From Aquificaceae bacterium (GTDB lineage: Bacteria > Aquificota > Aquificia > Aquificales > Aquificaceae): a DNA stretch of 64,000 nucleotides. The stretch lies in assembly GCA_037924335.1 (NCBI GenBank), contig JAXSMZ010000003.1, positions 32,102-96,101 on the forward strand, written 5' to 3'. The notes beneath the pieces were generated by a model, which was not told where the DNA came from, searched no databases, and worked only from the letters and a program-made list of their open reading frames with translations. The position numbers were made by a program, and so were the translations under genes. Of this stretch, positions 1 to 64,000 are shown one piece after another (position 1 is the first letter of the stretch; each line of letters begins with the position of its first letter).

Positions 1-182
1 TTTTGGTTTGCCTTAGTTCTGTCAGAAAAGCCAAGGTCCGAGAGCTTTTCTTGAATCTCGTTGTACTTGCTTACGTAGCCTTTGTAGTGAGCTTCAAAGT
101 GTGGTTCTATCTGTTCGTTGGAGATTCCTTTCAAGTCCGATGGTTTAAGATGGTTCTTCGGTTCCAGCCTGTGAGTTGCCAT
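1..182 (-). CDS. sod: Fe/Mn superoxide dismutase, N-terminal part (runs off window)
   Basis: Not in ORF track. Manual translation MATHRLEPKNHLKPSDLKGISNEQIEPHFEAHYKGYVSKYNEIQEKL has the H-x3-H-x2-YV SOD motif and resembles Aquifex Fe-SOD; GGAGG RBS upstream. Confidence 0.92.
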   Translation of the reverse strand, partial: MATHRLEPKNHLKPSDLKGISNEQIEPHFEAHYKGYVSKYNEIQEKLSDLGFSDRTKANQ

Positions 183-311
183 GATCCTACCTCCTTGAAA
201 GATTTTCTTTATTAACATTTAAACATATTAGCAAGTTATATTCATATGATAACGGTCAGATTGCACGTTAAAAACTTATGGCATAAAGTTTTTAAAAGAG
301 GAGGTGTGGAC

Positions 312-884
312 ATGCCAGAAGTTTCATACTCTGGATGGGAGACTTTCTTTAGATGGGTTCATTTTTTAGCTGGTATTACTTGGATAGGCCTTCTTTATTT
401 CTTTAACTTGGTGAACGTTCCTTATACAAAGGCTACAAAGCCTGAGGAAAGACCCGCACATGTCCCAAAACTCATGCCCTTGGCTTTGGCATGGTTTAGG
501 TATGCAGCCTTGGTGACAGTAGCCGTTGGTCTTGTTATGATCTATATGAAGTACTGGTCTGCAGGTGATATTGTAAGCTCCAACTCTGCAAAAACTATCC
601 TAGTGGGAGGCATACTCGGTATTATCATGATGCTCAACGTATGGTTCTTTATATGGCCAAACCAGAAGAAGATAATCCAAGCAACAGTTAAAGGGGAAAA
701 GGCAGACCCAGCATGGGGCAAGAGGGCTTTGCTTTTCTCAAGAGTTAACTTTACCCTATCTTATCCCATGTTGCTTTTTATGGGCGCTGCTACACATTAC
801 CCAATGGACTGGAGAATGATACTACTTACTGGCATCGTAACGGCTATTATAGGTGCTGTTATAGTTCTTTTTGTTCAACGCTGA
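312..884 (+). CDS. Urate hydroxylase PuuD-like (DUF989) membrane protein, no cytochrome c domain
   Basis: RWVHFLAGITWIGLLYFFN and NVWFFIWPNQKK motifs; ATG at 312 follows GGAGG. Confidence 0.7.
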   Translation: MPEVSYSGWETFFRWVHFLAGITWIGLLYFFNLVNVPYTKATKPEERPAHVPKLMPLALAWFRYAALVTVAVGLVMIYMKYWSAGDIVSSNSAKTILVGGILGIIMMLNVWFFIWPNQKKIIQATVKGEKADPAWGKRALLFSRVNFTLSYPMLLFMGAATHYPMDWRMILLTGIVTAIIGAVIVLFVQR

Positions 885-885
885 A

Positions 886-1320
886 TTAATGGTTATGCAT
901 CCTCTCGTGCATATCACCCATGCCTCTCTTTACTGGAGCAGACACCTTTATCTCCCCAGACTTCTCAAACTTTAAGGCAAGGTCCACCTTTTGGCCTTCC
1001 TTTGGTTTCTCTGTTAGGTTTATGAGCATGATGTGATAACCACCGGGTTTTAGCTCTACGCTTTTTCCAGCTGGTATCTCGAGAGCTTTTACCCTTCTCA
1101 TCTTTCCGCCTACAGTCTCATGGATCTCCACAGCCTTAGCTATCTTCGTGGATGCACCTATGAGCTTGTCTGGCTCATCCCCCTTGTTTTCAATTACCAT
1201 GTAAGCAGCGCTCATGCTTGATGTTGGAGGAACTTCTCTAACCCATGCGTCCTTGACCTCGATCTTTGGTGCTGCCAATCCAACTCCAGAGACAACAAGA
1301 CCCAAGAGAAGCTTTCTCAT
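886..1320 (-). CDS. Periplasmic copper chaperone PCu(A)C
   Basis: Signal peptide, DAWVR, EIHET...M, LKPGGYHIML, His/Met-rich tail. Confidence 0.9.
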   Translation of the reverse strand: MRKLLLGLVVSGVGLAAPKIEVKDAWVREVPPTSSMSAAYMVIENKGDEPDKLIGASTKIAKAVEIHETVGGKMRRVKALEIPAGKSVELKPGGYHIMLINLTEKPKEGQKVDLALKFEKSGEIKVSAPVKRGMGDMHERMHNH

Positions 1321-1388
1321 GTTCAAACCTCCTTTAGAATTTGATATTAATTCTAGTCCGAAAAGATGAAAATTCTATGAGTTTATAA

Positions 1389-1462
1389 CCGGTCCGGCGG
1401 GAGTCGAACCCGCAACCTTGGGATCCGTAGTCCCACGCTCTATCCAATTGAGCTACGAACCG
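1389..1462 (-). tRNA. tRNA-Arg(ACG), CCA not encoded
   Basis: Cloverleaf CGGTTCG-TA-GCTC..GAGC-G-TGGGA-CTACGGA-TCCCA-AGGTT-GCGGG-TTCGACT-CCCGC-CGGACCG-G. Confidence 0.96.
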
Positions 1463-1482
1463 TAATATTATAGTATATAAGC

Positions 1483-1926
1483 ATGAGGGCTCTTTTGCAA
1501 AGGGTCAAGTCTTCTTGGGTGTTGGTGAATGGAAGGGAAGTTGGGAGGATAGGTGAGGGCTTTAACATCCTTTTAGGTGTAGGAGTGGGAGATTCGGAGG
1601 AGGACGCAAGGAAGCTTGTAGAAAGAATAGTAAACTTGAGGGTCTTTGAGGACAAGTCTGGAAAGTTCAGCCATTCACTGTTGGATGTGAAGGGCTCAGC
1701 TCTTATCATCTCACAGTTTACTCTCTATGCAAGCATGAAGAAGGGAAGGAGGCCAAGCTTTGAAAATGCAGAAAAGCCAGAGAGAGCAAAAGAGCTTTAT
1801 GAGTACTTTGTTAAACTTATGTCTCAAAAGGTTCCAGTAAGCACAGGAGTTTTTGGTACCATGATGGAAGTTAATATAGTGGGTTGGGGTCCTGTTACCA
1901 TACTCCTCGACAGCAAAGATATCTAA
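1483..1926 (+). CDS. dtd: D-aminoacyl-tRNA deacylase
   Basis: MRALLQRV, SQFTL, GRRPSF, GPVT motifs. Confidence 0.95.
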   Translation: MRALLQRVKSSWVLVNGREVGRIGEGFNILLGVGVGDSEEDARKLVERIVNLRVFEDKSGKFSHSLLDVKGSALIISQFTLYASMKKGRRPSFENAEKPERAKELYEYFVKLMSQKVPVSTGVFGTMMEVNIVGWGPVTILLDSKDI

Positions 1927-2765
1927 AAGTTCTGCTCTTCAAGTATCACCTTTTTGTAGAGACTCTCCGGTAGAAATGCATGTCTGTGCATGTCTGTACT
2001 GTAAAGTTTGGTTTGAATATCAATCTGTCTTAATGGCTCTCTTGTCCCGTACTTCTTTGATGCTATGGAAAAAGTCCACCAGTAACCTGCATAACCTGGT
2101 ATAACGGCAGTATATAGGTCCACTATGGGAAACACTTTCTTGAGAGACTTCTGTATCCTTCTTACTATCTCTGTGTGGTAATATATAGACTCTGTCTGCC
2201 CTACGTATATACCATCATCTTTTAAAGCTCTGAAGACATACCTGAAGAACTCCTCAGTGGTTAGCACATGGGCAAACCCTACAGGGTCCGTAGAGTCTAC
2301 CATTATAACATCAAACTCTCCCTCGTAATCCTGTATGTACTTGTAGCCATCCTCGTTCAAAACCATAGCCCTTGGGTCTTCAAAGGCCGCGGACATGGTG
2401 GGGAAAAACTCCTTTGAAACCCTTATCACTTCAGCGTCTATATCAACGAGAACTGCTCTTTTGACATCTTTGTGCTTGAGTACCTCCCTTAGAGCTCCAC
2501 CGTCCCCCCCGCCTATTATGAGTACATTCTCTGGGTTTGGATGGGAGCAAAGGGGAACGTGGGATATAAACTCATGGTATATGAACTCAAACCTCTCATC
2601 ACACTGAGCCACTCCATCAAGAACTAAAACCTTTCCAAAGTTTGGAGACTCTATCACCATGATCTCCTGGTAATCGCTCTTACCTTGGTAGAGGACCTTA
2701 GATACAGGATAGCAATGCCTTATAGGAGCGTATGGGTCTCGCTCAATAAAGAACACATCCAACAT
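1923..2765 (-). CDS. speE: Spermidine synthase / polyamine aminopropyltransferase
   Basis: LDG..Q, YHE, VLIIGGGDGG, DSTDPVG motifs. Confidence 0.95.
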   Translation of the reverse strand: MLDVFFIERDPYAPIRHCYPVSKVLYQGKSDYQEIMVIESPNFGKVLVLDGVAQCDERFEFIYHEFISHVPLCSHPNPENVLIIGGGDGGALREVLKHKDVKRAVLVDIDAEVIRVSKEFFPTMSAAFEDPRAMVLNEDGYKYIQDYEGEFDVIMVDSTDPVGFAHVLTTEEFFRYVFRALKDDGIYVGQTESIYYHTEIVRRIQKSLKKVFPIVDLYTAVIPGYAGYWWTFSIASKKYGTREPLRQIDIQTKLYSTDMHRHAFLPESLYKKVILEEQNF

Positions 2766-2810
2766 TCTTGCTCACCTCTTAAGTTTTGACATTTATTATA
2801 ATCAAAATCC

Positions 2811-3767
2811 ATGAAAGTCTTAGTAACGGGTGGAGCTGGGTACATAGGGTCCCACATGGTGAAGATGCTTGGAAGCATGGGGCATGAAGTTGTTACGTAT
2901 GACAATCTTTCAACAGGAAACAAAGATGCGGTACTTTACGGCAGGCTTGTGGTGGGTGACCTTTTGGAAAAGGAAAAGCTAAGGCAGGTGCTGATGGATT
3001 TTAGACCTCATGTGGTTGTACACTTTGCAGCGAAGATATCCGTACCAGAGAGCGTGAAAGACCCAATTACCTATTACGAGAATAACTTCTGTGGAACTCT
3101 GAACCTGCTCTCTGCGATGGAGGAGGCTAAAGTAAAGCATATGATCTTTTCTTCAACGGCAGCAGTGTACGGTATACCAAAGAGAATACCCATGGCAGAA
3201 GAAGACCCAACACACCCTATAAACCCTTACGGACGGAGCAAGCTCTTTGCAGAGCAAGCCATAAAGGATTCTGGAGTTAGCTTCATCATCCTCAGGTACT
3301 TTAACGTGGCTGGTGCAGACCCAGAAGGTAAGCTTGGAGAAAACTCTAAGGAAGCCTTCCATCTTATCCATAGAGCTCTAAAGGTTGCAAAGGGAGAGAT
3401 ACCTTACATGGAGGTTTACGGGACAGACTACCCAACACCCGATGGCACATGTATAAGGGATTATATACATGTCACAGACTTGATACAAGCACACATTGAT
3501 GCCATGGAGTACCTTTTGGACGGTGGGAAGTCTGACGTTTTTAACGTGGGATACGGTCGTGGTTATTCGGTTCTTGATGTCATAAAGGCTGTAAAAGAAA
3601 TTACAGGAGTGGACTTTGAAGTGAGGTTAGCAGGCAGGAGGGAAGGTGACCCACCAGTTCTAATAGCAGACAGTAGAAAGATAAAGAGCATAGGCTGGAG
3701 ACCCATGTACAACGACCTGAAGTTTGTCATAGGGACTGCTTGGAACTGGGAAAAGAATTATATTTAA
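2811..3767 (+). CDS. galE: UDP-glucose 4-epimerase
   Basis: TGGAGYIGSH, FSSTAAVYG, YGRSK, LRYFNVAGA, DGTCIRDYIHV. Confidence 0.95.
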   Translation: MKVLVTGGAGYIGSHMVKMLGSMGHEVVTYDNLSTGNKDAVLYGRLVVGDLLEKEKLRQVLMDFRPHVVVHFAAKISVPESVKDPITYYENNFCGTLNLLSAMEEAKVKHMIFSSTAAVYGIPKRIPMAEEDPTHPINPYGRSKLFAEQAIKDSGVSFIILRYFNVAGADPEGKLGENSKEAFHLIHRALKVAKGEIPYMEVYGTDYPTPDGTCIRDYIHVTDLIQAHIDAMEYLLDGGKSDVFNVGYGRGYSVLDVIKAVKEITGVDFEVRLAGRREGDPPVLIADSRKIKSIGWRPMYNDLKFVIGTAWNWEKNYI

Positions 3768-3772
3768 AAACT

Positions 3773-4081
3773 ATGGAGTATGAGGTTTACGAAAGGTTGA
3801 AAGATATAAAGGACCCAGAGATACCCTTGGATATAGTAAACCTTGGACTTGTTTACGGTGTAAGCGTGAAAGACAGTATAGCGTACATAGATATGACCTT
3901 AACAGTTCAAGGATGTCCGGCTAAAACTTACTTTGCGCAGTATGTGAGGGAGTATATCCTTAAGAGTTTCCCCAAGCTTAAGGATGTAGTTGTTCAATTT
4001 GTTTTTGAGCCACCCTGGAACAGGGATAAAATATCTGAAGAAGGAAAACAAAAGCTAAGGAGTATGGGATGGAATATTTAA
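3773..4081 (+). CDS. DUF59/SufT-like metal-sulfur cluster assembly protein
   Basis: DPEIPLDIVNLGLVY, TLT..GCP, FEPPW; ATG at 3773 chosen. Confidence 0.88.
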   Translation: MEYEVYERLKDIKDPEIPLDIVNLGLVYGVSVKDSIAYIDMTLTVQGCPAKTYFAQYVREYILKSFPKLKDVVVQFVFEPPWNRDKISEEGKQKLRSMGWNI

Positions 4082-4554
4082 ATAACAAATTTAAGGCTTT
4101 GGCTGAAGCCATTGAAAGGGAGTCTGTCTTAATTCATCGTGCTGCCCTTATAGATGGGTACAGAGACATACACAAATTTTCAAAGCTTGGTATTGATAAG
4201 ATCATAAAGAGGGCTGCCAAGTATGGAGGCAAAAAGGGGGCAAACATACTAAAGGAAAGGTATGGTCTTCTCACAGATAGGCTCGATGAAGCATTGGATA
4301 TACTCACTGTTATAGCAGAATCATCAAGGTTGCTTGATATATTTGAGTACGATATGGATGCTATGGAGATAAGGGTTGAAGGCTCTATACTGGTTGAAGC
4401 CATAGGAAAGAGCGAAAAGCCAGTCTGTGAGCCCATGGCAGGATTCTTTGAAGGTTTTTTGGGTGCTCTTCTAGAAAAGAACTTTGATATTAGGGAAATA
4501 AAATGCAAGGCACAGGGGCACGAGAAATGTATATTTAAAATACACCAAAAATGA
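4069..4554 (+). CDS. V4R-domain protein
   Basis: PVCEPMAGFFEG...EIKCKAQGHEKCIF pattern. Confidence 0.8.
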   Translation: MEYLNNKFKALAEAIERESVLIHRAALIDGYRDIHKFSKLGIDKIIKRAAKYGGKKGANILKERYGLLTDRLDEALDILTVIAESSRLLDIFEYDMDAMEIRVEGSILVEAIGKSEKPVCEPMAGFFEGFLGALLEKNFDIREIKCKAQGHEKCIFKIHQK

Positions 4555-4952
4555 TGAAGATCCTTAACATAAGAACTACAAAGAAAACAATGTTTGTGAA
4601 TATAACCCATGATGTTAGGAATGCGGTAAAGAAATCTGGCATAAGCTCTGGGCTGTGCGTTGTTTATGTTCCGCATACAACTGCGGCTGTTTTTATAAAC
4701 GAAGGGGCAGACCCAAATGTACTAAAAGACATATCCTACGCAGTTGAAAAGCTAATACCGTGGGAGGACAAAGCATACTCTCACATGGAAGGAAATGCAG
4801 CAGCTCATATAAGAAGTGCTATAGTGGGCAACTCTAGGATAGTGCCAGTTGATAACGGAGAGCTTTTGCTCGGAACTTGGGAATCCATCTTTTTGGTTGA
4901 ATTCGATGGACCAAGAAGTAGGAAAGTTATTGTTAAAACCATTGAAGGATAA
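4551..4952 (+). CDS. yjbQ: YjbQ/UPF0047 family protein
   Basis: PHTTAA..INE, H.EGNAAAH, LGTW..I...EFDGPR. Confidence 0.9.
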   Translation: MMKILNIRTTKKTMFVNITHDVRNAVKKSGISSGLCVVYVPHTTAAVFINEGADPNVLKDISYAVEKLIPWEDKAYSHMEGNAAAHIRSAIVGNSRIVPVDNGELLLGTWESIFLVEFDGPRSRKVIVKTIEG

Positions 4953-4965
4953 ATAGGAGGATCAG

Positions 4966-6261
4966 ATGGAAACTGTTGTAGCCTTTCTTGTACTTATCGG
5001 TGTGCTCGTTTGGTTTCATGAGTTTGGACACTTCTTATTTGCTAAGTTTTTTGGTGTAAAGGTGGAGGTTTTTTCCATAGGCTTTGGTCCCGTGCTAGCT
5101 AGTAAAAGGCTTGGTGAGACGGAGTATAGGGTATCAGCTGTACCTTTGGGTGGTTTTGTAAAGCTTTACGGTGAAGAAGGGCAAACTGATGACCCAAAAG
5201 CCTTTTCTTCTAAGCCTAACTGGCAGAAGGTCCTCATAGCCTTTGCTGGCCCTCTTTTTAACTTCTTTCTTGCCATCTTTGTGTTCTCTTCTGTCTTTAT
5301 CATGGGCAGGACTATGCCATCCTACCTTCTTGAAAAACCCGTTGTGGGTTACGTTGTCTCTCAGAGCCCAGCATACAAGCTTGGTATAAGGGCTGGGGAC
5401 ACGATACTGGAACTTAACGGAAAGAAATTAAACACATGGAAGGACTTAGAGAGTACAAGCCTTGAAAACGTACTGAAAAAGAACTGGTCTCTGAAAGTTC
5501 TGAGGGATGGACAGACTCTTGAGCTTTTTGGTAAAGTAGAGCTCTCCAGAGCTACTGGTTTTGGTGCAGAACCCTACATAAAACCCGTAATAGGTAAAGT
5601 TTTGCCCAGAAGTCCAGCAGAGCAGGTGGGTCTGCAAGAGGGAGATATGATCCTGGAGATAAACGGTCAGAAAGTAAACAGTTGGTATGATCTGGTCGAT
5701 GGAATAAGAGAGTCAAAGGCTGATGTTATAAACCTAAAGCTTAAAAGGGGAGACAGAGTTTTTGAGAAGATGGTAGTGCCGATAAGGAGCAAAGAGACAG
5801 GAATACCCATGCTAGGAATATCCCCTTACATAGAGACCATAAAGGTCAGTGAGCCTGTTCACAGAGCATTCCTTGAAAGCTTGGAGAGAGTAAAGACCTT
5901 GACACTTCTATCCCTGAAAGCCATATGGGGACTGTTGACGGGTAGTATATCTTTAAAGACCTTAGGTGGGCCAATAGCTATAGCTCAGCTTGCTGGTGAA
6001 TCAGCACAGCAAGGAGTTGTTGCCTTCTTAGGTATGATGGCATTCATATCAGTTCAGCTTGCAGTCTTCAATCTCATACCCCTTCCCGTTTTGGATGGAG
6101 GTCTTATACTTCTTTTCCTGATAGAATCTCTGAGAAGAAGGCCTCTCTCTCAGAAGTTCAAGGAAAATTGGCAAAGGATCGGTTTTGCTATAATAATAGC
6201 CCTTTCAGTTTTTGTTATACTGAACGATATACTGAGAGTGCTTACTGGGAATAAGGTCTAA
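4966..6261 (+). CDS. rseP: RIP metalloprotease RseP with two PDZ domains
   Basis: [17 protein letters not shown], two PDZ-like repeats. Confidence 0.95.
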
Positions 6262-6911
6262 AAAGGTTTGTCTGGTACCTTTTCCCAGTCCTTTAAGAAA
6301 AGCTCTAAACCTCTATCTGTAAGTGGATGGTTGAAGAGCTTCTTCATAACTTCAAAGGGCATAGTGCATATATCCGCACCTATTAGGGCAGCCTCAGCAA
6401 CGTGCATGGGATGCCTGACGCTTGCTACTATTATTTCAGTTTCTATGTCGTAGTTATCGAAGATGGTCTTTACATCCTTTATTAGCTTCATCCCCTCTCC
6501 AGATATATCATCTATCCTACCTATGAAGGGTGATACGAAGGTTGCACCAGCCTTTGCAGCTATGAGCGCCTGAGTAGGAGAGAACACCAAAGTTACGTTT
6601 ACTGGTATGCCTTCAGATTCTAAAGCCTGGACTGCCTTTATACCTTCTGTTGTCATCGGTACCTTTACGACAACGTTATCCCCAAGCTCGGCGAGCATTC
6701 TCCCTTCCTTTATCATACCCTCTGAATCAAGGGATACAGTTTCTAAGCTTACAGGACCGTCTACCAATTTTACTATCTCCTTGGCAACATCCATGAAGGG
6801 TCTTCCTGTCTTGGCTATCAGGCTTGGGTTTGTAGTAGCTCCGTCCAGTATACCCCAATCTAGAGCCTGCCTTATCTCTTCCACATTTCCAGTATCAAGA
6901 AAGAACTGCAT
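6258..6911 (-). CDS. tal: Transaldolase (TalC/FSA type)
   Basis: [33 protein letters not shown]. Confidence 0.93.
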
Positions 6912-6929
6912 GAGAACCTCCTTTTATAA

Positions 6930-8252
6930 TTATACAACACTTCTTGGTCTTCCTAAAAAATCCATCACTTTGCTTGCCAGATTATGGGATACTTTTATGC
7001 AATCCGACACAGACACACCATGTATGTAGTTTCCGCCCAAGAAGAGGCCAGGTTGCTCCTTCTCTATAGAGTTTGCAAGCTCTATATACTTTCTATATCC
7101 CAAAGTGTACTGGGGTATACCCCTTTTCCAGCGAGTAACCTTTAAAAATTCAAACTCCTTTATGTCAAGTATATTTTCAAGCTCCTTCTCAACTATGCTC
7201 ATAACAGCTTCATCTTCGTAGTCTACCACCTCTGGGTCTGTTGCTCCGCCAAGGTATACAGTCAATAGTTCTCTAACTTCTGGGCTTCTTCCATCAAAGA
7301 GCTGTGAGGAGAAGATAACTCCTAGAATTCTTTTCCTTTCCACTCTTGGAACTAAGAAACCAAAGCCTTCTGGCAATAGTCCCTTTTTGACAGAGACATG
7401 CACAACCAAGAGGGGAGCATAGTATATATTGTCAAACTCCTCCGATGCACTCCAAGATAAGTCTCTGAGCAGATAGCTTGTAGACGTCGCTGGAGCACAG
7501 ACAATAACTGCCTTTGCTGTCAGTTTACCCTCCTTAGTGTCCAGAAGGAAAAGGTCATCCTTTCTTCTTATTCTGAGAACCACGTTGCTTTTACTGATGC
7601 TTAGACCTTCTGATAGCTTATTTATCAAGGATGCGTTTCCATCTTTGAAGGATACTAGCCTTCCATTGGGTCCAATAGCCTTGAGCTTTATAGCCCCCTT
7701 TATCAAACTTCCAAACCTTTTCTCCAACTCGTACACTTTCCTCACTGCATACCTTACAGAGAGCTCCTCTGGGTCACCGGCATAGACTCCAGACACAAAC
7801 GGTGAAACTATGTAATCCAAAAACTCCTTTCCCAACCTTCTTCTGACAAAAGCCCCTATACTTTCCTCCTCCTTTTGAGACCTTTGAACGAAAGGCTCCT
7901 TTAGAACTCTTAGCTTTGCTCCTAAGGAGAGCAAGGGTGATGTAAAGAACTCTATGGGTGACAGAGGAAGAGCTAAAAGCTTTCCTTTTTTGTATATGTA
8001 CCTTTTCTTTGAGGAGGGGTTAGAATATATAGGTTCTATGCCTACATCCTTAAAGAAGTTCTCTACGGAATCGTCAGCTAAGATGGTCTGTGGCCCAAGC
8101 TCCAAAAGATAACCATCTCTGTATTCGCTCTGTATTTTGCCCCCAATTTTATCCTCCTTTTCGAGGACATTGACATCTACTCCGGCTTTTTTAAGATGAT
8201 AGGCTATCGAGAGACCGGATATACCACCACCTATGACGGCAACCTCTATCAT
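6930..8252 (-). CDS. hemG: Protoporphyrinogen/coproporphyrinogen oxidase (HemY-type)
   Basis: GGGISGL FAD motif, ELGP, SGVYAGD, GFGFLVP, IPQY. Confidence 0.9.
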
Positions 8253-9055
8253 GACTTGTAAGGAACGCCTTTAAGAGGGGAGGATGGAACTGCGTATGTT
8301 CTCTTTGGCATCCTACCAGCAAGGTAAGAGAACCTACCGGCTATAACTGCATACCTCATAGCTATAGCCATCTTTACAGGATCCTTTGCTTCAGCCAAGG
8401 CTGTGTTGGTAAGTATGGCATCCACTCCAAGCTCCATAACGGGGGGTATGTCTGCAGCGCTCCCTATACCAGCATCCACTATCACTGGGACAGAAACAGC
8501 CTCCTTTATGAACATTATGTTATAAGGGTTTTGAAGTCCAAGCCCAGAACCTATTGGAGCTGCCAATGGCATTACAGCGGCACAACCTACATCTTCAAAC
8601 TTCTTAGCATATATGGGGTCATCAAAGATATAAGGAAGAACCACAAAACCCTCTTTTACTAGAAACCTGGCAGCATGCAAAGTCTGCTCCATATCTGGGA
8701 GGAGCGTCCTTTGGTTACCTATGACCTCGAGCTTTATCCAGTTTATGCCCGTTGCCTCTCTTGCAAGAAGAGCAGTCTTTATAGCCTCCTCTGCTGTGTA
8801 GCATCCTGCTGTGTTGGGAAGTATCAGATACCTTTTGAGGTCTATGTAATCCAGAAGGTTTTCTTTAGTGGGGTCTGTTATGTTTACCCTTCTTACGGCT
8901 ACTGTTATTATCTGGGCACCGCTGTGTTCTAACACTTCCTTTGTCTGCTGAAAGTCCTTGAACTTACCAGAGCCTATGATGAGCCTGGACAAAAATGTCC
9001 TTCCCGCTATCTCAAGCGGATCATCCTGAAGAAACTTTTCTATATCTTGCATCAT
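8249..9055 (-). CDS. thiG: Thiazole synthase
   Basis: [30 protein letters not shown]. Confidence 0.97.
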
Positions 9056-9258
9056 CCACCTCCTACCAGATGTATGACCTCTACGCTATCTCCTTCTTTT
9101 ATATACTTGCTTTGATACTCTCTCTTGAGAATTACCTCGCCGTTTATAGAAACTGCGAGCCCCACATCCCTGTAAGCTATACCTAAATGAGACAAAAGTT
9201 CCAGTACACTCATACTTCCTTCAATTTCTTTTTCCTCTCCGTTTATCCTGACCAACAT
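9052..9258 (-). CDS. thiS: Sulfur carrier protein ThiS
   Basis: MLVRINGE start, C-terminal VGGG, abuts thiG. Confidence 0.92.
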
Positions 9259-9346
9259 TTTGGAATTAAATATATAGCCAAGCATAGGATTTTCAACTTT
9301 GCAAATATGCAAAAGTTTCTGTACAAGTGCAAAAACAAATTAGGAC

Positions 9347-9375
9347 TTGACAAGGTATTTTTTGTATGCTAGAAT
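9347..9375 (+). promoter_or_regulatory. Sigma70-type promoter of porin gene
   Basis: TTGACA-17 nt-TAGAAT with extended -10 TG. Confidence 0.7.
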
Positions 9376-9409
9376 TTAGGTATTAAATCCTTCAAAGGAG
9401 GGTAAGAAC

Positions 9410-10576
9410 ATGAGGAAGAGTCTTTTAGCAATGGCAGCCCTTATGGGAGCGGCGGTACTGCCAGCAGAGGCGGCAGTCATCAGAATTGACGAAGACACTT
9501 TTGCCAACACAGGCCTCAAGCTTCAGATCTGGGCACAAAGGCTTGGAAAAACAACCCCAGGTGGTAAGGACTTAACAGACTTCTCCATCACCAATGCCAG
9601 AATCTACTTCAGCGGACAGGTCAACAAAATGGTCCAGTTTGGAGCTAACCTTGACTTTGCTTTGCATGGAGCAGGCTCTGGAAGAGGACTCCATCAGGGT
9701 ACAGAAGTCTCCAGGGCAAACGATGCTTTCATCAATTTAAAGCCTATGAATGAAGTTCAGCTGATGGCAGGTCTTTATAGGCTTCCCTTCTCAAGAGCTA
9801 CCCTTACAGACAGCTATAGCTACTATATACCGACGGGCTATGGCTACAGCATAAGGGGGAATATGTTTGCTCCCTTTACAGTAGGCTCCGACATCAAAAA
9901 TGCTTACAGGGATGCTGGGGTCACCCTTTGGGGTAACGTAGCGGATGGTCTTCTCAAGTATCAACTTGGTGTGTTTGATGGAAGATGGGACCACGTAAAC
10001 CCTCTTGGTGTGAAAGACAACGTTGCCTTCTCTGGAAGGCTCCAGTTTACTCCAACTATGCTTGGTTTCAAAGCTGAAAAGGGCTTTACCTTAGCAGACA
10101 CCTACCTTGGAAAACAGAATGTGCTCTCCATAGGTCTCGGTTACAACACCCAAAAATGGGATGATGGTAAGGGCAACTCAGCAACAGCAAAGGCTTGGAC
10201 TGTTGACGCCATGTGGGAGCAAAAGTTTGGAGACATAGTGCCTAACCTCCAGCTTGGCTATCAAGACAGAAAGGATATGCCTGCTGCCACACTTCCTGGA
10301 AAAGTAAAAGACAGAGCTTGGTACGTTCAAGGTCAGCTTCTCTTTGACCAAGTTGTAGGGCTTGGAAAACCAGCCCTTGGTGCAAGGTACGAAAATCAGG
10401 ATGACAGAACGGCTGCTAACAGAGACACAAACAGGACAGGTGTTTTCCTCAACTACTACGTAAAGGGTCAGGATGCCAAGATCCAGTTGGGTGCTGACGT
10501 TGTAAGCTTGAAGAACAAGAGTGCTACTGAGAAGAACTACACAGACTGGACATTGGCCCTTCAAACACAGTTCTGA
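9410..10576 (+). CDS. Outer-membrane beta-barrel porin (phosphate-selective porin O/P-like)
   Basis: Signal peptide, alternating beta-strands, C-terminal Phe (LQTQF), R-D-x-G and GVFDG motifs. Confidence 0.8.
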   Translation: MRKSLLAMAALMGAAVLPAEAAVIRIDEDTFANTGLKLQIWAQRLGKTTPGGKDLTDFSITNARIYFSGQVNKMVQFGANLDFALHGAGSGRGLHQGTEVSRANDAFINLKPMNEVQLMAGLYRLPFSRATLTDSYSYYIPTGYGYSIRGNMFAPFTVGSDIKNAYRDAGVTLWGNVADGLLKYQLGVFDGRWDHVNPLGVKDNVAFSGRLQFTPTMLGFKAEKGFTLADTYLGKQNVLSIGLGYNTQKWDDGKGNSATAKAWTVDAMWEQKFGDIVPNLQLGYQDRKDMPAATLPGKVKDRAWYVQGQLLFDQVVGLGKPALGARYENQDDRTAANRDTNRTGVFLNYYVKGQDAKIQLGADVVSLKNKSATEKNYTDWTLALQTQF

Positions 10577-10582
10577 AAAGAC

Positions 10583-10612
10583 AAAAGCCCCGCTTCGGCG
10601 GGGTTTTCTTTT
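10583..10612 (+). terminator. Intrinsic terminator after porin
   Basis: AAAAGCCCCGC-TTCG-GCGGGGTTTT then CTTTT. Confidence 0.9.
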
Positions 10613-10625
10613 ATAATCCTTATAT

Positions 10626-11171
10626 ATGTCTATCTTAATCTTTCTTATATTTCTCATAACTTCCTGTAGTGCGGAGGATAGAAGCCAAAATCCTACTCTT
10701 GGTATAAACTCCAAGGATGTCCCCTGTAAGGTAGTTCACGTTTCAGACGGTGATACCTTTAAATGTATGCTCTCCTCTGGTGAGGAGATAAAGGTAAGGC
10801 TCATCGGCGTTGATACTCCTGAAAGTCATGTAAACCCAAAGGCAAGAAGGGATTCTCAAAGAAGCGGAATAGACCTGGAAGATATGATCAAGATGGGTCA
10901 AGAGGCATATAGGTTTACAAAAAGTTTGATAGATAAAAAAACAGTCTATTTAGAAACGGATGTTCAACTTACGGATAGATACGGAAGAATTCTGGCATAC
11001 GTGTGGTTGGATAGGGAAAGGATGCTCAACGAGGTGCTTGTAAGAGAAGGTTACGCTCAGGTTTACACCATTCCTCCAAACGTTAAGTATCAAGAGAGAT
11101 TTCTAAAGGCACAGAGAATGGCAAGTGAGGAAGGAAAAGGCTTTTGGAAAGGTTGGAAGTACGGCTTTTAA
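10626..11171 (+). CDS. Thermonuclease (SNase) family lipoprotein
   Basis: DGDT, VRLIGVDTPE, DRYGRILAY, NE.LV.EG.A. Confidence 0.92.
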   Translation: MSILIFLIFLITSCSAEDRSQNPTLGINSKDVPCKVVHVSDGDTFKCMLSSGEEIKVRLIGVDTPESHVNPKARRDSQRSGIDLEDMIKMGQEAYRFTKSLIDKKTVYLETDVQLTDRYGRILAYVWLDRERMLNEVLVREGYAQVYTIPPNVKYQERFLKAQRMASEEGKGFWKGWKYGF

Positions 11172-12496
11172 AAGGTTATCTCTCTCATGATCTCTTCTGG
11201 AACTCCCACGTTATCCCTGAGCTGTCCATTTCCAAAGATTATGAACTTCTCTATGGTCAACTCCTCTAAAGCCATTGGACCCCTTGCGTGTATCTTATCT
11301 GTAGATATACCCATCTCTGCTCCCATTCCAAACTCGTTGCCATCTGTAAACCTTGTGGACGCGTTAACATACACAGCTGCTGAATCTACCTCTGTCAAAA
11401 ACTTCATAGCCCTTGTGTAGTTCTCTGTAATTATGGCATCAGAATGCTTGGAACCATATTTTTCTATAAAATCTATAGCCTCTTCTATGTCATTAACTAC
11501 TTTTACAGCAAGTATGAGGTCCAAAAACTCCTCGTAGTAATCCTCCTCTTCTGCTGGCACAGCTTTAACAAAAGAAAGCTTTTGGTTGGACTTTATCACT
11601 TCTAAACTCTCATCATCGCACCTTAACTCCACTCCTGCCTTTCCAAGTATGTAGGCCATCTTTGGAAAAAACTCTTTCAAGGTCTTTCTGTTTATAAGAA
11701 GGTTCTCCACCGCATTGCACACAGATGGTCTTTGAACTTTAGCGTTGTAAACTATGTGATAGGCTTTCTGTAAGTCTGCCTCATCATCCACGTATATGTT
11801 GCAGACTCCTTTGTAGTGCTTTATCACTGGCACCTTTGCATTTTCGGAGACAGCCCTTATTAGGCTCTCACCCCCTCTCGGTATAGCAACGTCTACCTTG
11901 CCCTCCATCTGCAGAAGCTCCCAGACTATCTCCCTCTCTGGCCTGTCTATGAACTGAATGGCATCCTCTGGGAAGCTTGTCTGTCTTGCTGCCTCTCTTA
12001 GTATCTCCACAAGGATCCTGTTAGAGTTTATGGCTTCCTTTCCACCCCTTAAAATTATGGAGTTGGATGACTTCATGCATAGGGATGCAGCCTCAACTGT
12101 CACATTGGGTCTAGATTCGTATACGATGAAAACAACCCCTAAGGGAACCCTCATCCTTCCTACTTTCAGGCCGTTTGGTAATGTCCACATCCTTGTTATC
12201 TCGCCAACTGGGTCTTTAAGATGAGCCACATCCCTGAGAACCTTCATCATACCGTTTATCCTCTTGTCGTCAAGAAGAAGCCTGTCAATGAGTGCAGAAG
12301 AAAGACCCAAGCTCTTTGCATACTCAATGTCCTTTGCGTTCTCCTCCTTTATTAGCTCCCTTTTTTTGTCCATAAGCTCAGCAGCTAAGAGAAGGGTTTT
12401 GTTTTTTGTATCCGTCTTTAAAGATATAAGACTGCGCAGTACCTTTCTTGCTTTTTCTACCTTTTCTTCAGCATAGCTAAGAGTTTTCGAACTCAT
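11168..12496 (-). CDS. proA: Gamma-glutamyl phosphate reductase
   Basis: YESRPNVT, LRGGKEA, SVCNA, NASTRFTDG, STDKIHARGP. Confidence 0.97.
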   Translation of the reverse strand: MSSKTLSYAEEKVEKARKVLRSLISLKTDTKNKTLLLAAELMDKKRELIKEENAKDIEYAKSLGLSSALIDRLLLDDKRINGMMKVLRDVAHLKDPVGEITRMWTLPNGLKVGRMRVPLGVVFIVYESRPNVTVEAASLCMKSSNSIILRGGKEAINSNRILVEILREAARQTSFPEDAIQFIDRPEREIVWELLQMEGKVDVAIPRGGESLIRAVSENAKVPVIKHYKGVCNIYVDDEADLQKAYHIVYNAKVQRPSVCNAVENLLINRKTLKEFFPKMAYILGKAGVELRCDDESLEVIKSNQKLSFVKAVPAEEEDYYEEFLDLILAVKVVNDIEEAIDFIEKYGSKHSDAIITENYTRAMKFLTEVDSAAVYVNASTRFTDGNEFGMGAEMGISTDKIHARGPMALEELTIEKFIIFGNGQLRDNVGVPEEIMREITF

Positions 12497-12544
12497 GTTG
12501 AAGATTTTACCCCTTACTTATTTTTCAGTCAACTTGATTGAATT

Positions 12545-13501
12545 CTATTTCCTTTTTGAATAAGTACCATAGGATAACGTGGCTTGCACGCCCAAGATTT
12601 CTGGGTCAAAGGGTAGGTATGTTCTTTTTGACTTGGAAAGACCGTCGATATGTATGCTTGATTTACTCGTAAAAGCGTTCCTTCCTACTATAGGTTTGTT
12701 AGGTTCAAGTTCAAGCCCCTTATTTATAACATAGTCTATCATCTGACGAAGTCCCATTATATCTATACCTGTGTGTATCTTCTGTACAACTTCAAGATAG
12801 AGAACAACCTCTTCAGTTGGAGCTATACCACATCTTTCACCCAGCCCCAGTAAAGATGTGTTTATATACTTTGCACCAGAAAGTGCTGCTACCACAGAGT
12901 TTGCTGTAGCCATACCAAAATCGTTGTGAAAATGTACCTCCACATCTATTATGGGTGAAAGTTCTCTAACAAGCTCAACCACCTTTATCGGATTTAAAAC
13001 TCCAACCGTATCAGATAGTCTTATCCTATCTGCGTCCATCTCTTTTATGTGGTCTACAAACTTGAACACAAAGTTTTTATCAGCACGGGATACATCCTCA
13101 AGCCCAACGGACACGTAAAGGCCATGAGTCTTTGCATAGGGTACTAAGTTCTTAGCAAGGCCAAGCACGTATTCCCTTGTCCTTCTTAACTTTTCTTCTA
13201 TCATGATGTCGGATATGGGGAATGCTATCTCTACTTTTTTAACCTTACACTGGATAGCGAGTTCTATATCCTTTTGGTTAGCTCTATTCCAGACGATCAG
13301 CTTTTCTGCATACTGGCTTTCTGCAAGATCCTTTATGTATTCCCTCTCTTCTTCGCTGTAAGCAGGAACACCAGCTTCTATTTCCTCCAAACCAATTAGA
13401 GCCAAGAAGAAGAATATATCTTTTCTCTCTTGATAAGAGAGTTCAAAACTTGCCGACTGAATACCCTCTCTTAAGGTAGTATCCGTTATAAATACCCTCA
13501 T
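12545..13501 (-). CDS. Homocitrate synthase/NifV-like DRE-TIM metallolyase, short and divergent
   Basis: DTTLREGIQ, EAGVP, SDTVG, HFHNDFGMATAN, GLGERCG; 318 aa, no regulatory domain. Confidence 0.75.
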   Translation of the reverse strand: MRVFITDTTLREGIQSASFELSYQERKDIFFFLALIGLEEIEAGVPAYSEEEREYIKDLAESQYAEKLIVWNRANQKDIELAIQCKVKKVEIAFPISDIMIEEKLRRTREYVLGLAKNLVPYAKTHGLYVSVGLEDVSRADKNFVFKFVDHIKEMDADRIRLSDTVGVLNPIKVVELVRELSPIIDVEVHFHNDFGMATANSVVAALSGAKYINTSLLGLGERCGIAPTEEVVLYLEVVQKIHTGIDIMGLRQMIDYVINKGLELEPNKPIVGRNAFTSKSSIHIDGLSKSKRTYLPFDPEILGVQATLSYGTYSKRK

Positions 13502-14595
13502 ACCATGCTCCCTATTTTTTCTAAAACATCCCTTAGAGTGTTAAGGAATGTTTTTATATCCCCTATGGATGTAAGAGGTGGTACTCTTATGAAGAGAAGG
13601 TCTTCAAAACCACACTTCTCCTTTATCCTACCCTTTACCCTGTTTACCATGCAGGGAGATGGATAGCTCAAAAAATAACCCTTCTTTTCCATGAAGGATA
13701 TTAGCATTTCTGCCTCCATGTCCTTTAAACCATAAGAAAAAAGGCCAGGAGCCTTCCAACCTTCTTTAAAGACTGGAGGAAGAGATAGATTTTCCATAAT
13801 GTATCTGTCGCAAAGGTTGAGGCTTTTCTTCACAGCCTCCTCTCTTTCCATCAAAAGTGCTATAGATTTGGATAGTGAGAATGTCCCAAAGAGATTTTCC
13901 TCTCCAGCTCTTAATCCCCTCTCCTGAACCCCCCCTTCTATCAGAGGCTTGACCCTTACATTTTTTCTCACGTAAAGAACACCTACTCCCTGAGGTCCAA
14001 GCAGGAATGGTCCATCCAAGCTTGCCATATCAAGATCCCTCAAGTCAATCTGGCTGGTGGGATAATAAAGTCCCCACAGATCAAAGTGGCAAAGGGTGTT
14101 CGGATTTGCTCCTTTAACTGCCTTTGTAATTCCATTTACATCCCTCAACGTCGCCGTTTCTCTGCACACTGCCCCCATGGTGACCAACAACGTATCTTCA
14201 GTGACAGCATCTTTTACACGCTCTGGGTCTATGAAACCTGTTTTGTCTGTCCCTAAGTAAACTATCCTTAAGCCTTGTTTTTCTGATAGAGTTTTTAAAG
14301 GGTGTAGGATGGAGGGGTGTTCAAAATCGGTGGTAATTATGCTACCCCTTTTGTTCCACACAGCACCTTTTATAGCAAGGTTGTTGCTTTCCGTAGAGCT
14401 TGATGTAAAAATTATTTCAGAGTTAGCACATTTAAGGAATTCTGCCACAACTGCCCTTGACCTTACAAGCATCTCCTTTGATTTTGTGGATAATGTGTTT
14501 AGTCCAGAAGGGTTTATAAAAAAGTAGGGTAGATTATTGTAAACTTCTCTAAAGACCTCTGGAAAAGGAAAGGAGGAGTATGGTTCATAGATCAT
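13498..14595 (-). CDS. NifS/IscS-like fold-type I protein lacking the PLP lysine
   Basis: IIFTSSSTESNN, EHPS, GPQGVGVLY, GGVQERGLRAG retained; SxHK replaced by DGPF; late Cys in SPCM. Confidence 0.75.
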   Translation of the reverse strand: MIYEPYSSFPFPEVFREVYNNLPYFFINPSGLNTLSTKSKEMLVRSRAVVAEFLKCANSEIIFTSSSTESNNLAIKGAVWNKRGSIITTDFEHPSILHPLKTLSEKQGLRIVYLGTDKTGFIDPERVKDAVTEDTLLVTMGAVCRETATLRDVNGITKAVKGANPNTLCHFDLWGLYYPTSQIDLRDLDMASLDGPFLLGPQGVGVLYVRKNVRVKPLIEGGVQERGLRAGEENLFGTFSLSKSIALLMEREEAVKKSLNLCDRYIMENLSLPPVFKEGWKAPGLFSYGLKDMEAEMLISFMEKKGYFLSYPSPCMVNRVKGRIKEKCGFEDLLFIRVPPLTSIGDIKTFLNTLRDVLEKIGSMV

Positions 14596-16381
14596 GCATA
14601 AACTCCTCTAAGGAAAGCCTGACAAGCGTCTCTTTTGTTGGCTTACCTTCCTTATCCCAGCCAAAGGCATTGTAAAACTCCTTTATCATAGACACAAGTT
14701 CCTCTTCTGTAGTTCTGTACCCCATCTCTGTACATTCTTTCTTTATCCTATCGGGCAACGTGTCATCCTTTCTGGAGAAGCCCTCTTTCACATTGAAAAG
14801 TCTTTCGAGTGTATAGATCCTTTCTCCTATCTTGTAAAGCTCGTCCATGGAGATTTCCCAATCCATTAGGGCGTTAACCATATTCAGTATCTCCTCATTG
14901 AGCACGTACCCCACAACCCTTTCCGCACTAAGACAGTAGATGATGCTGTTGACCACACATGTCCAAACAGCAAGGTCCTTACCCATTTTTCCTTTACCCT
15001 CTGGCTTTCCTAAGGGTACTATGTTATTCTCTTCCATTCCAGGCCTTATATCGCAATGGACTGGTCCCCTGTTGGAAACAGCGTAACCAAGAGCCTGAGT
15101 CTTTACAGCCCTTGGAGAATGTCCTGCTATCTCCGTACCTTTGACTGTCAAAAGAAAGGACTCTCCTATACCAAGGAACTTAGAGGCCCTCTGAGAGCCT
15201 TCCGCAAGCACATTACCTATACCTTCCCTAAAAGCTATCTTCTTTAATAGTTTTTTGACAGCCTCAGTGTTGCCAAAATTAAGCTCAAGTCCATCCAAAC
15301 TTTCCCTACTTATGAGCCCCTTCTCATAACACTCCATAATCCATGCTACCACTCCACCGGTCTGTATCTGCCCAAGCCCAAGCTCGTCTGTCAGCCTATC
15401 CAAGCTTATCAGCTCATCCAAATCCCAGTTTCCAATGGCTGTTCCCATAGAAAAAATACCCTCATACTCCGGACCAACTGTGAAGGTATCTTTACTCACA
15501 GAGTATTTTCCACAGGGAACTATGCATCCAAAACAGGAAATATCCTTTATCACCTTACTCCTCAACGATTCTCCGCTGATCTTTTCTGCAAAGGGGAAGG
15601 TCTCCCTTTGCCAGTTGTATGAGGGCAGAGCTCCAATGTGCTGAAGATGCATAACCCCTGCAGCCGTTCCAAACATCACAAGATTCTTAACTCCAGGATG
15701 TTTATGGACTTTTTCCTCAAAGCCTTTTATAAAGTCAATGAGTTTATCAGGATTACGAGGTTTTAATAACCTTTCCCCTCTTACTGTGATAGCCTTTACT
15801 CTTTTTGAACCGAGGACAGCACCAATACCACCGGTGCCCACAGCTCTTAGGTCTGATATAACGCAGGCATACTTTACAAGATTTTCACCAGCTGGACCGA
15901 TAACGAGAGTTTTCACATCCTCTCCATACTTTTCCTTTAGCTTTTTTTGAGCAATACTCGTGTAGGAACCCTTTAGTTCCTCTGTCTTGTTGAAGTAAAC
16001 CTTATCGTTCTCTATGTGTATATGTGTCCAATCATGGCAAGATCCGGTGAGTATAATACCATCCCACCCGGCAAACTTTATTTCCTGTCCAAACTCACCC
16101 CCGCAGAAGCCTTTGGTAAAGCCCAGCGTCTGGGGAGATTTGGTAAACATAGCAAGTTTTGAAGCCATCGGTAAAAGGGTACCGTTTGCTGGGCCTGTGT
16201 TGATTATCACAGGATTATCCTCTGAAAGAGGGTCAGAACCTCTTTTTGTAAACTTGTAAAGAAGGTATACACCTAAGCCGTTTCCTCCTAAGTACTTCTC
16301 TACAAGCCCTTCAGGTACTTCGTAAACATCGTACTTCCTTTCTGTAAGGTCTATTAGAAGATACCTTCCCCACCAACTCAT
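14585..16381 (-). CDS. Aldehyde:ferredoxin oxidoreductase (AOR/WOR) family protein
   Basis: YLGGNGLG, KSPQT, IGPAGEN, GAVLGSK, CFGCIVPC, GPEYE, ERLFN.KEG, DTLP.R; start at ATG overlapping ferredoxin stop. Confidence 0.92.
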   Translation of the reverse strand: MSWWGRYLLIDLTERKYDVYEVPEGLVEKYLGGNGLGVYLLYKFTKRGSDPLSEDNPVIINTGPANGTLLPMASKLAMFTKSPQTLGFTKGFCGGEFGQEIKFAGWDGIILTGSCHDWTHIHIENDKVYFNKTEELKGSYTSIAQKKLKEKYGEDVKTLVIGPAGENLVKYACVISDLRAVGTGGIGAVLGSKRVKAITVRGERLLKPRNPDKLIDFIKGFEEKVHKHPGVKNLVMFGTAAGVMHLQHIGALPSYNWQRETFPFAEKISGESLRSKVIKDISCFGCIVPCGKYSVSKDTFTVGPEYEGIFSMGTAIGNWDLDELISLDRLTDELGLGQIQTGGVVAWIMECYEKGLISRESLDGLELNFGNTEAVKKLLKKIAFREGIGNVLAEGSQRASKFLGIGESFLLTVKGTEIAGHSPRAVKTQALGYAVSNRGPVHCDIRPGMEENNIVPLGKPEGKGKMGKDLAVWTCVVNSIIYCLSAERVVGYVLNEEILNMVNALMDWEISMDELYKIGERIYTLERLFNVKEGFSRKDDTLPDRIKKECTEMGYRTTEEELVSMIKEFYNAFGWDKEGKPTKETLVRLSLEEFMHDL

Positions 16382-16599
16382 GACACAAACTCCAAAGCAT
16401 TTAGAAGACAAAAATCAATACAGTACAATTCCTGACAATCTTCACAATAGCCTAACCTGTATGCGATGGGTTTATTCCCTATGTCCGTTTTTATTTCAAT
16501 GGAGGAGTACCTTGGATTAAAACCTCCCTTTTTATAAAAGGAACAGGCCAACATGCACCTTTTGCATCCTGAACAAAGGTCTAAGTTTAACCTTATCAT
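16378..16599 (-). CDS. Small [4Fe-4S] ferredoxin (AOR-associated)
   Basis: CSGCKRCMLAC and CEDC....C...C. Confidence 0.85.
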   Translation of the reverse strand: MIRLNLDLCSGCKRCMLACSFYKKGGFNPRYSSIEIKTDIGNKPIAYRLGYCEDCQELYCIDFCLLNALEFVS

Positions 16600-16600
16600 C

Positions 16601-16855
16601 TTAGCCTCCTGCAGTTGGAAGTGTTATCACAAGCTCGTCATCTTCCTTCACCACCTCCGTGTCCTTACAAACCAGTCTACCGTTTAGTATTAGAAGTATG
16701 CCCTCCCACAACTGGCCTCCGCTGTAAAGGAGTGCATCCATACCCTTTAAGTTTGAAACCCTGTCAAGCACATCCTTTATGTTTTTAACGTTTTCTATTT
16801 CAATGACCTCCTTTCCAGCAACATACCCAAGGTAGCCCAACAGTTTCACCCTCAT
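16601..16855 (-). CDS. MoaD/ThiS-family sulfur carrier
   Basis: MRVKLLG, ILNGR, C-terminal AGG; start placed at second ATG, downstream of the predicted sigma54 start site. Confidence 0.85.
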   Translation of the reverse strand: MRVKLLGYLGYVAGKEVIEIENVKNIKDVLDRVSNLKGMDALLYSGGQLWEGILLILNGRLVCKDTEVVKEDDELVITLPTAGG

Positions 16856-16869
16856 CCTAGACATTATTG

Positions 16870-16886
16870 TGCAAAGAATATGCCAG
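16870..16886 (-). promoter_or_regulatory. Sigma54 -24/-12 promoter for moaD-fd-aor-nifS-like-nifV-like operon
   Basis: Minus strand CTGGCATATTCTTTGCA: GG-N10-GC. Confidence 0.85.
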
Positions 16887-16903
16887 GTTTTTATTATGTT
16901 TTT

Positions 16904-16941
16904 TGTAAACTTTGTTACAAAAAAATGTAAGAAAAATTACA
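16904..16941. promoter_or_regulatory. Two tandem NifA-type upstream activator sequences
   Basis: TGT-AAACTTTGTT-ACA (16904-16919) and TGT-AAGAAAAATT-ACA (16926-16941), both TGT-N10-ACA. Confidence 0.8.
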
Positions 16942-16957
16942 AAACCTTTTTATTCCA

Positions 16958-16974
16958 TTGGTACAGATGTTGCA
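16958..16974 (+). promoter_or_regulatory. Sigma54 -24/-12 promoter for nifA-like gene
   Basis: TTGGTACAGATGTTGCA: GG-N10-GC. Confidence 0.75.
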
Positions 16975-16988
16975 TATATTATTTTAGG

Positions 16989-18551
16989 ATGGATATGGAG
17001 ATTTTAAAGAGGTTTATGAGTGCTGAACTTCAACTACTTTATAACTTATCAAAAAAACTCACCACAATGAATTTAAACCCTGGGCAGTTAATGAAAGACT
17101 TAGTATATATGCTTGGTGAGTTAGAAGGTGTTAGGAGGGTGGCCCTTTACGTTGCCAATACAGATACATCTAGCGTATCTTTGGTTTCGAGCATTGGTGT
17201 GAATGAGAGCAACGTAACGCTTGATAAGGAAGAAGGTGTGGTAGGCTTTATATTTGGAAAGGGCTATCCTGTTGTTATTAAGAATCTTATGGAAGAGCCA
17301 CTTTTCTTAAACAAGATCAAGAGAGAAAGGCTAAACGATGTAAGCTTCATAGGTGTTCCAATTAGGTACAACGACAAGATCGTAGGCGTTATAACAGTTG
17401 ATATAAACAAGGGATTTATCGCAACGGCATACTTAGCAGACCTACTTCTCATGATAGCGAACCTTATAGGGAATTATATATACACTTACATGAAGCTAAA
17501 CGAGAGGGAGAGTGTCCTTAAAGAAGAGATAGCGACGCTTAAGAGAGAGTTTATAAAAAAGTTTAAGGTTGAAGGGTTCATAGGCGTAAGTAGGGCTTAT
17601 CAAAGCATCGTAAAACAGGTTTTGAAGATAGCTGAATTGGACGTTACCGTGATGATAAGGGGGGAATCTGGAACAGGCAAGACTACACTTGCCAAAGCTA
17701 TCCATTACTTTTCTAAAAGGAAAAACCGCCCCTTTGTTGAGATTAACTGTTCAGCGATTCCCACAGAATTACTCGAAGCAGAGCTTTTCGGTTATGAAAA
17801 GGGTGCATTCACCGGTGCTTACACCACAAAGATAGGCAAGCTTGAGGCAGCAAATGGGGGAACTATATTCTTTGATGAGATAGGAGACTTAAGCCTTACC
17901 ATTCAGGCAAAGCTTTTAAGGTTTATGCAGACAAAGGAATTTGAGAGGCTTGGTAGCACAAAAACGCAGAGGTCTGATGTCAGGATCATAGTTGCAACGA
18001 ATAAAAACCTTGAAAATATGGTAGCAAAGGGAGCGTTCAGAGAAGACCTATATTATAGGATAGCTATCTACCCCATATATATTCCGCCTTTAAGAGAGAG
18101 GAAGGAGGACATCCCCGTTTTAGTTCAGCATTACCTAACCCAGCTCGGCAGTATGATAGGTAGAAAGTTAAAGGTTGAAGAGAGCACATTGAAGGCGATA
18201 ACATCCTGTGATTTTCCAGGTAATGTAAGGGAACTGATCAACTGTCTGACAAGAGCCGCCATATCATCCAACACGGACCTTATAAAGATGAGCGACCTAT
18301 CGTGCATAGGTACAGGTGTATGTTTTTCTCATATTAAGAAGGAGGATACTGAAAAAGAGAATACGCAGGTGGGAATAAAAGGACAAAAAGATCCCACTGT
18401 TTATGTGCCAAAAGATGAAAGGTCCATGATCATAGAGACTCTCGAGAAGGTTGGTTATGTTCAAGCAAAAGCGGCAAGATTGCTTGGTATGACAGTTAGA
18501 CAGCTCAATTACAGATTGAAGAAGTACAATATACCCATAAAGAAGATTTGA
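16989..18551 (+). CDS. NifA-like sigma54-dependent activator (GAF-AAA+-Fis HTH)
   Basis: GAF domain, GESGTGKT, GAFTGA, FFDEIG, FREDLYYR, C-x11-C-x19-C-x5-C, VQAKAARLLGMTVRQL. Confidence 0.9.
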   Translation: MDMEILKRFMSAELQLLYNLSKKLTTMNLNPGQLMKDLVYMLGELEGVRRVALYVANTDTSSVSLVSSIGVNESNVTLDKEEGVVGFIFGKGYPVVIKNLMEEPLFLNKIKRERLNDVSFIGVPIRYNDKIVGVITVDINKGFIATAYLADLLLMIANLIGNYIYTYMKLNERESVLKEEIATLKREFIKKFKVEGFIGVSRAYQSIVKQVLKIAELDVTVMIRGESGTGKTTLAKAIHYFSKRKNRPFVEINCSAIPTELLEAELFGYEKGAFTGAYTTKIGKLEAANGGTIFFDEIGDLSLTIQAKLLRFMQTKEFERLGSTKTQRSDVRIIVATNKNLENMVAKGAFREDLYYRIAIYPIYIPPLRERKEDIPVLVQHYLTQLGSMIGRKLKVEESTLKAITSCDFPGNVRELINCLTRAAISSNTDLIKMSDLSCIGTGVCFSHIKKEDTEKENTQVGIKGQKDPTVYVPKDERSMIIETLEKVGYVQAKAARLLGMTVRQLNYRLKKYNIPIKKI

Positions 18552-18564
18552 GCTTATAATCTTC

Positions 18565-18777
18565 TTGATGGATAAGGTCAGATGCTTGATCGTAGACCTT
18601 GAAGGTACTACAAAGGAGATAACAGAGAAGTTAAACGAAGCAATTTCTGGCATTGAAATGGAGGGTGGTAGAATAGTTGATATAAAGATAACTCACGCAA
18701 GGGAGCATGGTATAGACGGTTTTGTGGTTGTCTATACGATCGCTTACACGATCTCCAAGGAGGTTCTGGAGGAATGA
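18565..18777 (+). CDS. Small hypothetical protein
   Basis: 70-aa ORF coupled to next gene by ATGA overlap. Confidence 0.6.
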   Translation: MMDKVRCLIVDLEGTTKEITEKLNEAISGIEMEGGRIVDIKITHAREHGIDGFVVVYTIAYTISKEVLEE

Positions 18778-18995
18778 TGATAGAAGTTAGGGCAAAGCCA
18801 GGCTCAAAAGATGAGTATGTAAAAAAGTTGTCGGATGAGGTTTATGAGGTGGCAGTGAAAGAACCTGCAGAAAAGGGAAGGGCGAACAACAGAATAGTAG
18901 AGCTCCTAGGTGAGCATTTTGGAGTTCCTAAGAGCAGAGTAGTGCTTATAAGAGGTAAAACATCTAAGATAAAGCTTTTTCAAGTAGAGATATAA
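18774..18995 (+). CDS. DUF167/UPF0235 (YggU-like) protein
   Basis: V.AKP, PAEKGRAN, G.TSKIK. Confidence 0.88.
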   Translation: MMIEVRAKPGSKDEYVKKLSDEVYEVAVKEPAEKGRANNRIVELLGEHFGVPKSRVVLIRGKTSKIKLFQVEI

Positions 18996-19605
18996 GACCT
19001 TTTGGCTCTGATACAAAAAAGTCTGGTTTTGTACCGTTTGCATCAGAATAGCCCCATTCTGCCAGAGTTGTCCATACACCAGCCTCTTTTCCAGCAACTA
19101 TGTCTGCATCCGTATCCCCTACCATCATAGCATCTTTTGGATGTAGACCAAAGTATTCCAAAACCTTTAGGATGGGCAGAGGAGATGGCTTCTTCTCTTG
19201 AAAAGTATCACCCCCTACTAAAAGGTCTATATGTTTGTGAAGCTCTAACCTTCTTAGTATCTCCTTAGACAGGCTTTCCGATTTGTTTGTTACCACAGTT
19301 ATTCTTTTGCCATTTGTTTTTATAAATTCCAGAAGCTCCTCTATCCCTTCGTAAGGCTCTGTATAAATAACTGGTTCTTTCATATAATACTTCCTAAAGA
19401 GCTCTAAGGCTATTTCTACCTGATGCTCTGGAAAAAGGTTCTCTATGAGTTTTCTTGCTCCGCTACCTATCATTCCCTTTATTCTCTTATGGTCTATCTG
19501 TTTTCTTCCAAGGTCCTTCAAAACTCTGTTTAAATGAAAAGCTATGTCTATATGGGAATCTATCAGAGTTCCATCCAGGTCAAAGATCAAAAGCTTCAAA
19601 CGCAC
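18964..19605 (-). CDS. gph: HAD phosphatase (phosphoglycolate phosphatase-like)
   Basis: FDLDGTLIDS, VTNK, KPSP, MVGDT..D. Confidence 0.85.
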   Translation of the reverse strand: MRLKLLIFDLDGTLIDSHIDIAFHLNRVLKDLGRKQIDHKRIKGMIGSGARKLIENLFPEHQVEIALELFRKYYMKEPVIYTEPYEGIEELLEFIKTNGKRITVVTNKSESLSKEILRRLELHKHIDLLVGGDTFQEKKPSPLPILKVLEYFGLHPKDAMMVGDTDADIVAGKEAGVWTTLAEWGYSDANGTKPDFFVSEPKGLISLLEKALS

Positions 19606-20081
19606 TGCCTTTCTCTCAGATAATCTTGGACCTTCTTCTTTTTGTACTCTTCATCTTTGACATAGTCAACTATGCAGGCTAAAGCTTTAGGTTCTACATA
19701 ACCTGGTATGCTCAGAACTATGTTACCCTTTCTGTTATAAAAGAGCAAATACGGAAAGGAATTGACCCTTAGCATTTTTGCGAGCTCTTCTTCGCTTTTT
19801 ACTCCTTCTTTCCCCTCAAGCTTATACTTAACCTTTGAGTTGCTCTCGTAGAGAATCCTGTAAATGTTCATACTTTGAAGGGCTACTTTGAGATTTTCAT
19901 CGCTTTTGAGGTCCTTGTCCAGTTGCTTGCAGTATATACAGCTTTCACTCTCCACTATGAGGAGGTTGTGCTCACCTTTTGGCGTTATATCTTTCATCTG
20001 GGATGAGGGGCTGTTGTTTTGAGCTTTGTTACATGCAAAAAGGAAGACCATTGAAAGGATAAAGAATACTTTCCACTTCAT
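19596..20081 (-). CDS. Thioredoxin-fold lipoprotein (SoxW-like)
   Basis: Lipobox LFAC, CIYC, cis-Pro loop, IPGY. Confidence 0.75.
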   Translation of the reverse strand: MKWKVFFILSMVFLFACNKAQNNSPSSQMKDITPKGEHNLLIVESESCIYCKQLDKDLKSDENLKVALQSMNIYRILYESNSKVKYKLEGKEGVKSEEELAKMLRVNSFPYLLFYNRKGNIVLSIPGYVEPKALACIVDYVKDEEYKKKKVQDYLRERQCV

Positions 20082-20119
20082 AGTTCTATAATTTTATGCA
20101 ACTAGGCTTTTAGTTCAAG

Positions 20120-20494
20120 ATGGTTGGTATAGATATAATAAAGAATGAGAGAATAAAAAGGGCTATAGAACGATTCGGAGACAAATTCCTGAACCGTGTG
20201 TACACACCAAGAGAGCTATCTTACTGTATGTCCCAAAAATCCTTTTACCAGTGCCTTTCTGCCAGATGGGCTTGTAAGGAGGCAGTACTGAAAGCCTTTT
20301 ACCAAAGGTTTGGCATAGTTTTAAAGTTTTCTGATATAGAGGTCGTAGGGAACAGAGGAAAGCCAGCAAAGGTTAGTATTCTCAGAGATGACCTTTCACA
20401 CCTTCTTGTAAATGTTACAATTATAGTTTCCCTCTCTCATGAGATGGACTACTCTGTTGCCATAGCCCTTATAAATGACCTCCAGGGTGTTTAA
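20120..20494 (+). CDS. acpS: Holo-ACP synthase
   Basis: VGIDI, RWACKEAVLKA, SLSHE. Confidence 0.95.
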   Translation: MVGIDIIKNERIKRAIERFGDKFLNRVYTPRELSYCMSQKSFYQCLSARWACKEAVLKAFYQRFGIVLKFSDIEVVGNRGKPAKVSILRDDLSHLLVNVTIIVSLSHEMDYSVAIALINDLQGV

Positions 20495-20632
20495 AATACA
20501 GCCAGACATCTGCCTCCCTCTCAGGCATTCCTACCAACCGTGAACTTTTGGTTTATAACTATGGATAAGCGCAGTAGCAAAGCCATGAATGCTATCCATC
20601 TCTTTAAAACCGGCCTGTTTTTTTTACACCCC

Positions 20633-20660
20633 TTGACAAAATTTTTTTATATTATATACT
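20633..20660 (+). promoter_or_regulatory. Sigma70-type promoter
   Basis: TTGACA-16 nt-TATACT. Confidence 0.65.
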
Positions 20661-20666
20661 ATATTA

Positions 20667-20749
20667 TGTAGGTTATAAACGTGGGAGTGACAAACTCCCT
20701 CCCCCTCCCTCCCCTAATTGTTTGCCCTACCGCCCGGTAGGGCTTTTCT
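20667..20749 (+). ncRNA. Candidate C-rich small RNA (or terminated leader of sfsA)
   Basis: Promoter upstream, hairpin GGGAGT/ACTCCC, (CTCCCTCCCC)x2, terminator hairpin plus T-run; 5' end estimated. Confidence 0.6.
20724..20749 (+). terminator. Intrinsic terminator
   Basis: GCCCTACC-GCCC-GGTAGGGC-TTTTCT. Confidence 0.8.
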
Positions 20750-20753
20750 AAAA

Positions 20754-21389
20754 ATGAGATTTCCCAAGCTCATAGAGGCTGAGTTTTTAAGCAGGATAAA
20801 CCGCTTTGTGTGCCTTGTAAAAATAGATAAGAAGACCTTTTACGCGTATGTAAGAAACACGGGTAGATTAACGGAGCTTCTTTGCAGAGGCAAGAGGGTC
20901 TATCTGAGAAAGAAGGAGAGTGGTAAGTATCCTTATGAGGTTTTGCTTGTCTTGCATGAAAACACGCTTGTATGTGTAGATTCTCAGTTAGCCACAAAGG
21001 TATACGTAGAGAGCCTTAGTGGGAAGGTAACCTATGAGCCCAGAATTCTCAACAGAAGGTTAGACTTACTTCTAGACAACACCCTTATAGAAGTAAAATC
21101 TGTAAACCTTGTGAAGGAAGGCATTGCTCTTTTCCCAGATGCACCTACAGAGAGGGGAAGGAAACACATAGAACTTCTTATGAAAGTTTATCCTGAGTTT
21201 GTACCTAAGGTTATTTTTGTCGTTATGAGGGAAGATGCCAAAGTCTTCTCTCCCAACTGGGATACAGACCCTTCTTTTTCCAAAATGCTGAAAAACTTCT
21301 TTGATGCTGGTCATGAGGTAAGGGCTTACGTGTGCCAGGTTAGTTTAGAAGATATTAAATTAAAGGGAGAAATACCCATCAAACTCTGA
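20754..21389 (+). CDS. sfsA: SfsA family DNA/RNA nuclease
   Basis: R.NRF, NTGRLTEL, RLDLLL, IEVKSV, FPDAPTERGRKH. Confidence 0.93.
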   Translation: MRFPKLIEAEFLSRINRFVCLVKIDKKTFYAYVRNTGRLTELLCRGKRVYLRKKESGKYPYEVLLVLHENTLVCVDSQLATKVYVESLSGKVTYEPRILNRRLDLLLDNTLIEVKSVNLVKEGIALFPDAPTERGRKHIELLMKVYPEFVPKVIFVVMREDAKVFSPNWDTDPSFSKMLKNFFDAGHEVRAYVCQVSLEDIKLKGEIPIKL

Positions 21390-21402
21390 TGGAGGTGAAG
21401 CT

Positions 21403-21990
21403 ATGAGATTGAAACTTACTGCGAAGGATGCTCTGATAGTGGTTGATATGCAAAACGACTTTATGCCGTGGGGTGCACTTCCAGTTCCAGACGGAGATAA
21501 GGTAGTACCCAGATTGAACAGATACATAGAAACATTCTCTTCCAAAGGTCTTCCTGTGTATTTTACAAGAGACTGGCATCCAAAGGAACACATATCCTTT
21601 GAAGGTTATGGTGGTGTATGGCCTCCCCACTGTGTACAAGATACAGAAGGAGCCAAATTTCACAAAGATTTAATAATACCTGTGGATAACAAGTTCATCA
21701 TCTCTAAGGGTACAAGTAGAGATTTTGACGCTTACTCTGGCTTTCAGGGAACTCTCCTGAATGAACTTTTAAAAGAAAGGGCAGTAAGGCGTGTTTTTGT
21801 TGGTGGAGTTGCTACAGACTATTGCGTTAAGAATACGGTTTTGGGAGCCCTTAACCTTGGATACTCCTCCTTTATCCTGCTTGATGGTATAAAGGGGGTT
21901 GATGTACATTCTGGGGATTCAGACAGAGCCATAGAGGAGATGATGTCAATGGGTGCTGTTTGTATAGGCTTTGAAGACTTGACTTTATAA
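21403..21990 (+). CDS. pncA: Nicotinamidase/pyrazinamidase
   Basis: VDMQNDF, DWHP..H.SF, WPPHCVQ, YSGF, ATDYCV. Confidence 0.95.
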   Translation: MRLKLTAKDALIVVDMQNDFMPWGALPVPDGDKVVPRLNRYIETFSSKGLPVYFTRDWHPKEHISFEGYGGVWPPHCVQDTEGAKFHKDLIIPVDNKFIISKGTSRDFDAYSGFQGTLLNELLKERAVRRVFVGGVATDYCVKNTVLGALNLGYSSFILLDGIKGVDVHSGDSDRAIEEMMSMGAVCIGFEDLTL

Positions 21991-22040
21991 GCGTAGCTTT
22001 TTATCTTTATTCTTATAAAAACTTAAAAGGAGGTAGGAGC

Positions 22041-22472
22041 ATGAGAAGAGGACTTTCACTTTGGAGCCCAATAGCAGAGCTTGAAAGGATAAGAAGGGAG
22101 TTTGATAGGTTAATATCGGAGATCTGGCCAGCGGAGGAGGTAGAGAGAGCCTTTTCACCAGCCGTTGAGGTGTACGAAACAGATAAGGAGGTTGTTGTCA
22201 AGGCTGAGCTTCCAGGTGTAAGGAAGGAAGATATTAAAGTTAGCATTAAGGACAACATGCTTTATCTGAAGGGTGAAAAGAAGGAAGAGAGAGAAGAAAA
22301 GACAGAGACCGTACATAGAGTAGAGAGGGTTTATGGAAAATTTGAAAGAGTGATAACTTTACCCTCAGACGTGAAGATGGAAGATATTAAAGCAGAATAC
22401 AAGGACGGTGTTTTGGATATAAGACTACCAAAAACGCAAGTGGCAAAGGAGAAAGAGATAGAGGTCAAATAA
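22041..22472 (+). CDS. Hsp20 small heat-shock protein
   Basis: AELPGV, ER.YG.F.R...LP, A.YKDGVL.I..PK. Confidence 0.95.
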   Translation: MRRGLSLWSPIAELERIRREFDRLISEIWPAEEVERAFSPAVEVYETDKEVVVKAELPGVRKEDIKVSIKDNMLYLKGEKKEEREEKTETVHRVERVYGKFERVITLPSDVKMEDIKAEYKDGVLDIRLPKTQVAKEKEIEVK

Positions 22473-23757
22473 GGCTATGTAGTGGGCGCTTTTCTATATG
22501 CGCCCCTAACTTCCTTAGCTTTTCATCCATCCTTTCGTATCCTCTTTCCAGATGGTGTATATCCCTTACAATAGTCGTTCCCTCTGCCACAAGCCCAGCG
22601 AGAACCAAGCTCGCAGAAGCTCTCAGGTCAGTGGAAAAAACTTCAGCACCAGTTAATCTTTCCGTCTTTCTTACTATTGCGGTTCTTCCATTTATGTGTA
22701 TGCTTGCTCCCATCCTCTGAAGTTCTGCCACATGCTGAAACCTATTTTCAAATATGTTTTCTGTGACCTCTGAAGTGCCATCCGCTATACAACACATAGC
22801 AATAAACTGAGCTTGCATGTCTGTAGGAAATCCGGGATATTCAGAAGTTTGTATAGTTAAAGGTCTTATTCTCTCATCCTTGGAGTATATCCTTATTCTA
22901 TCCTTATCTTTTACCTCTATGCTTGCTCCAGCTTCGTAGAGCTTTTCCAGCACACTGCCCAGATGTTGAGGGTAGGCTCCCAGAAGCTCTACATCCCCCC
23001 CTGTCATAAAACTTGCGACGAGAAAAGTGCCCGCCTCTATCCTGTCTGGTATAACTCTGTGTCTAAAGCCCCTCAGTTGGGACATCCCCCTTATTACCGC
23101 AACCCTACCCTCTATTTCTATTTCAACACCCATTTTCCTGAGAGCCTCCACAAGGTCTATTACCTCCGGTTCAAGGGCTATGTTCCTTAGAATGCTTCTC
23201 TTTTCGCATCTGCTCAGAAACATGATGGCGTTCTCCGTTCCAGTTACTGTGATAACATCAAAAGTGTGTTCCACTGGCTTTATTTTTTTTAGTTCTAAGT
23301 GTATGTATCCATGCTCAACTCTTATGCTAGCCCCACCCTTTTCAAAGACCCTCAGGTGCTGGTCTATGCTCCTTACACCTATGGAACATCCTCCAGGCAT
23401 AGAAACAGTAGCTTTACCAAACCTTGAAAGGAGAGGGCCCATGGCAAGCACAGACGCCCTCATCCTCCTAACGATATAGTCTGGAGCCACATAGTTGCTT
23501 AGGTTTGAAGCATCAACCCTTAAGACTTTATCCTTGTATTCAAACTCAGCTCCTAAAATCTTTAGGAGTTCTAACGTGTTTTCTACATCAAGGAGCCTTG
23601 GAACGTTCTCAATATAGCAAACTTCATCCGTCATAAGCACAGACATCATCAGAGGAAGGGATGCGTTCTTTGAACCAGAGACCTCAACCTGCCCCTTTAG
23701 CCTTCTTCCTCCTTCTATTACTAAGCTCTCAGAAGAATATGATGTTATGTTTTTCAT
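22465..23757 (-). CDS. murA: UDP-N-acetylglucosamine 1-carboxyvinyltransferase
   Basis: SGSKNA, MRAS, PGGCSIG, PDRIEAGT, YPGFPTDMQ, DLRA. Confidence 0.97.
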   Translation of the reverse strand: MKNITSYSSESLVIEGGRRLKGQVEVSGSKNASLPLMMSVLMTDEVCYIENVPRLLDVENTLELLKILGAEFEYKDKVLRVDASNLSNYVAPDYIVRRMRASVLAMGPLLSRFGKATVSMPGGCSIGVRSIDQHLRVFEKGGASIRVEHGYIHLELKKIKPVEHTFDVITVTGTENAIMFLSRCEKRSILRNIALEPEVIDLVEALRKMGVEIEIEGRVAVIRGMSQLRGFRHRVIPDRIEAGTFLVASFMTGGDVELLGAYPQHLGSVLEKLYEAGASIEVKDKDRIRIYSKDERIRPLTIQTSEYPGFPTDMQAQFIAMCCIADGTSEVTENIFENRFQHVAELQRMGASIHINGRTAIVRKTERLTGAEVFSTDLRASASLVLAGLVAEGTTIVRDIHHLERGYERMDEKLRKLGAHIEKRPLHSLI

Positions 23758-23902
23758 CCTTCCTTATTATAATCTTTACCACTTCCCACTTTTTAGAGTA
23801 GTATATGAGAACACCATCATCCTCTTCTAAGTAAACTGGTTCCTCTTCTGAGTATACAACGGTTATTCTATCCTCCCCATCCAACACCTTTGGATAAGTC
23901 AT
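23729..23902 (-). CDS. Small DUF2283-like protein (57 aa)
   Basis: Below ORF-track cutoff: MTYPKVLDGEDRITVVYSEEEPVYLEEDDGVLIYYSKKWEVVKIIIRKDEKHNIIFF; ATGA overlap with upstream gene, fills the gap to murA. Confidence 0.65.
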   Translation of the reverse strand: MTYPKVLDGEDRITVVYSEEEPVYLEEDDGVLIYYSKKWEVVKIIIRKDEKHNIIFF

Positions 23903-24198
23903 ATCCTGACCACTACACAGGTGAGTGCTTCCTTCACACCTTCCAACGAGTGTATCTTATTTATAACTAATCTACCAAGCTCATCTTGATTTCTAAGTTC
24001 AGAAAAAACTATAATATCGTATGGACCAGTTACTACATCTGCTGTTTTTACACCATCAAAAGTTGAAAGAGCAAGCATGATGGACGGTATCTCTCTCGGG
24101 TCTGCTTTTATTAGAATGTAGGCTTTTATGGAATACTCGGATTCAAGCTCCATCAGCTCTGTTATAGACATGGGATAACCCTCTGAACGCGTTTCCAT
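23899..24198 (-). CDS. Stand-alone Lrp/AsnC ligand-binding (RAM) domain protein
   Basis: KAYILI, VTGPYDII, I..LEGV....T; AGGAGG RBS. Confidence 0.85.
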   Translation of the reverse strand: METRSEGYPMSITELMELESEYSIKAYILIKADPREIPSIMLALSTFDGVKTADVVTGPYDIIVFSELRNQDELGRLVINKIHSLEGVKEALTCVVVRI

Positions 24199-25372
24199 AC
24201 TCTACCTCCTTGACGAATATTTTATACAATCTTTCTGCCATAGATGGTTGCTTCCTTATCTCCTCAACAACGGAGTGTATGAGCCTTCTTACCGCCGGTT
24301 CCTTAGCCTCTAAGTCCTTCCACTCTTCCTTTATTCTTATTATGTAATCCTCCACGCTCAGGAGATGAAGCCATCTTATGAACTTTTCCACCTCGTCCCA
24401 AAGGATTATCTCCCCCTTTTCTTTTTCCTTTAACCTTTCCATAAGGTTTTTCTCCGCTATGCTTTTTAGGTCATCTATGTTATAAAGGAAAACCTCATCA
24501 AGCTCATCTATAGAAGGGTCTGCATTTCTTGGCACAGATATATCTATGATGAACATAGGGTTATATTTCCTGACCTTCATAGCCCTTTTTACTTCGTCTC
24601 TCTTTAGTATAAAATCCTTCGAACTTGTTGAAAGGATCACTATATCGAATTCGCTTATATATTCAGAGATGCCTTCAAACCTAAGAGCATGCCCATCAAG
24701 CCTTTGCGCAAGTTCTACAGCCCTTTCGTAAGTTCTGTTTGTTATGAATATCTGAGCCTGAAACTTTTTCATGTACGTGGATGCAAGCTCTGCCATCTCA
24801 CCAGCACCAACAAGAAGTACCCTTGCCTTTTTCAGGTCTCCGAATATCTTCCTTGCAAGTTCAACGGCAACATAGCTTATGGAAACAGCGTTCTTGCTTA
24901 TACTCGTCTCCGTTCTTATCCTCTTTGCTGTTCTTAGAGCTTTCTCGTAGAGCCTGTTGAAGATCTTTCCCGTAGTTCCCACTTCTTTTGCTATTCTAAA
25001 GGCCTCTTTGAACTGTGATGTTATCTGAGTTTCCCCAACAACCATAGAATCAAGGCTTGAAGCAACGCTAAATATGTGAAGCAACGCCTCCCTTCCCTTC
25101 AAAAGGAAGGAGTGCTTCCACAGATCCATACTTACCCTTTTTATAGATAAAAAATCGTTTACGAGTTGACGCATAGAATCGTACCCATCCGTTCTTGAAT
25201 AGATCTCAACCCTGTTACAGGTGGAAAGGATAACAAGCTCCTTTATATCCCTTGTTGTTTTTAATGCTGGAAGCAGGTATTCTATCTCCTCCCTACTGCA
25301 TGCAACCCCTTCCCTAAACTCTATGGGTGCAGTCTTAAAGCTAAGACCCCATGCAAATATGCTCTCCATCAC
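24143..25372 (-). CDS. hemA: Glutamyl-tRNA reductase
   Basis: STCNRVE, SLDSMVVGETQI, GAGEM, DISVPR. Confidence 0.96.
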   Translation of the reverse strand: MMESIFAWGLSFKTAPIEFREGVACSREEIEYLLPALKTTRDIKELVILSTCNRVEIYSRTDGYDSMRQLVNDFLSIKRVSMDLWKHSFLLKGREALLHIFSVASSLDSMVVGETQITSQFKEAFRIAKEVGTTGKIFNRLYEKALRTAKRIRTETSISKNAVSISYVAVELARKIFGDLKKARVLLVGAGEMAELASTYMKKFQAQIFITNRTYERAVELAQRLDGHALRFEGISEYISEFDIVILSTSSKDFILKRDEVKRAMKVRKYNPMFIIDISVPRNADPSIDELDEVFLYNIDDLKSIAEKNLMERLKEKEKGEIILWDEVEKFIRWLHLLSVEDYIIRIKEEWKDLEAKEPAVRRLIHSVVEEIRKQPSMAERLYKIFVKEVEYGNAFRGLSHVYNRADGA

Positions 25373-25388
25373 ATAATAATATAATGCT

Positions 25389-26486
25389 ATGAGAAGGTTT
25401 TTTGAGAGCGTAAAGGATAAACTTTGGAGAGACTATAGCTGGCAGATTAAACATAGAATAAAAATAAGGGAAGAGCTTGAAAAGTACATAAAGCTTCTTC
25501 CAGAAGAGGTAGAGGGGATAGAGAGAACTAAAGGGCTATACCCAATGGCCATAACTCCTTACTACCTTTCTCTGGTGAACCCCGAAGACCCAAGAGACCC
25601 CATAAGACTTCAGGCTATTCCAAGGTACGAAGAAGTAGATAAAGAAATTCAAGAACTTGGAGACCCGGACCCCTTTAAGGAAGAGGGAGAAGTACCTGGG
25701 CTAACCCACAGGTATCCAGACAGGGCGATGATCACAGTTACAACCTTTTGTGCTGTCTACTGTAGACACTGTATGAGGAAAAGGATATTTTCCCATGGAG
25801 AAAGGTCAAGGACTAAGGAAGAACTATCAGTTATGGTAGATTACATAAAAAGGCATGATGAAATAAAGGATGTGCTCATATCAGGTGGTGAACCACTTTC
25901 TTTAAGCTACGAGAAGTTGGAGTTTCTTCTTTCTGAGCTGAGGAAAATAAAGCATTTGGAAATAATAAGGTTTGGAACGAGGTTGCCAGTCCTTACACCG
26001 CAGAGATTCTTTGACAACAAGCTCTTGGATATACTTGAAAAACATTCTCCAATATGGATAAACACCCATTTTAACCATCCAAAGGAGATAACTGAAGAAT
26101 CTCAGGAGGCCGTTGAGAATCTTCTGAGAAGGGGCATACCAATTAACAACCAGACAGTACTTCTTAAGGGTGTAAACGACGAGCCTCAAACTATGCTTGA
26201 ACTTTTCAGAAGCTTGCTCAGGATAAAGGTAAAGCCTCAGTATCTCTTCCATTGCGACCCAATAAAGGGAGCCATACACTTCAGAACGAGTATAGAAAGG
26301 GGGATAGAGATAATGAGATATCTGATAGGGAGACTTTCCGGGATGGGCATACCCATATACGCAGTTGACTTACCTGGTGGAAAGGGAAAGGTACCCATAA
26401 TGCCCAACTATATACTCAAAAGGGATGGGAACAGATATACATTCTTAAGCCCATTGGGAGGTACCGTAGATTATGAAGTTGTTTGA
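25389..26486 (+). CDS. KamA-family lysine 2,3-aminomutase (likely EpmB role)
   Basis: HRYPDR, CAVYCRHCMR, HFNHP, NQTVLLKGVND, PGGKGK; epmA in same window. Confidence 0.9.
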   Translation: MRRFFESVKDKLWRDYSWQIKHRIKIREELEKYIKLLPEEVEGIERTKGLYPMAITPYYLSLVNPEDPRDPIRLQAIPRYEEVDKEIQELGDPDPFKEEGEVPGLTHRYPDRAMITVTTFCAVYCRHCMRKRIFSHGERSRTKEELSVMVDYIKRHDEIKDVLISGGEPLSLSYEKLEFLLSELRKIKHLEIIRFGTRLPVLTPQRFFDNKLLDILEKHSPIWINTHFNHPKEITEESQEAVENLLRRGIPINNQTVLLKGVNDEPQTMLELFRSLLRIKVKPQYLFHCDPIKGAIHFRTSIERGIEIMRYLIGRLSGMGIPIYAVDLPGGKGKVPIMPNYILKRDGNRYTFLSPLGGTVDYEVV

Positions 26487-27267
26487 TAGTATAAAACTTG
26501 GGTTTAAAGCCCTTTACCTTTCTGTGTACGAAGGCTATACCTACCACGCTGCTTCGCTTACTTATAACTTTCTTATGGTTCTTGGCTCCTTGGCTCTCTT
26601 TTTCAACTTCATAGCTTCCTTCTTACCCTTTTTTGATTTTGATAGGCTTGCAGGCTACTTTTCTCGCTCCTTCCCCGAGCAGGCAGGAGGCATGATCCTT
26701 AAGATATTTGAGATATACGAACATAGAGTGTCTGGCTCCATAATATCTGTTCTGATAGCCTACTTTTTTTCCGTTGGATTTTCTAAATCAATACACAGGG
26801 CCTTCTTGTACGTACTCTCCCAAGCTTACAGAGAGAAGGAATACACTTTTTGGATAAAGACACCCCTGCTTATAGTTGCTTATACTTTTGTCCTCTCCTT
26901 CATCTTTCTGCTTATGTCTGTTATAAAGTATTACTTGATAGGCTTTTTTAGCTATGTGTTCTATGTTGTAAACTTCCTATCTCTCTGGCTCGTTATTTTC
27001 CTTGTGTACTATCTTTTTCTTCCTCTTGGGTTTAATGTACTTTATCTTTCCCAAGGTGCTTTTTTTGTATCTATAAGCTTCTTTTTCCTCAACAAGATAT
27101 TCACTTTGTTTGTAGTTAAAATAATACTCCTGAATCCTCTGTATGGTTTGATGGGTTCTGTTCTGCTCTTTTTGATATGGTTAAACCTATCCTTCACTGT
27201 TCTCCTTGCCGGAGTCAAGTACGTACAGCTAATCGAAAAGGAAGAAAAGAATAACTGCGTTTACTAA
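26473..27267 (+). CDS. YihY/BrkB-family membrane protein
   Basis: AASLTY, LYG..G.....LIW; about six hydrophobic segments. Confidence 0.8.
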   Translation: MKLFDSIKLGFKALYLSVYEGYTYHAASLTYNFLMVLGSLALFFNFIASFLPFFDFDRLAGYFSRSFPEQAGGMILKIFEIYEHRVSGSIISVLIAYFFSVGFSKSIHRAFLYVLSQAYREKEYTFWIKTPLLIVAYTFVLSFIFLLMSVIKYYLIGFFSYVFYVVNFLSLWLVIFLVYYLFLPLGFNVLYLSQGAFFVSISFFFLNKIFTLFVVKIILLNPLYGLMGSVLLFLIWLNLSFTVLLAGVKYVQLIEKEEKNNCVY

Positions 27268-27660
27268 GCCAGAGACTGCATCATCTGCCACAACGCCATG
27301 TCCCTTTGGCAGTCTCTCAAAAAGCTTTATGGGATAAGGTTTTACAATATCAAGAACACGGAAAGTTATAAAACCAACGAGGATTGTCTTTATGGTTGGT
27401 TCCACAAACATGTAAGAGAGGAAGTATCCGAGAACTTCATCTATAACTACCTCTTCTGGATCCCTTTCTTTTGTCATATCTATCATATAGTTAGAAGACC
27501 AAAGGGCCAAAAGGTAAAGGAATATTCCAAGGGTAAACACCACCCACCATTTGAAAGCAAAGAGGTAAACTAATGGTATACCCAAAAGAGTTCCAAAGCT
27601 GCCTGGTGCGTACTTCATTCTTCCAACGTAAAAACCAGTTGCTATAAGTTCTTCAAGCAT
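27229..27660 (-). CDS. pgpA: Phosphatidylglycerophosphatase A
   Basis: APGSFGT, DPEEVVIDE, FR.LDI.KP.PI, DD. Confidence 0.93.
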   Translation of the reverse strand: MLEELIATGFYVGRMKYAPGSFGTLLGIPLVYLFAFKWWVVFTLGIFLYLLALWSSNYMIDMTKERDPEEVVIDEVLGYFLSYMFVEPTIKTILVGFITFRVLDIVKPYPIKLFERLPKGHGVVADDAVSGLVNAVILFFLFD

Positions 27661-27686
27661 GTTAGAATATTATACGGAGGTTTTGG

Positions 27687-28127
27687 ATGGATATACAGCA
27701 GGCTCTTTATCCAAACTACACCCTTTTTATACAGGCAGGTCTGTTTCTCCTCTTTATGTTTCTTGTAAACTATATTTTTGTCAAGCCATACTCAAAGGTC
27801 ATAGAAGAAAGGGAGAGAATAACGGAAAAAAATTACGAAGAAGCCAAAGCTCTAAGGGAAGAAGCTTCTAAGCTTCTTTCGGAAGCATCAAAGATACTTG
27901 AGGAAGGAAAAAGGGAATCAAACGCTGTATTGGAGAAAGCAAGGAAGGAAGCGGAGAAAATGAAGGAAGAAATAATAGCGCGTGCGGAAGGAGAAGCACA
28001 GGAAGAGATCACAAGGGCTGTTAATGAGCTTAGAAGGACGCTGGAGGAGGAGAAGAAGAAGCTAAAGGATAGGATAGAGGATGTGGCAAGGCTCATAAGG
28101 GACAAGCTCTTGGAGGAAGCGGCATGA
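27687..28127 (+). CDS. atpF: ATP synthase F0 subunit b'
   Basis: One N-terminal TM helix then charged coiled coil. Confidence 0.88.
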   Translation: MDIQQALYPNYTLFIQAGLFLLFMFLVNYIFVKPYSKVIEERERITEKNYEEAKALREEASKLLSEASKILEEGKRESNAVLEKARKEAEKMKEEIIARAEGEAQEEITRAVNELRRTLEEEKKKLKDRIEDVARLIRDKLLEEAA

Positions 28128-28630
28128 CAGAAGGAGGACACCACACCATAGAGCTCTTATGGAAAGGTTTTAACATACTGCTTTTATTGGGTATAGTTTA
28201 CTTTTTTGCACGTAGGCCCGTATCCGAGGCTTTTGGTAAGTACTTTATAGGTTTAACGGAAAGGTTAAACCATTCTGAGAAGGAGCTTGAATCCGCCAAA
28301 CAGGACCTCAATAAGGCAAAATTTGAGTATGAGGATGCTCAAAGAAGGTACAAAGAACAGATAAGATTGGCTGAGGAAACAGCCGACTACATCAAGGAGG
28401 AAGAGATAAAAAAGGCTCAGGACATGGCAGATAGGATAAAAGAAAAAGCTAAAGAGGTGATAGAGATAGAAACAAAGAAAGCAAAAGAAGAATTGGTACG
28501 CTATGGTATGGAGGAGGCAAAGTATGTGTCTGCAAGAATGCTTGAAGAGGCCTTTAAGGACCCTCAAATTCAAAGAAGGTACATAGAAAAGTCTATAAGA
28601 AAAATGGAGGAAGCATGCAAAAGAACGTAG
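28124..28630 (+). CDS. atpF: ATP synthase F0 subunit b
   Basis: WK..N....G...F TM helix plus coiled coil. Confidence 0.88.
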   Translation: MTEGGHHTIELLWKGFNILLLLGIVYFFARRPVSEAFGKYFIGLTERLNHSEKELESAKQDLNKAKFEYEDAQRRYKEQIRLAEETADYIKEEEIKKAQDMADRIKEKAKEVIEIETKKAKEELVRYGMEEAKYVSARMLEEAFKDPQIQRRYIEKSIRKMEEACKRT

Positions 28631-29151
28631 ACCTTGCAAGGAAGTTAGCCAAAAAGCTCATAAGCAGCCTTCCCAAGGAGAAAAAGACCATGGTCCAAGC
28701 TTCTGACTTCTTGGACCTTTTATCAAAGCTCTACAGAAGGGAAAAAGAGTTTAGGGATTTTATGCTCAACCCTCTTATACCTGTTGACAAAAAGAAGGCT
28801 TACATGGAAAACCTAAGGGGAAAGTTTGGTCTAACCAAGGACATAGATAAGGTTATGCACTTACTTGTGGAGGTTGGAGCCTTCCCAATGATAGAAGAGA
28901 TAAAGAGATTATACGACCGTGAGATGGAAAACCTTCTTAAGTTGGCCAAAGCATACCTTTTTCTTGCGAAGGATGCAGATATGGTTCAGGTTGAAAGGAT
29001 AAAGAATGTTCTCAGTAAGCTTGTTGGAAGGGACCTTGAGTTTGAAGTTAGAGAGGACCCTTCGCTGATCGGTGGCTTTGTTGTGAAAACAGCCAGCTTT
29101 GTGTTGGATACTTCTGTAAAAAGGAACCTTGAAAAGGTATTGAGGGAATGA
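28615..29151 (+). CDS. atpH: ATP synthase F1 subunit delta
   Basis: NP.IP...K, DPSLIGG, D.SV. Confidence 0.9.
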   Translation: MQKNVDLARKLAKKLISSLPKEKKTMVQASDFLDLLSKLYRREKEFRDFMLNPLIPVDKKKAYMENLRGKFGLTKDIDKVMHLLVEVGAFPMIEEIKRLYDREMENLLKLAKAYLFLAKDADMVQVERIKNVLSKLVGRDLEFEVREDPSLIGGFVVKTASFVLDTSVKRNLEKVLRE

Positions 29152-29576
29152 GCATGGAAAGGACATTGGTAATAATAAAGCCCGATGCTTTCGAAATGGG
29201 TGCCACTGGAAAGATAATAGATATATTCCTGTCACAAGGACTTAGCTTGAGAGCTATGAAGCTCCTTAGGTTTACCAAAGAGCAGGCAGAGAACTTTTAC
29301 ATAGTGCATAGAGAGAGGAGTTTTTACAGAGAGCTTGTGGATTTTATGACATCTGGTCCAATAGTGGCATGCATATTGGAAGGGGAAAATGCTATAAAAA
29401 GAGTGAGGGACCTGATAGGTCCAACGGATAGCCAGGAAGCAAGAAAAACAGCTCCAAACTCTATAAGGGCTCTCTTTGGTACAGACAAAGGGAAAAATGC
29501 CATACATGCCTCGGATTCAAAGGAATCTGCAGATTACGAGATACCCTTTGTATTTTCCCAGCTTGAAATAGTATGA
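29148..29576 (+). CDS. ndk: Nucleoside diphosphate kinase
   Basis: ERTLVIIKPD, MTSGP, NAIHASDS. Confidence 0.97.
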   Translation: MSMERTLVIIKPDAFEMGATGKIIDIFLSQGLSLRAMKLLRFTKEQAENFYIVHRERSFYRELVDFMTSGPIVACILEGENAIKRVRDLIGPTDSQEARKTAPNSIRALFGTDKGKNAIHASDSKESADYEIPFVFSQLEIV

Positions 29577-29621
29577 TGGATCCCTCTTCTCCTTTGGAAT
29601 GGTCTCTTAAATTTAAAAACC

Positions 29622-30476
29622 ATGGAGTATATGAGAGTTTTTTTAAACACCTTCTATGGTTATGCCGTAGAGATAGTACCTTACTTTGTTCTGGCAGCGC
29701 TGATAACTTCCATAATACAAACCTATGTGAGCCTTTCCTGGTTGAGGAAGGCATTAAAGAATGAAAAGACAGCGCCTATCTTTACCGGTTTTTTAGGTGG
29801 TTTACTTCCTGTCTGTTCCTGTTCTATGATACCAGTAGCTAACCTTATAAACAACTTTTCAAGGACGTACGCACCAGTTCTAGCTTTTTTGGTCGTTGCT
29901 CCAGTGGTCTCTCCTATAACTGTAACGCTCACCTTTGCTTTCTTTGGACTTGAGATGACGCTTTTCAGAGTTTTTGGCGTGTTTCTTTTTGCTATACTTT
30001 TAGCTTACAGCGTAGGTATGTTCTATAAAAAGGAAAGAGCAATACCTCTTCTTGGAGGATTCAGCGGTACGGAGAGTAAAGGTAATGTTTTTTTAAAATC
30101 CTTTAAATTCACTCTTTTATCAACTGGTAAGTACCTACTGTTGGGAATATTTATAGCAGCCCTGATAAAAGCCTTTCTGCCAATGGAGCTTGTCAGCTAT
30201 GTAGCAGGCACACCCCTTTCTTATCCTCTCATAGCTCTTGTTTCTGTACCTGTATATGTTTGTTCTGGGGAGGATGTACCCATAGCAAAGGCTCTTTTGC
30301 AGGTAGGTTTCACTCATGGAAACGCACTCACCTTCATGCTTGGTGGCAGTGGCATATGCGTACCAACGATATTGGCCACAATGAGCTTTTTACCCAAGAG
30401 GATAGTTCTTGTGTACACCGTTTCTTGTTTTTTTATGTCGTGGTTAGCGGGTCTCTTGTTCGATCTATTGTTTTAG
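29622..30476 (+). CDS. ArsP/DUF318-family permease
   Basis: PVCSCSMIP and YVCSG motifs; multiple TM helices. Confidence 0.85.
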   Translation: MEYMRVFLNTFYGYAVEIVPYFVLAALITSIIQTYVSLSWLRKALKNEKTAPIFTGFLGGLLPVCSCSMIPVANLINNFSRTYAPVLAFLVVAPVVSPITVTLTFAFFGLEMTLFRVFGVFLFAILLAYSVGMFYKKERAIPLLGGFSGTESKGNVFLKSFKFTLLSTGKYLLLGIFIAALIKAFLPMELVSYVAGTPLSYPLIALVSVPVYVCSGEDVPIAKALLQVGFTHGNALTFMLGGSGICVPTILATMSFLPKRIVLVYTVSCFFMSWLAGLLFDLLF

Positions 30477-30507
30477 TATATACTATATTGTAAAATAGGA
30501 GGGAAAA

Positions 30508-30861
30508 ATGGACAAGTATATGCAGGTGCTTCAGGAGCTCATAAAAAGCAGCGGGTTAGAAGGTGCTTCTTTATTTTCTGCTGATGGACTTCCCATATCC
30601 TCTGTTCTCAAGCCTGGCTTTGAAGAGGATAGATTGGCTGCCATGAGTGCTGCCATTCTATCCCTAGGTGAGAGAGTTTCAGAAGAGTTAGCAAAAGGTA
30701 CGCTTGAGCAGATAACTATTAAGGGGCACAATGGGTACGTCATTCTAACTGGCGTTGGTCAGGACGCTGTTATGGTAGTGCTTGCTGACAATAACGCCAA
30801 GTTAGGGCTTTTGCTCATGGAGATAAAGAAAGCCCAACAAAAGTTGAAAGAGATGATATAA
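30508..30861 (+). CDS. Roadblock/LC7 (MglB-like) protein
   Basis: SADGL, LAAMSAA, G..GY, AKLGL. Confidence 0.9.
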   Translation: MDKYMQVLQELIKSSGLEGASLFSADGLPISSVLKPGFEEDRLAAMSAAILSLGERVSEELAKGTLEQITIKGHNGYVILTGVGQDAVMVVLADNNAKLGLLLMEIKKAQQKLKEMI

Positions 30862-31554
30862 ATGGTTCTCACTGGTGACCTTAGCACCTTTAGCTTTGTG
30901 GATATATTTCAAGTACTTGCAAAGGACAGGAAGAGCGGTATTCTGATCATAGAATGGCAGGATTTTACAGTATCTTATTACGTTAAGGACGGAGAGATAG
31001 TCTTTGCAAGACCCGTAGACAGAATATTTAGAGTTTATGCAGAGAGAGATTTTGACCATCTTATAGATAAGCTGAGGATATCAAAGGAGAACCTTCCAAA
31101 GACTGTAGAGATATTTCTTATAAACAGGTTGGATGCTAAGGATGGTATTTTTTCTTTCACACCAGGTTTTATAAGCTATAACTCCGAGTTACCCATTAAA
31201 TACCCAATAGAAAAGCTCATAATGTATGCTTCGAGACTTCTGAGTCCTGAGGAGGTTGAGAGAAAGATATCCGATGAGATGCTTGTGTTTGAAAGTCTTC
31301 CAAATAACACAGGGAAAAAGGAAAGAGCTGAGCTATCGCAGGAGGAGAGTAAAGTTCTGTCGCTCGTTGACGGTGAAAGAAATGTTTTAGACATAAGGCG
31401 TCAATCTGGACTTGATAATCTCACAGTGGACAGGGCCTTGTACGGTTTTTTAGCGTTGGGTGTAATAAGAAGGAAGAAAAGGGAAAGGAAGCAAAAGCCA
31501 TCTATAACCCTTGAGCTACTTGCCAAGATCATTGAGAAGATAAAGGGGATGTAA
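30862..31554 (+). CDS. DUF4388 (PATAN-like) plus winged-helix protein
   Basis: LTGDL..FS..DIFQ.L...KSG.L; VL.LVDG.R. Confidence 0.85.
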   Translation: MVLTGDLSTFSFVDIFQVLAKDRKSGILIIEWQDFTVSYYVKDGEIVFARPVDRIFRVYAERDFDHLIDKLRISKENLPKTVEIFLINRLDAKDGIFSFTPGFISYNSELPIKYPIEKLIMYASRLLSPEEVERKISDEMLVFESLPNNTGKKERAELSQEESKVLSLVDGERNVLDIRRQSGLDNLTVDRALYGFLALGVIRRKKRERKQKPSITLELLAKIIEKIKGM

Positions 31555-32102
31555 TGAAGGCCATAAAGAAGATAAAGATAGTTATAGCCGGACCTTTCGC
31601 TGCAGGTAAGACACAGTTTATAAACACGGTGAGTGATATAAAGACGGTGAAAACAGAAAGAAAAACGAGCTTATCTGGGGAGAAAGGTATAAAGGACCAT
31701 ACCACTGTAGCCATGGATTTTGGGAAGATAAAGATAGATGATGAGCATGAGCTTTACCTTTTTGGTACCCCTGGACAGTCCAGGTTTGACTTTATGTGGG
31801 ATATACTAGGGGAGGGTGCTCTTGGTATCATACTTCTGGTTGATAGCAGAGACCCATCAACTTTTAACGAGGCGAGAAGGATAATAAACTTCTTCCAATC
31901 AAGGTTCCCAGTACCTATGGTTGTTGGCGCAAACAAGCAGGACCTTCCAAACGCATGGCCTCCAGAAGATATAATGACAGCCTTAGATATTGACAAAGAT
32001 GAAGGTATACCAGTTCTTCCTCTCTCTGCTCTCAATAAAGAGGATGTGAAGAGAGTGCTTTTACACCTTCTGGAAATGATAAGGCAAGAGCTTTCGAGCT
32101 AA
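31554..32102 (+). CDS. MglA/CvnD-like small GTPase
   Basis: GPFAAGKT, TTVAMDFG, FGTPGQ.RF, NKQD, SA. Confidence 0.9.
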   Translation: MKAIKKIKIVIAGPFAAGKTQFINTVSDIKTVKTERKTSLSGEKGIKDHTTVAMDFGKIKIDDEHELYLFGTPGQSRFDFMWDILGEGALGIILLVDSRDPSTFNEARRIINFFQSRFPVPMVVGANKQDLPNAWPPEDIMTALDIDKDEGIPVLPLSALNKEDVKRVLLHLLEMIRQELSS

Positions 32103-33121
32103 GGGAATAAAGCCCTCTTTTCTATTCCAACAGTCTCTTCTATGCTCATCATGATGTTCATACTCTGTACAGCCTGTCCAGAAGCCCCCTTCCCTAAGTT
32201 ATCTATAGTGCTCACAATCGTAGCAACACCTGTCCTTTCATCGTAATAGGGAAAGATAAAACACAGATTTGTTCCCAAGACATACTTAGTCATGGGTGGA
32301 TTGCTTACTATCTTTACGTAATTCTCTTCTCTGTAAATTTCAACAAAGAGTTCCAAAAGGTCTAACTTTTCCATATAGACGTAAGTTGTTGAGAGCATCC
32401 CCCTAGACATGGGAACAACCTTAGGAGTGAACCTAATGGAAACCTTCCTTCCAGAAACCCTTTCTATTACATCTTCAATTTCTGGCGTATGCCTGTGTTT
32501 TGAAACTGAGTATGCAAAGGCGTTCTGTTCCATCTCCGGGTAATGAAAAGACTGGGCTGTCCTTCTGCCAGCCCCGGAGACTCCAGATACAGCATCGATT
32601 ATGACCTTCTCAAAGCTAACTTTAGCTTTCAAGAGTGGATAAAGACTGAGAAGGGCAGCAGTAGGATAACATCCTGGATTTGAAACTATGTCTGCGCCTT
32701 TTATGCTATCTCTGAAGACCTCTGGAAGACCGTAAACTGCCCTCTCAAGGATAGAAGGATACTTATGCTCAAAGCCGTAAAATGCGGGATAAAGGGATGC
32801 ATTCCTTATTCTGTACGCACCAGAGAGGTCTATGACCTTTTTACCCATGCTAAGAAGATTGGGTACAAGCTCAAGGGAGGCATCGTGTGGAAGACAGAGA
32901 AAAGCCAGATCAAATTCTTCATCAGGTTCTTCCACCAATGGCCTTTGGGATACGTACCAATCAGAAAAGTAAGGGAAGAGGTCAGAAATATACTTGCCTT
33001 TGTATGTTTGCGAAGTTAATGAAACTACTCTTACGTACGGGTGGTTTGAGAGTATTCTCAGGAGCTCTATGCCTGTATAGCCAGTTGCACCATAGATGCA
33101 TACCCTCAGCGTTTGCTCCAT
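32099..33121 (-). CDS. argC: N-acetyl-gamma-glutamyl-phosphate reductase
   Basis: GATGYTG, NPGCY, SGVSGAG, HRHTPE, DNLGKGA. Confidence 0.97.
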   Translation of the reverse strand: MEQTLRVCIYGATGYTGIELLRILSNHPYVRVVSLTSQTYKGKYISDLFPYFSDWYVSQRPLVEEPDEEFDLAFLCLPHDASLELVPNLLSMGKKVIDLSGAYRIRNASLYPAFYGFEHKYPSILERAVYGLPEVFRDSIKGADIVSNPGCYPTAALLSLYPLLKAKVSFEKVIIDAVSGVSGAGRRTAQSFHYPEMEQNAFAYSVSKHRHTPEIEDVIERVSGRKVSIRFTPKVVPMSRGMLSTTYVYMEKLDLLELFVEIYREENYVKIVSNPPMTKYVLGTNLCFIFPYYDERTGVATIVSTIDNLGKGASGQAVQSMNIMMSIEETVGIEKRALFP

Positions 33122-33546
33122 CTATAGCCTTTGCGTGCCTTCATAAGACCGTACTTCTTCCTTTCTTTCTCCCTTGCATCCCTCTTTAGCAATCCTGCTC
33201 TCTTAAGTGATTGTCTTATATCTGGGTTATACTTGAGAAGGGCCCTTGCTACGCCGTACATAATGGCTTCTGCCTGGCCAGATATGCCACCACCCTCTAC
33301 CGTTGCATAGACCCCAAACTTACCGTCAAACCCAGCAACTCTGAAGGGATAGAGAACTTTCTGGAAGAGAGCTTCCCTTTGCAAGTAATCCTTTAGATTG
33401 AACTCCTTCCCACTATCTTTGGACTTTACCACCATCTTGTCTGTGTTCCTAAGAAGCCAAACCCTTGCTATGCTCTCCTTTCTTCTCCCCGTTCCATAGT
33501 AAGCATTATCAAAGCCAATTTTAAAATCCTTCAGCTTTTTTATCAT
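33106..33546 (-). CDS. rpsI: 30S ribosomal protein S9
   Basis: [23 protein letters not shown]...SKR. Confidence 0.98.
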
Positions 33547-33977
33547 ACCTTTACCTCCATTACTTCTGGCTTTTGAGCCAGATGGGGATGTTCTGAGCTT
33601 CTGTATACTTTTAGTCTCTTCACCATTCTATGTCCGAGCCTATTTTTTGGAAGCATCCTTTTAACAGCAAGCTCTATGACCTCTTCTGGCTTGTTTTTTA
33701 TCATCCATTCTAGGCTCCTATCCTTTAAGCCACCAGGATAATTGCTGTGAAAGTGGTAAACTTTTTGATGAAGCTTTTTCCCAGTAATGCCCACTTTATC
33801 TGCGTTTATGACAATCACAAAGTCTCCACAATCTACATCCTGCTGATAGTAAGGCTTGTGCTTTCCTCTTAGCACCTTGGCTATCTCGGAGGCGAGCCTA
33901 CCGAGACTTTTATCCTTTGCATCAACTACCCACCATTTCCTTTCTATATTCTCCTCTTTTACCCTGTAAGTTTTCAT
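33543..33977 (-). CDS. rplM: 50S ribosomal protein L13
   Basis: LGRLAS, GKHKP, DCGD.V..INA, MLPKN. Confidence 0.98.
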
Positions 33978-34058
33978 TTCCTTCTCCTATTTTGGATTTT
34001 TAGGAGTTATATTATAACCTCTGTTTTGAGAAAAGGCAATACTATAAAATGATCCTTC

Positions 34059-34823
34059 ATGCGTTTGGTCTATGTTCTTTATCAGCTCATAAAGAGGGAT
34101 ATAAAAATAGCCTTTGCTGGTTCTATGTTCGGTACTGTATGGATGTTCCTAAACCCTCTTCTTACCATGGGTGTTTTTTACATCATATTCCAGCATATAG
34201 TGAATGCAAGATTTCCCCAAGAGGCCACATACGGTGCAAGCTATACTGTTTATCTTCTTACGGGTCTTGCCTTTTGGAATGGTTTTACTCAGTCGCTGAC
34301 CAAGGGGATGAACTCTCTTCTGGACAACGCCTTTATACTAAAAAAGACATCCATATCCCCCTACCTTTTTCTTATAGCTTCCACCATCACTGGTTTTATA
34401 TACGCTTTTGTATCTCTAAGCTATGCACTTTTAATTCATAACTTTCCTAACAGCCTTAAGAGTTTCCCTTTGGTTCTTGTTTCTTTGGCTGTGGAGCTAA
34501 TATTTGTCTTGGGGCTAGTTTTCTTTCTGGGAAGTCTCTGCGTTTACGTAAGAGATATATCCCAGATAGTTTCTACCTTTCTCAGCTTTATATTCTATTC
34601 TCTTCCCATAATATACCCTGCTTCCTATGTACCAGACTCTCTGAAACCTTTCCTCCTTTTCAACCCTCTCTATTACATACTCAGAAATGTTCAAACTTCC
34701 TTACTTTTGGGGCATGTTCAGATAGGAGAGTTTTTAATATCCTCTATTGTATCGCTGTTAACGCTGTTTATCGGTTTATTCTTTTACAAACTTCTCAGAA
34801 GGGGTTTTTATGATGTGCTTTAG
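34059..34823 (+). CDS. ABC-2 type polysaccharide export permease (Wzm-like)
   Basis: RDIK...GS..G..W..LNP, RD..Q, PIIYP, NPL, FYDVL end. Confidence 0.88.
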   Translation: MRLVYVLYQLIKRDIKIAFAGSMFGTVWMFLNPLLTMGVFYIIFQHIVNARFPQEATYGASYTVYLLTGLAFWNGFTQSLTKGMNSLLDNAFILKKTSISPYLFLIASTITGFIYAFVSLSYALLIHNFPNSLKSFPLVLVSLAVELIFVLGLVFFLGSLCVYVRDISQIVSTFLSFIFYSLPIIYPASYVPDSLKPFLLFNPLYYILRNVQTSLLLGHVQIGEFLISSIVSLLTLFIGLFFYKLLRRGFYDVL

Positions 34824-34907
34824 CTTTTTATAAATGACTTTCCTCATCTTGAAACATTTTGAGAACTCTTTTAATATGATTGCAAAACTTAATAAGGAGG
34901 ATTTAAC

Positions 34908-35420
34908 ATGGCAAAGACGGTTACTCTAAAGGGAAATCCTGTAACGCTGGCAGGACCAGAGTTAAAGGTAGGAGACGATGCCCCACAAGCTACAGTTGTA
35001 ACAAAAGACCTTCAAGAAAAGACCATTGGAGGTTCAAAGGGCATTCTGCAAGTTATAATAACCGTTCCCTCTCTTGATACACCTGTGTGTGAAACAGAAA
35101 CGAAGAAGTTCAATGAGTTGATCTCTGGTATTGACAACGTAGATGTTACTGTTGTATCTATGGACCTTCCTTTTGCAGAAAAGAGGTTCTGCGATAGCTT
35201 CAACATAGGTAACTTAACTGTGGCTTCAGACTTCAGATACAGAGATATGGAAAAGTACGGTGTCCTGATAGCCGAAGGAGCTCTCAAAGGCATACTGGCA
35301 AGGGCAGTCTTCGTGGTGGACAAAAATGGAAAGATAGCCTATACTCAGCTTGTCCCAGAGATATCTCAAGAGCCCAACTATGAGGAGGTCGTATCCAAGG
35401 TAAGAGAACTTGTGGGATAA
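34908..35420 (+). CDS. tpx: Thiol peroxidase
   Basis: PSLDTPVC, SMDLPFA..RFC, ARAVFV, EPNY. Confidence 0.96.
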   Translation: MAKTVTLKGNPVTLAGPELKVGDDAPQATVVTKDLQEKTIGGSKGILQVIITVPSLDTPVCETETKKFNELISGIDNVDVTVVSMDLPFAEKRFCDSFNIGNLTVASDFRYRDMEKYGVLIAEGALKGILARAVFVVDKNGKIAYTQLVPEISQEPNYEEVVSKVRELVG

Positions 35421-35432
35421 AATATATTCTTT

Positions 35433-35843
35433 ATGAAAGAAAAGATAGTTAGGTTCTGTGTCTCTTTGCCCGTAGATTTGCTCGAGGAACTTGATAAAAA
35501 GATAATAGAAAAAGGATACTCTTCAAGGTCTGAGCTCGTTAGGGACCTCATAAGAGAGCTTCTAGTGGAGTACAAGTGGCAGGGGGAGGAGGAAGTTATA
35601 GGAGTACTTACGATAATATACAACCATCACCAGAAGGAGTTAAATCGGAGAATGCTGGAGATTCAACATGACCATTATGTGAAAGTTCTATGCAGTACAC
35701 ACATCCACCTTGACCATCACAACTGCTTGGAGAATATCGTACTGAAGGGGAATCCTGAGGAGATAGAAAGCCTGTCTATAAAGATCGGGGGATTGAAAGG
35801 TGTGAAGTTTGCAAAACTAACAAAGACAGCATCCGTTGTATAA
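35433..35843 (+). CDS. nikR: Nickel-responsive regulator
   Basis: RHH N-terminus (RF.VS, SRSE..RD), [11 protein letters not shown]. Confidence 0.95.
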
Positions 35844-36723
35844 TCATCTCATGCTTCTTTTCAAAGAGTGGATTACCTTCATAGATAAGGTGAGGGAATT
35901 TTTTAGAGAAAAAGGGTACTTAGAGGTTTGTACAAGCATTCTACAGTCCTACCCCAACATAGACACATACGTGGAACCTATGAATGTAGAGCTAAACGGC
36001 AAAAGATTTTGGCTCAGAACCTCTCCAGAGAACGCCATGAAAAAGCTCATAGGCAAGTACAGGGAGGACATCTTTCAGATAGGTAAAGTCTTCAGAAAAG
36101 ACCCTTACGGAAGGTTGCACAGACCTGAGTTTACAATGCTTGAATGGTACAAAATGGGAGAAGGTCACAGCTATCTTATAGAAGAGATGGCTGAGCTTCT
36201 AAACTATCTTGGTTTATCTTCATCCTATGAAGTTATATCCATCGAGCGTGCTTTTGAAGAGTACTCGGGTATAGTCCTATCCGAGGATGAAGAGGTCTTC
36301 AAAAACAACCTTCTGGCTTACGGATATGAGTTTGACGACAGCGAGGATTGGGAAACTCTTTTTTATAGAATATACATAGATATAGAGAGAAAGCTTGGGC
36401 ACGATGCTCCTACCTTTCTGACACCTTTTCCTTCGAGGCTAAGTGCCTATGCACAGATAAAAGATGGTTATGCAGAAAGGTTTGAGCTTTACATAAGAGG
36501 AGTGGAGATAGCCAACGGTTGGACAGAAGAGACATCAAAGGAGGAGATAAAAAGAAGGATGAAAGAGTATCTTCAAGGAAGAGACCTCCCCATAGACCAA
36601 GATCTTTTGAATGCTTACGAGGACTTTCCTCCCTGTGCAGGATGTTCCATAGGTCTTGAGAGGCTTTTTATGGTTCTAAAGGGTTTTGAGAGCTTTGAGA
36701 AGCTTGAATTCTTGGATTACTGA
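35836..36723 (+). CDS. epmA: EF-P lysine aminoacylase EpmA/GenX (alternative start 35851)
   Basis: [36 protein letters not shown]; no anticodon-binding domain. Confidence 0.9.
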
Positions 36724-36756
36724 CTTTTCCCAAAGCCTATAAGCTTCTCTATCTAC

Positions 36757-36785
36757 TTGAAAACTATTTTTGAATATGGTATAAT
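36757..36785 (+). promoter_or_regulatory. Sigma70-type promoter of hyf/ehr cluster
   Basis: TTGAAA-17 nt-TATAAT with extended -10 TG; implies the track's TTG start at 36757 is not the real start. Confidence 0.7.
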
Positions 36786-36849
36786 TACATGTGTGAGTTC
36801 TGAAGAAACTGAACCATTACCTTTTACATCCCTTCTAAAGAGGTTTAAC

Positions 36850-38754
36850 ATGGTTATGTATTTACTTTCTATTGCAATCTTTATTTCTTTTTCTGTCTAT
36901 GGTTTATATCTGCTCTTTACAGTTCCTTCTTTTATAATAAGTTTTAATATCTCATCAATCCTTGATTTCTCCTTTGGTGGAGATGCTCTTTCAGGATTTT
37001 TTATTCTTCTTATATCTACTCTTTCAATTCCCGTATCATTTTATTCAATAGGGTATACAAAACACATTAATAATAAGTTGCTTATGGCTCTCTTGTTCAA
37101 TCTCTTTATACTTAGCATGTATGCTGTAATACTATCTCAGAACATAATAACCTTCCTTATATTCTGGGAAACCATGTCTATCATATCTTACTTTCTTGTT
37201 ACCTTTGAAAGGGATGAAAGGTCTGTTAAGGCTGGTCTTGTTTATGCGGTTATGACACATGTTGGCACTGCTTTTATCGTTATACTCTTCCTTTTACTCT
37301 ACCATTACAGTGGAAGTATGAACTTTTCAGACATAAGGAATGTTTCTCTGAATATACCAAGTGAAATAAAAGATACTGTGTTTGTTTTTGCCCTTATAGG
37401 CTTTGGTACAAAGGCTGGAATAATTCCTTTCCACACGTGGCTCCCAAGAGCTCACCCCGCAGCACCTTCCAATATTTCATCCCTTATGTCTGGTGTGATG
37501 ATAAAGACAGGGATTTATGGCTTTATAAGGGTGTGCATGGATATGCTTGGTGGTGGTTCCGAATGGTGGGGCATAACGGTGCTAATAGCGGGGGCTGTCT
37601 CTTCTGTTTTAGGCGTAATCTATGCTCTTATGGAGCATGACCTAAAAAGGCTCCTTGCCTATCATAGCATTGAAAACATAGGCATAATACTTCTGGGTAT
37701 TGGCGCTTCCATGCTTTTTAAAACCCATAGTATGTATGCTCTGGCATCCATCGCTCTTATAGCAGGGCTATATCATATCCTTAACCATGCGGTATTTAAG
37801 GGATTACTCTTTCTTAGCGCAGGTTCGGTGCTTCATTCAACGCATACAAGGGATATGGAAAAGCTGGGAGGACTTATAAAACTCATGCCTTACACAAGCC
37901 TATTCTTTCTCATAGGGTCTGTTTCCATATGTGCCCTTCCGCCCTTTAACGGTTTTGTAAGCGAGTGGCTAACTTACCAGTCCCTTCTGCTTGGTTTTAA
38001 TGTGCCTTCCATAACGGTGAAGATCATCTCTCCCCTTGGCGGTGCTGTCCTTGCGCTCACCGGTGCCCTTGCGGCAGCGTGCTTTGTAAAAGCCTTTGGC
38101 ATATCCTTCCTTGGTATGCCAAGGAGTAAGCATGCGAAAGAGGCAAAGGAGGTATCACCCTCAATGATACTTGGCATGGCTATACTTGCAGTCTTATGCC
38201 TTCTTCTGGGTATATTTCCTGGCACCGTATCAAATATCATAGCTCCCGCATCTTCCATAATCAGTGGCTCTTATGGCCTGCATTCTTATAAGGGCTTAAT
38301 CCTTATAAAGGAAACTGGCTCGGGGTTATCATCTGGCTTTGTGCTTGCAACTATGATAATCGTAAGCCTTGCTGTCATACTCTTTATATACATAGCAGGA
38401 GGTAAGAAGAGGGTAAGGTATGGTGATTCTTGGGACTGTGGCATACCTTCTCTCACTCCTAGAATGCAATATTCAGCTACTGGTTTCACAAAACCCATAA
38501 GGATGATCTTTAAGAGGATATACCTTCCAAGGAGAGAAATATCTGTCTCTTATATTGTAAAACCCTTCTTTGTTAAGTCCATAAAATATAAAAGCGAGAT
38601 AACGCCCTTTTTTGAAAAATACATTTATGAACCTGGTGTGCTGTTTATACACAGGCTTGCAAGCAAGATGAGGCTTCTCCAGTCAGGAAGCCTTCACCTT
38701 TATCTTGGCTACATATTAATAACACTCATTGTACTTTTGATATTTGGGGTGTAA
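36850..38754 (+). CDS. hyfB: HyfB/EhrA-like antiporter-type membrane subunit
   Basis: FWE.MS, GFGTKAG, WLPRAHPAAP, LKRLLAYHSIENIG, PPFNGFVSEW, WDCG. Confidence 0.88.
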   Translation: MVMYLLSIAIFISFSVYGLYLLFTVPSFIISFNISSILDFSFGGDALSGFFILLISTLSIPVSFYSIGYTKHINNKLLMALLFNLFILSMYAVILSQNIITFLIFWETMSIISYFLVTFERDERSVKAGLVYAVMTHVGTAFIVILFLLLYHYSGSMNFSDIRNVSLNIPSEIKDTVFVFALIGFGTKAGIIPFHTWLPRAHPAAPSNISSLMSGVMIKTGIYGFIRVCMDMLGGGSEWWGITVLIAGAVSSVLGVIYALMEHDLKRLLAYHSIENIGIILLGIGASMLFKTHSMYALASIALIAGLYHILNHAVFKGLLFLSAGSVLHSTHTRDMEKLGGLIKLMPYTSLFFLIGSVSICALPPFNGFVSEWLTYQSLLLGFNVPSITVKIISPLGGAVLALTGALAAACFVKAFGISFLGMPRSKHAKEAKEVSPSMILGMAILAVLCLLLGIFPGTVSNIIAPASSIISGSYGLHSYKGLILIKETGSGLSSGFVLATMIIVSLAVILFIYIAGGKKRVRYGDSWDCGIPSLTPRMQYSATGFTKPIRMIFKRIYLPRREISVSYIVKPFFVKSIKYKSEITPFFEKYIYEPGVLFIHRLASKMRLLQSGSLHLYLGYILITLIVLLIFGV

Positions 38755-38757
38755 AAG

Positions 38758-39675
38758 ATGGAACACTTTCAATTTTTGATAATTATAATTTTTGCGCCCC
38801 TTATCAATGGGGTAATCAAAAAGTTCAAGGCAAACATGCAAGGAAGGCTGGGACCTGGTATTTTTCAACCCTACTACGACCTTATAAGGCTTTTTAAAAA
38901 GGAATTAGTTCTTTCCGATGTATCATCTTGGGTCTTTAGGGCAACGCCGTACATTGTTTTTTCTTCAACCCTTGTGGCAACCATGATGGTGCCAGTTATT
39001 ACAGACAAGGTTCTTTTTGGTCATATGGCTGATATTATCGCCCTTATCTATATACTTGCCCTTGGAAGGTTTTTTATGGCTCTTGCAGGGCTTGATGCTG
39101 GTACAGCCTTTGGTGGCGAAGGTAGTAGTAGGGAGATGACGGTGGCTATTCTTGTTGAGCCAGCTATGATGCTAAGCCTTTTTACCGCTGCCATATCCGC
39201 TGGATCTACAAATCTATCAAATATAGTAAATTCAAGCACCTCCCTTTACACACCATCCCACATCCTTGCCCTTTCTGCCTTTATAGTTGCAATAATCGCC
39301 GAAACAGGCAGGATCCCCGTAGATAATCCAGACACACACCTTGAACTAACCATGATCCATGAGGGTATGCTGCTTGAGTATTCAGGAAGATACTTAGCCC
39401 TTATGGAATGGGCCCATTACATAAAGCAGATGCTACTGTTTACCATTGCCATTGATATATTCTTCCCAGTAGGGATTGCAAGCTCTGCAGACATCTCAAG
39501 CCTTGCAATTTCCACAGCCTTATACCTTTTAAAGATAGTTTTTATAGCCTTTATGATGGCTTTTATTGAGTCTACAAGGGCAAAGATGAGGTTCTTTCAG
39601 CTACCATCCCTTTTGGGTGGTGCTTTTGTTCTTGCTCTGCTTTCCCTTTTGAGTTATGTGATGATGGGCAAATGA
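38758..39675 (+). CDS. hyfC: HyfC/HycD (NuoH-like) membrane subunit
   Basis: QGR.GP...QPYYDL, G.SRE, ETGRIPVD, ELTMIHE. Confidence 0.9.
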   Translation: MEHFQFLIIIIFAPLINGVIKKFKANMQGRLGPGIFQPYYDLIRLFKKELVLSDVSSWVFRATPYIVFSSTLVATMMVPVITDKVLFGHMADIIALIYILALGRFFMALAGLDAGTAFGGEGSSREMTVAILVEPAMMLSLFTAAISAGSTNLSNIVNSSTSLYTPSHILALSAFIVAIIAETGRIPVDNPDTHLELTMIHEGMLLEYSGRYLALMEWAHYIKQMLLFTIAIDIFFPVGIASSADISSLAISTALYLLKIVFIAFMMAFIESTRAKMRFFQLPSLLGGAFVLALLSLLSYVMMGK

Positions 39676-39688
39676 TAGGAGGTAAGGC

Positions 39689-40348
39689 ATGAAAGAATGG
39701 ATTCAAGCATCTTCCGTTATTGATTTCCTATCAATGGGCATACTTCTCACAGCCATAGCCATGAACGCCCTTAAAAGGCTTGAATCTTGCATTAAGGCTT
39801 ACGCTTTTAACTCATGGCTTCTTTCTCTTTTGATAGCTGCGGTGGCCATAGTAACAGAAGATACTCACCTTTATATAGCTTCCCTCATTACCCTTTTTAG
39901 TAAAGGAATAGTTATCCCCCTATTTTTAAAGAGGATAGTAAGACGTATGAGGGTTACCCATGATGTGGAACCATACATAAGCAACACCCTTTCTTTGACA
40001 ATTTCAGGGTTGCTCGTGGGAGTTGTTTATGCAGCCCTTAAGAAGGGTATCTTTGTTGTAGGTTTTTCAAGCACTGCCTTTCAAATATCCATTGCGGTTA
40101 TGCTGGTAGGGCTTTTTATCATGATAACAAGAAGGAAGGCTATAACGCAGGTGATAGGTCTACTTTTTATGGAAAATGGTCTGTTCCTTATAGGTTTTTC
40201 TCTCACTTACGGTATGCCAGCCATAATTGAACTGGGTGTGCTTTTTGATATGCTTATGGGCGTAATAATACTGGGCATATTCACCATTCAGATAAAGAGG
40301 GCTTTTGCCTCCACAGACCTTGATAAATTGACCATTTTAAAGGGGTAA
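39689..40348 (+). CDS. hyfE: HyfE membrane subunit
   Basis: K...IP..L, QVIG...MENG, ELG...D. Confidence 0.88.
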   Translation: MKEWIQASSVIDFLSMGILLTAIAMNALKRLESCIKAYAFNSWLLSLLIAAVAIVTEDTHLYIASLITLFSKGIVIPLFLKRIVRRMRVTHDVEPYISNTLSLTISGLLVGVVYAALKKGIFVVGFSSTAFQISIAVMLVGLFIMITRRKAITQVIGLLFMENGLFLIGFSLTYGMPAIIELGVLFDMLMGVIILGIFTIQIKRAFASTDLDKLTILKG

Positions 40349-40353
40349 GAAGG

Positions 40354-41817
40354 ATGGTTTTGATGCTACTAACTCCCATCATGACAGCGCTGGCTTGCTA
40401 TATGTTAAAAGGTTACCGTCTAACAGGCTATGTGAACCTTGTAGGCGCAATTTTCCTTTTAGTTTTTTCAGCATTTCCCATAATCAAAGCCTTTAACACA
40501 CCTTTGGAGCTCTGGGGCTTTTTCTATATGGATGCCTTTTCGGCTTACATAGCCTCCCTTGTTGTCTTTCTTGGTCTTGTATCTTCTATATATTCCATCC
40601 ACTACATAGACCATGAGTTCCACGTGGGTCTTATCAACGAAGAAGGTATAAGGATATACTACTCTTTACTTCATCTGTTCATCTTTACCATGCTATTAGT
40701 GGTTGTATCAAATAACCTTGCTTTGGTGTGGATAGCCATTGAAGCAACCACCATAGTCTCAGCCATCCTTATAGGTCTTGGGTATAAGAAAAGGCCCATG
40801 GCTATTGAGGCAGCATGGAAATACATAATACTCTGTACAGTTGGCCTTACCTTTGCTCTCCTTGGTGTATTCATAACCTATTACGCATCCACATCTGTTG
40901 GTGAATCCAAGGGCATGCTTAACTGGACGGACCTTATACAGATTGCCCATATGTTAAATCCTCTAACTATGAAACTTGCCTTTATATTTGTCCTTGTTGG
41001 CTATGGAACAAAGGCTGGTCTGGCACCGCTTCACAACTGGCTCCCCGACGCCCATAGCGAAGCGCCAAGTCCCATAAGCGCACTACTCTCTGGAATACTT
41101 CTGAATACAGCCTTTTACGGTATCATAAGGTTTATAGCCTTAGTTGAGCCATCAACTGGCAAAGCCTTTGTAAGCAATCTGCTTATCATCTTTGGAATTC
41201 TCTCAATGGGCATATCTGCCATCTTTATATTGGTGCAAGAAAACTACAAGAGACTTCTTGCCTATAGCAGCATTGAGCATATGGGTATCATAGCCCTTGG
41301 CATAGGTATAGGTGGTCCTGTGGGCATATACGGTGCCTTGCTCCATATACTAAACCATGCCCTTACAAAGCCTCTTATGTTTTTGACGGCGGGTAGGATT
41401 CAGGCATACTATGGTTCCACAAAGATAGAAAAGGTAAGGGGAGTGCTTTCAACTCTTCCACTGCTTGGAACGCTTACCTTTATAGGTGTGCTTTCATTGG
41501 CTGGTAGTCCACCCTTCAACGTGTTTATAAGTGAGTTTACAATCTTAAAAGCGGCAGCTCTTAATGGCTTATGGTGGGTTGTATCTTTATTTTTGCTTTT
41601 CGTTGTAATGGTATTCTATGGAATGCTCTCCGCTTTTGGAAGGATGCTCTTTGGTCAGGGGTCAGAGGAGAGGTCAAGGAGTTTGGAAAAGGTAAGCGTG
41701 GCTTCCGATTTTGTTATGGTCCTTATGGCATTGCTTATTATACTTCTTGGCTTTAGGGTGCCGGACTTCTTAGATAGTGTCATAAGGTCATGTATTTATA
41801 CCATGGGGGTCAAGTGA
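40354..41817 (+). CDS. hyfF: HyfF antiporter-type membrane subunit
   Basis: WIAIEATT, EAAWKY, GYGTKAGL, WLPDAHSEAP, KRLLAYSS.EH. Confidence 0.9.
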   Translation: MVLMLLTPIMTALACYMLKGYRLTGYVNLVGAIFLLVFSAFPIIKAFNTPLELWGFFYMDAFSAYIASLVVFLGLVSSIYSIHYIDHEFHVGLINEEGIRIYYSLLHLFIFTMLLVVVSNNLALVWIAIEATTIVSAILIGLGYKKRPMAIEAAWKYIILCTVGLTFALLGVFITYYASTSVGESKGMLNWTDLIQIAHMLNPLTMKLAFIFVLVGYGTKAGLAPLHNWLPDAHSEAPSPISALLSGILLNTAFYGIIRFIALVEPSTGKAFVSNLLIIFGILSMGISAIFILVQENYKRLLAYSSIEHMGIIALGIGIGGPVGIYGALLHILNHALTKPLMFLTAGRIQAYYGSTKIEKVRGVLSTLPLLGTLTFIGVLSLAGSPPFNVFISEFTILKAAALNGLWWVVSLFLLFVVMVFYGMLSAFGRMLFGQGSEERSRSLEKVSVASDFVMVLMALLIILLGFRVPDFLDSVIRSCIYTMGVK

Positions 41818-43382
41818 TGGAGTGGCTAATGCAGAAGGCTATAGGAAAGAGAGAACATCTCAATGAGCTTTATTTGGAGGTTAAAAAAGAAGACTTTAGG
41901 GATACCTGTCTATACCTGTACAACAAAAAGAGGGCCCTTTTAAGGCTTATGTTTGCAACCGATGAAAGGCAAAAGGATGGTGCTTTTAGAGTTTATACTG
42001 TGTTTTCTATTCCTGGTATTGATAGGTTCTTTATTGTCTTTATAACTCTAAGGGAAGACCTAACCTTTCCATCCATAACAAAAGATATACCCGCCGCCCA
42101 CTGGTATGAACGAGAGATAAGGGATATGTTTGGACTTATACCAGAGGGGCACCCAGACCTAAGAAGGCTTGTATTCCATGACTCATTCCCAGAAAACTCC
42201 CATCCCTTAAGAAAAAATTGGAAAATATCCGAGGAAGATTTAAGGGAATGGGGAGAAGGAATAAAACAAAAGGTTCCTTATAAATTTTTGGAAGTGGAAG
42301 GAGAGGGTATCCATGAAATACCCGTTGGGCCTGTACATGCTGGTATTATTGAACCAGGGCATTTTAGGTTTAGCGTGGTTGGGGAGGTGATCTTTTTCCT
42401 TGAGGCAAGGCTCTTTTATACCCATAAGGGCATAGAAAAGCACTTTGAGTCTATGAGCTTCTTTGATGGTGTAAAGCTTGCTGAAAGAGTCTCTGGTGTA
42501 TCATCCTTTTCTCACTCGGCGGCTTACTGTATGGCCGTTGAGAGGATGGTGGGTATTGAAATAAGCCAGAAGGCAAAGGCTATAAGGACACTTCTCCTTG
42601 AGCTTGAAAGACTTTACAACCACATAGGTGATATTGGCAATCTGTGTGCTGGGACAGGTCTTGCTGTAGGTTACGCAAAAGGGGCAATAATAAAAGAAAG
42701 GCTAATGCAACTTAACCAAAGGCTCACTGGAAGCAGGTATCTTAGGGGTATAAATCTTATAGGTGGTGTTAGCAAGGATGTCTTATCACAATCAGACGAT
42801 ATTCTATCAACTCTTGATGTGGTTTCAAGGGAGTATGAAGAGCTCATGGATATGCTTTTAGGAAGCATATCCCACATAGAAAGGCTTGAAAACACCGGAA
42901 GGCTTCCAAAGGATATAGCACAAAAATTGGGAGTTACGGGTGTGGCGGCAAGAGCTTCTGGTATAAACGATGATATAAGAAGGGCACACCCGCACCTCTT
43001 ATATGATAGGGTGGACCTAAGAGTACATACTATGCAGAATGGAGATGTTTTTGCAAGGATGATGGTTAGGGCAAAAGAGGCAGAGAGCTCCATGTCCATT
43101 ATAAGGACCATATTGGAAGGCAGGTATGAAGGAGAGCTCACCGTTGAGGTAAAGGAAATACCTGAATATGCCAGTGCGCTGGGATATACAGAAACACCAA
43201 GGGGGTCTGTTTTTTATTGGGTTATGTCTGGTAAGGACGATAAGCCCTTTAGGGTGAAGGTAAGGTCGCCATCCTATTGCAACTGGCCAGCCTTGCCCTT
43301 TGCAGTGCATGGCAACATAGTGCCAGACTTCCCCCTATGCAACAAAAGCTTCAATCTAAGTTATTCTGGATGTGATCTGTAA
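41817..43382 (+). CDS. HyfG/EhrL-like large subunit (NuoC-D fusion type) lacking NiFe cysteines
   Basis: WYERE, GPVHAGIIEPGHFRF, ERVSG in place of RxCGxC, C-terminal SFNLSYSGCDL. Confidence 0.88.
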   Translation: MEWLMQKAIGKREHLNELYLEVKKEDFRDTCLYLYNKKRALLRLMFATDERQKDGAFRVYTVFSIPGIDRFFIVFITLREDLTFPSITKDIPAAHWYEREIRDMFGLIPEGHPDLRRLVFHDSFPENSHPLRKNWKISEEDLREWGEGIKQKVPYKFLEVEGEGIHEIPVGPVHAGIIEPGHFRFSVVGEVIFFLEARLFYTHKGIEKHFESMSFFDGVKLAERVSGVSSFSHSAAYCMAVERMVGIEISQKAKAIRTLLLELERLYNHIGDIGNLCAGTGLAVGYAKGAIIKERLMQLNQRLTGSRYLRGINLIGGVSKDVLSQSDDILSTLDVVSREYEELMDMLLGSISHIERLENTGRLPKDIAQKLGVTGVAARASGINDDIRRAHPHLLYDRVDLRVHTMQNGDVFARMMVRAKEAESSMSIIRTILEGRYEGELTVEVKEIPEYASALGYTETPRGSVFYWVMSGKDDKPFRVKVRSPSYCNWPALPFAVHGNIVPDFPLCNKSFNLSYSGCDL

Positions 43383-43405
43383 AATAAAGGCTGGAGGTAA
43401 GTGAT

Positions 43406-43942
43406 ATGCTAAAGTACATAGTTAAGAACCTTATCACAAAAAAGAAAACTACACCTTTTCCAGAAGGCTTCGGTATATCTCCAGAAGAAGAGGCAAGGCT
43501 TGTGTCCATGCAAAAGAAGATCCATTCCATCTTTGGAAGGTCCTTGAGAATACGTCAAGTTGATGCAGGTTCATGCAATGCGTGTGAATGGGAATGTACA
43601 GCTTTAACAAACCCTATCTATGATATTCAAAGGTTTGGTATAGACTTTGTAGCTTCACCGAGACATGCAGATGCCCTCATAGTTACTGGACCCATATCCA
43701 GACAGATGGAGCTTGCCCTAAAGAAGACATACCTTGCCACACCCGAGCCAAGGCTTGTCATAGCCTGTGGAGATTGTGCCATTGACGGTGGGATTTATAA
43801 GGGTAGCTATGCAGTAACAAATGGAGTTGCCAATGTTATACCCGTTGATTGCTATATACCCGGCTGTCCGCCAATCCCCATCCAAATAATACATGGCATA
43901 GAAAAGCTCCTTGATGAAGTTGCTTCTAAAAAGGCTAAATAG
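43406..43942 (+). CDS. HyfI/EhrS (NuoB-like) Fe-S small subunit
   Basis: GSCNACE, SPRHAD, ACGDCA, PGCPP. Confidence 0.9.
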   Translation: MLKYIVKNLITKKKTTPFPEGFGISPEEEARLVSMQKKIHSIFGRSLRIRQVDAGSCNACEWECTALTNPIYDIQRFGIDFVASPRHADALIVTGPISRQMELALKKTYLATPEPRLVIACGDCAIDGGIYKGSYAVTNGVANVIPVDCYIPGCPPIPIQIIHGIEKLLDEVASKKAK

Positions 43943-43954
43943 AGCCTTATCAAA

Positions 43955-44371
43955 TTATCTTCCTTTTATTCTATCCCTAAAAAGCTCATGGCATGCCATA
44001 CAACCTTGTATCATCTGGGTGTAGCTTTTAAAGGCTTCTTCTTTCTTACCTTCCTTTATAAACTTTATAACATCCCCTGCACCGCCATGAACCTGCCTTT
44101 CAAAGGTTGGCATAAGCTTGGCAAACTCTTCCCTCTTTGATGGGTCTATGTACTTTAAGGGTCCTCCCTTTGGCATGGGATGCTCCGCTATCTCCTTGGC
44201 TCCTTCAATTATCAGCGCATCATTGTTTAAAAGAAATCCTTGAAGCATTTTCAAGGCTGACGTATTTACCATCTGCATCACCTGCTTAAAAGTAAGAGAG
44301 CTTTCCTCCATATGCTCATGGGCAAGCCCAAGGCTAAGGCTCAGAGCAAGAGTAAGTCCTACTTTCCTCAT
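43955..44371 (-). CDS. Periplasmic class II (c'-like) cytochrome c
   Basis: Signal peptide, helical body, C-terminal CMACH..FR. Confidence 0.8.
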   Translation of the reverse strand: MRKVGLTLALSLSLGLAHEHMEESSLTFKQVMQMVNTSALKMLQGFLLNNDALIIEGAKEIAEHPMPKGGPLKYIDPSKREEFAKLMPTFERQVHGGAGDVIKFIKEGKKEEAFKSYTQMIQGCMACHELFRDRIKGR

Positions 44372-44463
44372 ACTACAACCCCCTTATCTTCATCTTCCAC
44401 TACCTTCAAACGCCATCTAAACCAGCATGGTTTACAAACTAAAGCCTTAAGTTAAGTATGTAA

Positions 44464-44477
44464 ATGATTACAATCAT
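44464..44477. promoter_or_regulatory. Crp/Fnr(DNR)-like palindrome
   Basis: ATGAT-TACA-ATCAT just upstream of TTGACA (44493). Confidence 0.5.
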
Positions 44478-44549
44478 ATAAGCATTTATTATTTGACAAA
44501 GTTATTCTTATATCTTAGATTAATAAAAGAACATGTTGGAGGTAGAAAG

Positions 44550-45011
44550 ATGAAAAAAGGTCTTTTCTTGGTTGCAGCAGCGGTACTTGTTTTCTCTTGT
44601 CAAAAAAAGCCGACAGAAGAAGCTCCGAAGGTAGAGACTCCACCAGCTCCAGTGGAAAAGAAGGAAGAGGCTGTAAGCGATAAGGGTATAGGACCCATTA
44701 CGGAGGTAAAGCTTGGACCTATAGATCAAGCTCTTGCAAAGAAGGGAAAGGAAATCTTTGATTCCAAATGCACATCCTGTCATAAACTTGAAGAGAAGTA
44801 TGTGGGACCCCCCTTAAAAGGCGTTACTCAAAGAAGAAAGCCAGAGTGGATAATGAACATGATTTTAAACCCCTCTGAGATGGTGCAGAAGGACACAATA
44901 GCAAAAGGGCTCTTGGCAGAATATCCCACGCAGATGCCCTTTCAAAACGTATCACAGGATGATGCCAGAGCTGTCCTTGAGTATCTAAGAAGCGTTGACA
45001 AGGGAAAATAA
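44550..45011 (+). CDS. Lipoprotein monoheme cytochrome c (nos-associated)
   Basis: Lipobox VFSC, CTSCH, GP.L, distal Met (QMP); GGAGG RBS. Confidence 0.88.
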   Translation: MKKGLFLVAAAVLVFSCQKKPTEEAPKVETPPAPVEKKEEAVSDKGIGPITEVKLGPIDQALAKKGKEIFDSKCTSCHKLEEKYVGPPLKGVTQRRKPEWIMNMILNPSEMVQKDTIAKGLLAEYPTQMPFQNVSQDDARAVLEYLRSVDKGK

Positions 45012-45154
45012 AGCAGCCTACCTATTCTCTCACCTTTTCTCCTTTTTCCTTTTATAAATTCTTTTTGATGTGAAATTATCATAAATTTAAATCTTGACAT
45101 TATTATAAGAATTTCTTATTATTTCCATCATAGAAGCTTATAGGAGGTAGGACC

Positions 45155-47128
45155 ATGAGAAAAAAGGTTAGAAACACCCTGATTGGGGGGACGGTCCTTT
45201 TGGTAGGAGCCTTGCTGGCAGGGTGTCCACCAAAGAAAGAAGCTATGAAGGCGCCAGCCCCAACTGAAGCTGCTTCTAAGGTATACGTGCCACCAGGTAA
45301 GTACGATGAGTTTTATGTGTTTTTCTCCGGTGGTTTCAGCGGTCAGGTATCAGTTTATGGTATTCCATCCGGAAGGATACTCAAAGTAATAAAGGTATTC
45401 GCACAGGACCCAGAAACTGGATACGGCTATACACCAGAGACCAAGCCTATGCTTATGACTTCCCATGGCTTTCTACCTTGGGATGACAGCCATCATCCAT
45501 GGCTTTCTCAAACTAACGGAGAACAGGATGGAAGATGGCTCTTCATAAATGCCAACAGTGTGCCAAGGATTGCAAGGATTGACCTTTCAACCTTTGAAAC
45601 CACAGAAATAATTGAGATACCAAACTCCGCTGGAAACCATCCTTCACCTTACGGAACGGAGAATACAGAGTACGTGGTTGCCGGCACAAGGTTCTCCATT
45701 CCCATTCCGCAAAGGGATGTACCCATAGACTCATATAAGGAGAACTTTAAAGGAACCATAAGCTTTATAAAGGCAAACGAGCCCAGCAAGATGGATGTGG
45801 CTTTTCAAATACTTATGCCAGGTTTTGACTATGACCTTGCAAGGTGTGGGAGAGGTCCATCCCATGGTTGGTGCTTCTTCACATCCTACAACACTGAACA
45901 AGCACACACACTACTTGAGATAAACGCTTCTAAGAACGATAAGGACTTTATAGCAGCCATAAATTGGAAGAGGGCAGAGGAGTGCATAGCTCAAGGAAAG
46001 TATCAGGAGATGCCCGCAACTTATTACCACAATTACTACGATGAAGAGAAGCATATGGCTGTTTCCGAGGTTAAAAAGTCTGTAAAGGTTATAAATCCTA
46101 AGGATTGTCCAGGTGTAGCCTACTTTTTACCTACGCCCAAATCTCCCCACGGTGTTGACGTATCTGACGATGGAGAATATATAGTAGGTGGTGGAAAGCT
46201 TGCCACGGTTATACCAATTCATTCCTTTTCTAAAATGCTAAAGGCTATAGAGCAGAAGGCTTTTGAAAAGGATATTGATGGTATACCAGTTCTTAAGTAC
46301 GATGCTGTTTTGAATTGTGAAGTAGAAAAACCATGTCTTGGGCCTCTTCATACAGAGTTTGATGGAAAAGGTTATGCCTATACTTCTTGCTTTGTTTCCT
46401 CTGAGATAGTAAAGTACGATTATAAGAAATGCAAAGTAGTTGATAGAGCACCAACCTACTATTCTATTGGACACCTCCTTGTAATGGGTGGCGATACAAA
46501 GAAGCCTTATGGAAAGTATGCAATAGCCATGAATAAGATCACAAAGGATAGAGAGCTTCCAGTTGGTCCTGAGCTCTTACAATCTGCACAGCTTTATGAT
46601 ATAAGTGGTGAAAAGATGCAACTTATCCATGAGTTCTTTACCGTTGGTGAGCCGCATTACGCACAGGGCATACCCGCAGATAAGATAAAGGATAAGGTGA
46701 AAAAGATATACGAGCTTGAAAAGAATAAACATCCTTATGCTGTAAAATCTGAGAAGGATGCAAGGGTTGAAAGGAAAGGTAATGAGGTGCACGTTTACAT
46801 GACCATGATAAGGAGCCACTTTGTACCCGACAATATAGAAGGGATAAGGGTAGGCGATACTGTATACTTCCATGTTACAAACATTGAGCAGGACTGGGAT
46901 ATACCCCATGGCTTTGCCGTCAAAGGTTCAGAAGATGCTGAGCTATTGGTAATGCCCGGAGAGACTAAAACACTATTATGGAAGCCAAAAGCTCCAGGCG
47001 TTTATCCCTTCTACTGCACAGACTTTTGCTCAGCCCTACATCAAGAGATGCAAGGTTATGTAAGGGTTTCACCAGCAGGTTCTAATGTGCCCCTTAAGTA
47101 CTATACAGGCACCACAGCGCAAAAATAG
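45155..47128 (+). CDS. nosZ: Nitrous-oxide reductase, clade II (Sec/lipoprotein)
   Basis: DSHH, GNH, PHG, GPLH, GH, EPH CuZ motifs; CuA HGF...CTDFCSALHQEM; no twin-Arg; LAGC lipobox. Confidence 0.97.
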   Translation: MRKKVRNTLIGGTVLLVGALLAGCPPKKEAMKAPAPTEAASKVYVPPGKYDEFYVFFSGGFSGQVSVYGIPSGRILKVIKVFAQDPETGYGYTPETKPMLMTSHGFLPWDDSHHPWLSQTNGEQDGRWLFINANSVPRIARIDLSTFETTEIIEIPNSAGNHPSPYGTENTEYVVAGTRFSIPIPQRDVPIDSYKENFKGTISFIKANEPSKMDVAFQILMPGFDYDLARCGRGPSHGWCFFTSYNTEQAHTLLEINASKNDKDFIAAINWKRAEECIAQGKYQEMPATYYHNYYDEEKHMAVSEVKKSVKVINPKDCPGVAYFLPTPKSPHGVDVSDDGEYIVGGGKLATVIPIHSFSKMLKAIEQKAFEKDIDGIPVLKYDAVLNCEVEKPCLGPLHTEFDGKGYAYTSCFVSSEIVKYDYKKCKVVDRAPTYYSIGHLLVMGGDTKKPYGKYAIAMNKITKDRELPVGPELLQSAQLYDISGEKMQLIHEFFTVGEPHYAQGIPADKIKDKVKKIYELEKNKHPYAVKSEKDARVERKGNEVHVYMTMIRSHFVPDNIEGIRVGDTVYFHVTNIEQDWDIPHGFAVKGSEDAELLVMPGETKTLLWKPKAPGVYPFYCTDFCSALHQEMQGYVRVSPAGSNVPLKYYTGTTAQK

Positions 47129-47138
47129 GAGGAATGAA

Positions 47139-47720
47139 ATGAATAAGATTTCAAGGGGGCTTTTGGCCCTCTCTTCGCTTCTTCTTATCCTTGTTTACTT
47201 TTTTCCCCTCTGGAGGATAGGGTTAATAGCTCCCCAATATCCAGAGGGGCTTAGGATGTTCATATGGGTAAATAAAATAACTGGTGGAACTGAGTTTGAC
47301 CTCTACAACATAAACCTCTTAAATCACTACATAGGGATGAAGACTATAACGCCTGAGGCGATTCCTGAGCTTAAGATAATGCCTTATATAATTGGCTTTT
47401 TGATCCTCTTTGGCTTTCTTTCCGCCCTTCTTGGAAGAAGGGTACTTCTCTATGCATGGATTACCATCTTTGTACTTTTAGGCATAGCTGGCTTTGTGGA
47501 TTTTTATAAATGGGAATATGATTATGGGCATAACCTTGACCCAAATGCTCCCATAAAGATACCAGGACTTGCCTACCAGCCACCCCTTATAGGGACAAAG
47601 CAGCTTTTGAATATGACCGCAAGCTCCTTTCCGGACGTGGGCGGATATATAGCTATAGCCTCTCTTCTTATAGGTTTTCTTGCTGTCTTAGTGGACATAA
47701 AGCTTTTGAGGAAGGCATGA
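47139..47720 (+). CDS. NosB-like membrane protein
   Basis: PLW.I...APQYPEGL, IN.LNHYIGM, YGHNLDP.API; directly follows clade II nosZ. Confidence 0.85.
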   Translation: MNKISRGLLALSSLLLILVYFFPLWRIGLIAPQYPEGLRMFIWVNKITGGTEFDLYNINLLNHYIGMKTITPEAIPELKIMPYIIGFLILFGFLSALLGRRVLLYAWITIFVLLGIAGFVDFYKWEYDYGHNLDPNAPIKIPGLAYQPPLIGTKQLLNMTASSFPDVGGYIAIASLLIGFLAVLVDIKLLRKA

Positions 47721-48163
47721 TGCTCCGAGTGCTATTAGTTTTCCTCTTGCCCCTCTTCCTTTTTTCTTGTAAAAAAGATATACCAGAACCTATAAGGCTT
47801 GGCGAGGATGTTTGCGAGTACTGTAAGATGGTTATAGCCGATGAGAGGTTTGCAGCGGAGGTGATAACCAAAAGGGGGAAGGTTTACAAGTTTGACGCCA
47901 TAGAGTGTATGGTTGGATACTTCAATGAGAAGGAAGAGCATATAAAGAAAGCCTATGTGGTAAACTTTTTAAACCCAAAGGAATTCTTGGAGGCAGAAAG
48001 CGCTTTTTATGTGAGAAGTCCCGACATAAGAAGCCCTATGGGGATGAACCTCTCTGCTTACAAAAGCCAGGAAGAAGCAAGGGCTATGTTAAAGGATAAG
48101 CAGGGAGAGGTCCTAGACTGGAAAGAGCTAAGAGAGCTCATCAGAAAGGAGTACAAGTATTAG
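47717..48163 (+). CDS. nosL: Copper chaperone lipoprotein NosL
   Basis: CEYCKM, FDAIECM, SPMG. Confidence 0.92.
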   Translation: MMLRVLLVFLLPLFLFSCKKDIPEPIRLGEDVCEYCKMVIADERFAAEVITKRGKVYKFDAIECMVGYFNEKEEHIKKAYVVNFLNPKEFLEAESAFYVRSPDIRSPMGMNLSAYKSQEEARAMLKDKQGEVLDWKELRELIRKEYKY

Positions 48164-48164
48164 C

Positions 48165-49352
48165 ATGTTAGCCTTGGCTTTTGCCCTTGTGGTGTGTCAA
48201 GCATGCGAACTTAAAGATATACAGAGTGCTGTGAACCTTGCCAAAAATGGAGAAAAGGTTGTGGTTAAAGCTGGGAACTACAAAGGACCGATAATTATAT
48301 CCAAAGGCCTTGAGCTTATAGGTGAGGGAAGACCGGTTATAGATGGAGAGGGGAAACATCAGATAATAACTGTGATGGCGGATAACGTGAAAATAGAAGG
48401 TTTTTTAATAAGAGACTCTGGCATGTCCTACAGCGAAGACATAGCGGGGCTAAAAGTAAGAAACTCAAGCAATTGTGTTATAAGGAACAACCGTTTCATT
48501 AACAACTTCTTTGCCCTCTACCTTGAAAAAGTGAGCAACTGTAATGTTGAAAACAATACCATTATAGGCTTTGCTAAAACTGAAGGCTCATCTGGGAATG
48601 GTATACATGCGTGGGATTCCAAAGACCTTTACATAAAGGGAAATTATGTAAAAGGGCATAGAGACGGTATATACTTTGAGTTTGTGAAAAACAGTACCAT
48701 AGAAGAGAATGTAAGCGAGAATAACCTGAGGTACGGACTACATTTTATGTTTTCTAATGAAAACTCTTTTAAAAAAAACCATTTTTACAGGAACGGTGCG
48801 GGTGTAGCTGTCATGTACTCCAAAGGCGTGGTCATGGAGGATAATATGTTTGAAAGGAACAGCGGTCCAGCAAGCTACGGCTTTTTACTTAAAGACCTAT
48901 CCGATAGCAAGGTTTACAAGAACGAATTTGTAAATAACTCCTATGGTGCCTATCTTGATGAATGTGATAGGACAAGGTTTGAAAGGAATGTGTTCAAAAA
49001 CAACGGATGGGCTGTAAGGATATATGCCAGTAGTGAGAATAATACGTTTGTGAAAAACATCTTCGTAGGCAATGCCTTTGACGTATCGACAAATACTCTC
49101 TCCTACTTTGAAAATACCTTCTTAAAAAACTACTGGGATAAGTATGAAGGTTACGATATGGACAAGGATGGTGTAGGTGACATACCCTACAGGCCTGTGT
49201 CTTTTATGGCTGTACTCTTTGAAAAGTATCCTCTTACTCTTCTTTTTTATAATAGCTTTCTGGCACGTATAATAGATGCCATGGAAAGGCTCATACCCCT
49301 TTTGAACCCAAAGGGGCTTGTGGATAAAGAGCCGTTGGTGAGAAAACCGTGA
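48165..49352 (+). CDS. nosD: N2O reductase maturation protein NosD
   Basis: Beta-helix repeats, RDGIY, RYGLHFMFS, NYW..Y.G.D...DGVGD.PY. Confidence 0.94.
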   Translation: MLALAFALVVCQACELKDIQSAVNLAKNGEKVVVKAGNYKGPIIISKGLELIGEGRPVIDGEGKHQIITVMADNVKIEGFLIRDSGMSYSEDIAGLKVRNSSNCVIRNNRFINNFFALYLEKVSNCNVENNTIIGFAKTEGSSGNGIHAWDSKDLYIKGNYVKGHRDGIYFEFVKNSTIEENVSENNLRYGLHFMFSNENSFKKNHFYRNGAGVAVMYSKGVVMEDNMFERNSGPASYGFLLKDLSDSKVYKNEFVNNSYGAYLDECDRTRFERNVFKNNGWAVRIYASSENNTFVKNIFVGNAFDVSTNTLSYFENTFLKNYWDKYEGYDMDKDGVGDIPYRPVSFMAVLFEKYPLTLLFYNSFLARIIDAMERLIPLLNPKGLVDKEPLVRKP

Positions 49353-50050
49353 TAAAGTTAGAAGATATACACAAATCCTTTGGGAAGAAGGTCCTTTTCA
49401 AAGGGTTAAACCTTCAGTTTAACGAAAATAGAACAACGGCTATACTTGGGCCCAACGCCTCTGGGAAGACAACGCTCGTTAAGATCATCCTAGGGCTTGT
49501 GATGCCAGATAGGGGGAAAGTTTTTATAGATAGTAAAGATGTACTTAAGGACTCTTCTTACCGTAGACTGATAGGCTACATGCCTCAGATTCCAGAATTC
49601 CCAGAGAACCTTACCGTAAAAGAAATAGTGGATATGGTAAAGGACTTAAGAAGAGAGAAACCAAAAAGGTTTGATGAGCTTGTAGAAATTCTGAACCTCT
49701 CAAAAGAAATGGATAAAAGGTTCTCAAATCTATCAGGTGGAACAAAGCAGAAGGTAGGAGCCATCGTAGCCCTTTCTTTTGACCTACCCATCCTTATACT
49801 TGACGAACCCATGATAGGCTTTGACCCTATCACTGCATACAGACTGAAGTCCTTTATAATTAAAGAGAAAGAGAGGGAGAAGACTATAGTTTATATCTCT
49901 CATATAATGTCTGAGGTGGAAGAGTTAGCGGATGACATAGTATTTATAACAGAGGGTAATATTATATTCCAAGGGGGTGTTGAAGAACTCAAGAGAAACA
50001 CTCAAAAGAGCAAACTTGAGGAGGCTGTACTTTGCTTGTTAAGCTCATAA
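49349..50050 (+). CDS. nosF: ABC ATPase NosF
   Basis: GPNASGKT, LSGG, ILDEP; position in nos cluster. Confidence 0.9.
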   Translation: MIKLEDIHKSFGKKVLFKGLNLQFNENRTTAILGPNASGKTTLVKIILGLVMPDRGKVFIDSKDVLKDSSYRRLIGYMPQIPEFPENLTVKEIVDMVKDLRREKPKRFDELVEILNLSKEMDKRFSNLSGGTKQKVGAIVALSFDLPILILDEPMIGFDPITAYRLKSFIIKEKEREKTIVYISHIMSEVEELADDIVFITEGNIIFQGGVEELKRNTQKSKLEEAVLCLLSS

Positions 50051-50799
50051 AGTATGAAATCTATGACCTTTTCAAAAGTAAGTGGGTAATTGGTACCTTT
50101 TTATTTTATTTACTCCTCGCTTATGTACTGCTGGATTTTGGAAGAGACCCAACAAAAGCTCTCATAAGCTATAACAACATCTCTTTGATAACTCTACCCC
50201 TTTTCTCCCTCCTACTTTCTGCCATTTACTTTTACAACAACAAGAATTTTATTGAATTTGTTCTAACGCAACCGGTAAGTAGACTGTCACTTTTTTTGTC
50301 CATCTTCATTAGTATAAGCTTATCCTTATCAGTAAGCTATTTTTTTGGTTCTTTTTTACCCTTTTATTATTTCTTAGGTTTAGATTTTACATACATAAAA
50401 GCTATTGTTCTGACAACTCTTCTTGTACCACTCTTTGTTTCCATGGGTATTCTTCTGGCTCTCCTTGAAAGGGATAGGCTAAAAGGTGTTGGCCTTGCTC
50501 TCTTTGTATGGTTACTCTTCTCCGCTCTGTACGACAGCGCTCTACTCTATTTTATTATCGCCTTTTCAGATTATCCGATAAATGGGCTCGTTATACTTCT
50601 AACGCTTGCGAACCCAATTGACATAATCAGACTTAACCTTCTCATGGATACTGGACTTCATGAGATTATGGGCTTTGTAGGGAAGTGGCTTATAAAGTAT
50701 TTCAATCATCTTTTTTCTCTTTCAATTTTAGTTCCTTCTTTCTATAGCTTGATATTTTTAACTTTTGGTACTGTGGTTTTTAAGCAAAAAGACTTTTAG
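50032..50799 (+). CDS. nosY: ABC permease NosY
   Basis: Six TM segments, L.QP.SR, NPID..R. Confidence 0.88.
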   Translation: MLVKLIKYEIYDLFKSKWVIGTFLFYLLLAYVLLDFGRDPTKALISYNNISLITLPLFSLLLSAIYFYNNKNFIEFVLTQPVSRLSLFLSIFISISLSLSVSYFFGSFLPFYYFLGLDFTYIKAIVLTTLLVPLFVSMGILLALLERDRLKGVGLALFVWLLFSALYDSALLYFIIAFSDYPINGLVILLTLANPIDIIRLNLLMDTGLHEIMGFVGKWLIKYFNHLFSLSILVPSFYSLIFLTFGTVVFKQKDF

Positions 50800-50809
50800 G
50801 AGGTCTGTT

Positions 50810-51154
50810 ATGTGGGGCTTTTTCATTCTCCTATCCCTTATCATATCTTGCAACAGTCCAAAGAAGGGCGTAGAGTTAAAGCCTGAGGAGGTAAAAGAGC
50901 TGTTCAAAACAAGAGGATGCACCGATTGTCATGATAAAGGAAGGGACCTTATAGGTCCATCCTTCATGGAGATAGCCAAGAGATACAAGGAAGAAGGAAA
51001 TGCGGAAAATATACTTTTGAGAAGCCTTAGGGAAGGATCATGCAAAAAATGGAAGGCAAGATGGAAGTGTATGCCACCACAAAGGGTGGAGGAAGAGGAA
51101 GCAAAACACATGATAAAGTGGATACTCACCTTAGAACCACAAAGCTCCCGGTAG
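50810..51154 (+). CDS. Cytochrome c551/c552-like lipoprotein
   Basis: GCTDCH, IGPSF..IA.RY, MPPQ; AGGAGG RBS. Confidence 0.85.
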   Translation: MWGFFILLSLIISCNSPKKGVELKPEEVKELFKTRGCTDCHDKGRDLIGPSFMEIAKRYKEEGNAENILLRSLREGSCKKWKARWKCMPPQRVEEEEAKHMIKWILTLEPQSSR

Positions 51155-53063
51155 CATCATCGTAGGTTACAAGGGTACTCTCCTTAGGGTTTTTGGGTGT
51201 TTCAAACTCAAGCTCTTTTACCTTTTCCTTATGGGCTGTCTCTTCCATCCTTAGCCTTAGTCTTTTCCCTTCAGGTTTTAAAAATATCTCTTCGTAGACA
51301 AAAAGTGAGGCATCCTTCCTTAAGCCCCTTGGGTTAAAAACTTTTGAATAAATCACCTTCCCTTCCAAAAAGACATCCACCTTAACAGGGGACCTCTCTT
51401 TTGCTATAGCCATCTGAGCTTGCATATGCTTTAAGCCCGTACTCTCCTTAGCGATCTCTTTGACTGGGGAGGACCTGTACTTGAAGTTGAGCACTACAAC
51501 AGATTTATCTGTAGGATAGAAGGATATTCTATGGGTTGTGAGCGGGTAAAAGAGGAAAATAGGAAGGGCTAGGACCATAGTTGCCAATGCGTAGTTTATC
51601 TTACCCAATGTTATGATGGTTGACTCTTCCTTGTTTTTGTCTGCCTTTATGAAGACATCTATCTCCTTATCTATTGACTTCACGTAAGGAGCTTCAAGAA
51701 TCAAGACCTTTCCACCTATAACCTTTTTCCTCAAGATAGGTCTTCTTTCCCTTTTATACCTTTCTTCCAACCACTTGTTCCCTTCTCTGAAGTAACAGTC
51801 TTCGTACTCACAGGATACCAGGATAAGACCCTCTAAGCCCAAATTGAGAAGTTCTTCTGCGTAGAGAGTGTTGACAGCACCTATGCATGGAACAGTAAAG
51901 GACAAAAGCCCTTCCCTCTCAGGTATCTGAGCACTAAAGGGACATCTAAAGGCCACATAGAAAGGACTTTCCTTTTCTATTCTTTCCTTTATGCTTTGTA
52001 TAGGAAAGGTAGGTATGTCTATTGCCTTTACACTACAGGATCCCACGCATATACCGCAACCTGCACACTTCCCTTCATCCAATACAGCCTTTTTATCGTT
52101 GTCAAAGCTTCTCATGGTTATAGCTTCATAGGGGCAGTCTATATAACACTGCTCGCATCCTGTACATTTTTCAAAGTCTATATGGGCTGGTGGGTTTCTC
52201 CTTCCCTTTATGAGCCACGGAAACACAAAAAGGAAGGTGAAAAATCCTAAGAAGAGGACCCAGTTTAAGGACATGGGAAGGTACTTGAGCAGAGGATAAC
52301 CAAAGAAGTAAAACCAGTCAAGGCTCATCTCAAAGGGGAGCTTTTCTATACTTGCTGGTGGGTCGCTCTTTGCGGGGAGCAGTATGGAGAGTGCTATAAG
52401 AAGCAAGGTTATGGTTATATAAAGAAATTTAGGAGGTATGAGCCTTGGCCTTGCGTTCCTCATCACATGAACCCAAAGGGTAAAAACTATAAGGATGGTT
52501 AGGGCTATGTGGGCAAAAAGGAGTATTCTAAAAAGCCCACCCAGATACTTTATGTCGCTACCAAGAAAGGCACTCATGAGAACATCTCCAAAGATTGGCA
52601 GAAAGGAAAAGAACTTGGCGGTTAATATACCAACGAGCTGTGCCCTTACGTCCCAAACTAGTATGTAGCCGGATATACCTATAGCTAAAAAGATCAAAAG
52701 AGTAACAATCCCGGTTACCCAAGCTATCCACCTGAACATCCTAAACCTGTCTGTGATGATAACATGGACCATATGGGCTACCGCAGTAAGGATTAGAGCA
52801 TCGGAGGAATATCTATGAATGCCCCTCATAATGTTTCCAAGAAGGCTTTGGGATATAGCCTCAACGGATGCATGGGATGACTTTGGGTCTATGCTGTAGA
52901 AGAAGAAGAGATAAACACCTGAAATTGTATCAATCACCAAAAGGAATATGGCTATGGCGCCAAGATGATAGAGAGGGTTTAGTTTAGAGGAAAAGAACCT
53001 ACTAAGAGTGTAGGAAAGTTTTTGAAAGGCTATGTAAATGGACTGGATACCTATGACTTCCAT
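51126..53063 (-). CDS. Cytochrome b + 2[4Fe-4S] + MvhD/FlpD-like fusion protein
   Basis: RGIHRY/AHMVH/FAHI/WVH heme-b His, LDWFY, CTGCEQC..DCP, CAGCGICVGSC, VPC.G and C...DCYFREG. Confidence 0.85.
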   Translation of the reverse strand: MEVIGIQSIYIAFQKLSYTLSRFFSSKLNPLYHLGAIAIFLLVIDTISGVYLFFFYSIDPKSSHASVEAISQSLLGNIMRGIHRYSSDALILTAVAHMVHVIITDRFRMFRWIAWVTGIVTLLIFLAIGISGYILVWDVRAQLVGILTAKFFSFLPIFGDVLMSAFLGSDIKYLGGLFRILLFAHIALTILIVFTLWVHVMRNARPRLIPPKFLYITITLLLIALSILLPAKSDPPASIEKLPFEMSLDWFYFFGYPLLKYLPMSLNWVLFLGFFTFLFVFPWLIKGRRNPPAHIDFEKCTGCEQCYIDCPYEAITMRSFDNDKKAVLDEGKCAGCGICVGSCSVKAIDIPTFPIQSIKERIEKESPFYVAFRCPFSAQIPEREGLLSFTVPCIGAVNTLYAEELLNLGLEGLILVSCEYEDCYFREGNKWLEERYKRERRPILRKKVIGGKVLILEAPYVKSIDKEIDVFIKADKNKEESTIITLGKINYALATMVLALPIFLFYPLTTHRISFYPTDKSVVVLNFKYRSSPVKEIAKESTGLKHMQAQMAIAKERSPVKVDVFLEGKVIYSKVFNPRGLRKDASLFVYEEIFLKPEGKRLRLRMEETAHKEKVKELEFETPKNPKESTLVTYDDATGSFVVLR

Positions 53064-53226
53064 TGAGTACCTCCTTGTAAATATCTACTTACTATTAATA
53101 TAAGCACTTTATTAAAATTTTATACGTTTTAATTTCACGTTATAATATAATAAATTTAATTGTTGACAACAAAACCATTTAATACTAAACTATTCTTGTA
53201 AGTAACTGCTTACAGGAGGTGAAAAC

Positions 53227-53403
53227 ATGGAGGAAAAGAAGAGAACATCTTTCCTTCAGTTGGTTTTGGATGACTTTATGCTTCTTCTTTTCTTGGGTGT
53301 AACCATCTATGCAGTGTCTTATCTAATCTGGGGACTCATAGAACTCGCCTGGCTTTCCCCCATACCTGCGGAACTAAAGCAATCTCTTATGGGAGGTAAG
53401 TGA
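53227..53403 (+). CDS. Small single-TM subunit (IIa-like) of heme-copper enzyme, 58 aa
   Basis: Below ORF-track cutoff: MEEKKRTSFLQLVLDDFMLLLFLGVTIYAVSYLIWGLIELAWLSPIPAELKQSLMGGK; AGGAGG RBS; ends 1 nt before subunit II. Confidence 0.8.
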   Translation: MEEKKRTSFLQLVLDDFMLLLFLGVTIYAVSYLIWGLIELAWLSPIPAELKQSLMGGK

Positions 53404-53404
53404 T

Positions 53405-53935
53405 ATGGCTCTATTACCGCCCGAAGAAGGATGGTACTTTAAGAAGGTTGCAAAGGACGAGAAGATGTGGATAACCCTAGCCCTGGTTGTGTGCCTTATC
53501 CTCTTCCTCTGGATGATTGTCTGGCACATATACGGAAGGCAGAATCCTTCCTTTACTACCTATAGAACGACTCCTCAGGAGTTTAACGCCTTGGCTACTG
53601 CCTTTATGGAAAAGTATAAGACTGGTGAGATGAACGGAATACCAGTAGTTGAACCATCACCCAACGGTGATGTTTTCCTTGTTGCTAAGATGTGGAGATG
53701 GGAGCCTGTTTTGGTACTCAAAAAAGGACAGGAGTATAGGTTTCATATATCCTCCTTAGATGTTCTTCACGGCTTTTCTCTTCAGCCTGTGAACATGAAC
53801 TTTATGGTCTATCCAGGCTATGACTATGTGCTTACCTTTAAACCCACATCTTCTGGAGAGTTTGCCATAGTGTGCAACGAGTTCTGCGGGATAGGTCATC
53901 ACATGATGATAGGAAAGATCATAGTCAAGGAATGA
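53405..53935 (+). CDS. Heme-copper oxidase superfamily subunit II (CuA)
   Basis: One TM helix; DVLHGF, CNEFCGIGHHMM. Confidence 0.92.
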   Translation: MALLPPEEGWYFKKVAKDEKMWITLALVVCLILFLWMIVWHIYGRQNPSFTTYRTTPQEFNALATAFMEKYKTGEMNGIPVVEPSPNGDVFLVAKMWRWEPVLVLKKGQEYRFHISSLDVLHGFSLQPVNMNFMVYPGYDYVLTFKPTSSGEFAIVCNEFCGIGHHMMIGKIIVKE

Positions 53936-53946
53936 GGAGGTAAACC

Positions 53947-55614
53947 ATGTTTAGGACATGTGATATTACAGGTCTAAAGGTTGATTTGAACGCAGAAAAG
54001 CTTATAAAACTTAATGCAGTCATGGCTGTTGTGTCTCTGCTTGTTGGTGTGATCGCCGCTCTTCTTTTGGTCCTTACAAGATGGCAAGTGGTACATCTTT
54101 TGCCCGTTGAGTGGTATTACAGGATACTTACCCTTCATGGTCTTAACGCCCTTATATTTTGGATCGTATTCTTTGAGATAGCTGGTCTTTACTTTGGTTC
54201 TACCATAGTCTTAAACTCCAGGATGTCCTCTTCCAAGTTTGGATGGCTCTCTTTAATACTTATGGTTCTTGGCTTTCTATTAGTTAACTCCACCATACTT
54301 ACAGGAAATGCGGATGTTTTAATGACCTCTTACGCTCCTTTACAAGCTCACCCTGTTTATTATCTGGGTGTTATACTCTTTGCAGTAGGTGCACTAATAG
54401 GTGTCTTTCTTTTCTTTGCCAACCTTTTGATAGCAAGAAGGGAAAGGACTTATGGAGATAGTTTACCACTTTTTACCTTTGGTCTTGTTGCTGCCGCTAT
54501 AATAGCCACTCTAACCCTTGCCACGGGTGCCATAATATACATTCCCACCCTTCTTTGGTCTTTGGGAATCATAAAAAGCATAGACGCAGGTGTTTATAAG
54601 CTTATCTGGTGGGGTCTTGGACATTCCTCACAGCAGATAAACGTTACAGCTATGATAGCTGTGTGGTATCTTGGAGCTTTTCTTACGGTTGGTGGTACCT
54701 CTATAAATGAAAAGGTAAGTAGGTTTGCCTTTGTTTTTTACGTCATAGGTATAAATGTAGCATCTGCTCACCACCTCTTGGTTGACCCAGGACCAAGCCC
54801 AGCTTGGAAGGTCTTTAACACAAGCTACATAATGTACATAGCCGTTCTTGCTTCTATGATACACGCCTTTGCAGTTCCATCGGCGGTTGAATCAGCTCAA
54901 AGGAGAAGAGGTTTTACCAAGGGCCTCTTTGATTGGCTAAAGAACGCGCCTTGGGGTAATCCTGCATTTTCTGCAGTCCTTTTATCTATCATCCTATTTG
55001 GTTTTATAGGCGGTGTGACTGGTGTGGTTAACGGTATGGAGCAAACCAATATAATAGTCCATAACACCCTTTCCATACCGGGACACTTCAAGGGAACTGT
55101 GGTCGGTGGAACCACCTTAGCCTTTATGGGTGCCACTTACTACCTTATACCCCTTGTGTTTAGAAAGCGCATCTCTTTCTTTGGCCTTGCAAAGGTACAG
55201 CCTTGGGTCTTTGGCATAGGAATAGCCATATTGGCGGTATCTATGTACATTCTTGGAGCCTTTGGAGTTCCAAGAAGGCACTACGATATTACCTTTTCCG
55301 GCGGACCCTTCACCTACACCTTTAACCCTGCGGTAGACTTCTTCTGGGTTCTCTTTGCCGTAGGTGGCATATTGGCGGTTATAGGTGCTTTAATGTGGAT
55401 ACTTGTAGTGGTTTTCTCTGTCTTCTTCGGTGCTCCTTTAAGAGGCCCTCAAGATATGCAACTTCAGATAGCGTCCCCTCCACCCCCTGCCAAAGAAAAC
55501 CATGGCTTTGAGGCACCTGGAACCCTCACACTTACCCTTCTCTTTATGGGAGTTTTCCTCATATTCCTACTTCTCAACTGGGGATGGCTTGCAGCTATGT
55601 GGGAGGTAAAATAA
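53947..55614 (+). CDS. Heme-copper superfamily subunit I, eNOR-like (putative nitric oxide reductase)
   Basis: LTLHG, GHSSQQIN (no cross-linking Tyr), SAHH, GHFKG, GVPRR; lies between nos and nir clusters. Confidence 0.8.
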   Translation: MFRTCDITGLKVDLNAEKLIKLNAVMAVVSLLVGVIAALLLVLTRWQVVHLLPVEWYYRILTLHGLNALIFWIVFFEIAGLYFGSTIVLNSRMSSSKFGWLSLILMVLGFLLVNSTILTGNADVLMTSYAPLQAHPVYYLGVILFAVGALIGVFLFFANLLIARRERTYGDSLPLFTFGLVAAAIIATLTLATGAIIYIPTLLWSLGIIKSIDAGVYKLIWWGLGHSSQQINVTAMIAVWYLGAFLTVGGTSINEKVSRFAFVFYVIGINVASAHHLLVDPGPSPAWKVFNTSYIMYIAVLASMIHAFAVPSAVESAQRRRGFTKGLFDWLKNAPWGNPAFSAVLLSIILFGFIGGVTGVVNGMEQTNIIVHNTLSIPGHFKGTVVGGTTLAFMGATYYLIPLVFRKRISFFGLAKVQPWVFGIGIAILAVSMYILGAFGVPRRHYDITFSGGPFTYTFNPAVDFFWVLFAVGGILAVIGALMWILVVVFSVFFGAPLRGPQDMQLQIASPPPPAKENHGFEAPGTLTLTLLFMGVFLIFLLLNWGWLAAMWEVK

Positions 55615-56876
55615 TGATCCTTTTCCTCTTCCTCTCCCTTCTTACCTTATTCCTCGCTGGTGTCTTTGGACTTCTGATAGCCCTTACAAGAACTCCTATG
55701 TTAAAGCTTCTTAACTCACCAGAGCTCTTCTATCACTTCTTAGTGGGCCATGTGACCTTTTCCATAACAGTTTGGCTCATGACCTTTGGCATAGCCTTTT
55801 GGAATTACAAGGAAGGCAGGAAGGGGAAGGTAGCACCTCCAGCCATCCTATCTGGTATGCTCCTCCTTTCCCTCTCCTGTCTTTTTCCCTATGGACAGCC
55901 CCAGCTCAACAATTATATACCAGTTATAGAAAATCCCATTTTCTACACAGGGCTCACCCTTTTCTTTTTAGGGTTTTCATCAGAAGTGGTTCTTAGGCTA
56001 CGGAAAGCTATAAAGAACCTTCTGTCTCAAAACACACAGACACAGCTACTGTCTCTATCGGTTATCTTTGGCTTCTTCACAGTATTGTCCCTTCCTGTAT
56101 CCTTACTACTTGTGAAAGGTGAAGGAAAGCTATACTTTGAAAGACTCTTTTGGATACCTGGTCACCTTCAACAGTTCATGTACACAGCCCTTATGCTATG
56201 CGTTTGGCATGAGCTTTTGAAGAAAAACTCAGAAAAACAAGTATCAAGCCCTATTATGAATTCAGCAAACCTCCTTATGTTCCTTTTCTCATTGACCCTC
56301 CTTTATGGCTACTTTACAGACATGCTCTCTGATGGTTTTAGGCTTCTTATAACACTTTCCTTTGGAATAGGTTTGGGTGTGCCCGTCTTCATACACACCT
56401 TCTATGTGCTAAGGAATATGAGGATAAACAAGGATGTATCCACCCTATCCTTGGTCTTCTCCATGAGTGTGTACTATGTGGGCGAATTTATAGCCTACGG
56501 CGGTATGCAAAGCGACCTTAGAATACCTGCCCATTATCATGGTGTTGTGTCTGGGGTAACCGTAGCCTTTATGGGGCTCACCTACTATATGCTAAAGGAG
56601 AGGCTTGGCTTTGTGAGTTGGGAAAGGTTTGCCAGACTTCAGCCTGCCCTTTTTGGATTTGGTATAAACCTTTTGGTGATTGGCTTTTATATTGCCGGCC
56701 TCTTAGGTGCGCCCAGAAAGACCTATGGCTTTGAGTATGTACAAAAGGCTGAGGTGCTTCTGGCTTTGAACGTGATGGGTATGGGGAGCTTGCTTGCTGC
56801 GGCAGGCGGATTACTCTTCCTCTTTTACTCCTTTACATCCCTTATGAAGGTGTACAGACATGGTAAAGCTTTTTAG
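55614..56876 (+). CDS. Divergent subunit-I-like paralog
   Basis: LVGHV, WIPGHLQQF, PAHYHG, GAPRK; no helix VII HH. Confidence 0.7.
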   Translation: MILFLFLSLLTLFLAGVFGLLIALTRTPMLKLLNSPELFYHFLVGHVTFSITVWLMTFGIAFWNYKEGRKGKVAPPAILSGMLLLSLSCLFPYGQPQLNNYIPVIENPIFYTGLTLFFLGFSSEVVLRLRKAIKNLLSQNTQTQLLSLSVIFGFFTVLSLPVSLLLVKGEGKLYFERLFWIPGHLQQFMYTALMLCVWHELLKKNSEKQVSSPIMNSANLLMFLFSLTLLYGYFTDMLSDGFRLLITLSFGIGLGVPVFIHTFYVLRNMRINKDVSTLSLVFSMSVYYVGEFIAYGGMQSDLRIPAHYHGVVSGVTVAFMGLTYYMLKERLGFVSWERFARLQPALFGFGINLLVIGFYIAGLLGAPRKTYGFEYVQKAEVLLALNVMGMGSLLAAAGGLLFLFYSFTSLMKVYRHGKAF

Positions 56877-57576
56877 TCTCCTTTTTATACTCCTTTCCTT
56901 CTCCTTTCCCAACCTTTTGCCCGATGAGAAAAGGACCATAGGTACCTATGTGCCTGATATAAGGCTTCAAGACCATGAGGGAAAGGTTTACAGCCTAAAG
57001 GACTTTGCCCAAGGCAAAGTGCTCATAATAAACCCCATATATACCAAATGTTCCTCCGCCTGTCCTGTTATGACAGAAGAGTTAAACAAGGTCATAAAAG
57101 ACCTTAAGGAGGATGTGAAAGTCCTTTCCATCACCTTTGATACCTCGGATAGCCTATTGGACCTCAAAAAGTTCAGAGAAGTCCATAATCTTCCAAGCAA
57201 CTGGATTGTGGTAAGGAGCGATGAGGTAGCTAAGCTTCTAAAAGCTATAGACTATAAATACAGATATGATGAAGGGCTTAAAGAGTTTGAGCATCCCAAC
57301 CTCTATGTGATCATCACACCCTCTGGAAAGGTGTCAAGGTACATATACGGTATAAGCCCTAAGCTTAAAGATCTAAAGCTTGCTGTCCTTGAAGCAAAAA
57401 AAGAAGGTACAAGCCTTAATCCTGTAGAGAGCTTCTGGCTAAGGTGTTTTAGATATAATCCAGAAACAGGCACCTATCAGATAGACTGGTTCTTTGTCTT
57501 TGATGTGATGGGAGGACTTACTACTTTTCTTGTTGTTCCTCTTTTGGTTTGGGGTAAGTCCTTGTTGCGCTTATGA
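56860..57576 (+). CDS. SCO/SenC copper chaperone
   Basis: YTKCSSACP, SITFD, F.HP, C-terminal TM. Confidence 0.9.
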   Translation: MVKLFSLLFILLSFSFPNLLPDEKRTIGTYVPDIRLQDHEGKVYSLKDFAQGKVLIINPIYTKCSSACPVMTEELNKVIKDLKEDVKVLSITFDTSDSLLDLKKFREVHNLPSNWIVVRSDEVAKLLKAIDYKYRYDEGLKEFEHPNLYVIITPSGKVSRYIYGISPKLKDLKLAVLEAKKEGTSLNPVESFWLRCFRYNPETGTYQIDWFFVFDVMGGLTTFLVVPLLVWGKSLLRL

Positions 57577-57714
57577 GGGGTAGACATGTATGAGGTTTTT
57601 TATTTATCTTATAAGAGATTTTTTGGTAAAAAAATATTGACATTTGTAAATACTTACTTTATATTTAATACTATGATATTTATCACTGATATATCTTATA
57701 AGGAGGTTTGAGAT

Positions 57715-59367
57715 ATGAAGAAGAAACTCCTACTAAGCGGTGTCTTTAGTATTGTAGCAGCTTTTGGTTTCTCTGCAGTAGGGCTATCTTTGGCACAGCA
57801 AAAGGAGGAGGCCCCACCCCTAACAAAAGAAGAGATGAAAAAGGCATCGGAGATCTACTTTGACAGATGTGCAGGATGCCATGGAGCTTTAAGAAAAGGA
57901 GCAACTGGACCAAACCTTTTGCCTGAGAAGACAAGGAAGATGGGATTGGAAACTCTTAAGACCTTCATAACTTACGGAACACCTGGCGGCATGCCCGACT
58001 GGGGAAGGCAAGGAATACTTACATCCGGAGAAGTGGAACTAGTAGCCAAGTTTTTAATGCATGATCCACCACCACCTCCAGAACTACCCCTTGGAGAGAT
58101 GAAAAAGTCTTGGAAAGTTTATATCCCACCAGAAAAAAGGCCCAAAAAGCCCGAGCATGGGAGGAGTTGGCAAAACTTTATGGCTGTTATACTAAGGGAC
58201 ATAGGAAAGGTTGCTGTTATTGACGGAGATACCAAGGAGCTTGTGAACATTGTGGATACGGGTTATGCGGTTCACATAGCAAGGTATTCCGCCTCTGGAA
58301 GATACCTTTACACCATAGGAAGGGATGGCAAGGTGGTCCTTATAGACCTTTGGATGCAAAAGCCTGACAAGGTTGCAGAGGTCAAAACATGCTACGATGG
58401 AAGGTCCCTTGACACATCCAAGTATAAGGGTCCAAAGGGAGACTTCCTTGATAAGCTCGCCATCATAGGTTGTTATTGGCCACCCTCCTTTGTTATAGTG
58501 GATGGACAGACCTTGGAACCTCTAAAGATAGTTGCTACAAGCGCCTACACTTACGATACCAACGAATTTTTAAGAGAGGCAAGGGTTGCATCTATAGTGG
58601 CTTCTCACCATGACCCAGAATGGGTGGTCAACGTAAAAGAGGCTGGGCAGATATGGCTTGTGGACTACTCTAACATACACGCTCCCAAGATAACCATGAT
58701 AGAAGCTGAGAGATTCCTACACGATGGTGGTTGGGACAGCACAAAGAGATACTTCTTAGTTGCTGCAAACTTCAGAGACACCATATCCATAGTGGATACA
58801 AAGGAGAAAAGGCTTGTTAAGAATTTAAAGGTGGGCACAAGACCACACCCAGGAAGGGGAGCCAACATAGACCATCCCAAGTATGGACCCATATGGTGCA
58901 CGGGGCATCTTGGGGATAACACCATCCAATGCATAGGCACAGACCCTGTAAAGCATCCCCAGTATGCATGGAAGGTAGTTGCAAAGACAGAGATGCCCGG
59001 TGAAGGTGGTGGTAACCTCTTTATAAAGACCCATCCTAAATCTCCTCACCTATGGGCAGATAGAGCATTAAACAATGACTCCAAACTTCAAAGGTCTCTC
59101 TTTGTGTTTGACAAGAACACCTTAAAGCTAAAGACTCAGATAGAAATACCGGAGAAATATAGTGGAAGGGCGGTTCATCTTGAGTATAACAAGAACGGTG
59201 ATGAAATGTGGGTTGCTGTATGGGGTAAGAAAAACGAACCTCAAAAGCAGGCTATCCTTGTTTACGATGACAAGACGCTAAAGCTAAAGAAGGAAATAAC
59301 AGGAGATTGGGTGGCAACTCCAACCGGGCACTTCAACGTCTACAACACTATGAAGGATATATACTGA
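57715..59367 (+). CDS. nirS: Cytochrome cd1 nitrite reductase
   Basis: CAGCHG.LRKGATG, GYAVH, FLHDGG, PHPGRG, FIKTHP, PTG.FNVYNT. Confidence 0.97.
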   Translation: MKKKLLLSGVFSIVAAFGFSAVGLSLAQQKEEAPPLTKEEMKKASEIYFDRCAGCHGALRKGATGPNLLPEKTRKMGLETLKTFITYGTPGGMPDWGRQGILTSGEVELVAKFLMHDPPPPPELPLGEMKKSWKVYIPPEKRPKKPEHGRSWQNFMAVILRDIGKVAVIDGDTKELVNIVDTGYAVHIARYSASGRYLYTIGRDGKVVLIDLWMQKPDKVAEVKTCYDGRSLDTSKYKGPKGDFLDKLAIIGCYWPPSFVIVDGQTLEPLKIVATSAYTYDTNEFLREARVASIVASHHDPEWVVNVKEAGQIWLVDYSNIHAPKITMIEAERFLHDGGWDSTKRYFLVAANFRDTISIVDTKEKRLVKNLKVGTRPHPGRGANIDHPKYGPIWCTGHLGDNTIQCIGTDPVKHPQYAWKVVAKTEMPGEGGGNLFIKTHPKSPHLWADRALNNDSKLQRSLFVFDKNTLKLKTQIEIPEKYSGRAVHLEYNKNGDEMWVAVWGKKNEPQKQAILVYDDKTLKLKKEITGDWVATPTGHFNVYNTMKDIY

Positions 59368-60992
59368 TGATGCTTCCTCTTCTGAGCATGATCTTTTTCT
59401 CCCTCTCCTTTGGAGGGGAAGAGCTTTATAAAAAGTACTGTTCTTCCTGCCACGGAGAAAACAGACTTGGGAAAAGCGCACCTCCTCTTTTCCCCCATTT
59501 TTTAATGTCCAAATCTGATGAACATCTTTATCAAGTAATAAGAGAAGGCACTGTTGGTATGCCAAGCTTTGAACATCTGAAGGACGATGAGGTTAAGGCC
59601 ATCGTTGAGTTCATTAAAAAACCCATAGATGAGAAGGAACTAAGCTGGGAAGATAAAAATATAAAGGAAAGTGAGGAAGTCTTGAACCTTCAAAAGATAA
59701 AAGTCAAAGACCTCAAAGACTACACCCTGGCGGTAGAAAGGGGTAAAAATCTCCTTTGGGTTATGGAAGGAGATAAAGTACTTACTAGATTTTTCTTCTC
59801 TGGTGTTCACGGAGGTATCAAGTTCTCTAAAGATGGGGATGCTTACATACCTTCAAGGAGCGGGTACATCGGTAAGTACTCGCCACAGGATGGAAAACTA
59901 AAGAAAGTAAGAGCTTGTATATATCTGAGAAACATAGCTCTCTCCTTTGACGAAGGGCTTGTTGTAGCTTCCTGCTGGTTACCCCCCTCTTTGGTCCTTT
60001 TTGATAAAGACCTCAACCTCCTTGATATAAAGAGAGTGGAAGGGAAGGTAAACGCAGTCTATGAACTGCACACAAAGAAGGGCTTTATCTTTACTTTTAG
60101 AGAGAGGCCTTATGTTGGACTCTTGGATGTGAAGAACCATAAGATAATTTATAAAGAGCTTGACACTACTTTAGAGGACTTTACATTAGACCCTCTCGAG
60201 GAGTATCTGATAGGAACTGCAAAAGAGGGGCTAAGGATTTATTCCTTAGAGAACTTAAGGCTCATAAAAGTCCTAAGAACACCCGGACTTCCCCATCTTG
60301 CCTCGGCTTACTTTTGGTATTCGGGGGGGATCTTTTACTTTGCAACTCCCGTTATAAAAAAGCCTGTGCTGTCTGTATGGAAGGCTTACGACTGGAAGCA
60401 TATAAAGGATGTATCCCTTGATGGAGATGGTTTTCTCGCAAGAAGCAACTACGGTACCCCTTACATTTGGGTGGATGAATCTTCAGATGCTTTGGTCCTT
60501 CTTGACAAAAGAAGCCTTGATATAAAGAGAGTAACGCCACTTGTTGGAAAAAGGGTTACGCATACGGAACTCTCTGGCAATGGAAGGCTTGCATACGTGA
60601 GCCTTTACGATAAGGATGGGGCTTTGGTGGTCTACGACGGTGTAACTCTGAAAAAGCTAAAGGAGTATCCCGCAAGCTTTCCCGCTGGGAAGTACAACTT
60701 TTTTAACAAAAGCAGGAGCTTTGACCCCGCCCAGCTTGGCTATCAGGTGTTTATGGAAAAGTGTTGGGGATGCCACCATACCACAGAGCAAGCCTTTGGA
60801 CCACCGCTAAAATGGTCCGCCCAGAAAAGAGATAAGGCTCTCATAATAGCGCAGATACTTGACCCAGAGAATACCCATAAGCTCCTAGGATATTCAGAGA
60901 ATGCCATGCCCCGCATAGACCTAAAAGAGGAGGAGCTAAAAGCCCTAATAAGCTTTATGGAGGCGTTAAAGGATGGCTGGATGGATCGATAG
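59367..60992 (+). CDS. nirN: NirN-like protein with additional C-terminal cytochrome c domain
   Basis: N-terminal CSSCHG..RLG, HGG.KFS, PHL, P.GKYN propeller, second CWGCH. Confidence 0.8.
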   Translation: MMLPLLSMIFFSLSFGGEELYKKYCSSCHGENRLGKSAPPLFPHFLMSKSDEHLYQVIREGTVGMPSFEHLKDDEVKAIVEFIKKPIDEKELSWEDKNIKESEEVLNLQKIKVKDLKDYTLAVERGKNLLWVMEGDKVLTRFFFSGVHGGIKFSKDGDAYIPSRSGYIGKYSPQDGKLKKVRACIYLRNIALSFDEGLVVASCWLPPSLVLFDKDLNLLDIKRVEGKVNAVYELHTKKGFIFTFRERPYVGLLDVKNHKIIYKELDTTLEDFTLDPLEEYLIGTAKEGLRIYSLENLRLIKVLRTPGLPHLASAYFWYSGGIFYFATPVIKKPVLSVWKAYDWKHIKDVSLDGDGFLARSNYGTPYIWVDESSDALVLLDKRSLDIKRVTPLVGKRVTHTELSGNGRLAYVSLYDKDGALVVYDGVTLKKLKEYPASFPAGKYNFFNKSRSFDPAQLGYQVFMEKCWGCHHTTEQAFGPPLKWSAQKRDKALIIAQILDPENTHKLLGYSENAMPRIDLKEEELKALISFMEALKDGWMDR

Positions 60993-61461
60993 CATATCCC
61001 AGATAAGAAGACCCCATTTGGGTAAGGATGTGCCCATCCTTGTGTTCAGAGCCTTTAGGGTATTTTCTGGTATATACCTTGAGGATACCTTAGGACAAAA
61101 GGGAGCTTCAGCCCTTATTCAGAACGCAGGAAGGGAGTTTGGAAAGGAAGTGGGTGAAAGGCTAAAGCATGAGGATTTAGACAGGTACATTATGAATGTG
61201 GCTGACTTTGTTAAAGACATGAAGGTAGGACTTTTAATACCCGTTGAAATGAACAAAGAGAAGCTTGTGGTAGCTCTTGACGAATGCATAACTTGTTCTG
61301 GCATGTCCAATATAGGAAAGAAGATATGCCACTTTGAGGCTGGCTTCGTGGCAGGGATAGTGGAAAGCTATCTAAACAAAAGGGTAAGGGCTTACGAGGG
61401 CAAGTGCAACGCCAATGGAGACAACATATGCGAAGTGGTAGTGGAGCTCAACTATGCTTAG
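60973..61461 (+). CDS. V4R-domain protein in nir cluster
   Basis: ECITC, CHFEAG...G, E.KC...G...C. Confidence 0.82.
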   Translation: MAGWIDSISQIRRPHLGKDVPILVFRAFRVFSGIYLEDTLGQKGASALIQNAGREFGKEVGERLKHEDLDRYIMNVADFVKDMKVGLLIPVEMNKEKLVVALDECITCSGMSNIGKKICHFEAGFVAGIVESYLNKRVRAYEGKCNANGDNICEVVVELNYA

Positions 61462-62542
61462 GATGACGGAGTATTTGAGGGATGTATTAGAAGGGAAAGA
61501 AACGAAGGCTTTTGGGGACAGCGTTATACTCATATGGAACTTAATCAACAGATGCAACCTCTACTGCAAGCACTGTTATTCCTCTGCAAAGGATACAAGG
61601 TCTTATGATCTCACCTTAGAGGAGGCCATAGACCTTGCAAGAAGGCTACCACGTATTAATGTAAAGTTTGCCATCCTCTCCGGTGGTGAACCCTTGCTAA
61701 GGGAAGATCTCTTTCATATAGCAAGACTTTTAAGAGAGCAAGGTATAAGGACCTACCTTTCTACCAACGGCCTGCTTGTTAGGGAGGTTATAAAGGATAT
61801 AAAAGAGCATTTTGACTATGTTGGAATAAGCATAGATGGAGAGCCAGAAGTCCATGAACTCTTTAGGGGCAAGAGGGGTGCCTTTGAAGAGTCTCTAAGG
61901 GCTATAAGGCTCTGCCTTGAGGAGGGCATAAGGGTTGGGCTCCGCTTTACTCTTACTCCCCAAACGGTTAAGAGCCTACCTTTTATATTCAACCTTATAG
62001 AAAAGGAGGGCATTCCCAAACTCTACATATCCCACTTGGTCTACTCTGGAAGAGCCAAAAGACTAACAGACTTGGAAAAGAAAGAGTACAGAAACACTGT
62101 CAAGTTTATAGTTGAAAAGGCTTTTGAGTATGTGGAAAGGGGTATTCCCATAGATATAGTCACTGGAAACAACGAGGCGGATGCGGTCTTTCTTTACAGG
62201 GAGTTCTCTAAAAGGTATTCAAGCCTATCTGATAAGCTCTTTGAAAGGCTTGTGCTTTGGGGAGGGAATCAGGCGGGCGTGAAGCTCATAAACATAGACC
62301 ACCTTGGAAAGGTAAAACCAGACCCCTTTTTCTTCCACAACGTAGGCAATGTGAGGGATGAAGACCTTGTAAAGATATGGCATGGTAATGGACTGCTTAG
62401 CTTTCTTAGGGAAAAGCCAAGGAGGCTAAAGGGAAGGTGCGGAGGATGTAAGTACATAGGGATATGCAACGGAAACTCAAGGGCAAGAGCCTATGCTGTC
62501 TTTGGTGATTACAGAGAGGAGGACCCAGCATGCTACTTATAG
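61454..62542 (+). CDS. nirJ: Heme d1 biosynthesis radical SAM enzyme
   Basis: IWNL..RCNLYCKHCY, SGGEPL, YVGISIDG, Y.SHLVYSGR, SPASM cysteines. Confidence 0.9.
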   Translation: MLRMTEYLRDVLEGKETKAFGDSVILIWNLINRCNLYCKHCYSSAKDTRSYDLTLEEAIDLARRLPRINVKFAILSGGEPLLREDLFHIARLLREQGIRTYLSTNGLLVREVIKDIKEHFDYVGISIDGEPEVHELFRGKRGAFEESLRAIRLCLEEGIRVGLRFTLTPQTVKSLPFIFNLIEKEGIPKLYISHLVYSGRAKRLTDLEKKEYRNTVKFIVEKAFEYVERGIPIDIVTGNNEADAVFLYREFSKRYSSLSDKLFERLVLWGGNQAGVKLINIDHLGKVKPDPFFFHNVGNVRDEDLVKIWHGNGLLSFLREKPRRLKGRCGGCKYIGICNGNSRARAYAVFGDYREEDPACYL

Positions 62543-63564
62543 TGCTCTTGCTTGTGCCCATTCTTGCCTTCTGCGAAAAGCTTTATGTGGTAGAAAGGGA
62601 AAGGGGGACCTTGGCGGTTGTGGAGGATGGGAGGCTACGGGGTGAGATAGAAGGGCTTGGTAACCTAAACCATGCAACGGTGAAGTTTTACAACGGCTTT
62701 GCCTATGTGATAAGCAGGGATGGCTTCCTTTCAAAGATAGACCCAAAGGAGGACAGGCTTTTCAAAAGGGTAAAGGTGGGCAACAGCGGTATAGGACTTG
62801 ACTTCTACAAAGAGTATGTGCTTGTGGCCAATTATGACCCAGATAGTGTGGTACTTTTGGATAGGGACCTTAACCTTGTTAAAGCTATTAAAACAGGCTC
62901 AAGGAATGTGGGTATAAAGGCTTACTCTTCTGGCTTTGTTTTTGCTCTTATGGATAGGGATGAGGTATGGGTTGTGGAGGGAGAAGAGGTAAAAAGGTAC
63001 AGAAATGTTGGGAAGATGCCCTTTGACGCTTTACTCTACGAGGATAAATACCTATTGGGCTTCTTTGGAGAGCCTTCTCTTGGTCTTTTTGACCTAAGGA
63101 AAGGGGAGTACAAAAAGATAGCTTTAAGTTCTAACGGTGAGGTTGTTTTTAAGATACCTCACTTTGGTACTTGGGGGGTGGTGGATGGAATGGCATATGT
63201 GCCGGCGGTGGGGGAAAGAAGGTTATACATATTGAACTTAAAAAACCTAAATCTGGAAGGAAGTATAAGCCTTTCTGGCCTTCCAGTTTTTGTGGTATCT
63301 TCTCCCGATAAAAAACTTTTAGCTGTTAACTTCAGCGGTGATAAGGAGGACTATATAGCCCTAGTAGATGTGGCTGAGAGAAAGGTGATAATGGAGGTGC
63401 AGTTAGGCAAAAGGATAATGCATATGCGCTTTTCCAAAGATGGTAAAAGGCTCTATGCCTCTTCCTACTTTGATTCAAAGCTAAAGATTTTGAGCCTTCC
63501 AGACCTAAAACTTCTTCAAGAGTTGGACGTTCCAAACCCATCTGGCATTTTTGTTTTGCCATAG
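62530..63564 (+). CDS. nirF: Heme d1 biosynthesis protein NirF
   Basis: VVERE.G, HA, RDG, ANY, SR.VG, KIPH..W, PSGIF. Confidence 0.88.
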   Translation: MLLIVLLLVPILAFCEKLYVVERERGTLAVVEDGRLRGEIEGLGNLNHATVKFYNGFAYVISRDGFLSKIDPKEDRLFKRVKVGNSGIGLDFYKEYVLVANYDPDSVVLLDRDLNLVKAIKTGSRNVGIKAYSSGFVFALMDRDEVWVVEGEEVKRYRNVGKMPFDALLYEDKYLLGFFGEPSLGLFDLRKGEYKKIALSSNGEVVFKIPHFGTWGVVDGMAYVPAVGERRLYILNLKNLNLEGSISLSGLPVFVVSSPDKKLLAVNFSGDKEDYIALVDVAERKVIMEVQLGKRIMHMRFSKDGKRLYASSYFDSKLKILSLPDLKLLQELDVPNPSGIFVLP

Positions 63565-63575
63565 GAGGAAGAACT

Positions 63576-64000
63576 ATGGGTAAAACATACCTTGTAGGAG
63601 CAGGGCCAGGAGACCAAGAGCTTTTAACACTTAAAGCTTTAAGACTCATAAAATCTGCGGATGTCATACTCTACGACAGGCTCATAAACCAAGAAATACT
63701 TCTTTTTGCAAAGCCAGACTGCGAGCTCGTATACGTAGGAAAAGAAGATGGAAAGCATACAATAGAACAGGAGAAGATAAACGAGCTTTTGCTAAAGTAT
63801 GCTCAAACAAAGGATGTTGTCGTAAGGCTAAAGGGAGGAGACCCTTTCATCTTTGGAAGGGGAGGAGAAGAGGCATTATTTTTGGCAGAGCATGGAATAG
63901 ACTTTGAGATAGTTCCAGGGGTAAGCTCCTTTTACTCAGTACCAGCCTATGCGGGTATACCATTGACCTTTAGGGGAATATCCTCTTCCTTTGCGGTAAT
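63576..64000 (+). CDS. nirE: Uroporphyrinogen-III C-methyltransferase (partial, runs off window)
   Basis: Manual translation MGKTYLVGAGPGDQELLTLKA...YDRL...VVRLKGGDPFIFGRGGEE...VPGVSS. Confidence 0.92.
   Translation, partial: MGKTYLVGAGPGDQELLTLKALRLIKSADVILYDRLINQEILLFAKPDCELVYVGKEDGKHTIEQEKINELLLKYAQTKDVVVRLKGGDPFIFGRGGEEALFLAEHGIDFEIVPGVSSFYSVPAYAGIPLTFRGISSSFAV

Follow-up and report, generated by a model that had tools for sequence, protein, structure and literature searches.

A conserved nif-linked module around an AOR-like protein in Aquificales and its possible role in loading sulfur and molybdenum for nitrogenase

The window analyzed here, a stretch of 64,000 nucleotides from an Aquificaceae genome (G000; other G labels denote genomes of relatives and L060 a metagenome locus), contains five tightly packed genes that diverge from a gene for a NifA-type activator (Table 1). 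Open reading frame coordinates and family matches confirm this layout, which had been given in a preliminary description of the DNA. The MoaD-like and ferredoxin-like genes are separated by 1 nt, while the following junctions overlap by 4 nt (ferredoxin-like/AOR-like), 11 nt (AOR-like/NifS-like), and 4 nt (NifS-like/NifV-like). The AOR-like gene starts at 16381, the MoaD-like gene most likely at 16855, and nifA at ATG 16989 rather than GTG 16869. All family labels are best matches, and none of the six proteins reaches its own NCBIfam cut-off. The only RNA match of an Rfam scan was a tRNA, and scans for sigma70 promoters and terminators stayed at chance level. An Ehr/Hyf-like complex is encoded within the same window.

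Table 1. Genes and putative regulatory sites of the divergent locus (window coordinates)
Feature	Position	Strand	Remarks
NifV-like (homocitrate synthase) gene	12545..13501	-	318 aa; best NCBIfam match TIGR02660
NifS/IscS-like gene	13498..14595	-	PLP lysine absent, Cys315 present
AOR-like gene	14585..16381	-	598 aa; Pfam AFOR_N and AFOR_C
Ferredoxin-like half-size Fe-S subunit gene	16378..16599	-	8 Cys; PDB matches to W-AOR small subunits
MoaD/SAMP-like gene	16601..16855	-	ubiquitin fold, Gly-Gly end
Sigma54 -24/-12 site, five-gene operon	16871..16885	-	pattern match, kept in relatives
TGT-N10-ACA activator site 1 (putative)	16904..16919	.	probably common to both promoters
TGT-N10-ACA activator site 2 (putative)	16926..16941	.	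22 bp from site 1
Sigma54 -24/-12 site, nifA	16959..16973	+	pattern match, kept in relatives
NifA gene	16989..18551	+	520 aa; GAF, AAA+, HTH

The two sigma54 sites point away from each other and enclose both TGT-N10-ACA sites. Within the window, the sigma54 pattern occurs 5 times (0.92 expected), a number that none of 100 shuffles reached. The TGT-N10-ACA pattern by itself is at chance (14 found, 12.8 expected), but two such sites within 120 nt accompany just 2 of the 59 sigma54 sites genome-wide, both at this locus (background 0.0004). Both promoters recur in all 8 relatives examined as well, and the proposed sigma54 promoters and activator sites between the divergent genes hold up. The activator carries a C-x11-C-x19-C-x5-C motif at residue 407 and scores 484 bits against TIGR01817 (cut-off 529), a model that cannot separate it from a paralogue on contig C17 because the latter scores 486 bits. 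Among 178 genomes, just 8, each of them AOR-positive, have close orthologues of its N-terminal part, and in G031, G033, and G072 nifA is the next gene upstream of nifH; this regulator occurs solely in genomes that carry nif and goes together with nif promoters. The five-gene locus is likely switched on by NifA, and the sigma54 site in front of nifA suggests autoactivation.

The preliminary description had seen a regulon built around an AOR-family enzyme instead of nitrogenase. It is correct that the window holds no nifHDK, but the genome encodes nifHDKENX and nifB on other contigs; nifW, nifT, and two P-II genes are present too, and the window contributes the genome's only nifV. A nitrogenase-free regulon is ruled out by this finding and by the position of the five genes inside the nif cluster of most relatives. 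The regulon itself and the synteny of AOR-like, NifS-like, NifV-like, and NifA genes are supported by loci and promoters across Aquificales relatives. The AOR-like gene is present in all 9 Aquificales genomes with intact nifH, and of the 11 genomes that carry it, 10 possess nif genes. Nothing but nif-cluster genes separates the AOR-like gene from nifH in 7 of 8 relatives, and nifV is the next or next-but-one gene in 10 of 10 loci with a downstream region. No further PF01314 members were found in the Aquificales examined. The AOR-like gene is therefore a nif accessory in this order and the locus a detached part of the genome's nif gene set, whose co-occurrence with nif reflects one block inherited together, not independent events. 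Three genomes of family f5 have nif and lack the module.

One alternative treats the module as a passenger, i.e., a mobile moaD-fd-aor cassette in a nif island with a role unrelated to nitrogenase such as low-oxygen aldehyde detoxification or DRE-TIM catabolism. Cassettes of moaD and aor are described as mobile (PMC1779556), and nif has a patchy distribution and moves as one block. Furthermore, L060, the one clade locus among 80 metagenome loci in a scan dominated by the generic pattern, is a cassette with no nif gene within 4.7 kb. We nevertheless consider a passenger improbable: The nif-less Aquificales examined lack the module except for G080 (54% complete, with nifA adjoining the module), and searches of G051 and G108, two genomes with broken nif genes, did not detect it. 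In addition, it has survived rearrangements in two families, retains its sigma54/UAS promoters, and is under purifying selection (dN/dS 0.09-0.15). The terminal Gly-Gly of the MoaD-like carrier is present in 9 of 10 copies from relatives, the sole exception being G033, which has a split nifD.

The modeled AOR-like protein (pLDDT 83.7; TM 0.93 to 1AOR) has the three-domain AOR fold with AFOR_N and AFOR_C domains. Its closest known counterparts are tungsten AORs (Pyrococcus furiosus AOR, 1AOR; A. aromaticum AorAB, 8C0Z, with AorD/E; 9MQX; 9G7J; fold TM 0.91-0.93), with which it shares four Fe-S cysteines (C283, C286, C290, and C483, present in 56/56 clade sequences), an Fe-S small subunit, a neighboring MoaD-like gene, and the second-shell Thr/Glu/His residues. 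The latter (T239, E307, H421, and H442, for Thr243, Glu313, Tyr427, and His448 of the reference) are found in 37/37 Aquificales sequences, and the Tyr-to-His change at H421 also occurs in a known AOR; the phosphate/pterin contacts K75, R179, D332, and G94 are kept in the same 37. Unlike tungsten AORs, the protein shows the changes D343G, T344Q, R186T, D489N, and R76K and two extra cysteines (Cys93 and Cys443 are present in 37/37 Aquificales sequences), the aromatic pocket (Tyr468, Phe511, and Phe514 of 8C0Z) has become R446, S485, and R488, the small subunit is of half size, and the gene sits in nif clusters. Only 3 of 598 positions (R186, D343, and T344 in 1AOR numbering) are at least 70% conserved in other AORs and at most 20% in the clade. 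Two of these, Asp343 and Arg186, which presumably binds phosphate, are lost in the clade, while 224/224 other homologues have Asp and Arg/Lys there. For pterin contacts we used 8C0Z as reference because we found no paper listing those of 1AOR; Asp361, one of the residues said to hydrogen-bond pterin in 8C0Z, corresponds to 1AOR D343 by alignment. The four hydrogen-bonding side chains of 8C0Z, Arg75, Arg181, Asp361, and Asp504, map to K75, R179, G337, and N478, that is, one kept, two conservative changes, and one lost. Non-Aquificales clade members keep R446 and E487 in 19/19 cases, and in 14/19 the catalytic Glu is replaced by Gln. Scores for YdhV (163.5 versus 868 bits) and GAPOR (24.2 versus 1300 bits) fall below the NCBIfam cut-offs. 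Judged from these alignments, the protein belongs to a small clade with an AOR fold and altered cofactor and substrate pockets; since L060, with no nif gene in view, shares these pocket changes, they are not established as nif adaptations. All known AOR-family members are said to hold a bis-metallopterin (PMC12096430), a universal statement that is challenged by a clade without residues unchanged in 224 other homologues.

The strongest rival to the interpretation developed below is electron supply, which had also been among the initial options. Here, a Mo/W-pterin aldehyde oxidoreductase with modified cofactor would send low-potential electrons via the Fe-S subunit to nif ferredoxins, and the role of the MoaD-like protein would be limited to maturation of the metal site. 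The substrate might be an anionic aldehyde such as glyceraldehyde-3-phosphate, giving with housekeeping PGK and GAPDH an ATP-driven NAD(P)H-to-ferredoxin cycle. Electron supply is the main rival because Fix and Rnf were not found: Searches of G000 detected no ETF/Fix and no RnfD (controls positive in 10/14 and 4/14, respectively), and a 2026 paper on an Aquificales diazotroph reports the same gap and leaves the electron donor open (PMC12780486). The GAPOR cycle of Methanococcus maripaludis, in which an AOR-family enzyme takes part in ATP-driven ferredoxin reduction, offers a precedent and model (PMC3585446), but the AOR-like protein falls outside the GAPOR clade. The retained second shell, the suitability of R446, S485, and R488 for an anion, and, in G035 and G107, a nif-type ferredoxin gene directly before the gene for the AOR-like protein all agree with a donor. 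However, such a role leaves the loss of D343 and R186 unexplained, the catalytic Glu is gone in those 14 of 19 non-Aquificales members although they keep the interface, and no tungstate-specific transporter was recognised (one MoeA, two ModA). Moreover, low-potential ferredoxin is already a requirement of autotrophs that run the reductive TCA cycle, and the Ehr/Hyf-like complex is encoded nearby in the window. On this evidence, we regard electron supply as a strong rival, though less likely than not.

Hot springs are rich in tungsten, which is toxic to Mo-nitrogenase, and the module might accordingly be a sink or Mo/W sorter that binds ModA-imported tungsten and keeps FeMo-co free of it. The AOR family is almost exclusively tungsten-binding, recognised uptake is of the ModA type only, and TOBE-domain genes occur in four related nif clusters. 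Yet a sink could do without an Fe-S wire and without a conserved carrier interface, and spending a 66-kDa protein on each metal would be costly, so that we give this idea little credence.

The MoaD-like protein was recognised by its beta-grasp relatives and C-terminal Gly-Gly (TIGR01687, 33 versus 49.5 bits), and a separate housekeeping MoaD is encoded on contig C31 of G000. Complex prediction places its C-terminal tail in the metal-site channel of the AOR-like protein with a score of 0.79, compared to 0.02 for the best control. Of 157 solved complexes 116 attain the score mark, as do 2 of 215 mismatched pairs, a calibration roughly applicable to our own alignments. Runs agree in at least 94% of contacts with partner pLDDT of at least 86, and tail residues 78-84 lie in the predicted interface with T239, C290, E305-E307, H421, and H442. 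None of the carrier's 8 PDB matches is an AOR entry. Clade-specific conserved residues are enriched on the predicted interface (7/38 versus 31/560), though partly circularly because the same alignment was used and 5 of the 7 residues are contiguous. The docking may only reflect maturation because a moaD gene adjoining aor is a generic arrangement according to PMC1779556. There and in Thermococcus kodakarensis tk1064-tk1066 (PMC11323500), moaD, ferredoxin, and aor genes stand together as they do here, and the radical SAM gene of such neighborhoods recurs in L060. Carriers of these systems are proposed to serve molybdopterin synthesis, whereas ours is predicted to bind the active site directly, a mode that the accessible parts of both sources do not mention. 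The sulfur ligand of tungsten AORs is debated (PMC12727526), and the predicted docking makes it testable. MoeB was found in 88 of 89 family relatives and 171 of 178 genomes and is missing from the G000 assembly; given these matches, this is likely an assembly gap, and we rejected E1-independent carrier activation.

The Fe-S subunit matches the N-terminal half of W-AOR small subunits (9MQX_E, 8C0Z_C, and 6X1O_B are among the top four PDB matches), its 8 cysteines are invariant in 11/11 sequences, and clade member P0041 has it fused to the AOR. In the NifS-like protein, H-K of the PLP lysine motif S-x-H-K has become P-F (P-S or P-F in relatives), while the mobile-loop Cys315 is invariant in 7/7; close orthologues occur in 8 of 178 genomes, all AOR-positive. 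This resembles Archaeoglobus fulgidus IscS (4EB5) and PDB 9WFY, which lack the PLP lysine and retain the loop cysteine, and the former is inactive as a desulfurase and donates a Cys ligand (PMC7585200). The NifS-like protein is further diverged (His also lost, shortened) and has no adjoining iscU. A lysine-bearing IscS was not found in G000, G046, and G072, but the module as sole replacement of a cysteine desulfurase is weakened by G107, which carries both.

The NifV-like protein is divergent, about 60 aa shorter than usual, and scores 324 bits against TIGR02660 (cut-off 463), yet the proteins from the corresponding position in G035 and G107 pass with 496 and 499 bits, which makes the catabolic DRE-TIM pathway initially suggested unlikely. 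Apart from LeuA-like and citramalate-synthase-like paralogues, the genome has no other NifV-like gene. Residues H190, H192, E135, H284, and Y295 are invariant in 8/8 aligned sequences; we take the first two to be the metal-binding HxH and the others the catalytic Glu, His, and Tyr of NifV. Two motifs are changed (GEQ to GxQ, GERAGN to GERCGI). A glutamate-semialdehyde cycle with the neighboring proA was rejected, as only G000 and G032 have proA after nifV. Since this nifV is the genome's only one and required by nitrogenase, a homocitrate ligand on the AOR-like protein is unsupported; the same early option had invoked an altered metal centre and a sulfur relay, and these parts fit best.

Proteobacterial diazotrophs have nifUSV operons and NifQ. 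The locus resembles them in that nifV shares a NifA-type operon with a NifS-like gene, with the same presumed role in cluster/Mo supply, but nifU is usual there, whereas here moaD-fd-aor takes its place and the NifS-like protein, a paralogue of housekeeping IscS, lacks the lysine. NifQ was not found in 178 genomes by a search run without a positive control, nor was a nif-specific NifU (genes with an Nfu domain are distant from nif in G033, G046, and G072). No window protein has a NifQ or NifU Pfam match, and any likeness of the module to them is proposed as functional only.

Our preferred reading, held tentatively and with somewhat less than even confidence, is that the MoaD-like, Fe-S, and AOR-like proteins form a module loading sulfur, and probably molybdenum, for nitrogenase metal clusters. 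Housekeeping MoeB would activate the carrier's Gly-Gly tail, and sulfur, perhaps via Cys315 of the NifS-like protein, would form a thiocarboxylate. The tail could then hand this sulfur to a metal site with at most one normally bound pterin, for which Cys93, Cys443, His421, His442, and Glu307 are possible ligands, while the half-size subunit would supply electrons through the AOR-like protein's own [4Fe-4S] cluster. A reduced Mo-S or sulfur product would enter the NifB/NifEN pathway along with homocitrate from NifV, and the module would stand in for NifQ or a nif-specific NifU. In a variant, sulfur might flow in reverse, from a reduced sulfur oxyanion to the carrier. On the other hand, the kept second-shell and pterin contacts would be expected of a working pterin enzyme, which would hold on to its metal.

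Aquificales carry out nitrogen fixation at low oxygen and temperatures of at least 70 °C, and this conserved nif-linked module, of which we found no published description, could fill either their electron-donor gap or their NifQ/NifU gap; thermophilic nif parts are also of interest for nitrogenase engineering. In its boldest and more doubtful form, our reading would make the module an Aquificales FeMo-co machine, an AOR fold minus one or both pterins with carrier-threaded sulfur and an Fe-S wire that makes a Mo-S precursor and replaces NifQ/NifU, and the same docking may be the sought sulfur-ligand route in AOR-family enzymes generally. A genome-contig scan with the single AOR-like protein returned one close locus and 17 generic AORs, and the ESM Atlas yielded generic AOR clusters only.

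The locus encodes a genuine and conserved accessory module of the nif system, at whose core is a member of the aldehyde:ferredoxin oxidoreductase (AOR) family with a variant cofactor pocket. It had been described as a nif-like regulon with an AOR-family enzyme instead of nitrogenase, but the source genome (G000, 99.94% complete) carries nifH, nifD, a split nifK, nifE, nifN, and nifX on contig C1, and its contig C13 holds nifB, nifW, nifT, two P-II genes, and one ferredoxin gene; its only NifV-like gene lies inside the window. ORF and profile checks placed the five operon genes and the NifA-type activator where the preliminary description had them, and the gene set proved to be conserved elsewhere, with the AOR-like gene in 11 of 178 genomes of the phylum. 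Of the named records, an Aquificaceae MAG comes nearest, with 86% identity.

Features of the window and of related loci
Feature	Location	Strand	Remark
tRNA-Arg(ACG)	window 1389-1462	-	sole Rfam match in the window
Operon (MoaD-like, ferredoxin-like, AOR-like, NifS-like, NifV-like)	window 12545-16855	-	
Operon promoter, -12 GC to ATG	window 16855-16871		15 nt exactly
nifA promoter, -12 GC to ATG	window 16973-16989		15 nt exactly
nifA	window 16989-18551	+	
NifA cysteine motif	window 18207-18323		residues 407-445
hemA, Lrp-like, murA, hsp20	window 22041-25372		3.5-7 kb from nifA
Hyf/Ehr-like membrane complex	window 36757-43942		
Denitrification block	window 45155-63998		
Split nifK	G000:C1:102698-104337 (L011:4698-6337)		251 + 295 aa, ATGA overlap
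DegT/DnrJ aminotransferase-like and cNMP-binding (Crp-like) genes	L010:16593-18701		between nifK and nifE
Housekeeping IscS-like gene	L044:6918-8138 (G000 C2)		also L155, L156
Non-Aquificales module	L060:507-4265		

Matches to both nifH and nifD occur in 14 of the 178 genomes. The AOR-like gene is present in each of the nine Aquificales whose nifH is intact, the remaining two carriers have nifDKEN-type genes (G040) or nifA adjoining the operon (G080, 54% complete), and the gene is absent from two genomes with broken nif (G051, G108) and from three nif-bearing genomes of family f5; because the genomes are related to one another and nif travels as one block, the counts do not represent independent events. 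A Pfam search found no further AOR in Aquificales. In eight relatives, the AOR-like gene and nifH share a contig at 2-15 kb distance, with nif-cluster genes only between them in seven, and the moaD-like, Fe-S subunit, and AOR-like genes stay in the nif cluster despite differences in gene order from family to family. As a control, structural or cofactor nif genes were found beside none of 97 loci that two scans of sequence collections yielded, 96 of them generic AORs and one the metagenome locus L060; their flanks were often short. The dN/dS of the AOR-like gene (0.09-0.15 in three pairs) is similar to that of nifE, nifN, and nifV; it is improbable that the module is a mere passenger.

The split of nifK, a trait already recorded in PMC12780486, is likewise seen in G033, G061, and G072, and nifK is a single ORF in G035 and G107; the DegT/DnrJ and Crp-like genes are recurrent in related Aquificales clusters. 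In G033 (locus L055), nif appears to be decaying, with split nifD, shortened nifB, a split Crp-like gene, a Glu-to-Lys change in NifV, and a MoaD-like protein ending in Gly-Glu; its AOR-like ORF remains whole. On contig C8 of G051 (L146), disrupted copies of nifH and nifD, together with a remnant of nifA, adjoin hemA, murA, hsp20, and an Lrp-like gene; these four also occur 3.5-7 kb from nifA in the window, so this region may be an old nif-island site.

As described, sigma54 promoters and TGT-N10-ACA sites lie between operon and nifA: two outward-facing sigma54 sites flank two TGT-N10-ACA sites spaced 22 bp within a gap of 133 bp. TGT-N10-ACA by itself is about as frequent within the window as chance predicts, yet only 2 of 59 sigma54 sites genome-wide, both in this gap, have two copies within 120 nt; six others, including the nifH promoter and two nifB-region promoters, have one nearby. 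Both promoters are conserved in all eight relatives examined, and gene overlaps suggest that the five genes are co-transcribed. The spacing from promoter to ATG is too short to hold a ribosome-binding site, so the two transcripts are probably near-leaderless, unlike those from other nif promoters of this genome, which have AGGAGG leaders. NifA contains a C-x11-C-x19-C-x5-C motif resembling the oxygen-sensing motif of alphaproteobacterial NifA.

The AOR-like protein was modeled with pLDDT 83.7 and pTM 0.90 (TM 0.93 to 1AOR, the P. furiosus enzyme), and its homologues bear generic database names. Among 280 aligned homologues (best-scoring matches of 540-740 aa rather than the whole family, shorter fragments omitted), a single clade with FastTree support of 1.0 takes in 56, of which 37 belong to the Aquificales branch and 19 are others, including one cluster with an Armatimonadota fragment. 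The four Fe-S cysteines are present throughout this clade, as are T239, H442, R179, and D332. At 1AOR position D343 all 56 sequences have Gly (Asp in 224/224 others), at R186 Thr, Ser, or Gly (Arg or Lys in 224/224), and at D489 Asn; in a dereplicated alignment, R186, D343, and T344 are the sole positions conserved in the others and lost in the clade. In the A. aromaticum AorAB structure 8C0Z, each helical domain surrounds one pterin, contacted by Arg75, Gly94, Arg181, Asp361, Asp504, Ile508, Cys509, and Val510 (10.1101/2023.01.23.525143), which correspond in order to K75, G94, R179, G337, N478, Y482, C483, and L484. From this mapping, we infer that the domain-2 pterin has lost its anchor and that the cluster-adjacent site is conservatively changed, so that the protein may hold only one pterin, a modified one, or no pterin at all. 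The benzoate pocket of 8C0Z (Tyr468, Phe511, Phe514) differs from the corresponding R446, S485, and R488. Cys93 and Cys443 occur in 37/37 Aquificales sequences, and the catalytic Glu is not clade-wide, Gln replacing it in 14 of the 19 members outside Aquificales.

The ferredoxin, 73 aa long, aligns best with the N-terminal half of W-AOR small subunits, and in clade protein P0041 it forms one chain with the AOR. It therefore probably serves as the dedicated electron wire of this enzyme. The MoaD-like carrier is distinct from the housekeeping MoaD, and its Gly-Gly end is altered only in G033, alongside the nifD and NifV changes. Its predicted complex with the AOR-like protein scored 0.79 (best control 0.02). 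Among solved complexes, 116 of 157 attain the mark, as do 2 of 215 mismatched pairs, a benchmark that applies approximately to our own alignments. At least 94% of contacts were common between runs, with partner pLDDT of at least 86, and the modeling supports binding through the last seven carrier residues and T239, C290, E305-E307, H421, and H442. Clade-specific residues are enriched there (7/38 versus 31/560; Fisher p 0.007, partly circular), and sequence comparison found no comparable complex. MoeB/ThiF was not found in the source assembly, probably through an assembly gap despite 99.94% completeness, and has a match in 88 of 89 family relatives.

In nif clusters, nifU is the usual gene before nifS and nifV, and the module occupies this position ahead of its nifS-like and nifV genes. 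NifQ was not found in the 178 genomes (a search without positive control), nor was nif-linked NifU in G033, G046, and G072. On these grounds, and because changed cofactor pocket and carrier-facing surface are common to the whole clade, we tentatively favor, at rather less than even chances, that the module would load sulfur, and probably molybdenum, for nitrogenase clusters. Against this reading, moaD adjoining aor is generic (PMC1779556), L060 has the same pocket changes with no nif within 4.7 kb, and the three nif-bearing genomes of family f5 lack the module; that it is a new cofactor-assembly machine is doubtful. The module might instead feed electrons to nitrogenase. This reading, which we consider somewhat less probable than the first, has genuine support: neither ETF/Fix nor RnfD was found in the source genome (PMC12780486 likewise notes that Fix and Rnf are missing), the second-shell residues of AOR are retained, the substrate pocket suits an anion, and the GAPOR cycle offers a precedent (PMC3585446). 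Service as a tungsten sink is improbable, and roles beyond loading, electron donation, tungsten sink, and passenger have little probability. In L060, a B12-binding radical SAM gene sits in one run with moaD-like, Fe-S, and AOR-like genes, and its product might act on the cofactor to alter it or might itself rely on the module.

In the NifS-like protein the PLP lysine is missing and Cys315 is retained, and the NifV-like protein is short and divergent with the catalytic residues retained. The housekeeping IscS-like protein shares both NifS-like traits, its lysine being lost (H-L) as in PDB 9WFY. In A. fulgidus, a lysine-less IscS is devoid of desulfurase activity and contributes a cysteine ligand (PMC7585200). 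A search of G000, G046, and G072 for a cysteine desulfurase that bears the lysine found none, and one is present in G107; G159 and G164 gave no IscS-like match at E<=1e-20 save one weaker aminotransferase-type match each.

Palmer et al. 2025 may show this AOR-like gene in a cluster map. That paper is the source cited for nif in Aquificales by PMC12780486, whose available part does not mention "aldehyde"; that of PMC12903952 mentions neither aldehyde, AOR, nor tungst. In the literature searched, no AOR-family gene was tied to nif clusters; the supplement of PMC12780486, and that of PMC12096430 with its tree sequences, may be relevant to how new this link is.

Elsewhere in the window, the Hyf/Ehr-like complex, whose large subunit lacks the CxxC pair for a NiFe site, is possibly a ferredoxin-linked energy-converting complex, and the denitrification block, on the same contig as nifA, includes a NosZ of the Sec-dependent type that scores above its cut-off, together with NirJ-like genes for heme d1.

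What the first reader, a model, noticed from the sequence alone, without database searches (positions are those of the whole stretch)
51126..57576. eNOR-like operon paired with a cytochrome b/Fe-S/MvhD-like fusion, between nos and nir
Seen: nirS and nosZ clusters flank this block and no norCB or qNOR is in the window; subunit I lacks the active-site Tyr (GHSSQQ). The divergent 645-aa protein joins a cytochrome b with a PEWY-like LDWFY, two [4Fe-4S] motifs, an MvhD/FlpD-like Cys domain and a C-terminal TM plus soluble domain; no Rieske or c1 gene is adjacent. Established: eNORs are B-family-derived NO reductases with a CuA subunit II; MvhD is an electron-transfer adaptor of Hdr systems. Inference: this block supplies the NO-reduction step, and the fusion is an uncharacterised quinone/Fe-S module either feeding electrons or supporting heme modification for the enzyme.
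Basis: partly seen in the sequence, partly recalled or inferred. Interest (0 to 1): 0.78.

Follow-up and report, generated by a model that had tools for sequence, protein, structure and literature searches.

The report
eNOR with dedicated cytochrome b wire
This block encodes a known type of nitric oxide reductase (eNOR) next to a barely studied membrane protein that joins a two-haem cytochrome b to predicted iron-sulfur clusters, is inherited with eNOR across four bacterial phyla, and likely carries electrons from the cytoplasm across the membrane to the enzyme.

Summary

Subunit I has every eNOR residue I could test (Gln for Tyr, K-channel, CuA subunit II). It is the His/Lys-haem variant. eNOR is published, including for Hydrogenobacter.

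It is not the genome's only NO reductase: a cNOR (norCB) lies on contig C2.

The 645-aa fusion is real. It has four haem ligands, two [4Fe-4S] motifs, four MvhD cysteines, an altered Qo site, no Qi site, and no Rieske partner nearby. It is co-inherited with eNOR: 28 of 31 positive Aquificota genomes have both (the other three are cut at contig ends), as do 11 of 11 Chitinophagales and 10 of 10 Nitrospirota. Thermus and Thermomicrobium plasmid eNORs lack it.

Relatives pair it with an NAD(P)H module (FNR fusion or NuoF-like gene), which points to a cytoplasm-to-periplasm electron wire serving eNOR. The direction and the acceptor are inferred.

A 2026 preprint noted such proteins in Ferrigenium only. 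This scan found the same pairing earlier on other DNA.

The parts
51126..53063 (-). 645-aa fusion: cytochrome b helices A-F (H83, H97, H185, H199), two [4Fe-4S] motifs (C300-C310, C333-C343), MvhD-like domain (C374, C393, C418, C423), one more TM helix and a cofactor-less beta-sandwich
   Evidence: Pfam/NCBIfam; all 16 ligands invariant in 42 of 42 aligned homologues and the haem His and Cys kept in proteobacterial forms; AlphaFold2 pLDDT 85.6; Foldseek best hits are bc1 cytochrome b
53077..53092 (-). Palindrome GTAAGT-N4-ACTTAC-like directly in front of the fusion's ribosome-binding site; candidate operator
   Evidence: conserved in aligned relatives; function inferred
53119..53191 (.). Divergent sigma-70-like promoter matches (two on +, one on -)
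   Evidence: 3 found, 1.3 expected in shuffles: weak
53198..53213 (+). Second copy of the same palindrome in front of the ribosome-binding site of the eNOR operon
53227..53403 (+).
   Evidence: translation and AGGAGG site; homologue just upstream of subunit II in 68 of 80 loci; 53% identity to the Defluviimonas ORF; the IIa label is recalled from ba3 oxidases
53405..53935 (+). eNOR subunit II with CuA ligands H122, C157, E159, C161, H165, M168 and channel-entry E19
   Evidence: Pfam COX2; invariant in 9 of 9
53947..55614 (+). eNOR subunit I, His/Lys low-spin variant (H64, H226, Q230, H275, H276, H380, K382; Y241, S303, H306)
55614..56876 (+). COX1-like paralog ('eNOR scaffold'): keeps three haem-position His and the helix-VI His-x-x-Gln, lacks the CuB His pair. 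Likely start overlaps the subunit I stop; the longest ORF starts at 55584
   Evidence: Pfam COX1; alignment; not eNOR-specific, 75 of 90 family genomes
56860..57576 (+). SCO/SenC copper chaperone
   Evidence: Pfam; beside eNOR in most loci

Best explanation
The block encodes an eNOR-family enzyme that likely reduces NO to N2O, plus a co-inherited cytochrome b/iron-sulfur protein that likely acts as a transmembrane wire carrying electrons from cytoplasmic donors (NAD(P)H or ferredoxin) outward to keep eNOR reduced and turning over. Predicted path: donor, MvhD-like [2Fe-2S] and two [4Fe-4S] clusters (taking the place of the lost Qi site), haem bH, haem bL, then a periplasmic-side acceptor at the remodelled Qo pocket (quinone or cytochrome c) and on to CuA. 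Shown: the ligands, the loss of Qi residues, the altered Qo motifs, co-inheritance, and NAD(P)H modules in relatives. Inferred: topology (from bc1 homology), direction of flow, donor and acceptor in this organism, and any physical contact with eNOR.
For: eNOR residues match R. marinus in register: Q230/Y241/S303/H306/E(II)19 against Q245/Y256/S318/H321/E(II)21. Co-inheritance: Aquificota fusion 30 of 178, eNOR 29 of 178, both 28, the three discordant genomes cut at contig ends; Chitinophagales sample the same 11 of 301; Nitrospirota class sample the same 10 of 201, three of them unlinked on the genome; 75 of 80 genome loci; 46 of 50 metagenome loci with at least 3 kb upstream. NAD(P)H coupling appears twice: a cytochrome b-[2Fe-2S]-FAD/NAD paralog (L112, L111) and a NuoF-like gene next to the fusion (L190, L191). 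Qi His/Asp are absent and the chain ends after helix F in the Fe-S domain. The same palindrome precedes both divergent genes. From established bioenergetics, outward flow from NADH or ferredoxin is downhill.
Against: 11 of 12 plasmid records with an eNOR-level hit (10 Thermus, 1 Thermomicrobium) carry no fusion on the plasmid (chromosomes not searched). The R. marinus enzyme purified as two subunits and turned over with artificial donors. This genome has a full bc1 complex, and the one Bacteroidota subunit II scanned carries its own cytochrome c, so an ordinary electron route exists. No NAD(P)H module is encoded at this locus, and the genome has a single NuoF-type match elsewhere. One metagenome locus (L110) has a 5'-truncated fusion with no eNOR motif in 8 kb upstream. 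Related genomes are not independent, and no tree was built.
Confidence: 0.45

Rival explanations
1. The fusion is the same outward wire, but it serves assembly or repair of eNOR: reducing copper or SCO thiols, supporting haem modification, or rescuing a nitrosylated centre, in the way CcoG serves cbb3 oxidase.
For: It sits next to SCO in most loci and near ctaB, ctaA and the COX1-like gene in others. Hemerythrin and NnrS-like genes follow it in some loci. CcoG is a 4Fe-4S cupric reductase for oxidase assembly (PMC8267372, passages). Purified eNOR works without it.
Against: Two cytochrome b paralogs plus a dedicated NADH module look built for flux. The fusion shows no conserved copper-binding motif in its last domain (3 invariant columns, none Cys, His or Met).
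Confidence: 0.27
2. Reverse electron flow: quinol oxidised at the Qo-like site sends one electron to eNOR/NO and the other inward to NAD+ or ferredoxin, as proposed for Ferrigenium.
For: Proposed in bioRxiv 10.64898/2026.01.22.701106 (section 6.5.2 read). R80, Y133 and the acidic residue of the PEWY-like motif (D249) are invariant. NAD modules occur in relatives.
Against: There is no Rieske or c1 high-potential branch (0 of 80 loci), and the Qo Trp-Gly is lost. Inward flow to NAD+ or ferredoxin is uphill both chemically and against the membrane potential (established bioenergetics). The module also occurs in many Chitinophagales, heterotrophs by my recollection, with little need for reverse flow.
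Confidence: 0.15
3. The oxidase here acts mainly as an O2 scavenger or has another substrate, and the fusion is a quinone oxidoreductase that merely travels with it.
For: The genome already has a cNOR. Whether the purified R. marinus enzyme is His/Lys or His/His was not checked. In Accumulibacter the 'ba3' transcripts changed little with redox state (PMC6446978, passages; that this gene is the eNOR is my inference).
Against: The cross-linked Tyr needed for O2 reduction is absent, and R. marinus eNOR does not reduce O2. 15 of 29 eNOR-positive relatives have no cNOR match. Co-occurrence persists when the genes are unlinked.
Confidence: 0.08

Closest known systems
eNOR family of haem-copper oxidoreductases (Murali et al. 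2024, PMC11214002)
   Same: Gln at the Tyr position, K-channel residues, CuA subunit II, B-family kinship; the paper's Dataset S8 lists eNOR plus cNOR in H. thermophilus and H. hydrogenophilus; His/Lys ligation is mentioned for some eNORs
   Different: The parts I read (three of six parts of the main text, supplement searches) do not mention the cytochrome b/Fe-S partner, the 58-aa gene or the COX1-like paralog
Ferrigenium straubiae eNOR-operon cytochrome b proteins (bioRxiv 10.64898/2026.01.22.701106)
   Same: Operon with eNOR, sco1, 'scaffold', a cytochrome b-Fe-S-FAD/NAD protein and a cytochrome b-Fe-S protein; L112 and L111 show this layout, and their second protein has the MvhD domain
   Different: Described there as unusual and as a possible Ferrigenium marker, whereas here it is found across Aquificota, Nitrospirota, Bacteroidota and Proteobacteria. 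The window has one copy, no FAD/NAD domain, and the periplasmic partner fused on
Cytochrome b of bc1 / cytochrome b6 plus subunit IV
   Same: Four-helix di-haem core, His spacing of 14 in both helices, PEWY-like loop
   Different: No helices G/H, no Qi residues, altered Qo, no Rieske or c1, Fe-S domains fused on the inner side
HdrA C-terminal ferredoxin plus MvhD (HdrA2-type fusion)
   Same: Ferredoxin-MvhD tandem, residues 293-441 match HdrA2 572-732, E 2e-18; four MvhD Cys kept
   Different: No FAD domain; membrane-bound; no Hdr genes seen in the loci read
Sulfolobus SoxABCD (cytochrome b SoxC with a B-type oxidase); CcoG
   Same: A cytochrome b or Fe-S membrane protein dedicated to a haem-copper enzyme; weak SoxC hit, E 3e-8. 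SoxABCD details are recalled; CcoG
   Different: SoxC has no Fe-S fusion and serves O2 reduction; CcoG has no haem b domain

Membership tests
eNOR | Gln in place of the cross-linked Tyr, four residues after the helix-VI His | tested here: met
   H226-S-S-Q-Q230 aligns with ba3 H-P-I-V-Y; criterion from PMC8756737
eNOR | Three active-site His and the high-spin haem His | tested here: met
   H226, H275, H276, H380
eNOR | K-channel residues Q245, Y256, S318, H321, E(II)21 (R. marinus numbering) | tested here: met
   Q230, Y241, S303, H306, E19 at the same spacing
eNOR | CuA-binding subunit II | tested here: met
   six ligands invariant
eNOR | Falls in the eNOR clade beside B-family oxidases in a tree | tested here: inconclusive
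   no tree was obtained; 41-70% identity to Gln-type sequences against 26-29% to Tyr-type ones; best solved match is ba3
eNOR | Reduces NO and not O2; contains haem As | not testable with these tools
   needs biochemistry
B-family O2 reductase | His-Tyr cross-link | tested here: not met
   Gln230; the genome's true ba3 on C11 has HPLVY
Rieske/cytochrome b (bc1, b6f) complex | Four haem b His ligands | tested here: met
   invariant in 42 of 42
Rieske/cytochrome b (bc1, b6f) complex | Adjacent Rieske protein and cytochrome c1/f | tested here: not met
   no Rieske label in 80 of 80 loci; c1 not adjacent in the window; the genome's bc1 is separate on C2
Rieske/cytochrome b (bc1, b6f) complex | Canonical Qo (Trp-Gly, PEWY) and Qi (His, Asp) residues | tested here: not met
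   alignment with PetB; site positions recalled from bc1 numbering
MvhD/FlpD | Four [2Fe-2S] Cys | tested here: met
   C374, C393, C418, C423 invariant; Pfam over cut-off; MvhD structures hit

The most novel reading that the evidence does not exclude
Most eNORs are one half of an unrecognised respiratory machine in which a Rieske-less cytochrome b dimer wires NAD(P)H or ferredoxin straight to NO reduction, possibly with quinone-based bifurcation that lets NO reduction drive cytoplasmic reductant formation.
Probability: 0.2. Interest if true: 0.85.

Novelty: new variant of a known kind. Interest (0 to 1): 0.55.

Why it matters
eNOR is among the commonest N2O-producing enzymes in nature, yet its physiological electron supply is unknown. 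A partner gene that is inherited with it across four phyla gives a direct knockout and biochemistry target in cultivable organisms. It would also show a cytochrome b used without a Rieske protein, with Fe-S clusters replacing the Qi site. The same data argue against using these genes as markers of iron-oxidising Ferrigenium.

Tried and rejected
Complex prediction of subunit II with the fusion gave no verdict and is not used either way.

No RNA holder was listed for the region, so expression is unknown.

No viral relatives were found.

The C-terminal domain folds as a beta-sandwich with no PDB match at E <= 0.001 and only unnamed Atlas clusters. The wider fold search was not run, and no phylogenetic tree was obtained.

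Rejected: 'sole NO reductase' (cNOR present). Rejected: 'fusion specific to His/Lys eNOR', because Defluviimonas His/His has it and Thermus His/Lys lacks it nearby. Rejected: 'scaffold is eNOR-specific'.

A generic FNR-like box was not enriched. The palindrome with 3 mismatches is at chance level, so weak matches before nosC and nirS are not claimed.

Literature searches found no characterisation of the fusion. Subscription papers, one image-only supplement of PMC11214002, its SI Appendix text and bioRxiv supplements were not seen.
Full report
Observation. The fusion has Pfam cytochrome b, Fer4 and FlpD domains. Clade II nosZ and nirS clusters flank the block. Named relatives of the fusion are Aquificaceae, and the genome is 99.94% complete. 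First, a 58-aa single-helix ORF at 53227-53403, present before subunit II in 68 of 80 loci; the 7 eNOR loci without it start inside subunit II or I. Second, Lys382 replaces the second low-spin haem His, seen in 70 of the 75 loci with a subunit I match, the other 5 giving no printed motif. Third, the 420-430 aa gene is a COX1-like paralog without the CuB His pair.

Subunit I is an eNOR. Gln replaces Tyr, which is the diagnostic used in PMC8756737 (passages). The K-channel residues listed for R. marinus in Dataset S1 of PMC11214002 are present at the same spacing. CuA ligands are invariant in 9 of 9 subunit II sequences. Identity is 41-70% to Gln-type sequences and 26-29% to Tyr-type ones. No tree was obtained. 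eNOR is published and one member is biochemically shown to reduce NO and not O2 (PMC11214002, parts 1-3 of 6 read). Its Dataset S8 lists eNOR together with cNOR in two Hydrogenobacter species.

It is not the only NO reductase. The genome has 7 COX1-family matches: two A-type, one ba3, this eNOR, two COX1-like paralogs and a NorB on C2 beside a c-type NorC (best PDB hits are NorB, E 1e-88). A full bc1 operon and ctaA/ctaB-like genes are also present (named from sequence resemblance). Of 29 eNOR-positive genomes, 14 have a NorB match and 15 do not; many are incomplete.

Anatomy of the fusion. In 42 homologues (of 120 listed, 495 found), four haem His, eight ferredoxin Cys and four MvhD Cys are invariant. 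The model (pLDDT 85.6) and hydropathy give helices A-F of cytochrome b, the Fe-S domains, one more helix and a beta-sandwich. By homology with bc1, the Fe-S part is cytoplasmic and the sandwich periplasmic (inferred). Against the genome's PetB, the Qi His and Asp and helices G/H are missing, the Qo Trp-Gly is changed and PEWY reads LDWF (site positions recalled). In Proteobacteria the last helix and sandwich are a separate gene of about 170 aa. That domain has no conserved metal ligand and no significant structural match.

Co-inheritance. Aquificota: fusion 30 of 178, eNOR 29 of 178, both 28, of which 25 are on one contig. G031 has an eNOR fragment at the contig end beside the fusion, and G065 and G032 are cut at contig ends. 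Chitinophagales sample: the same 11 of 301, adjacent in all, one being the centre genome. Nitrospirota class sample: the same 10 of 201, four known beforehand, three unlinked; only 6 candidates per genome were scored in the fusion search. Genome loci: 75 of 80 have subunit I within 10 kb; four others have it elsewhere in the genome, and L008 ends 147 bases before the fusion. Metagenome loci found with the proteobacterial form: 48 of 80 carry the motif, 46 of the 50 with at least 3 kb upstream. Of the other four, L117 has a frameshifted eNOR, L111 is a second copy near a contig end, L110 is truncated without eNOR, and L109 was not read. These were the best 80 of 505 and of 468 hits, so distant homologues are unsampled, and kin are not independent. 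The reverse link is incomplete: 11 of 12 plasmid records with eNOR-level hits lack the fusion, chromosomes not searched.

Mechanism. Two lineages add an NAD(P)H module: a cytochrome b-[2Fe-2S]-FAD/NAD paralog or a NuoF-like gene next to the fusion. In both there are two cytochrome b paralogs, which would fit a dimer (inferred). With no Qi site and no Rieske protein, the simplest reading is a linear wire, Fe-S to bH to bL, running outward from NADH or ferredoxin, which is downhill. The acceptor may be quinone, cytochrome c or eNOR itself (0.45), or assembly and repair targets such as copper and SCO (0.27). Reverse flow to NAD+, proposed for F. straubiae (section 6.5.2 and passages read), is uphill and lacks a visible high-potential branch (0.15). 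In this genome the cytoplasmic donor is not encoded at the locus. The same palindrome before both divergent genes, conserved in relatives, suggests co-regulation.

Novelty. eNOR is already known. The partner was noted once, as unusual, in a 2026 preprint. My searches found no characterisation and no report of its breadth, within a library that lacks most subscription papers. Earlier notes of this scan reached the same pairing on other genomes; I tested it independently. Verdict: new variant of a known kind, interest 0.55.

Noticed in passing
window 55614-56876; second copy L007:965-2251: The COX1-like protein without the CuB His pair occurs in 75 of 90 family genomes, with an extra eNOR-linked copy in 13. 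Five genomes that lack it (of 15) were tested: none shows a CtaA match (the family was not checked on this genome's own CtaA), and their COX1 matches look C-type or qNOR by frame length only, or are absent. Candidate haem a/o chaperone or modifying enzyme.
   Followed up: partly
window 53077-53092 and 53198-53213: The only two exact matches to GTAAR-N6-YTTAC in the window lie in front of the two divergent ribosome-binding sites (6 sites in the genome). The pattern was derived from these sites, so the chance figure is circular.
   Followed up: partly
L190:4922-8779, L191:94-7749: Nitrospirota operon, pieced together from two genomes: nirK-like gene, eNOR, fusion, NuoF-like gene, second fusion, rhodanese-like gene, COX1-like gene.
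   Followed up: partly
L008: A contig in a record titled Bathyarchaeota carries a fusion 86% identical to the window's and the same nos genes; probably mis-binned bacterial DNA.
   Followed up: no
window 60973-61461: A V4R-domain protein inside the nir cluster, kept in several relatives.
   Followed up: no
window 43955-44371: 138-aa protein with a C-terminal CMACH haem motif and no Pfam or NCBIfam hit, divergent from the nos cluster; resembles cytochrome c' from recall.
   Followed up: no
L101 (Thermus plasmid NZ_LR027520.1): His/Lys eNOR beside two nitrite-reductase-like genes, annotated as a cytochrome oxidase, without SCO or the fusion within 8 kb.
   Followed up: partly
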